Positions 1 through 64,000 of a DNA stretch of 64,000 bases are shown here, piece by piece (position 1 is the stretch's first letter; every line of letters begins with the position of its first letter). The DNA is from Macrostomum lignano (lineage: Eukaryota): positions 1 to 64,000 of the forward strand of contig NIVC01001574.1 of NCBI GenBank assembly GCA_002269645.1, written 5' to 3'. The notes beneath the pieces are model-generated. The model saw only the letters and a program-made list of their open reading frames with translations, did no database searches and was not told the origin of the DNA. The position numbers and the translations under genes are program-made.

Positions 1-436
1 GCGATCTTCTCCCAATTTGAGGGTAATTCTTATAGAAATGAACAATCCAAATAAGAATGCTTAAAGACTTCTTATTGAGTGAACTTATTGCTTCAATATT
101 ATTCGAACAAGCGAATGAAGCGAGCAAGTTGCTCTTCTTGGCCCATCTGGGCTCCTATTTATACCATTTCGTAATATATTTAAAACAAACTTTGATTTTC
201 TACAATATTATTTGCGCATACAACGTTAAAACAAAAATATTACTTTTTGGCGGAAATTTGAATATGGTAATTTCTAAGAAAGCAATTGTTCGCGTAGACT
301 AAAAATAAAGCCATATTTCATACTGTAAAGCAGATATATTACACTGCCTCACAACAAATAGGCCCCGCCCTAGGCTATTTTAATGTTGAAAAAATATTGT
401 CATAGATCAATATCAAGACAATGATATGATATATTA

Positions 437-1750
437 CAAGGGGTGATCAAAAAGTTCTGCAACCTTTTGTTATAGCTTTTAGTTATAGAATCAGCAAAAG
501 CCGAAAACTTACACATATGCGGCTATATCTGTTTGCTATATTTATATGCATTTTTGGCTTCCAAATGTGCCCCAGTAAAATTTCACAGCCATATATTTTC
601 CATGTGTTTTCAGTAGCTGATGGAAACATCAAAAGACAGTGTTCGCTTCTATATCTTTATGTGCATGCAACTTGGTTGCAAAGTGACTGATATTCACACC
701 ATGTTTTGTGAATGTTTTAGCTGACTTTGCTCCATCATTTGACACAGTTGCCCGCTGGCTGCGCCATTTCTTGGAAGGCTGGGACAGCTTCAACGATGAA
801 CCGAGGTCTGGCTGACCCCGGACATCCGTGACCGAAGATGTCGTGGCCCATGCCGATGCAATAATTCGTGAGGATTGGAGCATTATGCTGAGGTTCCTTG
901 CCTATGAGCTTGGTGTCAGCTATGGAAGTGCTCATAACATCATGCATGAGCAACTGGGCCGCACAAAGACTTGCGCTCGGTGGGTACCCCATCTTCTCAC
1001 TCCGGAGCAGCAAGCAGAGAGGGTGCGCATCTGTCGCTTGTGGCTGCAAATTTTTGAGCCCCACGGCCCACAACTGTTGGATGTCATCACAGGAGACGAA
1101 TGTTGGATCTCCTTCTTTTACCATGAAGGATAAGCAGTCTGACATGGTCTGGCTGGCAGAAGATGAGCCAAGGCCTGAGGTGCTGAAGACTAGATTCTGC
1201 AGTTGGAAGTGGATGTTCACCATTTTTTCAACTCTCAGGGTGTTGTATCGGTAAACATCCTTCCAGCGGGTGCCACAGTGACTGCCAGGTACTACACAGA
1301 CACTGTTCTGCCAGGCGTGCTGCAGGAGCGGCAGGAACGTGCGCAAACCAGGCATGGACCTCGACTCCTGCTGCACCATGACAATGTGGCACCGCACAGG
1401 CGGCATCAACCATGGCGTACCTGGAGCAGCAGGGGGTCCGGCTGCTGCCCATCCACCCTACTCTCTAGACCTAGCACCTTCCGACTTTTGGCTGTTCCTG
1501 AGGATCAAATCCGTCGTTTCTGGGAGGCCGTTTTCACGCATGCAAGACTTTGCCCAAGCGGTACATTCAGCTCTACAGGGTATACCAACTCTGGAGTACC
1601 ATGACTGCTTTCAGACATGGTGCACACGCATGCGACGGTGCATAGATAGTGGTGGAAAGTACTTTAAGGGAATGTGACACTGATTAGACGCCTCGGCTGC
1701 TGTAGCACTGAGTTGTGAGGTCACTTGCAGAACTTTTTGATCACCCCTCG
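437..1750 (+). mobile_element. Mariner (Tc1/mariner, DD34D) DNA transposon, full length, inactive
   Basis: 26-bp TIRs caaggggtgatcaaaaagttctgcaa (437-462) and ttgcagaactttttgatcacccctcg (1725-1750), 1 mismatch. TA on both flanks (435-436, 1751-1752). Length 1,314 bp is typical of mariner. Confidence 0.95.
620..1677 (+). pseudogene. Frameshifted mariner transposase
   Basis: Motifs WVPHLL, ITGDE, HHDN and YSLDLAPSDFWLF are spread over ORFs 828-1133, 898-1254, 1203-1604 and 1339-1677. There are stops and frameshifts after the ATG at 620. Confidence 0.92.
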
Positions 1751-1949
1751 TATTAATAAAGGTAATGTAGGCCTATAGTAAGATAAAATTATTGGAGCTA
1801 TTTTTAATTAATATATATTAATATATATTATTTCATTAGGGCCTAATTTTTAATCAATTTTATTTTATGAATATTGGATTAATAATATAAAAGTATAATA
1901 GTATAATAAAATATAGATTATATAAGTTATATATATATAAGGACGCAAA

Positions 1950-3160
1950 GATATTATGGTGGGCGTCTTGCGCGCACGCGCTCGCAGAAGAGACGAGAAG
2001 GACAGTTTGTTGCAGATTGTGGGGTCAGGTTAATGGCTTGAAGGTCAGACTCAAGCGTGGCGGTCAGCGTGACAGTCTGGCCTTGGCCCCAGTGGTGTGA
2101 TTCAGGCGCGAATTCGCGCCAGGCGCAAAAATGGCGCGAATGCGCGAATCCTGGGGGTCTGGCGCGAAATTTTGTGGAACCATGGGCGCGAAAATTGCAT
2201 TCTTATTTTCTGCTTTTTACACTTATTCTCTTGTCAGACAGTATGAAATACAAGAATGTCATAGCTTAGGAGATTAATCTAACAAACTGAGTTCAATCTC
2301 AGGCGTCAGCAGCAGAAGAAGAAACAGAAGGAGGCAGAGAAGCTAGCTGAGCTCGTCTTAAAGCGCAAGGCTGCTGAGCTGCTGTCAACGTCATCAATCA
2401 CCAGCACGAGCAGTCGTCTGCCTGCAGACATCGCCAACAAGAAGTTCAGGGGGGACACGGCTGTGACTTAAGAGATATGCTAATTGGTAACCAGACGCAT
2501 CTTCAAAAGTGTCATCAATTGACTTATTTGGCTGTCAGTAGAATATTATTGGCATGGCGCGAAAATTTTCAGTCGGCGCGAAATTTGGCAAACTTTCCAA
2601 TCACACCACTGCTTGGCCCCGTCGGAGACGCTCGGTTGGCTGATGCAGCAGGGTTAGCGCCAGCAGGTTTTGCTCTCCTCTGCCATAGCTGCGGAGGCAG
2701 TGGCTGACGAGCATTAGCCAGTGCCGCTGGAGAGTGGCACTGAGCTGAGGCACACGGGCTCTCGCCATCAGCTGGTCCGTCGGCAGCCGCTCTGGATAAT
2801 GGATGCCAAGGGCGAACCGCAGCAGCAATCGGTAGGCAGCGTCCAGGGCTCGGGACCTCGAGTCGGTCATTGGCACTGCCTCCAGTCTGTACAGGAAGAT
2901 TGGCTCTACGGCAGCGCGGAACAGGCGCATCTTCAGGTCGTCGTTGGCAGCTGAGCTGAAGACCTCCCTAAGGAGATGAGCCGCGCGCCAGGCCTGTGAC
3001 CTCTGGTCGGCGATGATGGAGTCAGGGCTCATCACGAGGGAGCCCAGGTACCGGAAGTCTCTGCAGGCTGAAATGATTTGTCCATCTGGTAGGGTCAGGA
3101 TTGGTGCTGCATTGGTGCCCACGTGCAGCACTTCCGTCTTGCGTGCGTTGATTTGCAGAA
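1950..3160 (-). mobile_element. 5'-truncated RTE-clade LINE, 3' part, interrupted by a hAT insertion
   Basis: Minus-strand QINARKTEVLHV...FRYLGSL...KMRLFRAAVEPIFLY...RRGQ is the RT thumb/C-terminal region of RTE-like LINEs. The coding-like sequence resumes below 2089 after the hAT. Confidence 0.8.
2090..2611. mobile_element. Non-autonomous, internally deleted hAT element
   Basis: 13-bp perfect TIR cagtggtgtgatt (2090) / aatcacaccactg (2599-2611). 8-bp TSD cttggccc (2082-2089, 2612-2619). Subterminal ggcgcgaa repeats at both ends. Confidence 0.9.
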
Positions 3161-4195
3161 GCTTGCAGATTACAGATTGTAATATAAGTTACAATCCTAT
3201 AAAGGTTATAATAGGAAAAGGAAAATTTACTTATTATACCATGTTTGGAAAAAATGAAATAAACAATTAATAGGCCTAAATATCTAGCATATCCTAGATT
3301 TTATACTATAGTCTAATTCTTTAAAGTTTTAATTAGTTTAGATTAGCTTAAGATTAGTGATTAGCTAATCTTGGGATCAAAAAAAGATTTTTAAGCTTCT
3401 GAATCAAAATTTTAAAGCTTAGTAAAAGCTATACCTAACCGAAGTATTTTTTTCTTAGAATTATGAAATACAAATATATCAGCTTTTAGCTTTTAATTAA
3501 TCTACAATTTAAAATCTTATGATGAGTTTGTCAATTTCTATATTTCTATGGTCTTACAATTACAATTTTGGCAATAATATTTGTTTTGAAATAGCTTTTT
3601 TGTCCTAATAATTTATTAATTTATAGTCCAACCTATAAATACATAAAGAAATCAGTGGTAGCAAGACAATTTATAGAGTTTAGCAGAGTATTAAGCATTA
3701 ATGAAGCATATAGAATATAGGAAATAAAATGATATATGAATTCAGTTTTTTGCATTTGTTATGGAAGAAACATAGTTTTGTCTTGGGATTTATGAGCTTA
3801 AATATGGATTTAAGAGCCCAGTCCTATAATCATTTGATTGCAATCCCTAATTGCAACCTCTTCATATAACTTTTTAAAATGAAAAATGCAGTATATAAAA
3901 GGCTCTTATTGCTCTGATAGCCTCTTCTGCTTATTTCCATTCTGTTGTCTTTTTGTGCTTTTAGGAGTGGCTTCATTTTTATAACTTATTTTGCTATTTG
4001 CTTCTTATCATGTATAGCTTTTGGCCATAGAATTTTATTGTTACAAAATGGCTAAAATTATGTTCCATAGTAAATCATTCAAGCAAATAGTTCTTTATTG
4101 GAAAGCAAACTAAGCCGCCTGATTGTGGCGCAAGAGGCCCTTGGTAACTGACTAGAATAGTTTGGGATCGGGCAAGATTCTTCCCAAATCCCCAG

Positions 4196-6974
4196 TCTGC
4201 CGAACTCGATCCACTCCAGGCCAGCCGCCACCGCGAACTCGACGACACGGACCGGCGGCCGAGGCGACGCGGCGACTCCGACAGCCACCACCACCGCCGC
4301 CACCAGCATCGGCCTGACGATGCTGTCGACCAACGCGACGCTGATCGGGTTCAGCGGGACCATCGGGACCGGGATGCCCGACGCCGCGAGCACCATCGGC
4401 ACAGTCAGCAGCGCGACGAAGACCAGCCGCGACGAAGGGAGCGATCGCGCTCTCGGTCTGCTGACCGCTTTGACACCCGTCGGAGCGCGGGGGCGGCGGT
4501 GGCGGTGGCAGAGGCCGCGGCCGTCGCGAGCATCGCCAGCAGCAGCAGCGGTTCGAGTGGGGCCGCCCGGACCAGCAGCGAGTGAAATCTGAAACCGGCG
4601 AAGAGCCCGACGAGAAAAAGCCGCCGCCGCCACCCAAGCAGATGGCCAACATGGGGCTCTCCGGCAAGCTGGCCGAGGACACCAACATGTACAAGGGTGT
4701 GCTCATCAAGTACAGCGAGCCCGCCAACGCCCGCATGCCCAAGAAGCGCTGGCGACTCTATCCGTTCAAGGTGAGGGCTTCTGGGGTGCACTGGGACTCC
4801 CACATCCCCAGTTGCTGGCCCCAGCCTCCCAGATCCTCAGTTGCTGGGCCAGCCTCCCAGATCCTCAGTTGCTGGGCCAGCCTCCCAGATCCTCAGTTGC
4901 TGGGCCAGCCTCCCATATCCTCAGTTGCTGGGCCCAGCCTCCCAGATCCTCAGTTGCTGGGCCCAGCCTCCCAGATCCTCAGTTGCTGGGCCAGCCTCCC
5001 AGATCCCCAGTTGCTGGGCCCAGCCTCCCAAATCCTCAGTTGCTGGGCCAGCCTCCCATATCCTCAGTTGCTGAACCAGCCTCCCAGATCCCCAGTTGCT
5101 GGGCCAGCCTCCCAGATCCCCAGTTGCTGGCCCAGCCTCCCAGATCCTCAGTTGCTGGCCAGCCTCCCAGATCCTCAGTTGCTGAACCAGCCTCCCAGAT
5201 CCTCAGGTGCTGGGCCAGCCTCCCAGAGTGTCAGTTGCTGGGCCAGCCTCCCAGATCCTCAGTTGCTGGGCCAGCCCCCCATATCCTCAGTTGCTGGGCC
5301 AGCCTCCCAGATCCCCAGTTGCTGGGCCAGCCTCCCATATCCTCAGTTGCTGGGCCAGCCTCCCAGATCCCAGTTGCTGGGCCCAGCCTCCCAGATCCTC
5401 AGTTGCTGGCCCAGCCTCCCAGATCCTCAGTTGCTGGGCCCAGCCTCCTAGATCCCCAGTTGCTGGGCCCAGCCTCCCAGATCCTCAGTTGCTGGGCCCA
5501 GCCTCCCAGATCCTCAGTTGCTGGGCCAGCCTCCCAGATCCTCAGTTGCTGGCCCCAGCCTCCCATATCCTCAGTTGCTGGGCCAGCCTCCCAAATCCCC
5601 AGTTGCTGAACCAGCCTCCCATATCCTCAGTTGCTGGGCCAGCCTCCCAGATCCCCAGTTGCTGGGCCCAGCCTCCCAGATCCTCAGTTGCTGGGCCCAG
5701 CCTCCCAGATCCCAGTTGCTGAACCAGCCTCCCAGATCCCCAGTTGCTGAACCAGCCTCCCAGATCCCCAGTTGCTGGGCCCAGCCTCCCAAATCCTCAG
5801 TTGCTGGGCCAGCCTCCCAGATCCTCAGGTGCTGGGCCAGCCTCACAGATCCTCAGTTGCTGGGCCAGCCTCCCATATCCTCAGTTGCTGGGCCCAGCCT
5901 CCCAGATCCTCAGTTGCTGGGCCCAGCCTCCCAGATCCTCAGTTGCTGGGCCCAGCCTTCCAGATCCCCAGTTGCTGGGCCAGCCTCCCAGATCCTCAGT
6001 TGCTGGCCCCAGCCTCCCATATCCTCAGTTGCTGGGCCAGCCTCCCAGATCCCCAGTTGCTGGCCAGCCTCCCAGATCCCCAGTTGCTGGCCCAGCCTCC
6101 CAGATCCTCAGTTGCTGGGCCAGCCTCCCAGATCCTCAGTTGCTGGGCCAGCCTCCCAGATCCCCAGTTGCTGAACCAGCCTCCCATATCCTCAGTTGCT
6201 GAGCCAGCCTCCTAGCGGAATGGGCGATGCTCGCCTCCCCGCTGCGTCTTCGGACCGCCCTGCAGCTAAGTGGGCCAGCCTCCCAGTTCCTCAGTTGCTG
6301 AACCAGCCTCCAGATCCTCAGGTGCTGAGCCAGCCTCCCAGAGTGTCAGTTGCTGTTCCAGCCTCCCAGATCCCCAGTTGCTGGGCCAGCCTCCCTGATC
6401 CTCAGGCCAGAAAATTGAAACCTTTCAGATCATCAATAGAGATAATATAAGCCAACATATTCCTAAACCAAAACCCGGATCATCCCAGATCCTCACTAAA
6501 TTCCCCTTTCCCCACCCACCTCAGGGCGAGGAGGCCATGAAGCCGCTGTACGTGCACCGGCAGAGCGGCTACCTGATCGGCAAGGACCGCAAGGTGGCCG
6601 ACATCCCGATGGACCACCCGTCCATCTCCAAGCAGCACGCGGCCCTGCAGTACCGGCTGGTGGAGTTGGAGCAGCCGGACGGCAGCAAGTCGCGGCTGGT
6701 GAAGCCGTACATCATCGACCTGGAGTCCGCCAACGGCACCTACCTCAACGGCGAGCGCGTCGAAGCTCGGCGTTATATTGAATTAAAAGAACGCGACGTA
6801 CTTAAATTCGGCTACAGTTCGCGCGAATATGTTGTACTGAGCGAGAACGCCGGAGAAGGCGAGGACAGAGCTGCCGCCGCAGGCGGTGACGACCGAGTGC
6901 CACCCAGCGACAGCGACGACTCCGACATTGAACCCATGGCTGCGGCAGCGTCTTCCCGGCACAGGCAAAGATGA
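4196..6974 (+). CDS. SNIP1: SNIP1/Pml1-like FHA-domain spliceosomal (RES complex) protein. Exons ~4196-4770 and 6525-6974; start exon not identified
   Basis: SGKLAEDTN..GVLIKYSEPANARMPKKRWRLYPFK|GEEAMKPLYVHRQSGYLIG...HPSISKQHAALQYR...PYIIDLESANGTYLN. Phase-0 GT (4771) and AG (6524). The upstream Arg/Asp/His-rich region joins through an apparent 1-bp frameshift near 4480. Confidence 0.92.
4805..6405. repeat. 28-29-bp minisatellite filling the SNIP1 intron
   Basis: Tandem unit cagttgctgggccagcctcccagatcct. It explains all the repetitive ORFs in 4812-6450. Confidence 0.95.
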
Positions 6975-7029
6975 TTGGGATCTCAATTTGTCAGGACTTC
7001 AATGTATAAAAAATGCCCTAGTGTTTGGC

Positions 7030-7215
7030 GATCTGTATTCATGGGGATTCGGGATCTGTGTTCATGGGGATTTGGGATCTGTGTTCATGGGGATTTGGGA
7101 TCTGTGTTCATGGGGATTTGGGATCTGAATTCATGGGGATTTGGGATCTGTATTCATGGGGATTTGAGATCTGTATTCTTGGGGATTTGGGATCTGTATT
7201 GATGAATTCATGAGG
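7030..7215. repeat. 23-bp tandem repeat
   Basis: Unit gggatctgtgttcatggggattt, about 8 copies. Confidence 0.9.
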
Positions 7216-7589
7216 ATTTGGGGCTTAAATCTCTTTAAAATTCGAATACTTAATTCGTTTTATAGTCGACCAATGCAGGTAAACTTTTAATACTACTTCT
7301 GTAGCCTCGACTTATAAGTAGTTTGACGTGAAAGTAGCTGCCAGTTTATTTTTTCCGTTGCTCTTTCCGATATTTAATGCACGAGATGCTTTGCAACCAG
7401 TGCGATGTACAGTTGGCTCACAACAGTGAATCATCGGCGCTTTAACAATATTTGAAGTTGCTTTCTCAGGCAGCTCTTTGCGTACTCAAATAAATTGTAT
7501 CTACTGACTTGCTCTAACTTTAACGTGGCTGTCTATAAATGTCTAAAGTTTTGATAATCTTTCAGACTTTATCTTTTTTCTGATTTGTT

Positions 7590-7835
7590 TAGAATACAAC
7601 CCTGCACTCCCTGCAACCCTGCACTCCCTGCACTCCCTGCATCCCTGCACTCCCTGCATCCCTGCACTCCCGCAACCCTGCACTCCCTGCACTCCCTGCA
7701 CTCCCGCAACCCTGCACTCCCGCAACCCTGCACTCCCTGCATCCCTGCACTCCCTGCACTCCCTGCAACCCTGCACTCCCTACAACCCTGCACTCCCTGC
7801 AACCCTGCACTCCCTGCAACCCTGCACTCCCTACG
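7590..7835. repeat. 8/9-bp composite tandem repeat
   Basis: cctgcact(c)/cctgcaac units. Confidence 0.9.
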
Positions 7836-8304
7836 ACGTGCACTCTTCACACGCCTAAAATCTACAATTCTCTAAGCTCGTCAGTCCCGTTACCGAATAT
7901 TGACTCCCGCAGCAGCAACAGCAGCACTGAATAACCCTTCGTGCTTTTGCTCCGGCCCCCAAAAGGGCACCGGCAGAGTTGGTGGGTAAATAAACAAGCG
8001 GCCGCTGCTGTGGGCCGCCATATCCGATTTCTTAATCCTCTTATCAACAGGCAGCAAAAGTGCGCTGGCAGCTTTTATCCGATGGGCAGTTCGAGGACTG
8101 GAAGTTGGAACTGCATTCGATTGTCGCGCCTGCACTGCACTGATTTCTGTTGAGAGATCGGCTTCCTGAAGTCCTTTGGTCAGGCGACTGAGGGGGGGGT
8201 TGTCCATTTCGAATTCGGACTCGAACTGCGGTGTTTGCCTCTGCCACCCTGATCTGATCACTGGCTTCTCCGGCTCTGCCTGCACTGCTTCTGTGCTCTG
8301 ATGT

Positions 8305-8493
8305 CCTCTGTCTGAATGTCTGTGTGTCTGTGCCATCCGTCTGTCTGTGTGTCTGTCTGTGTCTGTGCCATCCGTCTGTGTGTCCGTCTGTGTGTCTGTC
8401 TGTGTGTCTGTGCCATCCGTCTGTGTGTCTGTCTGTGTGTCTGTCTGTGTGTCTGTGCCATCCGTCTGTCTGTCTGTGTGTCTGTCTGTCTGT

Positions 8494-8552
<59 letters not shown>

Positions 8553-8625
8553 CCCATCTATCTATCTATCTATCTATCTGTCTATCTATCTATCTATCTA
8601 TCTACCTATTATAAATCAAAAGTCA
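8305..8625. repeat. Compound microsatellite (TG/TGTC, CTGC, CTAT)
   Basis: Seen directly in the sequence. Confidence 0.95.
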
Positions 8626-9135
8626 ATTTGTCAACCAAATCTCTATCCAAAATCTCAGTTCATCTGAGTTCAGCTCCCTGTGCATCTCCTCCGCAAAGTG
8701 CTTCAGTCACAGACTTGAAAACGCCCGAAGTTGGCCGCAGTGTTCAGCACTGATAAACCCGAGATGACTGGGGGTGGGGGGTGGGGTGCTGGCACACTGC
8801 AGCTGCTGGGGCCTCGCTGCATTCAGGCCGGTGTTTGCGGCGCCTCCGCCGGCTCCTCCTTCCCCGCCGCGACCCCCTGCCGGGTGCCATAAATCAGGCC
8901 CCGCATGTCAGCCAGTTCCTTGGTTGCAGCAAGTTGCCGCAGCCAATTATCGGGACTGCGTCTGACGACATCTGCAGATTCTGGGCTGGAAGGTTCAAGA
9001 AGGCAAGAAATTATACAGACACCGACAGATACTGGCTCGCTGGGATCTGCCTTGGCTGTTTGTGTGTTCTGCTGCTTCTGTTGCGGTTACCGCCGCTAAT
9101 TGTGCTGCTGCTGCTGCTGCTGCTGCTGCCTCCCT

Positions 9136-9290
9136 GACCCCTGGTTCGATTCCGCGTACGCGGCCACAATAATTTGGGGCTTGTTCGAGAAAATTGGCCA
9201 GTGGGTTGTTGTTGTGCAATTCACCAGCCACAGAGGCACAAGAGAGTGAGCATGCCTGATGATTAGAAGGTTTATTAGGGCCGTTGTGCT
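9136..9290 (+). mobile_element. tRNA-derived SINE copy followed by an (ACT)n tract
   Basis: B-box ggttcgattcc (9143-9153) and a body matching the family core gcctga(c/t)gattagaa...gggcc. Confidence 0.6.
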
Positions 9291-9719
9291 AACTACTACT
9301 ACTATTACTATTATCTAGATACTACTACTACTACTACTGCTACTACTACTACTACTACTGCTGCTGCTAATACTACTGCGACTACTGTTACTACTACTAC
9401 TACTAATTGCTTTCATTGCTTCAAATATAGTATTCTCTAAGCTTGGCCGCACTTGGCGGGGCTCTTTAGGAATGCATTCGCGGGCATCTGATTCAGTTTG
9501 ACAAGTTGTGACCCTCACGCGCTTGCTGACAGCCTGTCAGTCTGGAGCAGTACTTGCTATGCAGTGTTTGATTTACCTGGTACTAACCACCTACTCAGCC
9601 TCTTCTCAAAGCTCCATAATGCATCTGCGCTTGTAGTTGCAGATTCTCAGCTGTAGACAAAAAGCAAAGTATTGAGCAGTTCATGAGAAACCAGCAGCCA
9701 CTTGAATAGCACTCGAGAA

Positions 9720-10022
9720 ATTTACCTTGCCGAGCTGAAACCTGCCGCAGGTGACCTGTAATTTAGTGGCGACCGCCACCTCACCCCAGTTCCTTCACCC
9801 ACGCAGCTCGCCGGCCAGTACAGATAAAACTGTAAACTCAGAGGCGAAGGTATCAGCAAAATTACAGACAATATTTTCAATTTCGCTACGCACCTGCAGC
9901 ATCTGAGCACTGATGCCGGCCCCACAGCAGCCGAGGCCAACCAGCCAGTGAGTGTTCTTGGGCTCCTTTAAACAGGTTATAACAGTCTGATAGAAACTCT
10001 CCAAAGCACCCCTGTCCCAGCT
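9720..10022 (-). other. Possible spliced coding exons of an unidentified minus-strand gene
   Basis: Plausible ag/gt pairs give WDRGALESFYQTVITCLKEPKNTHWLVGLGCCGAGISAQMLQ|FYLYWPASCVGEGTG. No consistent full gene model could be built. Confidence 0.3.
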
Positions 10023-10139
10023 CAAGTTCGGAAGGCATAGAGAGGGAAGATGGATAAATCAAGGTCAAATTCGCAGCTTCCAGCCTCGGCCAGATGCTGT
10101 TAAATTGTGTTTTTTGTATCTTGCCCATCCCGCTGACTC

Positions 10140-10490
10140 CTCAGCACTCATGCTCATGCAGGGTGTACAGGGGCACTCATGCTCATGCAGGGCGTACAGG
10201 GGCACTCATGCTCATGCAGGGTGTACAGGGGCACTCATGCTCATGCAGGGTGTACAGGGGCACTCATGCTCATGCAGGGTGTACAGGGGCACTCATGCTC
10301 ATGCAGGGTGTACAGGGGCACTCATGCTCATGCAGGGTGTACAGGGGCACTCATGCTCATGCAGGGTGTACAGTGGCACTCATGCTCATGCAGGGTGTAC
10401 AGTGGCACTCATGCTCATGCAGGGTGTGCAGGGGCACTCCTGCTCATGCAGGGTGTACAGGGCACTCATGCTCATGCAGGGTGTACAGGG
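10140..10490. repeat. 29-bp minisatellite derived from a SINE tail
   Basis: Unit gcactcatgctcatgcagggtgtacaggg, contiguous with the minus-strand SINE at 10490-10660. Confidence 0.9.
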
Positions 10491-10660
10491 GCCCTGACTT
10501 TCTAATCGTCAGGCACTTTCTGTGCCTTGGGGTTGGCCCTCATGGCTGTGAACTTCACGACCCCCCCCCCCAAGACACTGTCCGTACACAAAGCCTGTGA
10601 GGAATCGAACCCCTAGATCTCTGGCGCAAAATTCGGACGCTCGTGCCGCAATCGGCCCCA
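10490..10660 (-). mobile_element. tRNA-derived SINE copy
   Basis: Reverse complement has B-box ggggttcgattcc, then gccaaccccaaggcacagaaagtgcctgacgattagaaagtcagggcc, shared with 37940-38075 and 30865-30990. Confidence 0.75.
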
Positions 10661-10697
10661 AAAGTGACATTCTGAAATCTTAAAACTCCTCCACCAG

Positions 10698-12449
10698 GAA
10701 GCCTCCAGCGGCAGCCGCCGCCGCGGCAGCTGAGAGGCTCCGCAAACGCCGCCAGCTCGCCCCGTTCGTCGCCGCCTGCGTGACGTCATCAGCCATCGGC
10801 CTGTCGCTGAACCTGGCGGCCCTCAATCTGCCGAGCTGGTGGCTGCTGGTGGCGAACGGCACCTCGGGCGCATCGATGCGCGGCATCTTGACCGGCTGCG
10901 ACTCGAACTCGCGCTGTCAGCCGCTCGATTTCGGACAGTCAACGATGCTGGATTCTTCATCAACATTTCAACGCCAGTGGCGTCTCGCCGTGCTGGCGCT
11001 GCACCTTGGCGCCGCCGTGATGCACCTCCTGGCTGCCTGCGTCACCGCCGTGGCGCTGTTCGCCTCCGGCCAGGCCGCCCGCCGCAGGTTCCTCGGGGTC
11101 GCCCAGGCCGCCGCATTCGTCGCCTTCGCCTGCCAGGCCGCCGCGTTTCTGGCCTGCCAGGTCAGCGACTGACCCCATTGACCTCGGCTGACCCCATTGA
11201 CCCCGGCTGACCCCACTGACCCCGGCTGACCTTGACGGACCCCCACTGATCTGATTGACCCCGGCTAACCTCGCTGGACTCCCCGACTGACCTGATTGAC
11301 CCCGGCTGATCCCACTGACCCAGGCTGACCTCGACGGACCCCCGACTGACCCTGATTGACCCCGGCTGACCTTGACGGACCCCTTGACCGACCCTGATTG
11401 ACCCCGGCTGACCCCACTGACCCAGGCTGACCTCGACAAACCCCCCGACTGACCCTGATTGACCCCGGCTGACCTTGACGGACCCCTTGACTGACACTGA
11501 TTGACCCCGGCTGATTCCACTCACCCGAAAGACTTCCGGCCGATCCTCACTGGCCCCGGCTGATCCACTGACCCCATTTCTGACCCAAAATGACCCCTCC
11601 TAATTCCCACTGACCCAGACTGACAGCAGCTGACACAGATAACTGCCACCGTCACTCGCAGATGTCAGCCACTCTTGATTGGCTGTCCGATTCAACGATG
11701 ACGTCATCGTCCATGGAGCCGGGCTGGCGCACTGGCTGGGCCTGTCCGGCTGCCTGGCGGCCTGGCTGGCGGCCGGACTGCAGCTGCTGCTGGCCTGGGC
11801 GGCTCGGCCGCCAGAGGAGGCGACAGCGGCTCCCGAAGCGGCGCCGCCGGAAGTCGCTCCTTCCGGAGTGACGCTCAAGGTGGCACCGGGAGCGGCACCG
11901 GAAGTGGCACCGGGAGCGGCACTGGGAGCGGCACCGGGAGCGGCACTGGGAGCGGCACCGGGAGTGGCCCGGGGAGCGGCACCGGGAGCGGCACTGGGAG
12001 CGGCACCGGGAGCGGCACCAAAATCGACAGCGGCCCCGGCGGTCGGCCCGCCAGCTGTCAGAGCGGCGCCAGGCGTGCCGACAACCGGCCTGGCACCGGG
12101 ACTGATGATGCAGGGCCTTGTGCCGGTGTTCATTCCCGTGTCGACGCCGCTGTTTATGATGGTCGGCGGCGGTGTCGGCGGTGGCGGCGGCGTTCCGATG
12201 CCCGGCCTGCTGCCTGGCACCTTGCCAACTGGATTGGCACCGGGAATGGCACCAGGAATGGCACCGGGAATGGCACCAGGAATGGCACCGGGAATGGCAG
12301 GTCCGGGCGAGCAGCGGTTCCGCTCCGCCGTCGAGCTGCACAGCGGAGCAGCGGCGGCATCAACAGCCGCCGAGGCCGGTTCGCCTCGTCAGTCGGTGGA
12401 TGACAGTCTGGCGTCCACTCGCAGGCTCGTCCGTCAGCGCATTGATTGA
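10698..12449 (+). CDS. Claudin/PMP22-superfamily-like four-TM protein with an Ala/Pro/Gly-repeat tail. Exons 10698-11160 and 11662-12449; upstream exon unknown
   Basis: TM1, then PSWW...GILTGC-x5-C (claudin ECL1 W-GLW-C-C-like), TM2 and TM3, intron, then ...VHGAGLAHWLGLSGCLAAWLAAGLQLLLAW (TM4). Joining the exons needs a +1 correction near 11685. Confidence 0.65.
11165..11600. repeat. Intronic degenerate tandem repeat
   Basis: gaccccggctgacc / gacccctga units inside the claudin-like intron. Confidence 0.85.
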
Positions 12450-12644
12450 AACTTTGCAGACACTGGGGGGAGGACGCAGCTCTAGTCTTGATCCGGCAAA
12501 CGTTGGGGACAATTCAATGCTAATAAATTATGCTCTTGGTTATCGCTTGCAACTTCGAAATTAGTTAAATTCGAAATTTGGAAACTCATTCAATAACCAG
12601 ACAGCCGGAAAACAGGAAAATCTGTCAGAGTCAAATGATCAGAT

Positions 12645-13545
12645 AGTGAGAGAGTCAGATAGTGAGAGAGTCAGATAGTGAGAGAGTCAGATAGTGAGAG
12701 AGTAAGATAGTGAGAGAGTAAGATAGTGAGAGAGTAAGATAGTGAGAGAGTAAGATAGTGAGAGAGTCAGATAGTGAGAGAGTAAGATAGTGAGAGAGTA
12801 AGATAGTGAGAGAGTCAGATAGTGAGAGAGTAAGATAGTGAGAGAGTCAGATAGTGAGAGAGTCAGAGAATCAGAGAGTCAGAGAATCAGAGAGTCAGAG
12901 AATCAGAAAATCAGAGAATCAGAGAGTCAGAGAGTCAGAGAATCAGAGAGTCAGAGAATCAGAGAGTCAGAGAGTCAGAGAATCAGACAGTCAGAGAGTC
13001 AGAGAGTCAGAGAATCAGATAATCAGATAATCAGACAGTCAGAGAGTCAGAGAGTCAGAGAGTCAGAGAATCAGAGTCAGAGAATCAGAGAATCGGAGTC
13101 AGAGAATCAGACAGTCAGAGAGTCAGAGAATCAGACAGTCAGAGAGTCAGAGAATCAGACAGTCAGAGAGTCAGAGAATCAGAGAGTCAAAGGGCCAGAG
13201 AATCAGAGAGTCAGAGTCAGAGAATCAGAGAATCAGAGTCAGAGAATCAGAGAATCAGAGTCAGAGAATCAGACAGTCAGAGAGTCAGAGAATCAGAATC
13301 AGAGAATCATAGAGCCCGAGAGTCAGATAGTGAGAGAATCAAAGAATCAGAGTCAGAGAATCAGACAGTCAGAGAGTCAGAGAATCAGAGAGTAAGATAG
13401 TGAGAGAGTGAGAGAGTCAGAGAATCAGAGTCAGAGAATCAGAGAATCAGAGTCAGAGAATCAGAGAATCAGAGTCAGAGAATCAGAGAGTCAGAGAGTC
13501 AGAGAATCAGACAGTCAGAGAGTCAGAGAATCAGAGAGTCAGAGG
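12645..13545. repeat. Purine-rich 8-14-bp tandem repeats
   Basis: (gagagtcagatagt)n followed by (cagagagt/cagagaat)n. Confidence 0.92.
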
Positions 13546-13934
13546 GCAGTCCCTGCCTGAAGCCAGTGTCCTGAACTCGAGTCCGTCCATTCTTTTTCTT
13601 ATCCTCTTGACCGTCCATTTCCTGCGCTGCTTTCAGAAGAAACTCTCCAATTTCTCGCTGTCCCCCGCGCACTGCCTGGAATAAAGCAAAGCCTGCGGTG
13701 CTGCATTGCGCAACCCCGGCGGCCACAAGCCGCTGTCAGCGACAAGTGGCTGCACCGGGGGGATGGAGGTAATTAGCAGCAGGTTGATGGGGAACTGATT
13801 CCTAATGGCGGGAGGATGGGGCGTGGAGGATTCTGGGCCAATCCGGTGTGGGCTTCTGCAGATTCTTTAAAGCACTGGCTTCTGAAATCGCCTTTGGTCT
13901 GAACTCGCCAGCTGGTCAGCAGAGTCAGGGAGTG

Positions 13935-16900
13935 ATGTTGCTTGGCGGAGGCTGGAGGCTGCTGTTCTCAGGGTCGGTCAGCTCCTTGTCGTCGGCGTCC
14001 ACCGCCACCACGTCGACTCACAAGCTGGCGCAGCCCGCCCGGCTGCCAGAAGCGCCGGTCAGGCACCGCGGCACCGCCACAGTGGCGTGGCCTTCCGGCC
14101 TGCCCAGCTGCCCGACTGTACACAGCCCCACAGCCGCTCAGCTGCCGCCGCTGCGGCCGGCCCGGACTCCGACTGAGGCGAACGCTGATGATGATGAGGC
14201 AGCTGGGGCCAGGCTGACTGCCGAGGCTGCTGGAGTGACTGCGCTGAAATCTGGTGAGTGTTCAGTGCGGTAGCAGTGTCATGGACTGCTAATCTCTAGC
14301 TAGTGTCATGGACTGCTAATTAAGCTAGTCAACATCAAGAATGAGAAGTATAGAATGGATTGCTAATCTAGTCAACATCAAGAATGAGAAGTATAGAATG
14401 GATTGCTAATCTAGTCAACATCAAGAATGAGAAGTATAGAATGGATTTCAACATCAAGAATGAGAAGTATAGAATGGATTTCAACATCAAGAATGAGAAG
14501 TATAGAATGGATTTCAACATCAAGAATGAGAAGTATAGAATGGATTTCAACATCAAGAATGAGAAGTATAGAATGGATTTCAACATCAAGAATGAGAAGT
14601 ATAGAATGGATTTCAACATCAAGAATGAGAAGTATAGAATGGATTTCAACATCAAGAATGAGAAGTATAGAATGGATTGCTAATCTAGCTAGTCAACATC
14701 AAGAATGAGAAGTATAGAATGGATTGCTAATCTAGCCTAAATCAAACACGGCTGAACTTTCTTCTGAAATACGAAAATATACGTAAATAATTTCAAATTC
14801 ACCTCTCGCGCGCCAGCAAAAAGCAGAACCCAGTCGGTCTGAAAGGCAGTTATCAGCGGTCCAGAGGTCAAGTGTCAGTGCCAGATGTACTTTTATTAGT
14901 CCAGCAGGCCAGCGAGAAAGCGATGGCGGTTATTTGAATAAACGGAGAATCGCTGATGCGAGAGACTTTCTGCCTTCTGGGTTCGCAGTCTGGGTTCCAT
15001 ACCGGATTGAATGCTTGCAACATCCCCACTCTTTCTATGAAAGTTATTTCGCTTCCCAATATTCTGCTGGCTCGCAAGGGACTTGCGGTGACAACAAGAA
15101 AAGTTGGAATCTGCTCGGCACAAATTGCTTCATCTCTCTTCTAATCTTGATGGGGAATTGCGGAACGCAAGCGGCCGGCGTGCCGCCCCCAATTCAATTT
15201 CGTGTCGACCATTTTGGCCGCCAGCGACTTTTATGCGGCTTCGCCCCGGGGGGACCCGCGTGGGAAGTTTTCCCCATCTGATTAAGTGAGAACACTCGTG
15301 AGGACACTCACTTGAGCAGAGTGTCGTCTGGGTTCGGGGGAATTCGGATTTTTATAATAGCTCTTCGAGTGCTGCTTGCAACTTGCAAACAGGGTGTTGT
15401 TTAGGGGGTGCTGTTTTGAGGTGGGTGCTTTTTAGGGGTGGCTGTTTAGGGGTGGCTGTTTAGGGGTGGCTGTTTAGGGGTGCCTTTTTAGGGGTGGCTG
15501 TTTAGGGGTGGCTGTTTAGGGTGCTGTTTAGGGGTGGCTGTTTAGGGGTGGCTGTTTAGGGGTGGCTGTTTAGGGGTGGCTGTTTAGGGGTGGCTGTTTA
15601 GGGGTGGCTGTTTAGGGTGCTGTTTAGGGGTGGCTGTTTAGGGGTGGCTGTTTAGGGGTGGCTGTTTAGGGGTGGCTGTTTAGGGGTGGCTGTTTAGGGG
15701 TGGCTGTTTAGGGGTGGCTGTTTAGGGTGCTGTTTAGGGGTGGCTGTTTAGGGGTGGCTGTTCAGGGGTGGCTTTTTAGGGGTGGCTGTTTAGGGGTGGC
15801 TGTTTACGGGTGGCTGTTTAGGGTGCTGTTTAGGGGTGGCTGTTTAGGGTGCTGTTTAGGGGTGGCTTTTTAGGGGTGGCTGTTTAGGGGTGGCTGTTTA
15901 GGGGTGCCTTTTTAGGGATGGCTGTTTAGGGTGCTGTTTAGGGTGCTGTTTAGGGGTGGCTGTTTAGGGTGCTGTTTAGGGGTGGCTTTTTAGGGGTGGC
16001 TGTTTAGGGGTGGCTGTTTAGGGGTGGCTGTTTTGGGGTGGCTATTTAGGGGTGGCTGTTTAGGGGTGGCTTTTTAGGGGTGGCTGTTTAGGGGTGGCTG
16101 TTTAGGGTGGCTGTTTAGGGGTGGCTGTTTAGGGGTGGCTGTTTAGGGGTGGCTGCTTAGGGGTGGCTGTTTAGGGTGGCTGTTTAGGGGTGGCTGTTTA
16201 GGGGTGGCTGTTTAGGGGTGGCTGTTTAGGGGTGGCTGTTTAGGGGTGGCTGTTTAGGGGTGGCTGTTTAGGGGTGGCTGTTTAGGGTGGCTGTTTAGGG
16301 GTGGCTGTTTAGGGGTGGCTGTTTAGGGGTGGCTGTTTAGGGGTGGCTGTTTAGGGGTGGCTGTTTAGGGGTGCCTTTTTAGGGATGGCTGTTTAGGGTG
16401 CTGTTTAGGGGTGGCTGTTTAGATGCTGTTTAGGGGTGGCTGTTTAGGGTGCTGTTTAGGGGTGGCTTTTTAGGGGTGGCTGTTTAGGGGTGGCTGTTTA
16501 GGGGTGGCTGTTTAGGGGTGGCTTTTTAGGGTACTGTTTAGGGGTGGCTGTTTAGGGGTGGCTTTTTAGGGGTGGCTGTTTAGGGGTGGCTGTTTAGGGT
16601 GGCTGTTTAGGGTGGTGTTTAGGGGTGGCTGTTTAGGGTGGTGTTTAGGGGTGGCTGTTTAGGGGTGGCTGTTTAGGGGTGGCTATTTAGGGGTGGCTGT
16701 TTAGGGTGGCTGTTTAGGGGTGGCTGTTTAGGGGTGGCTGTTTAGGGGTGGCTGTTTAGGGTGCTGTTTAGGGGTGGCTGTTTAGGGGTGGCTGTTTAGG
16801 GGTGCTTTTTTAGGGGTGGCTGTTTAGGGGTGGCTGTTTAGGGTGGTGTTTAGGGGTGGCTGTTTAGGGGTGGCTGTTTAGGGGTGGCTGTTTAGGGGTG

Positions 16901-18546
16901 GCTGTTTAGGGGTGGCTGTTTAGGGGTGGCTGTTTAGGGTGGCTGTTTAGGGGTGGCTGTTTAGGGGTGGCTGTTTAGGGGTGGCTGTTTAGGGTGCTGT
17001 TTAGGGGTGGCTGTTTAGGGGTGGCTGTTTAGGGGTGCCTTTTTAGGGGTGGCTGTTTAGGGGTGGCTGTTTAGGGGTGCCTTTTTAGGGATGGCTGTTT
17101 AGGGTGCTTTTTAGGGGTGGCTGTTTAGGGGTGGCTGTTTAGGGGTGGCTGTTCAGGGGTGGCTGTTTAGGGTGCTGTTTAGGGGTGCTGTTTAAGGTGC
17201 TATTTAGGGTGCTTTTTAGGGGTGCTGTATAGGGGTGGCTGTTCAGGGGTGGCTGTTTAGGGGTGCTGTTCAAGGTGCGGTGCTATTTAGGGGTGGCTGT
17301 TTAGGGTGCTGTTTAGGGATGGCTGTTCAGGGGTGCTGTTTAGGGGTGCTGTTTTGAGGGCGCGGTTGTTTGTGAAGCTCTTAGAAATGTACCATTAGGC
17401 CACTTTTCTATCTTTAAGCATCTTGCGATCCCACAGCAGCTTGAATGCCAGTTTTTATCGCTATGAAAGATATCCTCACACTGCACTTTAATCACCAAGC
17501 CTCTCTCCTGCTTTCTCCCATGGCCAGAAGCCGAGCTCAAACTGTCAACCAAATGCAGCGGGACTCAGCTGACGGTTCACGGTGAGTTCTGCGGCTGGAA
17601 AAGAGGATAGCGGCACACATCAAAGAGAATCGGGGTAGCGGCACATCAAAGAGAATCGCGGTAGCGGCACATCAAAGAGAATCGCGGTAGCGGCACATCA
17701 AAGAGAATCGGGGGTAGCGGCACATCAAAGAGAATCGCGGTAGCGGCACATCAAAGAGAATCGCGGTAGCGGCACATCAAAGAGAATCGCGGTAGCGGCA
17801 TATCAAAGAGAATCGGGGGTAGCGGCACATCAAAGAGAATCGCGGTAGCGGTACATCAAAGAGAATCGCGGTAGCGGCACATCAAAGAGAATCGCGGTAG
17901 CGGCATATTAAAGAGAATCGGGGGTAGCGGCACACCAAAGAGAATCGGGGGTAGCGGCACATCAAAGAGAATCGCGGTAGCGGCATATTAAAGAGAATCG
18001 GGGGTAGCGGCACACCAAAGAGAGTCGCGGGTAGCGGCACATCAAAGGGCTCTCTAGCAGTGCTGATAAATGAAGTTTTGACATCGTATTTTCAATTTCT
18101 GCTCAAATTAATTCCGAACCATCACACTCGCTGCTTCAGTGATCGAAGCCAGAAACCTGCGCTCCGAACGGGGTCGCAAGTGCAGCAGCTTCGTCAGGGT
18201 GAGTGCTGCTCATTGATCGCTGATTTCAGTTCCAGATTCTATTTATCCATCTTCTCACTGTCAGCGGTCCTTGGCCTGACCTGCCGCTCCGCCCCGAACC
18301 CTGCAGGTGAGCTTCTGCCCCGAGAGCCGGCGGGGCGGTGGCGAGAAGTGCCAGACCGCCATCGTGCCCGACACGGACTTCCCGCTGTTCGACCGGCGGT
18401 TCACCTTGAACTTGCCGCCACCTGCGGCTGGAGAGGCCGGTTTTGCCGGCAAGAACTTGCTGGTGTCCGTGTGGAACCAGCTGGACCGAGAGGGGTGAGT
18501 CAATGAGATATATAGATAGTTAGTTAGTTAGTTAGTTAGTTCGTTC

Positions 18547-18578
<32 letters not shown>

Positions 18579-18580
18579 TT

Positions 18581-18619
<39 letters not shown>

Positions 18620-18629
18620 TTTAGTTATT

Positions 18630-18668
<39 letters not shown>

Positions 18669-18670
18669 TT

Positions 18671-18745
<75 letters not shown>

Positions 18746-18746
18746 T

Positions 18747-18834
<88 letters not shown>

Positions 18835-21034
18835 CTGACCATTCTCCCACTCAATCCCCACGCAGATTTTCAGAATTTCTCGGCTGTCTCACGTTTCCCC
18901 TGGACGGATTGGTGTCGACCAGCAAGGTGCGCTGCTTGTTGATACTACTGACCACTAGTATGCAATAGTAGTATAGCTAGAAAGTCGAGCATGTTTAATA
19001 ATTGGAGAGGGGAACCGTTCCAGCCAAACGCCTGGTACACCTTGATGAACGAGATGACTAGGACTGCTCAGCAGCCGCAGCCGCATCCGCAGCCGCCGCC
19101 GCCGCCGCCGCCGCCGCCTCAACGCCCATCGACGCACTCCGCTGGCAACGGCTTCGACCTGAAGTCGGTGTTGATCCGCCGTCCGCCTCGCAGCGGCCTC
19201 GGCTTCACTGTGTCCGGCTCAGCGCCCTGCCACGTCAGCAAGGTGGAGCGCCGCAGCCCGGCGGACGCTGCCGGAGTCCGCGCCGGGGACTACATTGTCA
19301 GCGTCGACTCTGTCGGCGTGTTTCACGCCAGCAACGAGGTCGTGGTCCGCCTGCTGCGCGGCGGCGACGCAAAGGTGCGGTTGGAGCTCGGCCGGCCGCG
19401 GCCGGTGGCCCGCAGCCCCAGCCTGCCGCTGAGCCGCCCGCCGCTGCCGCCCGCCAGCTTGCTGCCATCGGCGGCCACGTCGACGGCGCTGTCCGCGGCT
19501 GCCACCGCCGTTGCAGTCGAGGGTGGCGGCGGTGGCGGCGGCGGCATCCGACGGGATGTGAAGTCGCTCTACGATATTGTGAGTTGGGCCGGCAGATATT
19601 TGAAACCAGCATCAGATATTACTTTTTTCGATTAATAGGCCAATTAAGTGAGGTGGGTACTGGAAGGAGGGAGTGAGGTGGGTGCTGGGAGGAGGGAGTG
19701 AGGTGGGTGCTGGGAGGAGGGAGTGAGGTGGGTGCTGGGGGGAGGGAGTGAGGTGGGTGCTGGGGGGAGGGAGTGAGGTGGGTGCTGGGGGGAGGGAGTT
19801 ATGTGGGTGCTGGGGGGAGGGAGTGAGGTGGGTGCTGGGAGGAGGGAGTGAGGTGGGTGCTGGGAGGAGGGAGTGAGGTGGGTGCTGGGAGGAGGGAGTG
19901 AGGTGGGTGCTGGGGGGAGGGAGTGAGGTGGGTGCTGGGAGGAGGGATTGAGGTGGGTGCTGGGGGGAGGGAGTGAGGTGGGTGCTGGAAGGAGGGAGTG
20001 AGGTGGGTGCTGGGAGGAGGGAGTGAGATGGGTGCTGGGAGGAGGGAGTGAGGTGGGTGCTGGAAGGAGGGAGTGAGGTGGGTGCTGGAAGGAGGGAGTG
20101 AGGTGGGTGCTGGGAGGAGGGAGTGAGGTGGGTGCTGGGAGGAGGGAGTGAGGTGGGTGCTAGGATGAGGGAGTGGGGTGGGTGCTGGGAGGAGGGATTA
20201 AGATTTAGATTAAGAAAGCAATAGGTTCGCGTTGCAACTTTGGTAGCTTCTGAAGCAGTGTCTAGGACCTTCACTTACAACTTCATTCCAGTCCAGTTCG
20301 GTGCCCTCTAACCCCGCATCAGCCGCTCCGAGTCCATTGCAACCGCAGCCACAGGTGGCGCCAACCCCAGGTCCGCACCTGCACTTCTCCCACAACAACC
20401 GCATCTTCTGCCGCTCCCTCTCCTGCCTGTCGCATTCCGGCACGGTCTCGCTGGTAGAGTCCGGCCGCCTCACTCTCAGCCAGGCGTTCCTGTTCCCCGA
20501 CCTGCTGCTGATGGCGCGGCCGCGGTTCAGCGCAGATCACGAGCCGCTGACGCTGGTTCGAGAGCCGATTTGCACCCGTAAGATCGTCTGCTGCTCTGTG
20601 CCGCAGGGAGCGCCATGTGAGTATCTGAGTTTGCTGCCTGAATTCATGAGAGAGGTGGGTGATAGACAATGGTCGGGAGTGAGGCAGTTGAGGGTAGAAA
20701 TTCGGAGTGGGGTGGGTGCTGGATAATGGTCGGGAGTGAGGTGGGTGAGGGGTAGAAATGCGGAGTGGGGTGGGTGCTGGATAATGGTCGGGAGTAAGGT
20801 GGGTGAGGGGGGTAGAAACTCGGAGTGGGGTGGGTGCTGGATAATTGCGGGGAGTGAGGTGGGTCTTATCTTACTAATCGTATTCCCCTTTTCAAACCAG
20901 GCGAGGTCTGCCTGCAGTTTGTCGGACGCGGCGGTCGCAAGGAGATGCTGAGGCTGCGCTGCTCCCACGAGCTGGAGAGCCGGCAGTGGTGCCGCAGCAT
21001 CCAGCAGAAGCTGCTCAAGGCCCTGGTCTTCTGA
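13935..21034 (+). CDS. RGS3-like C2-PDZ-PH protein with no RGS domain (~577 aa). Exons 13935-14253, 17528-17581, 18140-18198, 18307-18494, 18866-18926, ~18985-19578, 20292-20616, 20901-21034
   Basis: C2: AELKLSTKCSGTQLTVHVIEARNL...CSSFVRVSF...LLVSVWN...SEFLGCLTFPL...WYTL. PDZ: GLGFTVSGSAPCHVSKVERRSPADAAGVRAGDYIVSVD. PH: FLFPDLLL...W-x3-I. Splice phases are compatible. The start codon and the exon-6 acceptor are uncertain. Confidence 0.8.
14325..14735. repeat. 33-bp tandem repeat (intronic)
   Basis: Unit caacatcaagaatgagaagtatagaatggattt. Confidence 0.95.
15400..17350. repeat. 14-bp G-rich minisatellite containing TTAGGG
   Basis: Unit tttaggggtggctg over ~1.95 kb, inside intron 1 of the RGS3-like gene. 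Confidence 0.97.
17605..18050. repeat. 26-27-bp tandem repeat (intronic)
   Basis: Unit agcggcacatcaaagagaatcgcggt. Confidence 0.95.
18515..18835. repeat. (TTAG)n microsatellite (intronic)
   Basis: Seen directly in the sequence. Confidence 0.97.
19650..20195. repeat. 25-bp G-rich tandem repeat (intronic)
   Basis: Unit gtgaggtgggtgctgggaggaggga. A related longer unit recurs at 20645-20865. Confidence 0.93.
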
Positions 21035-21966
21035 GCCAGCAGAGTTGAATGAAGAGTTGCTTCGGTGAAGAAAGATTTGTGATTTGTAAATAAATAAATA
21101 TTTGCAACAAGCAGTATCTATGAGAAACTCTTGCCTGAAGGTAAACAGAACATGATCACGCTTGAGCACTTTCATATTTTCAACTAGAAGCAGAAACGAT
21201 GTAGAAGTTTTGAAAACGTTCTTCTGGGCTGCTCAAATTGCCTACCTCAAAAAATGGTCGAGTTTGTAAATATAAATGGAATTGAGTTTCATAACAATTA
21301 AACAAATCTGTATTATCAGAGTCTTAATTAGAATTACAATGGATTGCTAATCTAGCCTCCAAATAAATAAAAGTAAGAATCAACATAAATTGTATTTATT
21401 TAGTTTTATTGCCGATGCATTTCGTCCATTTGCATTAAGACATCGTCAGGGTCTTTTTATTTAAGAAACAATTTGAACGAATATTCAGTATATATAGATA
21501 GTTGAGAGTACCAAGAGTAGTTGAATTGAGCTCAGCTAGCCTCCAAATGATTACAAAAAAGTCAAAACGAAAAAGAGCCAAGAGTGCAAGACAGAAATCG
21601 CCAAATCACGGCTTCAAGAAAGCGTCGCTCGTTTCCTCAACTTCACTTTACGAATAAATATTAGTCTTGCATTTTGCACCCGGCATTTCACGCGCAGGTC
21701 GCTCGCATTTTCCTGCCCCCACCTCTCCAAGATACCCTCAGCACATCTGGCACCCCAGCCGTTCATTGTTGTTGGGGGGGGGGCTGCTCAAGCTGGCCAG
21801 AGCAGAGCAGATGCCCGGCAGCTGTCTTGACAATGAGAAAGCTGAGGGCGCAGAAAGACAGGCGGGCTGGGCTGAGGGGCAGACTGAAGGCACCCATATG
21901 TAACAAAACTCAGCTCACAGCCAGAGGCAGAAATAAGGGAGGTGCTTTTTCTCTGCGCGATAGAAT

Positions 21967-24900
21967 ATGCGACTGTGGCTCACTCTGGGCCTTCTGCTGG
22001 CCACCGTCCTGCCAGCAACTGCCAGCAGCGACTTCGGCGCCACCTGCTCAGCTGTGGACTCCTTGGCTCGGCTCGCTGAGTTCTTCGCCAGGAACTCGCT
22101 GAAGATCGACGCCGACGGCTACTTTGGAGCCGCCATCGCCTTCCTGACCTTCGACTCGGCGCCCACCAGCTCCAGCGCTACGGAGCGTCGAGTTGCAGAT
22201 CTGTGCGGCGACGCTCAGGCCGCCGAGCTGCGTCGAGCTGTCGATCAGCTTCGACAAGTGCTGGTCGATTTTCGAGCTCGAGTAGGCGGGAAGAAGTCGA
22301 GAAGCGGTGGAGACTATGATGTTGAAACCTACTGGGGCATTTGCCGGCCTATGGAGGCTGTGATGCGGCGGCTGCTCAGTCAGAGGCGGTTTCGCTGGCG
22401 CTGGCTTGAAGACTCGGGACATCACGGAGCTGCGGTAGACGCTAAGCAGGCTCAGGCTTGGCTGAAGTCCTTGAAGAGTCGGTTGGTAGAGTACAATGAG
22501 CCCAGGGGCGACGCGTGCTTCAGGAGGATGTTGGCGAGTAGAAAGTGGAGGTGAGCGCTTGCTGATGAGGTGTCAGGCAAGTAGTGGAGGTTTCAGGCAA
22601 GTAGCGGATGTGTCAGGCAAGTAGTGGAGATGTCAGGCAAAGTATGGAGGTGTCAGACAAAGGATGGAGGTGTCAGACAAAGGATGGAAGTGTCAGACAA
22701 AGGATGGAGGTGTCAGACAAAGGATGGAGGTGTGAGACAAAGGATCAAGGTGTCAGACAAAGGATCAAGGTGTCAGACAAAGGATCAAGGTGTCAGACAA
22801 AGAATGGAGGTGTCAGACTGAACAGTACCAGAAAGTACGTTAAAACAACTACCGTAATTCGCTCCCCTCTACTCTGCTTCAGTCGTTCAGCCAGCTGCTC
22901 CGCCTCATCAGCCTGCAGGCGGATGTTTCTCAGCGCCGAGCCCAACAAGGGCTACGCCCTGACGCACCAGCTGATCTACTGGGCCGCCTCCATCGATGTG
23001 AGTTAACTCCAAATCCCAAGGTTCAGTAAAACATGGAGAAACATGGAGGGAGATAGTGGCATATAAATAATGCTTAGGTCTCGAGTGCATCCATTTTCGC
23101 CTCGAACTGGCACTCACTGCAGCGCAACTGCCACCTGAAGCTGTCCGATGGTCGGCCAGTGGACCGGGCTCTGCTGTCCGGCGCCTGTGGCCGAGTCCTG
23201 TCTGAGCACCGCCACATCTTGGCGCTGAACTCGCCAAGTAGCACCCTAATTGACTTGGCCTTGGAGCAGGGTGAGTCCCGCAATTGCAACCAGCGTTGAA
23301 GCAATTCTGCCCATGGATGGCTGTACACACTCACACACTGGCTGTTTTTGACATCCCTGCAATCGATCTTCTCGCTTCCAATCCAAGAGTTCAAGGGTCC
23401 ATGCTCTCTTGAAACTCCAAGTGTCCTTGGATGAAAACTTCGCCAGATTAGTTGATTGGTCGGTCGCGTTACCCCTGCTCTGACCACCCCTTAACTACAG
23501 CTGTCATCTGCGGCTCACTGGGCTACCGGGACTTCTTCACGGACTCGACCTTGCTACTCCTGCGCCGGCTGCAGGACGAGAGGCTGGGCTGCATCCCTGA
23601 GGAGATCGCGGCGTCAGTGACTTGGAAAAATGCCACGGTATTGCCGGGACGAAGGCTCATGCACAACACGGTGCTGAACGGTGAGATCTGGAGCTCTGCC
23701 AGCAGCCAGTCATTAGCTCCCAGTCAGTAGCTGGTCATTAATCTACAGTCAGTAGCTGGTCATTAACCTACAGTCAGTAGCCGGTCATTAACCTACAGTC
23801 AGTAGCTGGTCATTAACCTACAGTCAGTAGATGGTCATTAACCTACAGTCAGTAGCCGGTCATTAATCTGCAGTCAGTAGCTGGTCATTAACCTACAGTC
23901 AGTAGCCGGTCATTAACCTACAGTCAGTAGCTGGTCATTAACCTACAGTCAGTAGATGGTCATTAACCTACAGTCAGTAGCTGGTCATTAACCTACAGTC
24001 AGTAGATGGTCATTAACCTACAGTCAGTAGCCGGTCATTAACCTACAGTCAGTAGCTGGTCATTAACCTACAGTCAGTAGATGGTCATTAACCTACAGTC
24101 AGAAGCCGGTCATTAACCTACAGTCAGTAGCTGGTCATTAACCTACAGTCAGTAGATGGTCATTAACCTACAGTCAGTAGCCGGTCATTAATCTGCAGTC
24201 AGTAGCTGGTCATTAACCTACAGTCAGTAGCCGGTCATTAACCTACAGTCAGTAGCTGTTCATTAACCTACAGTCAGTAGCCGGTCATTAACCTACAGTC
24301 AGTAGATGGTCATTAACCTACAGTCAGTAGCCGGTCATTAACCTACAGTCAGTAGCTGGTCATTAACCTACAGTCAGTAGATGGTCATTAACCTACAGTC
24401 AGTAGCCGGTCATTAACCTACAGTCAGTAGCTGGTCATTAACCTACAGTCAGTAGATGGTCATTAACCTACAGTCAGTAGCCGGTCATTAACCTACAGTC
24501 AGTAGCTGGTCATTAACCTACAGTCAGTAGATGGTCATTAACCTACAGTCAGTAGCTGGTCATTAACCTACAGTCAGTAGCCGGTCATTAACCTACAGTC
24601 AGAAGCCGGTCATTAACCTACAGTCAGTAGATGGTCATTAACCTACAGTCAGTAGCCGGTCATTAACCTACAGTCAGTAGCCGGTCATTAATCTGCAGTC
24701 AGTAGCTGGTCATTAACCTACAGTCAGTAGCCGGTCATTAACCTACAGTCAGTAGCTGGTCATTAACCTACAGTCAGTAGATGGTCATTAACCTACAGTC
24801 AGTAGCTGGTCATTAACCTACAGTCAGTAGATGGTCATTAACCTACAGTCAGTAGCCGGTCATTAACCTACAGTCAGTAGCTGGTCATTAACCTACAGTC

Positions 24901-35700: not shown

Positions 35701-38606
35701 GGGCCACTGCGTGTTGAAGTGTCACGCAGAGTGCATCAACTGTGATGCAGCAAACGACAACAAGGCCTGTCACCAGTGCAAAAATGTCCGTGTGGAGACG
35801 GGAAAAGGAGCTATTAAAGTGATCGAGTGTCTCTCCAAATGTCCTGCTGGGAAGTATGTAAGTCAAACTAAAAAAAGGTTGTGTGTTCCGTGCCTGGCCG
35901 GAACATTCAAAAGCGGCAAGGGGAACGAGAAATGTGCATCGTGTCCAGCGGGATCGTTCAGCTCTGCCGGGGCTACAAAGTGCTCCAAGTGCAAACCGGG
36001 CACGTTTAACGCTAAACCAGGCCAGTCAAAGTGCACCAAGTGTTCCGGTGGGACTTTCTCCGGCAAGGGAGCCACGGTGTGTCAGAAATGCCCGCTCGGA
36101 AGCTTTTCCGGTGAAGGCCAGCAAAAATGTTCGCCGTGTCCTTACGGTCACTACGGAGACTCGCAAGGGCTGAAGCAGTGCAAGCCGTGCTCCAGAGGCT
36201 TCTCGGCAGCAAAGAGGGGCCAGGTAAAGTGCACCAAGTGTCCTGCCGGTACGTCAAGTGTGGAGGGCTCCAGGACTTGCAGCAACTCGTGCAAAAAAGG
36301 CGAGTATAGTCCCGCGAAAGGTCAACCATGCAAAAAGTGTTCTCCAGGTACATTCTCCGAGAGTGCGGGCTCGATGAAGTGCTCGCAGTGCGCCCCAGGT
36401 TCATACCAGCCCAATGGGGGGCAGTCTGTATGCATCAAGGCTCCAAAAGGCACGTATGTATCACAAAGAGGAGCAAGAAGTTACCAAAGCTGCCCTGCTG
36501 GTACAGTCAACTCTCAAGTAGGACAGGCGAACAGCTCTGCCTGTCGAAAGTGTCCTGCTGGAACCTTCAGCAGCTCGACAACTAGCTGTAAAAAATGTCC
36601 TGTTGGTCAGTTTTCGTCAGGCTCTGGTTCCCGAGCTTGTTCGAGATGTCCCAAGGGTCAGTATGCTCCAGTCGAAGGGATGAAAGGATGCAAGCATTGC
36701 GACCTGGGCACCTACGCGCCGAATGAAGGATCTGCGGTCTGTAAAATTGCACCACAGGGGACCTATGTTTCAAATAAAGGCTCTATAAGACCCATAAAGT
36801 GTCCCGCCGGACATTATAACGCGAAAGTTCGTCAGTCGAGCAGTTCCGCTTGCCTGCCTTGTCAGAAAAACTATTTCGCTCCATCGAGTGGGTCCTCCAA
36901 GTGCAGAAAGTGCAGTGCCGGTAGCGTCACGGCCAAAACCGGCTCCACAAGGTGTGCCAGCTGCCCAGCGGGATCCTACGCCCACTCCAGCGGCTCTTGC
37001 CAGTACTGCTCACCCGGAACCTACATTTCGTCTACCGGAGCGGCTTCCTGCAGCAAGTGCAAGGCTGGCACATTCGCGCCCGGCCGAGGTTCGAGAAACT
37101 GCAGGCCTTGTTATGCAGGCTCGTTTTCGAATGCCGGCTCGTCGAGATGCACGCAATGCTCTCTGGGCTACTACGCTCCGTCATCAGGATCGAGTCGTTG
37201 TATGAAGTGTCCGTACGGGTCCATCGCTACGAACGCTCAGCGAACCAAGTGCTACAGTAAGTTTTGGTGTCTTGTGTTTGCTTATTTTCAGAATCAAGAA
37301 AGGATTGTGCCAATGGGTAGCTACTTTAGTTAGTGCTGCAAACAGGGAATATTTATTATAGCCATTTTCCAAACCGAAATTCAACTTCAAGAATTTTTTG
37401 TTGGTTTTTTACCAATAACGATTTTTATACAGAACGTGGGCTTTTGTAGTGCATTTACACAGTAAGCGTGCGCCTTGTGAGTGTACAGACTATTACGTTA
37501 GACGCGTTATGGAAGCATTGAAGAAGTTAACCTACTCGTATGCATCAAGAGGTTCACGCACCCCTCAAATCATAAGTTACGTTTTTAATCGCTCTTGTTG
37601 GTCGTCTCCTGCACCCCACAGAGTTTGGCGAGTGCTACTTCGCTAATAAGAACTTCGTCAGTACTTCAGTGAGCCGCACAAAGAGCTCCAAGCCGTGCCA
37701 GAGCTGGACGGTTCGTTATTGTTCCTGGCATACGCTGAAAAGGACCTGCCACGTCCCCAACCCTACTGCGAAAGCGTCCCAATCCACTGGCAACACGTGC
37801 CGAACCTTCACGGAGCAAGGCGGCTCGAACAAGCCGTGGTGTTACACGAAGACTTCGACTCGATGGGAACTTTGCAACATTCCTCTTTGCGGACCCAGTG
37901 AGTACATCATAGTGGCCAGCTAGTGGATGTACTTTTTAGGTGTGGCCGGTGGGTTGTCGTGCGATTCGCAGCCATGACGGCCAACCCCCAAGGCACAGAA
38001 AGTGTACATGCCTGACGATTAGAAAGTCAGGGCCGCTGTACACCTGTGTGAGCGCGTGTGAGTGCGCAACACATATCGCTTTCCATTCCTGTAGCAATCA
38101 TTAACAGGCTGCCGATATGGACTGCCGATTGCTAGCATCAAAAAGGAGAAATTAACGCTGGAGGTCAGTGAGCGAAGCTTGAATCTTGAGCATTGGCTAT
38201 CTGATTGGCTATGACGCTGACAATTGCAAATGAGGTTTCAGTAGACTGGCTCGTACAGATAGAACCTCTTTTCGCTAAGTAAAATAGATTAGAAATCATG
38301 TTCGGCAGTTCTTTTACTCTTTTAATCTGTGTTGCAGGACTGCGCGAGTGCTACAACAAAGGCACGAAGAACTTCGTGTCGGGCATCGCAGTGACCCGGA
38401 GCGGAAAGCCGTGCCAGGGCTGGGAGATCAAGAGCTGCCCCAGCGGCACAGTGGGGAAAACCTGCCACGTGCCCAACACTGCTCTGAAGCTGGCCCGTCT
38501 GATTGGAAACACCTGCCGCATCACCACTGCCAGCAGCGAGAAGCGTCCGTGGTGCTACACCAGGACGTCGAGGAGATGGGAAACGTGCAACATTCCACAG
38601 TGCTGA
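32765..38606 (+). CDS. Secreted MACPF protein (~1,678 aa): signal peptide, MACPF with Gly-zipper insert, beta domain, furin-like and GCC2/3 (ephrin-receptor-like) Cys-rich repeats, two kringles. Exons 32765-37256, 37622-37897, 38338-38606
   Basis: Signal MRHSQLLAVLVALSIALHGAQA. MACPF signature FLLRWGTHFIRSGKFGG (33983-34021), plus YIGVGFD and terminal EAQGG. About 25 CxxC-x-x-G-(T/S)-(F/Y) units. Two CY...PCQ.W...N.CR...PWCYT...RWE.CNIP.C kringles joined by phase-1 introns. Confidence 0.9.
37940..38075 (+). mobile_element. SINE body copy in MACPF intron 3
   Basis: ggccaaccccaaggcacagaaagtgtacatgcctgacgattagaaagtcagggccgctgtacacc. Confidence 0.7.
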
Positions 38607-39149
38607 GTCGGAGTTAAGAGGCTAACTAATTGGTGTCGGGACAAAACTGATGACTTTCCTCTGAAAATTTCAAGTTTGCTGTTAAGTTAGGTCTCCGTTG
38701 CAAAAGTTATGAGAAGCTTATCCATAGCTGCACTTCAATATTAAAGTAATGAGCAGGTTGAACCAAACAATCGTGCGAGGCCAAAATTAATGAATGCTAC
38801 TCAAATCCGTAATCTCGATTGCGATCCGAGGGATAAAATTTTAATATCAATTTGAATAAACAAAAATGATCAAGTTAGATCTTTCACGAGAAGATTTTGT
38901 TTGTTTTGTTTGTTTTGTTTTGACAACCTTTTCTGTAAGACTATACATGTAGGACTGTAATGAGGACCTTCAGTTGACTGCAGCACCAGAACTTGGGGCT
39001 AGCAACAGAAGTCGGTGTTCAGCTATCACTTGGCAGATGAATTTGTAGCACACGTTAATCTAATCGTTTAAAATCGATAGAAGTAACATAAGCTGAAAAG
39101 GCTCGAAAAGTGGACCTGCTATTTTTAGGGAATTTGTCGTTGATTGACG

Positions 39150-41410
39150 AATTCAAACTCACAATCTACAAAGTACACGTATTTGTTTCAAAAATCTGTT
39201 TCAAAAAGCCCGGGATGAAGCGGAGGGTGTGCTGGAACCATTGCAATCACTTATTTGGAGACACGTCATCCATCGCGGTTTCTCCGCATCTGTGAAGGAC
39301 CATCAGCCTCCATTCAACTGCAGTCAATCCAGGCGGTGGGGATGCGACTTCTCGCTGTACTTCTTTCTGGACTGGACAGCTGCCTCTTGACCGCTGACTT
39401 GAAGGCACTGTGGGCCAGTTCGACAGGGTTCAGGAAAGGCGAGTCAAGAGACAGTCTTCAGTTCAATGCGACCAGCGAACTCGTTGGGCACCTGCAATCC
39501 GTGATGAAATCGAACACCATCCAGCAAAACGATGCACAATTGATTCTCGTCCATATTTGCAGCAACCTGCTCACACAGCGTGTTCGCAAACTTCGTCAGC
39601 AAAGGCGATGTGGACATGACAAGATTCAGTGATGGACTTCTCTGGGTGAGCATGGCGCGTCTCTCTCTAGCTCCGCGCAGACTCCTTCCCTTACTGCACC
39701 GAGTCCAAGTAGCCAAGTAGTCCAAGGTCATCCAGATAAACCTGAGTGAGTCGCATCCGGTAAATTTACCATCCAATTAGACTTTCGATGCTTCAGGAAT
39801 GTCAGCGTCTCTCGAAGAAGTTTCATAGAGAAAGCTGTCCATCAAGTGCTTGGGAAACCGTCAAGATGTCACGATGTTTGGCAACTCCGGAAAATCTTAC
39901 AGAGTGCATTTGACAGAGGTCATTTGAAAGTTTGCATTTAGCTTCTTGATTAAGTGCTCCTTCATGATCGGAGTCAGCCAATGATATCTCGCTTCTCTTC
40001 TTGATAGCGCGTACCGGTGTGCATTCGGAACAAATAGTACAGCTTGCAGCTAATCGCTTTTTCACACGTATTCAGCGATGAAACGCATTCACATGTAGGT
40101 TGTCACCCTTAGACATGGATGTCTCTGGCTCCTACCCACATCGAATCTTAGGACAGTCCCCCGCTTTAATTGCATTGGCTGAGTCAGTCTGTAATGCAGA
40201 GAGCAACGGTAGCTGGAGAAGAAACAGAAGGAGGAGTATGGGCATTATCGTAGCGAACGGATAGTGTCAAGCTGCTCAAATACTTTCAGCAATTTTGTGT
40301 ACGCACGGTTTATTTCACCCATGATTTAGTGAAGTCCAATTGTTACTAGTATGAATAGACGGGGAATGTCACTGTCCAACAATAGTAGTATTTTCATATT
40401 GAGGACCGAACGACCTGCCGGTTTCAGCTTTGCCGTGTGCTTCAGCCGGAGTTGAATGCAGTGCTTCACGATGGCTTGCAGCAAGAAATACCAGTGGTTT
40501 TCACTGGTTCTGATCTCATACTACAAGCCTGAAAACTCTCCCGCGGCAACACCCTGCTGGAATGCTGCAAGTCCTGAACCAAAGTCGAAAGGATATTCGA
40601 ACCCATGTCATGACCTTTACCGGCCATGGCTACCTCGCCAGACACTGCTTCCTCCGAGGCGACCTCGAGAGTGAACTTTGCCCTTTTTGCGAGTACGACA
40701 ATGAAGATGCTCTGCACATTGTTTGTCACTGCCCTTTCTTTACCACCAGAGACCGGCTACGCTACCTCGGGCCAAACCTGTCCATTGACGAGGTCTGCCA
40801 GCCCGACAGCATCCCACGGCTCATCCAGTTCCTTCGGGCGACAAGACGAGCCAGTTTCTTCCCTGCGGAAGATCACGCTGCAGGACGGACGGATCGGCGG
40901 AGCACCCTGACCGGGCCCACGCCTCTGCCTGTCTGCGGGCCTTCAGGGGCTGGCGGAATGGGCGACCCTCGCCTCCCCGCTGTGTCTACGGACCATCCCA
41001 CAGCTAAGTCAAGTAAGTCATGCTGCAAGTATGGCTTGCACAGTCCTCTCCGATCATTCAGTTGGATTAGTGGCATGCTGTGGTCAGTGCTGATCAGAAG
41101 CACTTCGTGGTTGCATCGATTGGCTCATTGGTGCAGCGCCTAGTTCTCGCCTCTTTCTGTTGCCAAAGGCGTTTGATCCATTTGAAACCAGTCTGTACGC
41201 GTCCGCAGAAAAGTGTCTGTCGCAGAAGGCAAAAGTGATTCGTGTTGGAATGAACGTATAGGTGGTGTTTTAGTGCGCAATAACCATGCACTGGTGTGCT
41301 CAGGAAACATGACAGGAAACGAAAAGAAGCTGACTGGACTATTATCTTCATTTCTGTCTCTTGTCTTGGACTTGCAATCTAGAGCAGCACAATGGCGCTT
41401 TGACATTTAA
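39150..41410 (-). pseudogene. Degenerate THAP-domain / P-element (THAP9-like) transposase relic
   Basis: MSKRHCAALDC...SFFSFP...W plus frameshifted FCDRHF make a THAP C2CH finger (41140-41406). Downstream NQLCIVLLDGVRFHHGLQ resembles the P-transposase CVLxFDEM region. Boundaries are approximate and no TIR was found. Confidence 0.6.
40480..41027 (+). mobile_element. 3' end of a LOA/R1-type LINE inserted in the THAP relic
   Basis: TFTGHGYLARH...CPFCEYDNEDALHIVCHC (CCHC knuckle). The 3' end cagctaagtcaagtaagtc resembles the terminus at 59596-59615. Confidence 0.8.
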
Positions 41411-41697
41411 TAGTCAAACTGATTTACAACTGATTATCAATGAACAATTAAATTTCTAAGCACTGGAGATGAATGGGAAGGAGACAAACTGAAAATGGCT
41501 AATTGGGTAAAACTGAAAAACTCGTTTCCACTCCAGGTGCTAATTTATAGAACTCCTTGCTTGTGTCCCATTTTGGTTTGAGAAAGTATACAAAACAACC
41601 CCTGGCCAGCGACCATAGAGGATTCCTTGAGACCATGAGAGCAGACCAGCATCACTCACACAGCGTTGGGAGCGCAGCCAGAAAAGAGGCAGAAGGC

Positions 41698-44536
41698 ATG
41701 CACTATTGGGAGATCCTGCAACTTCTGACTCTTCTTCTGTTGCCAACCTATCGAACTGCAGCCGCCAGCGTTGAGAATTCTGGCATGATTTGTGCAGCAG
41801 CTGACTCGCTGTCTCGGCTGGCTGAGCTCTTCGCCAGGAACTCGCTGAAGATCGACGCCGACGGCTACTTTGGGGCCGCCGTCGCCTTCCTGACCTTCGA
41901 TTCGGCGCCCGCCAGCGCCAGCGCTACGGAGCGTCGAGTTGCAGATCTGTGCGGCGACGCTCAGGCCGCCGAGCTGCGTCGAGCTGTCGATCAGCTTCGA
42001 CAGGTGCTGGTCGATTTTCGAGCTCGAGTAGGCAGTAAGAACCCGAGAAGCGGTGGAGACTACGATTTTGAAACCTACTGGGGCATTTGCCGGCCGCTGG
42101 AGGCTGTGATGCGGCGGCTGCTCAGTCAGAGGCGGTTCCGCTGGCGCTGGCTTGAAGACTCGGGACCTCACGGAGCTGCGGTAGACGCCAAGCAGGCTCA
42201 GGCCTGGCTGAAGTCCGTTGAAAGATTGGTGATGAGGTACAATGATACGATGGGCGATGCCTGCTTCAGCAGATTGTTGGACAGTCCAAGCAAAAGGTGA
42301 GTCTTCAGCGACCTGTCAAGATGAAGGGTGATCAGGAGTTTGACTCTGGCAGTATTAACTGGTAAGAGCTGAAAAAGTTTGATTTCAACTGCTTGAACTT
42401 TAGGTTTGTAGAATGCTTGGATTTTTTATGCAGCTTTTTGCCCAAGATTTTTTGAAGTTGCAACATTCCTGTTCGAGAGGTCTAAAGAAGGTGCATTTCG
42501 TGTTAGGTGGAACATGAGATACGGCTGTAGATTCAGCAATGGTCGCTGCATCCAAAAATTATCTAAAGACGACAGAATTATGTAAACCCAGTGGGGCCTT
42601 TGCATAAATAATAATATGATGACACATTGAGCACGCGAATTCGCTTCAGCCGCTCATCGCCCTGCCAGCCTCCGCCAGCATGCAGGCGGATGTTTCTCAG
42701 CGCCAAGCCAAGCATGGGCTACGCGCTGACGCACCAGCTGATCTACTTGGCCGCCGCAATCGATGTGAGCCAGACTCTTTATCATGGTCCCGTTTCCATA
42801 GCCTAGGATTTCCCCATATTGCAGCGATCTCGGGATGCCCCGCACTGCAGCGCTCCTGCCACCTCAGACTGTCCACCGGTCGGTCAGTGGACCAGTCTCT
42901 GGCCGCCGAGGCCTGTCGGTCTGCCCTGGCAGAGCACCGGAAAATTCTGGCCTTGAATTCGGCTGGCATCGACATGATTGACCTGGCATTGGAGCAGGGT
43001 GAGCATACTTGAGACCTAGAACACGGTTGGCGGTTGTAATTTTTACCTGAGTATGGGAAAGTCAGGGCCGATGTACACTCTGTGTGAGCGTGTTGCCGAG
43101 TAGGCATGGCATTAACATTCCTCAGTTTTACTAACTAATCAACTAACATTTAGGGCTTCAAAAAGGAGTAACTACTGGAAACACGAAGAACTTAGCTACC
43201 CGATGCTTGAAGAAGCTGTCTGCATTATGAAAATATGAAAACTATCTTTATTGCTTCGCCGTGTTGCAGCTTTCATCTGCGGCTCTCTGGGCTACCGAGA
43301 CTTCTTCACCGACTCCACTCTGCTGCACCTGCGCCGGCTGCAGGACGAGAGGCTGGGCTGCATCACTGAGGAGCTCAACTCGCTCAGCACTCGGCAAACT
43401 CTGCCGGCTCCCACTGGACGGAAGCTCATGCACGAAGTGATGCTTGATGGTGAGTCCCGAGTACTGAGTCCCGAGTACTGAGTCCCAAGTCCCGTGTCTC
43501 AAGTCCTGAATCCCGGGTCCTGAGTCCCGAATCCGGAATCATGAGTCCTGAGTCCCGAGTCCCGAATCATGAGTCCTGAGTCCCGAATCATGAGTCCCGA
43601 GTCCCGAGTCTCGAATCATGAGTCCTGAGTCCCGAGTCCCGAGTCTCGAATCATGAGTCCCGAGTCCCGAGTCTCGAATCATGAGTCCTAAGTCCCAAGT
43701 CCCGAATCATGAGTCCTGAGTCCCGAGTCCCGAATCATGAGTCCCGAGTCCCGAATCATGAGTCATAAGTCCCGAGTCCCGAATCATGAGTCCTGAGTCC
43801 CGAGTCCCGAATCATGAGTCCCGAGTCCCAAGTCTCGAATCATGAGTCCTTCGAGTCCCGAATCATGAGTCCTTCGAGTCCCGAATCATGAGTCCCGAAT
43901 CATGAGTCCCGAATCATGAGTCCCGAATCATGAGTCCCGAATCATGAGTCCCGAATCATGAGTCCTGAGTCCCGAATCATGAGTCCCGAGTCCCGAATCA
44001 TGAGTCCCGAGTCCCAAATCATGATTCCCGAGTCCCGAATCATGAGTCCCGAGTCCCGAGTCTCGAATCATGAGTCCTTCGAGTCCCGAATCATGAGTCC
44101 CGAATCATGAGTCCCGAGTCGCGAATCATGAGTCCTGAGTCCCAAGTCCCGAATCATGAGTCCTGAGTCCCGAGTCCTGAATCATGAGTCCTGAGTCCCG
44201 AATCATGAGTGCTGAGTCCCGAGTCCCGAATCATGAGTCCCGAGTCCCGAGTCCCGAATCATGAGTCCCGAGTCCCGATTCCCGAATCATGAGTCCGAGT
44301 CCTGAGTCCCGAATCAGGCGAGTCCTGATTCCTGAGTCCCGAGTCCACAATTAATGACAGTCGTTAACAATCCATGGACCCTTGAGCAAAATTGAACTCG
44401 TTCTTTGTGTCACATTGTCAATCGGATTCAAATTCAAAACGCAAATAGGACTCACTGTACCTTTTCAGGAGCCTGCTCGTCCCACACCAGCGGACTGACT
44501 GCTGTCTATTTGTCGCTGTTTCTAAGAGGCTCCTGA
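41698..44536 (+). CDS. UPF0764/C16orf89-like secreted protein, paralogue B (369 aa). Exons 41698-42296, 42650-42764, 42851-42998, 43270-43449, 44469-44536
   Basis: Internal exon sizes (115/148/180) and phases are the same as paralogue A. Motifs GYALTHQLIY, IDLALEQAFICGSLGYRDFF and CSSHTSGL. Confidence 0.82.
43450..44345. repeat. 7/14-bp composite minisatellite starting at the splice donor
   Basis: gtgagtcccgag... followed by (gagtcccgaatcat)/(gagtccc) units. Confidence 0.93.
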
Positions 44537-44786
44537 GTTTCTGAGGTTTTTCTAAAGTCTATCAGAATTCAATTGTGTATCTGTCAGTTGCAAGGCAATT
44601 ATTTGATTTCTACTTTTAATGTAACTCGTATATTTAGTAATGAAACATTATTTATATTCATTCAGCAAACCCTTAAGCTCTATTTCTTGTGCATTGCAAG
44701 TGAGACAAAGAAGAACATTAAAAATTTATAATTACGACGCGTAGCTCGTATTATAATGCAAACCGTGACCACAGATACTAAAATAG

Positions 44787-45211
44787 CTAGATGGCCCACT
44801 CAGGCATATATACTTAGTAAAACAGCTTTCTACTTTCAGTTCAGTAGCAAAGAAGAATACATAAGCTAGTTTATAAAAAAAGGCAGCTGAAATCACTTTG
44901 ATAAGTTTAGAAGCCCAAGCTTGCAGGCGTAAACAACTTGCTAATTGGTTCGGCAGTAATGTACATTAGCCAACAATTCACTGAAATGTACATGGCCGCT
45001 TTAGGCTGGAATTTCCGAGAAAGGCAATTAAAATTGGGGCGGGCGGGGTGGGGGTAGAGTGGAAAGAAAGGCGCGGTTGGAGGTTTTATTGTTGACGGGG
45101 GGTTAGAGCAATAAATGAACCTTATCTTTAAAATATATTAAAATGCTTCCGTTTAACTTACTACTGAACTGAAAGTAGCTTACACGCAAATGTGCTGAGT
45201 GGCCCATCTAG
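44787..45211. mobile_element. MITE-like element with a second partial copy at ~45575-45860
   Basis: Imperfect TIR ctagatggcccactcaggca (44787) / tgctgagtggcccatctag (45193-45211). The first ~300 bp is repeated with divergence at 45575. Confidence 0.65.
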
Positions 45212-46777
45212 TTATTCTAGAATCTATGACCGTGACAAGAGCAGCTGACCATCATTTTCTCCATATATTGTCATTTTGACATAAAAATAAAGCAAATATA
45301 CTCATATGCTACTGCACAAAGTTTTACACGGTCGCCCGAGGGCAGGAGAGAGAGAGAGGAGGGGCGAGATGGGAATTCCGGATTTGGGGGAAAGGCAGAA
45401 GGGGGAAGGGACAGGGGCGGGCAGCCAGCGGGCGACAACCCCACCCCGCCGGCCAGCCAATCACAAACCGCCGACGGGGAGGGGCACAGGGCGGAGAAGA
45501 GCGTTGACGGAGCGCAGGAAGGGCCAAGGGTGAGACTAATTATAAGCCGGCCTGCCCCATAGATTCTAAAGTAAATAGATGGGCCACTCAGGCATATTAT
45601 ACTTAGCAAAACAGCTTTCTACTTTCAGTTCAGTAGCAAAGAAGAATTACATAAGCTATTTTTTAAATAATAAGAAATTACCTTGATAAGTTTAGAAGCC
45701 CAAGTTTGCATGCGTAAGCAACTTGCTAATTGGTTCAGCAATAATGTACATCAGCCAGTCCACTGAAATGTACATGGCACAGCTTTAGGCTGTAATTCCG
45801 AGAAAGGCAATAAAAATTAGGACGGGCGGGGGTAGAGCGAAAAGGCGCGGTTGGAGGGTAAGAGCCAATGAATGAGCCTTGGCTTTAAAAGGGCAACATT
45901 GAAAAGCCGCCACTCTATGCGCCAGTGAGCAATTTTTCTTGGACTGTTCTGAAATAAAAGATGCGAGAAAGCTGATCGGGGTAGCTTTATCAATCCAACC
46001 CTGGCATACCCTGGCAACCCTGGCATACCGCTCCCCACCCAACTTCATTCTTGAACTCAAGTCTGCCGTAGCTAAGTTGCGCGTCACTCGCAAAGATTGA
46101 GAGACTTTACCTGCACTCTCAATAGCGGCGACACAGGACGGAATCTTCTGTGATCTGTGATGGCGACTTTTCGATGTTGCTCTGAGGTGGCGAAAGCGAA
46201 ACCGCTTTGATGCTGGACCAGTTAGGGGAGGCAGAAGGGAGAGGGGAGGCAGGGAGAGGGGGAGAGGCAGAAGACAGAAGAGAGGAGAATCGAAAATCCC
46301 CCGAAATCCGTCAATATGCGTTCAAGCAGGTTCTTCGCGGCGGCTACCAACAAAGACTGAAAGCTGCAGGCGTCTTCAGCTGATTTGCAATCTGAGAAGA
46401 GTAAATAAGGCGCCATCTACCATGCCAAGAATAGCAGAAAGAAATGCTGCCTAACCTGCAGGCCCGGGTTAATGCAATATTATTGACACAGTATTTAAAA
46501 AACTGCTGGAATATTTGCCATGGCACTCCCCAACCCGCGAGACGATTTGCCACGTCGAATGCGCTAATATCGTATTTGAATAATTTTAACTGCGTCAATA
46601 GAGCGAGTCAACTCTGGTTGCTAGGGAAACCGAGCAGGAAAATAAGCAGAAGCGATTGGATTTGAGGGCTGAACAAAGGAAGAAAAAGCTATAGATAAAG
46701 GATAAAATTTTGATGGAGATCAACTGCAGATCACCTCACTCCTCTCTCCAACCTCTCAGAAGACAAAAAGACTTACG

Positions 46778-47810
46778 ATGTGCTCTGTAAGTGTGCTCAA
46801 AGCGGCCATCCTGCTGCTCGCTGCCCTCCATCCTCTCGCCGGAAACGTGCCAGCTGAGAGAACGTGGCGGCTGAGCCGAGACGGCCTGGCCGACTATGAG
46901 GCTGATGCTTCGTTTCCGGCACTGAGCGACATTGACTGCATGGCAACTGCAGGCTCGGACCCCGCTGTGCAGCTGGTGACGTTCAGCGCCAGCTCCGGCC
47001 TGTGCGCTCACTTCAGGTGTCGCCTGGGCCTGAGCCACTGCAGGAAGTGCCGCGATGCGAACAAGGGAGCTCAGAAAGTGTGGGTGAGTCACTCAGTTCG
47101 ATATTTCAAGCGTTACGGTGGCTTTAACACAGAAAATAATAACTGAAACACCTGCGTCACCTTGCAGACAACCGGCAGTGACTGCTGGACCACCGTGCAG
47201 CACAGGGTGTCCGGCTCAGTGGACTTTTACCGCAACTGGACTCAGTACCAGAGCGAGTTCGGCGAGGGACCCGACGGAAACTACTGGATCGGTGAGTGCA
47301 TCCCGGATCTGCTCCATTCGCTTCCTCTCCAACTCGGACTTCAATGACAAACACCGCCATGACGTCCGCATCTTCCCAGGCCTGAACTCTCTCCACGCTC
47401 TCACTGCTTCTGGTCCTCGGAAGCTGAGGATCCTGATGAAGGCGTGGAACGACTCTGAGCACTGGGCTGAGTACTCCAGCTTCTCCGTGGGTCCCGAGTC
47501 GGACAACTACCGGCTGAGCGTGTCCGGCTTCTCCGGCAGCGCCAGCATCGGCGACGCGATGTCTCCCCAGAGCGGCATGCAGTTCAGCACCAAGGACGCC
47601 GATCACGATACGCATTTCAACGGGAGCGGAAGCTGCGCGACTACCTACATTGGCGCCTGGTGGTTCTCCAGCTGCTTCGCCACCCACCCCAACGGACGGT
47701 ACAGAGACTTATCTTCAGCCATTGGCGGCCCATACGCCCAGGGTGTTATTTGGAAACATCCATTCGGCCATTACTACTCACTGATGGAGTTTGAAATGCT
47801 AGTTTTCTAA
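46778..47810 (+). CDS. Secreted fibrinogen-related (FReD) protein with a Cys-containing, PAN/apple-like N-terminus (286 aa). Exons 46778-47083, 47168-47291, 47380-47810
   Basis: Signal peptide, then [39 protein letters not shown]...[17 protein letters not shown]...[12 protein letters not shown]...SCA...[13 protein letters not shown]. Splice phases 0 and 1 are compatible. Confidence 0.92.
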
Positions 47811-48706
47811 CGTAGCAAAAGAATCGATGATGCAGTACCAAAGAGTTCTTCAAGTGTCTTATTCAAACTGGCGCGGAACTGTGTAATCGTTTAAAGGAAC
47901 GCTAAACGATTTGTTCGTTTGCTGGATGCCGGAAGGTCAAAATTTCCTTTAGTTGTTTCAGTTTCAGTTGAGCTCTCTTGAAAATTGACAAGTACAAAGT
48001 TGTTAACTCATAACCCCTTTGAATCACATGCTGCAGCAATCATTTCTGATGTGCCCACCAACTGCGTGAATGAACCATCATGCTTTAGTTAATAGCTGGA
48101 GTTGAGCATGAGCAATAGAGCAAAAACATAGTGACAGGGTTACAGAAGTTATGATAAAAACTGTTCATTTTTTAAACATGAGGGCACTTTGTGTTGGGAA
48201 ATGTTGGTAAATTTAAGGACCACTGCTTTTTATGTTATGAGCCCAACTTTTTGTTTTGTTCAATCTTGAAGTTAACCACTTGTCTACGACATCACTGGTA
48301 ATCATAAGGTTAATGCCACTTGTGAGTATTTACAACTTAAATTAAAGAAATGGTCATCTTAACTACCCAGATCAAATGCAATCATGGGTTATATGTGATG
48401 AAGAAATGATTTCTTCTATCTCCGCAGTGTATTTTAGCCGGGAAATAGGCCTCCAAAAACTATCCAATCTTTGAGACTTACATCCTGCGATACTACAGTA
48501 GTCCTTGGCTGCGTGGTGCGCGCACACCCTACTGATAAGTGAGTAGCAAAGCTCGCTTGTAGACTTGTCAGTAGTAAAATTCGTTTAACAAGTAAACACG
48601 CGATACAACACTGGCAAACAGAATGAAGTGACAGATTTATCCATATTAATTAAGAGTGCAAAAGGAACACAGAGTGAAGTGCAGCCCAGAGGCGCGCTGT
48701 CAGAGG

Positions 48707-48937
48707 CTACCAGCGGTAGACTCGATAACTCGCCGGCAGCGGCTTCCCAGGTGCCTTGGCCTCGGGTCCGAGGTCCATGTCCTCCTCGGCCATGGCCTCC
48801 TCCGGCTGCTGCTGGCCGGCCTCGGGCAGCGGCGCCGCGTCCTCCAGCTGGTCGGGCGCCCAGACGTCGGCCAGCGACAGGTCCGCCAGCAGAAACGCGG
48901 CGGTGGCGGCGGTGCACAGGTACCAAGCGAGCTTCAT
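48707..48937 (-). CDS. Small secreted peptide precursor 1 (76 aa)
   Basis: MKLAWYLCTAATAAFLLADLSLA|DVWAPDQ...acidic...GPEAK-APGKPLPASYRVYRW. TATA-like ctataaa ~50 bp upstream (48987-48993). Paralogue at 50548-50781. Confidence 0.8.
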   Translation of the reverse strand: MKLAWYLCTAATAAFLLADLSLADVWAPDQLEDAAPLPEAGQQQPEEAMAEEDMDLGPEAKAPGKPLPASYRVYRW

Positions 48938-49519
48938 GCTGAGATCTGAGCTGGGAGCTGCGAGCTGCAGCCTCGCGCACCTGAACTTTATAGAAGCGCA
49001 ATTTTTTTTCATTCACCTCACGTGGCTGAAAACGAGCGCGAAGCCGGGGACTGCTGGATGTTGCACTTGGACTGGCAATTAAAGTGGCTGAGACGAAGCA
49101 TTGGCGGTCTCCAGTCCAGGTCAGCTGACTAGACGTCCTTGCTTATCGCACAATGACTTCTTCAGCCTCGAGGCAAGAATTGCTGCATTGTCTGGCTTTG
49201 GTGGGCGCATCTTTTGAGCGGCACGATGGGACTCGCTTCAATTGAAAATGGAGGCATTGGGGGCTGTAAACAGCGACTCTAGAGGCACCTGCGGCAGACA
49301 CGTGAGTTCAGGCTCAGTAGTGGGCTCACATTGCTGCGGTGTTAAAGTATTTGCAAAATGCAACTGAATTTTCTCTGCTCGAAAAAAAATTCAACAGTAA
49401 ACACAACAGCTGCGACACAGAGAGAATAGTTAGCACAAGCGAAGAGAGAAGGGAGGTAGATAGGGAGATGGAAGTGAGGAGGTGGAGATGGAAAAGTACA
49501 GGAGAATTGGAGGGGAGAG

Positions 49520-50405
49520 GTAGAGGGAGGTAGAGGGAGACATAAGGGAGGCATACGGGGGGCAGAGGGGGCAGAGGAAAACAGAAGGCAGAGGGGGCAG
49601 AGGGGGCAGAGGAAAACAGAAGGCAGAGGAGGCAGAGGGGGCAGAGGAAAACAGAAGGCAGAGGGGGCAGAGGGGGCAGAGGAAAACAGAAGGCAGAGGA
49701 GGCAGAGGGGGCAGAGGAAAACAGAAGGCAGAGGGGGCAGAGGGGGCAGAGGGAAACAGGAGGCAAAGGGGGGCAGAGGGAAACAGGAGGCAAAGGGGGG
49801 CAGAGGGAAACAGGAGGCAGAGGGGGGCAGAGGGAAACAGGAGGCAGAGGGGGGCAGAGGGAAACAGGAGGCAGAGGCGGCAGAGGGGGGCAGCGGAAAC
49901 AGGAAGCAGAGGGGGCAGAGGGAAACAGGAGGCAGAGGGGGCAGAGGGGCAGGGGAAACAGGAGGCAGAGGGGGGCAGAGGGAAACAGGAGGCAGAGGAG
50001 GCAGAGGGGGCAGAGGGGCAGGGGGAAACAGGAGGCAGAGGGGGGGCAGAGGGAAACAGGAGGCAGAGGGGGGGGCAGAGGGAAACAGGAGGCAGAGGGG
50101 GGCAGAGGAAAACAGGAGGTAGAGGGGGCAGAGAGGGCAGAGGGGGCAGAGGGAAACAGGAGGCAGAGGGGCAGAGAGGGCAGAGGGGGCAGAGGGAAAC
50201 AGGAGGCAGAGGGGGCAGAGAGGGCAGAGGGGCAGAGGGAAACAGGAAGCAGAGGGGGGCAGAGGGAAACAGGAGGCAGAGGGGGGCAGAGGGGCAGAGG
50301 GGGGCAGAGGGAAACAGGAAGCAGAGGGGGGCAGAGGGAAACAGGAGGCAAAGGGGGGCAGAGGGAAACAGGAGGCAGAGGGGGGCAGAGAGAGGCAGAG
50401 TGGGA
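49520..50405. repeat. G/A-rich tandem repeat between the two peptide genes
   Basis: gggggcagagggaaacaggaggcaga-type units. Confidence 0.92.
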
Positions 50406-50547
50406 GGGGCAGCGGGAGGTAGAAGAAACAAAGACCTGGTGAAAAAGCTTTAACTAATTGTTTAGCTAGTCAGCAACAGTGTATATATATTTATGTATTT
50501 ATTAGTCAAAGCTTAAGCGGCAGTTCACCGTTACAAAAGAGAGTCGA

Positions 50548-50781
50548 TCAGTTAAAATATCGGTTTCGATACACTGGAGGAGGCCGCCCGGGAAACTTGG
50601 CCTCAGGTCCAGCATCTTCGAGGTCTTCCTCATCTGGAGTCCAGTCTCCTGCCACCGGCTGGTCATCAGGCAGTGGCGCAGCGCCGTTCGCGAGCTCCTG
50701 GTCGGGCGCCCAGACCTCGGCCAGAGCCGGACTTGACAGAAGCTGCAGCAGCAGCAGGGCGGCAGCGAGTCGGCACTTCAT
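50548..50781 (-). CDS. Small secreted peptide precursor 2 (77 aa)
   Basis: MKCRLAAALLLLQLLSSPALA|EVWAPDQ...acidic...GPEAK-FPGRPPPVYRNRYFN. AATAAA on the minus strand at ~50497-50502. Confidence 0.8.
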   Translation of the reverse strand: MKCRLAAALLLLQLLSSPALAEVWAPDQELANGAAPLPDDQPVAGDWTPDEEDLEDAGPEAKFPGRPPPVYRNRYFN

Positions 50782-51254
50782 CGGGCTCAGAGTTTCTCCG
50801 CAAGCAGTTTTATGCCCAGCTGTATTTGCCACAGACTGACTCAGTGCTTGAGTGAGTTAAGTGAGCAGAGAGTCGCCTCAGGCATATTTGAAAGCGTGAG
50901 CTTTTAAATGAGCTTTGATACTCGTGTTCTCGTAATTGCGCTCGGAGCGAAGATACGCAGCGAGCGTGAGTACAATAGCAGAATGAGGTCAAGCAGAGCA
51001 GATTTAACCTGGCATGATGGAAGTCAAGCGGCTAATCCTACACTAACGATTAAGATTGAGCCGTTAATGACAGAACGACTTTCGATTGACTCGTGTGATC
51101 AAGCTCAACAATTTGTCTGCGAGTCCAGAACTTGGCCTTTTGGCTCGTAACTTGTAAAGTTGTAGGGCTTGCGTGCTTTATAAACGATTGCAACTTGCAG
51201 TGACTACTATAGTAATAAGAGACAAGCACCAGTAACTAAACAAGTCTCTCAGTC

Positions 51255-52035
51255 CCAACCCCCAGTCCCCTCAATCCCAACCTCTCAATTCCCAAAACCC
51301 TCAATTCCAACCCCTCAGTCCAACCCCCAGTCCCCTCAATTCCAACCCCTCAGTCCAACCCCCAGTCCCCTCAATTCCAACCCCTCAGTCCAACCCCCAG
51401 TCCCCTCAATTCCAACCCCTCAGTCCAACCCCCAGTTCCCTCAATTCCAACCCCTCAGTCCAACCCCCAGTCCCCTCAATTCCAACCCCTCAATTCCAAC
51501 CCCTCAGTCCAACCCCCAGTCCCCTCAATTCCAACCCCGCAGTCCAACCCCCAGTCCCCTCAATTCCAACCCCTCAATTCCCAAAACCCTCAATTCCAAC
51601 CCCTCAGTCCAACCCCCAGTCCCCTCAATTCCAACCCCGCAGTCCAACCCCCAGTCCCCTCAATTCCAACCCCTCAGTCCAACCCCCAGTCCCCTCAATT
51701 CCAACCTCTCAATTCCCAAAACCCTCAATTCCAACCCCTCAGTCCAACCCCCAGTCCCCTCAATTCCAACCCCTCATTCAATCCCAATCCCTCAATTCCA
51801 ACCCCTCAATTCCAACCCCTCATTCAATTCCAACCCCTCATTCAATTCCAATCCCTCAATTCCAACCCCTCATTCAATTCCAATCTCTCAATTCCAACCC
51901 CTCAATCCCAACCCATCAGTCCCAACCCATCAGTCCCAACCCATCAGTCCCAACCCATCAGTCCCAACCCATTCGTCCCAACCCATCAGTCCGAATCCCT
52001 CGGTCCAACCCCCAGTCCCAACCTCAAGTCCCAAC
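51255..52035. repeat. C-rich tandem repeat
   Basis: ccaacccccagtcccctcaatt / ccaacccctcagt units. Confidence 0.92.
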
Positions 52036-52915
52036 CAGAGCATTTCCCAGCCTTTCTGAGCCATTAACTAGATTTTGCATCAACAGGAGAGTTGATCAGT
52101 AACACTAGAAAGTTGTTATCGATACATATCGGAGACTACCTGAACCAGCTCAGCCGTCTGAGGTCTCAAATTATTGAGAAAGTTGAGAGAGCTCAGAGAT
52201 AAGCTGTATAAAGGAAGCAGCCAGGATATTTTCTATTGCACAGCTAACCAGAAATCAAATTAGCACAGCTGGTACACAATTAAATTTCGCTGAATTATAT
52301 TAGTCAAATTTTTGCAATAACAAAGACTAGAATTGAAACAGGATAAGCACAAATAACAGGCTGTGTATTATTCAAGGTCAAGGCGGGCATGTAAATAAAT
52401 TGCAAATTCATCTGAATAAAACATAAAATTCTACCAGTCAGTAATCATACTATACTGAATAGGGGAAATGAGTAGTCAAAATTTTGAACAATTTTTTGTA
52501 CAAATTTGCAATGCCAGTCAAGCAGTTGTGACCAGATATGACAGTAATAGGGGCAATAAATCACTGAGATTCAATCCCGATTATCATGCACTCTTTACGA
52601 AGTTTAATTCGCTACATATCGGCAATATACCGGTAGATTAATATTACTTTTCGAGAATCTAGGGAATGATGATGTTTGTAATCTAGCTGAAGAGTAATAA
52701 TGTTATGGGACGGGGAAGCTTAGATGCATTAAAGCTGGGGGATGATGAAACTGGGAGATGATGAAGCTTGGGGGATGATGACGCTCGGGGATGATGAAGC
52801 TGGAACGTGAAATAAAGATAACGTGGGTCACAATTAAACGAAGAACGCCAGCAACGGACAGAAGGCTGCAACAGTTTAGGTGCAAATGTCCACCAAAATC
52901 GCAACCCCCCAGTTC

Positions 52916-55900
52916 TCAGTGAGTCTCCTTGGCCAGCCAGTCCACCTTGGCCCGGCGCAGGTGGTACAGCTGCCTGGCCTCCGAGTACTGCCGGACAAAG
53001 CCGGCCATGTCCAGACTGCCTGTGGCCAGAGCCTCGGCCACCGACTCTGCCTGCTCATCCGCCTCCATGCAGGCGGCCTCCAGCAGGGTGAGCAGCGTGT
53101 CCGGGCTGGCCGCCGAGTTCAGCGACTCCAGCCGGCTGCGCGTTTCCAACAGAATAGCGCGCTGAGCGTCGGCCTCGTCCGACAGCGCGGCCAGGCGGCG
53201 CCGGCTCTCCTCGATGCGCGGCCCCAGGGCGAAATTCAGCTCGGCCGTCTGCCGGTTGGCCGCCATGGCCGTCTGCTTGGCCTGGCCGAGCTGCTGCAAC
53301 TGCAGGGTCGGGGTCTCAGTGAGATCTCTAGCTGAGACTCGCGAGGTGAGAGTCTAGGTGAGTCTGGTTGAGAGTCTAGGTGAGTCTGGGTGAGAGTCTA
53401 GGTGAGTCTGGGTGAGAGTCTAGGTGAGTCTGGGTGAGAGTCTAGGTGAGTCTGGGTGAGAGTCTAGGTGAGTCTAGTGAGAGTCTAGGTGAGTCTGGGT
53501 GAGAGTCAAGGTGAGTCTGGGTGAGAGTCAAGGTGAGTCTGGGCGAGAGTCTAGGTGAGTCTGAATGAGAGTCTAGGTGAGTCTGGGTGAGAGTCTAGGT
53601 GAGTCTGGGTGAGAGTCTAGGTGAGTCTGAATGAGAGTCTAGGTGAGTCTGAATGAGAGTCAAGGTGAGTCTAGGTGAGTCTAGGTGAGTCTGGGTGAGT
53701 CTGTCTGCATGCAAGGCGGGTACAGCACGCCTGTGTAGCATGAGACAGACTAGGCCTACGGGCTAAGGTCTGCGATCCTACACACCTGCACCCCCTCTAT
53801 TCTGGTGCAGGAATGGCTGGAGAACTCTCTCCAAGCTGACTCGCAAGCCGACCCAGGGGTTCACGCCCCGCATGTGTTCAAGGCAGCCCTAGGGCTGCTG
53901 GACTGACTGGGCTCCGGCGGCGGCAACCCATCCGTGGCCTTTTGGCCAAGTTGGGTACGGGCTCCGCCCGGAAGTGAACCTGTGCGTATCAGGTACCTCT
54001 GGCCACGGCTCTGAGGAACAGGTACCACCCTCTGACCTTAACAGGGTATGCGGCCAGTCCGCAGGCTCCGGAGGCAGTCCTCCTGCTTCCCTCAAGGGCC
54101 CAGTGTAGTACCGCGCTGATGGTCCTTTGGTTCGGCCTCTGGTTTTTCCAAGCCGGGCTCCTAGCCGGGGAGTTTCTCGGTTGCTAGCGGTCGGGCCGGT
54201 ACGGGCTTAAGCCACCCCCCGGTCGCTACCTCTTGGCCTGGTTGTTGGGTTTGGGGTTACGGCCCAGCGGCTTCTCACCTTTAGTCCCCACTCGCCTTTC
54301 AGCGACTCATGGAGTATTCATTTACCTCCGACACGTCCGAGGCTGCTGGAGCACCAACCGAGGTTGGCACCGCGGCCCAGCCGGACATTCGCAACACCGG
54401 AACCCCCGGTGCCTCTCAATCTGCCGCTGCAGCCGCTCAGGATAATACCGGAGTGGCTGGACAAGACAGCGGACCTCAGATTTCGAAAAAGAAGGCCCGT
54501 AGCATTGCTCGCTACAAAGCCTTCCTCCAGCGCAAAGCGGAGGAACGGAGGAATGCGAAAGCCGCCCCTCCGGCCACCTCTGAGGAGGGTGCCGGTAACT
54601 ATGCGAACCCCGCGGAGGAGACGACATCCGACAAGGGGGTGGACCCCGCGCGCCGGTCTGATGCGTCAGGTGCCGCCGAAGCTCCTGGTACGGCTGGCCC
54701 CTCCCGTGACCGGACCTCTGCCCGTGTGGAAGCTCCCACGGCCGTGGAGGGATCCAAAGCGGGGGGCGCTGGCCAAACCACAAAGCCGAAGCGAACCTAC
54801 GCGGCTATGGCCAAAAGGCAGCCGGCCCTGGTTATCCAAGGCCAGGAGACGCCTCTTACGGCCGAACAGCTCGATCTTATCTGGCGCAGGTTGGACTCCC
54901 ACCTGGTCAAGATGGCCTTGAGCGGCACTACTATTCGAGTCCAAAAGACGAAAGTCGAGGACCAAGCCCTCTATATCCAGCCCACCGACAGCCAGTCAGG
55001 ACAGCAGCTCCTCGAGCTGCTGAAAACCTTCGACTGGGGTACGGAGCTGGAGAACCTGTTCATCTACAGGGAGGACGAGCGACCCCGGACACACCGGCAC
55101 CGTGCCTGGATCCCGGCTCGCAGCTGCATCACCAAGGCCGACGAGCTGCGTCACCTGCTAGTGGCTTCCAACCCGGAGCTACCGGCCAACGGTGTCGTAG
55201 TTCACGAGACCATCTCCAAGCCGGGCGGAGACGGTTTCACGGCTATTCTTGGACTGTCGGATAGCTGGATGCTCCGCTACCCGGACATGTCCATCATCTC
55301 TGTCGGGCTGTTGCAGATTCAGCTCTTTAGCTTTGAGTCTGACGCCACCCGCCCACCGCCCCCGGAGAAGCGTAAGCGGGCAGTCGGGGGCTCTGCCGGG
55401 CGGAAACGCCCAGGAAAAGAAGCTCCCGGTCGTCACGACCCCTCCGAGGACGTGGACCCTGTCAGAGGGAAAGCCGCGAAAGCTGCAGCAACAGGCGGAC
55501 GTGGAAAGGGCCGGAAACCCGCCCGGAACACTATCCGCTCTGGTCTGACTCAGCGCGCGAAGCAGCTGCTGGACACCGCCAAGGCCCCCAACCGCAGCCA
55601 CCCCCAGCCCAGTGTCACCACTGCGGCCCCCCCGGAAAACCGGGCCGAGAGCGAGAATGCCGCCCAGGTAGCGACCTCTCCCTCGACCATGGAATCCATC
55701 CGGGAGGAGCCCATGGAGCTGGAGCCTGGAGCTATCGGCGAGGCAGAAGAGGCAGCTCTCCTGCACAACTCGCCTTGAGCCGGCAGGAAGCTGCGCGGAC
55801 CACTCGTGGAATTCCCGGAGTGGACATCCTGCAGCTTAACCTGCACCACTGCATCGCGGCCTCGACCAACCTGATGCGGGTGGCAAACTTTGCGAAACCG

Positions 55901-58900
55901 GGCATCATCCTACTCCAGGAGCCCTGGACAAAGAAAGGTAAGATTCCGAATATTCCTGCTGGTTTTGACTGTTTTCAAGACCCCCAAAACCCCAGAGCAG
56001 CCATTTTCGTATCTACCCACCTCAAAGCTTGGCACAGACCGGACCTCTCTGACAGAGACCTCTGTGTCATTCAATCCAACCACATTATCACCAACCGCAC
56101 GGTCATCATCGCCTCGATCTATATCCCTGGCGATGGCCCCGCGGTTCCACCCAACCTCACCTCCCTCGTGGACTACTGCTCTAACCGTAGGTTCGAGCTG
56201 CTGGTGGCGGGCGACATCAACGCTCACCATACCCACTGGGGCAGTAATACTTCCAATAGCAGAGGCGAGGAACTCCTTGCTTACATCTGCACCACCAACA
56301 CTGAGTTTTGCAACATTGGTGGAACCCCCACCTTTGACAACGGGCGATGGACGGAGGCCCTCGACGTTACCCTCGTCTCCCATGGCTTGGCTCCTTTAGT
56401 CAAGGACTGGGAGGTGTGGGACGAAGAGGAGTCTCTGTCTGACCATCGCTTCGTTCGTTTTCGTTTGCAATCCTCTTGCCCCAAGCCTCACATTCTGTGG
56501 AAAAGGAACGTCCGGAACACTGATTGGACGGCTTTCACGGAAACCCTGAAATGCCAGACAGATCAGCTGACTACCGTCGCTCCAACCACCTGTCAGGAAG
56601 TGGATGACCTTGCAGACTTGCTCAGCAAGACCGTCCTGACAGCCCATGAGGCTTCCTGTCCTCTTAAAGCCTACAAAGGCAAAAAATCCGCCCCCTGGTG
56701 GCACCCGGCGCTCGGATCCCTCCGGCGCAAGGCAAAGTGCCTCCAACGGAAAGCTCGCAAGAGCAAGGACCCAGCTGACCTGGCCGCCTATCAAGAAGCG
56801 ATCCGCGACTTTAAGCGTGAAATCAGGAAAGCCAAGTCCGACAAATGGCGCCAATACTGCGCGGAGTTAGAAGGCACCCGCCCTACTTCGCGCGTAGTTA
56901 AGGCTCTCACCCTCGACAAAATGTCAAAGCTCTCAGTCATTAAAAGACCGGACGGCCGGCTCGCTGAGAACCCTGGGGAATCGCTGGACATTATGCTCAC
57001 CAGCTCTTTCCCACGTGCCGCACCGCAGCTAGGCCCACCGGACCACTCTCCGGGCGGACAGATCCTGGCTTCGACCATCATTACTAGAGAGAGGACGGCT
57101 CGCGCCGCAAAATCCTTCTCTCCTTTCAAGTCCCCGGGTCCTGACAACATTTATCCTGCCTTCCTTCATGAGGCAGTTAAAAATGACAGGTTTCTCGGCC
57201 TCCTCTGCAACCTCTTCAAGGCCAGCATTACCCTCGGGTATGTGCCAAAAGCCTGGCAAGAGGCTACGGTAGTCTTCATACCCAAGCCAGGAAAGGGAGA
57301 CTATCACTCCGCCAAAGCTTACCGCCCTATCAGTCTGACGTCCTTCTTCCTCAAACTGATGGAACGGCTGGTGCTCTGGCGCCTTCTCCTCGTTGAGCTG
57401 AGGAACTCCCCGCTCTCCCCTAATCAGCACGCCTTTCGTCCTGGACGTTCCATCGAAAGTGCGCTGCACGCCATTGTCGACAAGCTGGAGCGCGCCGTGC
57501 TTGGCAGTGGATACGCGCTGTCGCTTTTCCTCGACATTGATGGTGCTTTTAACAATGTGCTCTTTGAAGCCTTTAAGCGAGCCCTGGAATCCCGGGGCAC
57601 GCACGAGCACCTCACCCGCTGGATCATGTACATGGTCTCCCATCGTACTGCCACCTCGCACCTCCTAGGACACTCACGCTCCGTGGAAGTCCAGAAAGGC
57701 GGACCGCAAGGTGGAGTCCTCAGCCCGATCCTCTGGAACTTAGTCATGGACGAGCTGCTTTGCAGCCCGCATCCGGACCCTGTTCAGAAGGTCGGCTATG
57801 CGGACGATGTTACCGCCACTGTGGCTGGACCATCGCCCGAGATCCTCAGGGACCTCCTTCAAGCCTTCATCCACCGTGCCGAGCGCTGGGCACATAGCTG
57901 CGGTCTCAGGTTCTCTGAGTCTAAAACCGTGGCTATCATGTTCACCAGCCGCCGAAACTGGAGGATCGAACCGCTCTCCCTCTACGGCAAACCTGTTGCC
58001 ATGGAGAAACAAACTAGATGTCTGGGCGTCACCCTCGACCACAGGTTGAGCTGGACCCCGCACGTCCAAACTAAAGCCCGCAAAGCTCTCGCGACTCTCG
58101 CGCAGATCCGCAGAGCTTTCGGTGCTACCTGGGGCCTCACCCCCGCCGCCTCTGGTGGATTTACACTGCCATTGTTAGACCGGCCATCTCCTTCGCCGGC
58201 TTCATTTGGAACAGTGCCCTAGAGGTGAAAGGGGTTCTTGAGGTTTTAAATAGGGTGCAAGGCCGCGCTTGTCGAGCTATCATGAGCGCGGCTCCCTCAA
58301 CGCCCTTCGCTGGCATGAACTCCTTCTTGGACATTCCCCCCTCGACCTCTTTGTTAGAGGGGAGGCTATGAAAACCACCCGTCGTCTGCTTGACGCGGGT
58401 GTCTAAATCCAGAAGCAGTTTGCCTTCAGAAAGCGGAACCTCCGGCCGCATGGCGACCTCAGCCTGCGAGACCTGGAAGCAGCGAGAGGCCTGCTGACCC
58501 TCTCGGACGGAATCCCGTCCACGCTCTGCCCCCCGCTCAAATTCAAAACCAGCATTCCACCACGCCATGAAGCGAGAGACAACTGGAAACCCCATGAAAT
58601 CCACTGCTTCACTGACGGGTCCCAAATCAACTCCGCCTCTGGATACGGCTACTGCATCGTGTCTGGAGGGAGAACTGTGGCGACCTTCTCCCAACACACC
58701 GGCACCTGCTCCACCGTCTTCTAGAACGAAGTTCTCGCCATCAGCTCCTGCGCCATGGAGCTGTACAATCAGCGCGTCTGGGGGAAGGAAATTACCCTCC
58801 ACTCGGACAGTCAAGCGCGATTCACGCCCTTGAGCGCACCACCACCTGCTCGCGTACAGTCCTCGACTGCATCGGGCAGCTCAACCGCTTAGGCGCCTCC

Positions 58901-60439
58901 AACAAGGTGTCCCTAAGGTGGATCCCCGGGCATTCGGGCCACCCCGGCAACGAGCTGGCCGATCGCCTGGCCAAGGCTGGCTCGACGGGTTCTTTTACTG
59001 GTCCCCTGCCCGTGGCCCCCACCCCCATCGCCGTTGTCACCACTCGGATCAACCAGTGGGTGGCTTCTAAGCACAGGGAGAGGTGGGCTAACGCCCCGAC
59101 TGCCGGCAATCCCGCGCGGCTGTCCCCTGTCCCTCCCCGCCCTACGCAGGGCCCTGCTTGGACTCAACCGCAGGGACATCAGGGCGGTTACCATGGCCCT
59201 CTCGGGTCATGGCTGCTTTGCCAGGCATCGTTACCTCCAGGAGAAAATCCGCAGTGAGGAATGCCCTTTCTGCCTCTCCGGTGTCGAGAATGCGGAGCAC
59301 TTCATCTGTGAATGCCCCGCCTTCACTCAGGACAGGCTCACCTACCTCGGCCCAAACCCGGACCTCTCCGACGTTTTCAGGCCCGAGAATCTCTGCCAGC
59401 TCTTTCGCTACCTAAGGGCTACCGGGCGAGCGACAATCCACCTCCTGGACTCTCCGGAGGGGGACCGCGCTGCGGACGCCGGCGCCACCGGAACTCCCTG
59501 CGCGACACCGCAGCACTAGCTGCCCGTGGTCGCCAGGGGTTAGCGAAATGGGCGGCAACGCTTCCTCGCTGTTTCCGGACGCACGGAGCCCCCTGCAGCT
59601 AAGTCTAAGTAAGTCTGGGTGAGTCTGGATGAGAGTCTAGGTGAGTCTGGATGAGAGTCAAGGTGAGTCTGGGTGAGAGGCTAGGTGAGTCTGAATGCGA
59701 GTCTAGGTGAGTCTGGATGAGAGTCTGGGTGAGTCTGAATGAGAGTCAAGGTGAGTCTGAATGAGAGTCTAGGTGAGTCTGAATGAGAGTCTAGGTGAGT
59801 CTGAATGAGAGTCTAGGTGAGTCTGAATGAGAGTCAAGGTGAGTCTAGGTGAGTCTGGGTGAGTCTGGATGAGAGTCTAGGTGAGTCTGAATGAGAGTCA
59901 AGGTGAGTCTGAATGAGAGTCTAGGTGAGTCTGGGTGAGAGTCTAAATGAGTCTGGGTGAGAGTCTAGGTGACAGTCTAGGTGAGTCTGGGTGAGAGTCT
60001 AGGTGAGTCTGGGTGAGAGTCTAGGTGAGTCTGGGTGAGAGGCTAGGTGACAGTCTAGGTGAGTCTGGGTAAGTCTAGGTGACTCTGGGTGAGTATAGGT
60101 GAGTCTGGGTAAGTCTAGGTGAGAGTATAGGTGAGTCTGGGTGAGTCTAGGTGAGAGTATAGGTGAATCTGGGTGTCTAGGTGAGTCTAGGTGAGTCTAG
60201 GTGAGTCTGGGCGGAGAATCCGGGGCTCTCACCTCGCCGCTACTGGAGGTCATCTCGGCCACCTTGTCATCCGAGTCCAGCAGCTTCTGCAGCTCCTCCT
60301 TGTCCATGCGCTTCAGCTGAGCCAGGAGGCTGTCGAGGCCGCTGCCACCGCCGCAAGCAACAGCTCCAACTTCGTAGGCAGGCGGCGGCTGCTGCTGGGA
60401 CTGGGGCTGACCACCGTACAGACTGTAGTTCGGGTACAT
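52916..60439 (-). CDS. VPS37: ESCRT-I subunit VPS37 (Mod(r) domain), 196 aa. Exons 60233-60439 and 52916-53299
   Basis: [22 protein letters not shown]|LQQL...[17 protein letters not shown]...[47 protein letters not shown]. Phase-0 GT/AG. Confidence 0.88.
54309..55778 (+). CDS. LINE ORF1 (gag-like, 489 aa)
   Basis: Long intact ORF just upstream of ORF2, with a basic low-complexity N-terminus and a central globular region resembling LOA-type ORF1 (DUF4780-like; from memory, not searched). Confidence 0.8.
   Translation: MEYSFTSDTSEAAGAPTEVGTAAQPDIRNTGTPGASQSAAAAAQDNTGVAGQDSGPQISKKKARSIARYKAFLQRKAEERRNAKAAPPATSEEGAGNYANPAEETTSDKGVDPARRSDASGAAEAPGTAGPSRDRTSARVEAPTAVEGSKAGGAGQTTKPKRTYAAMAKRQPALVIQGQETPLTAEQLDLIWRRLDSHLVKMALSGTTIRVQKTKVEDQALYIQPTDSQSGQQLLELLKTFDWGTELENLFIYREDERPRTHRHRAWIPARSCITKADELRHLLVASNPELPANGVVVHETISKPGGDGFTAILGLSDSWMLRYPDMSIISVGLLQIQLFSFESDATRPPPPEKRKRAVGGSAGRKRPGKEAPGRHDPSEDVDPVRGKAAKAAATGGRGKGRKPARNTIRSGLTQRAKQLLDTAKAPNRSHPQPSVTTAAPPENRAESENAAQVATSPSTMESIREEPMELEPGAIGEAEEAALLHNSP
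55775..59520 (+). pseudogene. LINE ORF2 (APE-RT-RNase H-CCHC), disrupted after 58140
   Basis: [24 protein letters not shown]; [36 protein letters not shown]; [30 protein letters not shown]; [14 protein letters not shown]. Frameshifts and in-frame stops at ~58404 and ~58722. Confidence 0.9.
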
Positions 60440-60484
60440 GGCTGCGGGCTGGGTGTCGGAGTGGCTGCAGGTGCTGACAGATCT

Positions 60485-61525
60485 TCAGGGTGCTGACCCA
60501 CTGCATATCCAGGGTGCTGACCCACTGCGTCTCCAGGGTGCTGACCCACTGAATATCCAGGGTGCTGACCCACTGAATCTCAGGGTGCTGACCCACCGAA
60601 TCTCCAGGGTGCTGACCCACTGCGTCTCCAGGGTGCTGACCCACTGAATATCCAGGGTGCTGACCCACTGAATATCTAGGGTGCTGACCCACTGAATATC
60701 CAGGGTGCTGACCCACTGAATATCCAGGTTGCTAACCCACTGCATATCCATCCAGGTTGCTGACCCACTGAATATCCAGGTTGCTGACCCACCGAATCTC
60801 CAGGGTGCTGACCCCCTGCGTCTCCAGTGTGCTGACCCACTGAATCTCAAGGGTGCTGACCAACTGCGTCTCCAGGGTGCTGACCCACTGAATATCCAGG
60901 GTGCTGACCCACTGAATATCCAGGGTGCTGATCCACTGCATATCCAGGTTGCTGACCCACTGCGTCTCCAGGGTGCTGACCCACTGAATATCCAGGTTGC
61001 TAACCCACTGCATATCCATCCAGGTTGCTGACCCACTGAATATCCAGGTTGCTGACCCACTGAATATCCAGGTTGCTGACCCACTGAATATCCAGGTTGC
61101 TGACCCACTGAATATCCAGGTTGCTGACCCACTGAATATCCAGGGTGCTGACCCACTGAATATCCAGGGTGTTGACCCACTGAATATCCAGGGTGCTGAC
61201 CCACTGAATATCCAGGGTGTTGACCCACTGAATATCCAGGGTGCTGACCCACTGAATATCCAGGGTGCTGACCCACTGAATATCCAGGGTGCTGACCCAC
61301 TGAATATCCAGGGTGCTGACCCACTGAATATCCAGGGTGCTGACCCACTGAATATCCAGGGTGTTGACCCACTGAATATCCAGGGTGCTGACCCACTGAA
61401 TATCCAGGGTGCTGACCCACTGAATATCCAGGGTGTTGACCCACTGAATATCCAGGGTGCTGACCCACTGAATATCCAGGGTGCTGACCCACTGAATATC
61501 CAGGGTGCTGACCCACCGAATCTCT
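60485..61525. repeat. 24-bp minisatellite upstream of the VPS37 ATG
   Basis: Unit ccagggtgctgacccactgaatat. Confidence 0.96.
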
Positions 61526-61934
61526 AAGGGAGTCAATTAGTAAAATAGCCGAACGAAAACGGGAGTGAAAATTGAATCAAAAGCGGTAAATATCGATGAA
61601 GATTGACAAATACGAAAACATTGCATGGCAGCTACGAGAGGCCCGCGGCTGAGTGGAATGGACAGAACAATGAAATTTGAAAAACTTTATTAATTTTTAA
61701 TATGACAGCGTCAAAAGTTTGAATTGCCACACTACTAATAAGTAGTATTTTAAATACAGGAAAGAAATCATGATTTATGATAGGACAAAAACTGGGCACC
61801 TGAACCTTCTGCGACATGATCTCAAGCAATTAGGCAATATTTTTATTTTATGGATTTATTGATTAAATCTCGAGTCCGTCGGCGCTCGAACCCGACGACC
61901 TACACTCAGTTTGGCACAAACGGACCCAAATAAT

Positions 61935-62310
61935 ATTGGGGATGATTTGGGAGGTTGCGAGGATTCGAAAAGTTTCGGGGATTCGGGAATTTGTGGGGAT
62001 TTGGGAAGTTTCGGGGATTTAGGAAGTTTTGAGGATTTGGGAATTTGTGGGGATTTGGGAATTTGTGAGGATTTGGGAATTTGTGGGGATTTAGGAAGTT
62101 TCGGGGATTTAAGGAGTTTTGGGGATTTGGGAAGTTTTAAGGATTTGGGGAGTTTTGGGGGATTTGGGAAGTTTTGAGGATTTGGGAATTTGTGAGGATT
62201 TGGGAATTTGTGGGGATTTAGGAAGTTTCGGGGATTTAAGGAGTTTTGGGGATTTGGGAAGTTTTAAGGATTTGGGGAGTTTTGGGGGATTTGGGAAGTT
62301 TCGAGGCATT
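61935..62310. repeat. ~18-bp tandem repeat
   Basis: gggaatttgtggggattt / ggaagttttggggattt units. Confidence 0.9.
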
Positions 62311-62430
62311 TTGGAAATCATAGGATTATGAAAGCAACCATCAGTAACAAAGAAAATAGGCAAACGGCGAGAGCAACTATTTCCGTACTTTGTACACAAA
62401 GTGCCTCGTCATCTGAACAGTACTGACAGG

Positions 62431-63634
62431 TCATTTACTTTTGCCAGCAGCCGATGCGGCGGCAGGGGAGGGCAGGACGAAGACGCACTGCTCGGAGCCA
62501 AATGGCGAGTTGGCCTTGCTAGTGTGAATGATGGAGGGCAGCTGGAAGCCGGGCTCGTGCAGGCAAGACCGCTTCACAGCAATCGGGAGGCCGGCCTTGG
62601 CCGCTGCCTCCAGGGACTTGCCACCGAACAGGTTGCGAAAGCTGTCGTCGAGGATCCTGGGATTGGATTCAACAGAACGCAGGTCCTCGCTCATGATGAA
62701 CATGGGGATGGTGCTCGGCCGCTCGTGGCTGAAGCGACACGTGTTCAGGTGAGCCTGGGATCGAATCGGACGCGAGTGGGCGAGTTAATTTACATACGAT
62801 TCACGCGCATTCACACAGGATTTACGCGCATTCACACAGGATTCACGTGCATTCACGCAGGATTCACGCGCATTCAGACAGGATTCACGCGCATTCATAC
62901 AGGATTCACGCGCATTCACACAGGATTCACGTGTATTCACAAAGAATTCACACGCATTCACACAGGATTCACGTGCATTCACACAGGATTCACGCGCATT
63001 CACACAGGATTCACACGCATTCACACAGGATTCACGCGCACTTAAACAGGATTCATGCGCATTCACACAGGATTCACGCGCATTCACACATGATTCACGC
63101 GCATTCACACATGATTCACGCGCATTCACACATGATTCACGCGCATTCACACGAATATTCACTAATCTAATTGACATGCGCAGCGAGTTCACACAGAGTC
63201 AAGTGAATTTAATATATAATAATCTTTATCTTCACGCATTCACAGTGAATTCGTAAATTTTGAACACTCGCCTGTCCACTTGTCGAGCTGCCCACAGTTC
63301 CCAGCACCAGATGAGGCAGAGTTGGCAAGCTGCTGAGATCCCTAGGCGCCTTGGCATAGGCCATGTCATCGGCCTGGCTAAACTGAGTGCCCAGATGCTC
63401 GGCGAACGCGGCCCAACGCCGGATGTCCTGCAGCCGGTGGCAGTGCGGCCGGTGCCGCTGCCAGTCGCTCCGCTGGCAGTCGCGGCCGCAGTACCAGACG
63501 CCGCTGCAGCCGCCGCAGCGCTTGCACTCGGCTGGCCGGCGGCACAGGTGGCAGGGCAGCTCGGAGGGCAGCCGCAGCGCCGCCGCAATGGACGAGCCGT
63601 CCCCACTGGCCGCTGCCGAACTCTCGGAGGCCAT
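62431..63634 (-). CDS. MYND zinc-finger protein. Exons 63272-63634 and 62431-62754; 3' end uncertain
   Basis: CHLC...KRCGGCSGVWYCGRDCQRSDWQRHRPHC (MYND). In-frame join via CAG|GCGAGT (63271) and CCCAG| (62755). Confidence 0.72.
62795..63150. repeat. 21-bp intronic tandem repeat
   Basis: Unit attcacacaggattcacgcgc. Confidence 0.95.
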
Positions 63635-63804
63635 GCGACCTGCGGCACAAGTTCTCAAGTACGAATCTGCTCTAAGTGCGCCGCTGAGATGTGTCTAATC
63701 CGCACTCTTTCTCACCTGGAATTACAGATCCATTTGGAGCTACTCAATGGGCTGCTTAGGGGTGCTGATTTTTTTTAAATGGGGGTCAATGAGGATCAAT
63801 AGAT

Positions 63805-64000
63805 TCTTCTGTGACTGTCTGTGACAAACCACATGTGACTGTCAGTGACAAGCCCCATGTGACTGTCAGTGACAAACCTCATCATGTGACTGTCTGTGAC
63901 AAACCTCATCATGTGACTGTCTGTGACAAACCCTATGTGACTGTCAGTGACAAACCCTATGTGACTGTCAGTGACAAACCCTATGTGACTGTCAGTGACA
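63805..64000. repeat. ~23-bp tandem repeat running off the window
   Basis: tgtgactgtcagtgacaaaccc(t/c)a units. Confidence 0.9.

Follow-up and report, generated by a model that had tools for sequence, protein, structure and literature searches.

Background

For free-living flatworms, characterised antimicrobial or other secreted effector peptides are very few; such molecules usually come from lineage-restricted genes for small secreted proteins. The antimicrobial families of Hydra are bipartite in charge, occur as tandem paralogues and are restricted to one lineage, and some have no conventional cleavage site (PMC10945409). Planarian prohormones have been recognised by a signal sequence, a length of less than 200 aa, and basic sites flanking a peptide that is predicted or confirmed by mass spectrometry (PMC2953531). 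For Macrostomum lignano, at least 76 prostate-limited transcripts have been described, many of which encode small, secreted, homologue-free and apparently fast-evolving proteins (PMC5977470).

Proline-rich antimicrobial peptides have been defined by 25% or more Pro and a net charge of +1 or higher in the mature peptide, by a PRP motif that is indicative and non-essential, and by two essential properties, antimicrobial activity and an intracellular target, either DnaK or the 70S ribosome (PMC7736402, Box 1). In arasin 1, a peptide of the spider crab Hyas araneus whose sequence we verified in PMC7736402, residues 13-23 are needed for activity against Gram-positive bacteria (C. glutamicum) and against fungi (PMC3543460).

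Here we describe two genes, ORF1 and ORF2, in the window, that is, the 64,000 nucleotides of M. lignano contig NIVC01001574.1 that were analysed. They are tandem duplicates, each with a single exon and transcribed separately, and together they make up a genuine family of secreted prepropeptide-like genes that is restricted to one lineage. Their present status is that of an uncharacterised hypothetical-protein family and not that of a function discovered; a peptide used in defence or signalling is a possible product. Transgenesis, RNAi and in situ hybridisation are all available in M. lignano, so that experiments on a two-gene family with clear motifs would cost little. If the C-terminal tails are active, they would provide a short, Cys-free, proline-rich scaffold with an unusual processing site; should the proteins prove to come from glands or seminal fluid, the list of fast-evolving reproductive proteins would grow longer.

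Results and discussion

A tandem pair of small secreted-protein genes

Both genes lie on the minus strand, ORF1 at 48707..48937 (76 aa plus stop) and ORF2 at 50548..50781 (77 aa plus stop), exactly where a sequence-only reading of the window had placed two intronless ORFs of 76-77 aa, and the CDS is uninterrupted in both. The ORF1 translation is MKLAWYLCTAATAAFLLADLSLADVWAPDQLEDAAPLPEAGQQQPEEAMAEEDMDLGPEAKAPGKPLPASYRVYRW and that of ORF2 is MKCRLAAALLLLQLLSSPALAEVWAPDQELANGAAPLPDDQPVAGDWTPDEEDLEDAGPEAKFPGRPPPVYRNRYFN. Judged by their sequence similarity (BLASTP 8e-10, 28/58 identical; tblastn inside the window, 6e-12), the two are true paralogues, with homology beyond chance. The same reading had proposed looking for more paralogues of the VWAPDQ/GPEAK type, and tblastn found no third copy in the 64-kb window; a weak in-window match at 11733-11933 is Ala/Pro low-complexity sequence and hence not a third paralogue.

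The supposition that such genes are easily missed by annotation was not borne out, as GenBank already carries both, as hypothetical proteins, on NIVC01001574.1 and on two homeologous contigs. This annotation derives from transcripts only, and the gene models cover CDS length only. The ORF1 model on NIVC01001574.1 spans 48707-48949 (80 aa, 5'-partial), and the exact ORF2 protein is present in NCBI/UniRef (P0002). Homeologous copies of ORF1 are P0004 and an 87-aa model in L002, and those of ORF2 are P0001 and P0003. The two other copies of the locus hold the same gene pair amid the same gene neighbours, and in all three loci ORF1 and ORF2 carry different transcriptional-unit ids.

The pair lies on the same strand as a Mod_r (VPS37-like) gene, 2-4 kb downstream of it, and M. 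lignano has polycistronic trans-spliced units (PMC5730564); both facts would suit an arrangement in which the ORFs are exons of one larger gene, one of the findings that the earlier account named as refuting it, or downstream cistrons of the Mod_r unit. However, each ORF has its own ATG, signal peptide and stop, belongs to a separate transcript-derived unit, and has a TATA-like box of its own, spaced as expected from the annotated 5' end. For ORF1 this is TATAAAG at 48986..48992 (minus strand), 55 nt upstream of the ATG, which does not vary among the three loci and can be aligned to the box of ORF2; the annotated ORF1 transcript starts no further downstream than 48949. For ORF2 it is TTTAAAAG at 50901..50908 (minus strand), 127 nt upstream of the ATG, and the homeologous ORF2 transcripts start about 99-102 nt upstream of the ATG, as seen from 5'-UTR read-through in P0001 and P0003. 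ORF2 also has its own AATAAA polyadenylation signal at 50498..50503 (minus strand), 45 nt past the stop codon and kept in all three loci. The larger-gene or cistron arrangement is thereby largely refuted and exceedingly unlikely. ORF1 and ORF2 are very probably a real gene pair for small secreted proteins, in agreement with the earlier description of separate genes, each with a predicted signal peptide, an acidic part and a cationic tail.

Domain organization and predicted processing

In ORF1, the predicted signal peptide (aa 1-23; 48869-48937) is followed by the acidic part (aa 24-61; 48755-48868) and the cationic tail (aa 62-76; 48710-48754); the corresponding parts of ORF2 are aa 1-21 (50719-50781), aa 22-62 (50596-50718) and aa 63-77 (50551-50595), all on the minus strand. 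Both signal peptides have canonical n-, h- and c-regions with small residues at -3 and -1 (SLA and ALA), and conservation between the paralogues starts exactly at the predicted cleavage point. Cleavage is predicted between LA and (D/E)VWAPDQ and would yield a secreted product of 53-56 residues. This mature product is Cys-free and Pro-rich; its N-terminal part is strongly anionic, and its short C-terminus is cationic and rich in Pro, Arg and Tyr. Modelling with AlphaFold gave a mean pLDDT of 58.6 and a pTM of 0.20, with only the signal helix folded, and the mature product is accordingly predicted to be disordered.

The compositional features first picked out from the sequence alone proved accurate. 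The motifs (D/E)VWAPDQ, AAPLP and GPEAK are invariant in ORF1 and ORF2. The acidic part, described as a spacer of about a dozen D/E, contains 12 and 13 of these residues in 38-41 positions, for a net charge of -11/-12, about four times that of the tail and opposite in sign. In both proteins the tail has 15 residues, none of them Cys, and a net charge of +3; the predicted peptides are APGKPLPASYRVYRW and, for ORF2, FPGRPPPVYRNRYFN.

Between acidic part and tail stands a junction, GPEAK-xPG(K/R)P, that is invariant in both paralogues. Its sole basic residue is a lone Lys, and no basic residue is found at -4, -6 or -8. Convertase cleavage is not predicted at a lone Lys that lacks a basic residue at one of these positions, so that it is not predicted here and the tail is possibly never released. 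Neither mature part contains a dibasic site (KR, RR, KK or RK) anywhere; there are no repeated peptide units, each precursor having one tail, and no C-terminal Gly for amidation on either tail.

Search for relatives

Word-indexed searches of 5.8 billion proteins returned the M. lignano copies only, and an exhaustive HMMER profile search of 1.84 billion representative proteins gave no relative outside M. lignano. Five other HMMER hits were rejected; these are proteins of 471-4711 aa matched in 4-7 stretches, and the four whose sequences were inspected are unrelated repeat proteins, with scores inflated by the repeats. Pfam yielded nothing usable for either protein, PDB sequence searches with both junction-plus-tail peptides gave no match, and no similarity to known neuropeptide families was found by Pfam or the HMMER profile search. 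By these searches the family is so far known only from M. lignano, with no detectable relatives. The identifiers Mlig025628, Mlig013626 and Mlig020052 and the peptide strings were not found in the full-text literature searched or in the supplements of PMC5816591, PMC5730564, PMC7336406, PMC5946080, PMC5977470, PMC12896417 and PMC6410801, and no M. lignano single-cell atlas was found in the literature.

Conservation and selection

Between homeologous loci the CDS are 96.5-97.4% identical with zero indels, whereas the distal flanks are 74-90% identical, with indels; the CDS are thus the best-conserved, indel-free segment of the locus. Codon changes fall more often on the third position (34, vs 23 and 22 at the other two). 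The paralogues have diverged to a dS of about 0.8-1.1, and length differences in their mature parts come in codon units. For the mature part, dN/dS is 0.43 (Z = 2.4); estimates of omega range over 0.3-0.7, and the pooled homeologue selection test is not significant (Z = 1.3). Overall, constraint is weak. With values of 0.3-0.7, dN/dS neither refutes nor strongly supports the earlier idea of proline-rich antimicrobial peptides.

Constraint is uneven along the protein. The mature N-terminus and the junction, rather than the tail, are the most conserved parts: pN is 0.51-0.59 in the tail vs 0.27 in the pro-region ("spacer"), and the signal-peptide part stands at a pN/pS of about 1. Such variability may just as well indicate that the tail matters little.

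If ORF1 and ORF2 were young orphan transcripts, their ORFs having little or no protein-level function and persisting through GC-richness and recent duplication, one would account for the restriction to M. lignano, the omega of 0.3-0.7 with its non-significant homeologue test, the signal-peptide part with its pN/pS of about 1, and a GC-rich CDS that keeps antisense frames open too. Yet the paralogues, at the dS given above, are old and have nonetheless retained intact ORFs, functional-looking signal peptides and invariant motifs, and the codon-unit length differences, the omega of the mature part and the indel-free conservation of the CDS also count against it. We consider the orphan-transcript explanation very unlikely.

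The pattern of conservation would also suit a secreted gland product that is unprocessed or differently processed, has a reproductive or other exocrine role and functions as a whole disordered acidic-basic polypeptide, for example a seminal-fluid or prostate protein or a product of pharyngeal, cement or epidermal glands. Many members of the Mlig-pro1-76 set of the same species are likewise small, secreted and without homologues, and appear to evolve rapidly. ORF1 and ORF2 are, besides, a tandem duplicate pair under weak constraint; a convertase-type site is lacking, and conservation peaks at the mature N-terminus and junction instead of the tail. Membership in the prostate set, however, rests on prostate-limited expression in in situ hybridisation, and neither an id nor a sequence of ORF1/ORF2 matched in the supplements of PMC5977470. 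Nor was there a match to prostate or tail-specific candidates in the supplements of PMC7336406 and PMC6410801, which, as other transcript ids are mostly used in all three papers, is weak evidence; moreover, nothing in the sequence is specific to reproduction. A whole-polypeptide gland product has a modest chance of being the right answer.

Comparison with known precursors

Promelittin and apidaecin precursors resemble ORF1 and ORF2 in layout, a signal peptide being followed by an acidic propiece rich in Pro, Ala, Glu and Asp and then by a cationic C-terminal peptide, and no sequence similarity was found between these precursors and the flatworm proteins. The propiece ends in PEA, as does that of promelittin. 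The further proposal of melittin- or apidaecin-type trimming by X-A/X-P dipeptides fails: the count of uninterrupted X-Pro/X-Ala dipeptides from the mature N-terminus is 0 in both registers, and A/P makes up a fraction of 0.16-0.50 at P1, against 11/11 in promelittin. Because the propiece, unlike that of promelittin, is not a chain of X-Pro/X-Ala dipeptides, stepwise removal by a dipeptidyl peptidase cannot run through it. Apidaecin precursors differ further in having tandem units, acidic spacers and dibasic sites, where ORF1 and ORF2 have one tail, no repeats and no dibasic site.

The arminins and periculins of Hydra are similar in their signal peptide, their negative part followed by a positive C-terminal part, their clustered paralogues and their lack of outside homologues. 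They form families of 9-28 paralogues, most of them with Cys; their C-terminal parts are far more cationic, and activity has been demonstrated for these families. The flatworm genes, by contrast, number two per locus and encode Cys-free proteins with tails of only +3. Shared ancestry with the Hydra families was tested by Pfam and HMMER and not found. By analogy, then, ORF1 and ORF2 may work like the Hydra-type peptides, a statement about features and not about membership.

A further candidate is a signalling-peptide precursor (for a neuropeptide, hormone or pheromone) resembling the planarian spp genes, which would be cut at the lone Lys to release as ligand either the C-terminal 15-mer or the conserved N-terminal acidic peptide. 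The planarian genes likewise encode small signal-peptide proteins with no homologues beyond flatworms, and some are recently duplicated neighbours (PMC2953531, Figure S3 legend). ORF1 and ORF2 have predicted signal peptides and lengths of 76 and 77 aa, well within two of the three properties used for planarian prohormones (PMC2953531); the third is present minimally, as a single invariant Lys (GPEAK) before the tail with no upstream basic residue, in a junction that is itself invariant. Planarian spp genes, however, were accepted on basic sites flanking their peptides, while here the tail, if it is the ligand, is conserved less than any other part, contrary to what is usual for neuropeptides. 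The missing C-terminal Gly and dibasic sites, the lack of similarity to known neuropeptide families, and the failure to find the peptide strings in the literature also count against a signalling precursor, which we regard as unlikely.

Similarity to proline-rich antimicrobial peptides was found for one tail. The ORF2 tail, FPGRPPPVYRNRYFN, is identical to residues 12-26 of arasin 1, FPGRPKPIFRPRPCN, at 8/15 positions, a score reached by 1/2000 shuffles, and the common core, PGRPxP(V/I)(Y/F)RxR, coincides with the arasin 13-23 stretch. The PPPVYRNR of ORF2 also resembles the C-terminal PRPIYNRN of pyrrhocoricin and PRPVYRS of riptocin. The ORF1 tail has no similarity to arasin 1, and its score against proline-rich antimicrobial peptides was reached by 729/2000 shuffles, that is, without order-specific similarity. 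Arasin 1 differs in having 37 residues with a Cys-rich C-terminal part, the flatworm tails being shorter and Cys-free, and in the charge of its N-terminal 25 residues, net +7 against +3. Its precursor is not known to have an acidic propiece, unlike those of the flatworm. Homology cannot be established from a match of 15 residues, so that we take convergence as the default, and the likeness of the ORF2 tail to arasin 1 is a lead, not proof. An overlapping arasin 15-mer of higher charge is weakly active, with a MIC of 12.5 uM for C. glutamicum and >100 uM for Gram-negatives (PMC3543460).

With the predicted tail boundaries, Pro content is 4/15 (27%) in the ORF2 tail and 3/15 (20%) in the ORF1 tail; the net charge of +3 lies above the minimum of +1 in both, and Pro-Arg-Pro occurs in neither. 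The earlier idea of proline-rich antimicrobial peptides has partial support from the resemblance of the ORF2 tail to the active segment of arasin 1; the Pro content of the ORF1 tail and the want of PRP in both tell against it.

A possible role in host defence

As the leading explanation, still tentative and possible rather than probable, ORF1 and ORF2 would be prepropeptides for host defence, of the taxonomically restricted kind in which an anionic part is joined to a cationic one. The acidic part would hold the product soluble and inert within the secretory pathway, until an endoprotease other than a classical dibasic convertase cut the invariant GPEA-K junction and freed a cationic proline-rich tail of 15-16 residues. 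The freed tail would act extracellularly, most plausibly on microbes, in the way that proline-rich antimicrobial peptides do, and would diversify fast between copies while the pro-region and junction stay conserved. The bipartite charge (-11/-12 vs +3) and the occurrence as tandem paralogues without relatives outside the lineage, both traits of Hydra antimicrobial families, suggest such a role by analogy, and the contrast between conserved pro-region and hypervariable tail may point the same way, as may the likeness of the ORF2 tail to arasin 1. Against it, a charge of +3 on a 15-residue peptide falls near the bottom of the antimicrobial range, the more highly charged arasin 15-mer is itself weakly active, no convertase cut is predicted at the junction, and the ORF1 tail has only 20% Pro, with no PRP motif in either.

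A more specific version of host defence, that this is the first flatworm family of proline-rich, arasin/pyrrhocoricin-like antimicrobial peptides, convergent, lineage-specific and ribosome- or chaperone-targeting, with non-convertase release at GPEA-K and rapid diversification between tandem copies, is quite improbable. If true, it would mean that a ribosome- or chaperone-targeting peptide had been convergently invented in a regenerating model with transgenesis and RNAi.

Antisense frames and intergenic spacer

Open frames also run antisense over both genes, at 48756-49082 and 50597-50839 on the plus strand, each starting MASGP. We rejected them as genes: they begin with TTG and lack a signal peptide, the annotated transcripts are on the minus strand, and the enrichment of third-position changes in the minus-strand frame likewise disfavours them. 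No tRNA or Rfam family was found within the window. Most of the 1.6-kb intergenic spacer is taken up by a G-rich 35-bp minisatellite (49558..50400, not assigned to a strand), which is found at the equivalent position in L001 and L002 and which, as far as can be told, lies outside either transcript.

A transcribed tandem pair of single-exon genes

The window carries two single-exon genes that are real and transcribed; they arose by tandem duplication, and the pair exists in three homeologous copies. ORF1 (48707-48937, minus strand, 76 aa) and ORF2 (50548-50781, minus strand, 77 aa) are uninterrupted and lie exactly where the sequence-only reading had placed them, on contig NIVC01001574.1 of assembly Mlig_3_7 (GCA_002269645.1), whose coordinates are identical to those of the window. 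They are paralogous (28/58 identical residues, 8e-10 by BLASTP; 6e-12 by tblastn within the window), and a tblastn search of the 64 kb for a third paralogue returned none. An Ala/Pro/Gly-rich ORF of 256 codons with APGAA and APGM repeats (11679-12449, plus strand) matched ORF1 weakly; it was rejected as a paralogue, the match being low-complexity, and may be one exon of a gene for an elastin-like or structural protein.

Far from being easily missed by annotation, as had been supposed, both genes are in GenBank as 'hypothetical protein BOX15_Mlig...' (models of 80 aa and 77 aa on the window contig), and the same pair is annotated on two contigs with homeologous copies of the locus, NIVC01002741.1 (L001) and NIVC01000326.1 (L002). 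Because transcripts were the sole source of the submitted Mlig_3_7 annotation (StringTie/TACO RNA-seq assemblies and a de novo transcriptome, with ORFs by TransDecoder; PMC5730564), these gene models are evidence of transcription. Transcriptional-unit numbers differ by type (Mlig025628 and Mlig020052 versus Mlig013626), so the ORF1 and ORF2 types are not exons of one transcript, and it is hardly credible that they are part of a larger gene, an outcome that the sequence-only reading had considered. The '5'-partial' GenBank proteins are read-through of the 5' UTR, and put the transcript start 12-33 nt or more ahead of the ATG in the ORF1 type and ~99-102 nt ahead of it in the ORF2 type. Each start follows a TATA-like box by a few tens of bases (TATAAAG at 48986-48992 for ORF1, TTTAAAAG at 50901-50908 for ORF2); the two boxes align with each other and are invariant in the three loci, and an AATAAA 45 nt past the ORF2 stop is likewise kept in all three.

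Homeologous loci and selection

All three loci share their neighbours, a Mod_r (VPS37-like) gene on one side (in the window ~52915-60439, minus strand, upstream of the pair and on its strand) and a DUF4735 gene on the other (41641-44536, plus strand, downstream and on the opposite strand). The peptide-gene copies lie at 8374-8607 and 10019-10249 on L001 and at 10094-10327 and 12085-12315 on L002. Both CDSs are identical between L001 and L002, with the window copy ~3% different. This fits the history described for the DV1 line, in which a recent extra duplication followed an older polyploidy (PMC5730564). Differences of ORF1 from its homeologues include clustered multi-nucleotide changes inside single codons: CTG>GGT (Leu>Gly) at codon 67 in the tail (48737-48739) and ACC>GTC (Thr>Val) at codon 12 in the signal peptide (48902-48904).

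When the window is compared with the homeologous loci, identity is 96.5-97.4% in the CDS, free of indels, 83-96% with few indels in the proximal 150 nt, and 74-91% with many in the next 250 nt, a gradient that points to real genes. Changes between ORF1 and ORF2 number 23, 22 and 34 at codon positions 1, 2 and 3; Nei-Gojobori omega is 0.57 for the whole pair, 0.43 for the mature part (Z = 2.4) and ~1 for the signal peptide, and pooled homeologues give 0.44 (6 synonymous and 8 non-synonymous changes; Z = 1.3, not significant). This pattern is consistent with weak purifying selection: the copies do not show the dN/dS near 1 that the earlier proposal took as counter-evidence, although constraint is nonetheless weak. 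That they are largely functionless young orphans appears very improbable.

Small proteins of bipartite charge

The products are small secreted, disordered proteins of bipartite charge without known relatives. The hydrophobic N-termini are divergent, each opening with a short, charged n-region that leads into a hydrophobic core, with small residues at -3/-1 (SLA and ALA); since paralogue conservation sets in exactly behind this predicted cleavage point, secretion is very likely. The architecture is as originally described: (D/E)VWAPDQ, AAPLP and GPEAK-x-PG-(K/R)-P-x-P do not vary, the stretch from the signal peptide to GPEAK has 12 Asp/Glu residues in ORF1 and 13 in ORF2 (net charge -11 and -12), and the 15-residue tails, APGKPLPASYRVYRW (ORF1) and FPGRPPPVYRNRYFN (ORF2), are Cys-free with net +3 each. 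Antisense ORFs run over both genes on the plus strand (48756-49082, 108 codons; 50597-50839, 80 codons), opening from TTG starts with 'MASGP', GPEAK reverse-complemented; we judged them a by-product of GC-rich CDS (GC3 0.89 and 0.61) and not genes.

The mature proteins, Cys-free 53-56-mers with 15-18% Pro, are best described as intrinsically disordered on the basis of a low-confidence AlphaFold model (mean pLDDT 58.6, pTM 0.20) whose sole sizeable helix is the signal peptide. Neither Pfam nor the PDB chains gave a match. When 1.84 billion representative proteins, a collection probably without other Macrostomum species, were searched exhaustively with a HMMER profile, no relatives came up outside M. 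lignano; five further matches were to far longer proteins, each aligned in several separate stretches, and the four examined are unrelated repeat proteins. Since only M. lignano copies were recovered, the family would be lineage-restricted as far as this collection shows. The pair is thus far undescribed, and of a familiar kind, that of taxonomically restricted small secreted prepropeptide genes.

Processing of the precursors

The proposed analogy with melittin and apidaecin precursors did not hold up. The melittin-type route requires a propiece of consecutive X-Pro/X-Ala dipeptides, and promelittin has Ala or Pro at P1 in 11/11; from the mature N-terminus of ORF1 and ORF2 the uninterrupted run is 0 in either register, and the Ala/Pro fraction at P1 is 0.16-0.50. 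The apidaecin layout is one of repeated units with dibasic sites, whereas ORF1 and ORF2 have neither. Ahead of the tail the only basic residue is a Lys, the invariant one in GPEAK, with none at -4, -6 or -8, where the classical prohormone-convertase rule calls for one, and such cleavage is therefore not predicted. With both routes lacking and a lone-Lys junction that bears no convertase signature, we can only infer release of the tail.

Candidate functions

Tentatively, ORF1 and ORF2 may be lineage-specific host-defence prepropeptides, in which a cut at the GPEA-K junction would free the cationic Pro/Arg/Tyr-rich tail. Between the paralogues, the acidic part has diverged least (pN 0.27) and the tail most (pN 0.51-0.59). 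Many antimicrobial peptide and toxin families pair a conserved prepro region with a hypervariable C-terminal peptide in this way; an unimportant tail would leave the same pattern, and neuropeptide precursors show the reverse. A signalling-peptide precursor is unlikely, although, a convincing basic site apart, the pair falls within the less strict working criteria used for planarian 'secreted peptide prohormones' (PMC2953531).

The host-defence reading has a parallel in Hydra antimicrobial peptide families, some without a conventional cleavage site. Their described design, like that of the pair, is a signal peptide ahead of two halves of opposite charge, with paralogues in tandem and homologues absent beyond the lineage (PMC10945409). 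Tails were compared with 14 pre-chosen peptides (12 proline-rich antimicrobial peptides, melittin and bradykinin). The ORF2 tail is identical at 8/15 positions to arasin 1, FPGRPKPIFRPRPCN (PMC7736402, Table 1), a score reached by 1/2000 composition-preserving shuffles; the ORF1 tail showed no such similarity to the set (729/2000). The ORF2 match spans arasin residues 13-23, needed for activity against C. glutamicum and fungi, but the 15-mer arasin 1(9-23) has only low activity (12.5 uM against C. glutamicum, >100 uM against Gram-negatives; PMC3543460). Proline-rich antimicrobial peptides are defined by at least 25% Pro, net charge of at least +1 and, as essential functional traits, antimicrobial activity and an intracellular target, with PRP indicative (PMC7736402); the ORF2 tail has both the Pro content and the charge, the ORF1 tail is below 25% Pro, and PRP is absent from both.

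An unprocessed gland or seminal product is a somewhat unlikely alternative, to which the resemblance to M. lignano prostate transcripts, many of them small, orphan and secreted (PMC5977470), lends weight. In the literature and supplements searched, the three known gene ids, the peptide strings and a site of expression were all absent. Other secretory roles make up the remainder.

Tandem repeats in the window

The spacer between the genes is occupied by a G-rich 35-bp minisatellite (49558-50400), and just upstream of ORF2 lies an array of C-rich 35-bp units (51248-51923); L001 and L002 have related 35-bp arrays of other lengths at the same positions. A 28-bp array at 4797-6405 (~50 copies, 91% matches, GC ~63%) can be translated without a stop as ...PDPQLLGQPPRSSVAGPAS..., and may be either coding or just a minisatellite. 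Long minisatellites are unusually dense (15398-17354, 23721-25906, 12627-13544, 60486-61521 and others), with units of 14 bp (x143), 25 bp (x87), 8 bp (x117) and 24 bp (x43), and one at 16-18 kb has a strong GC skew of 0.53. This density is consistent with the 15% of simple and tandem repeats in the M. lignano genome (PMC5730564).
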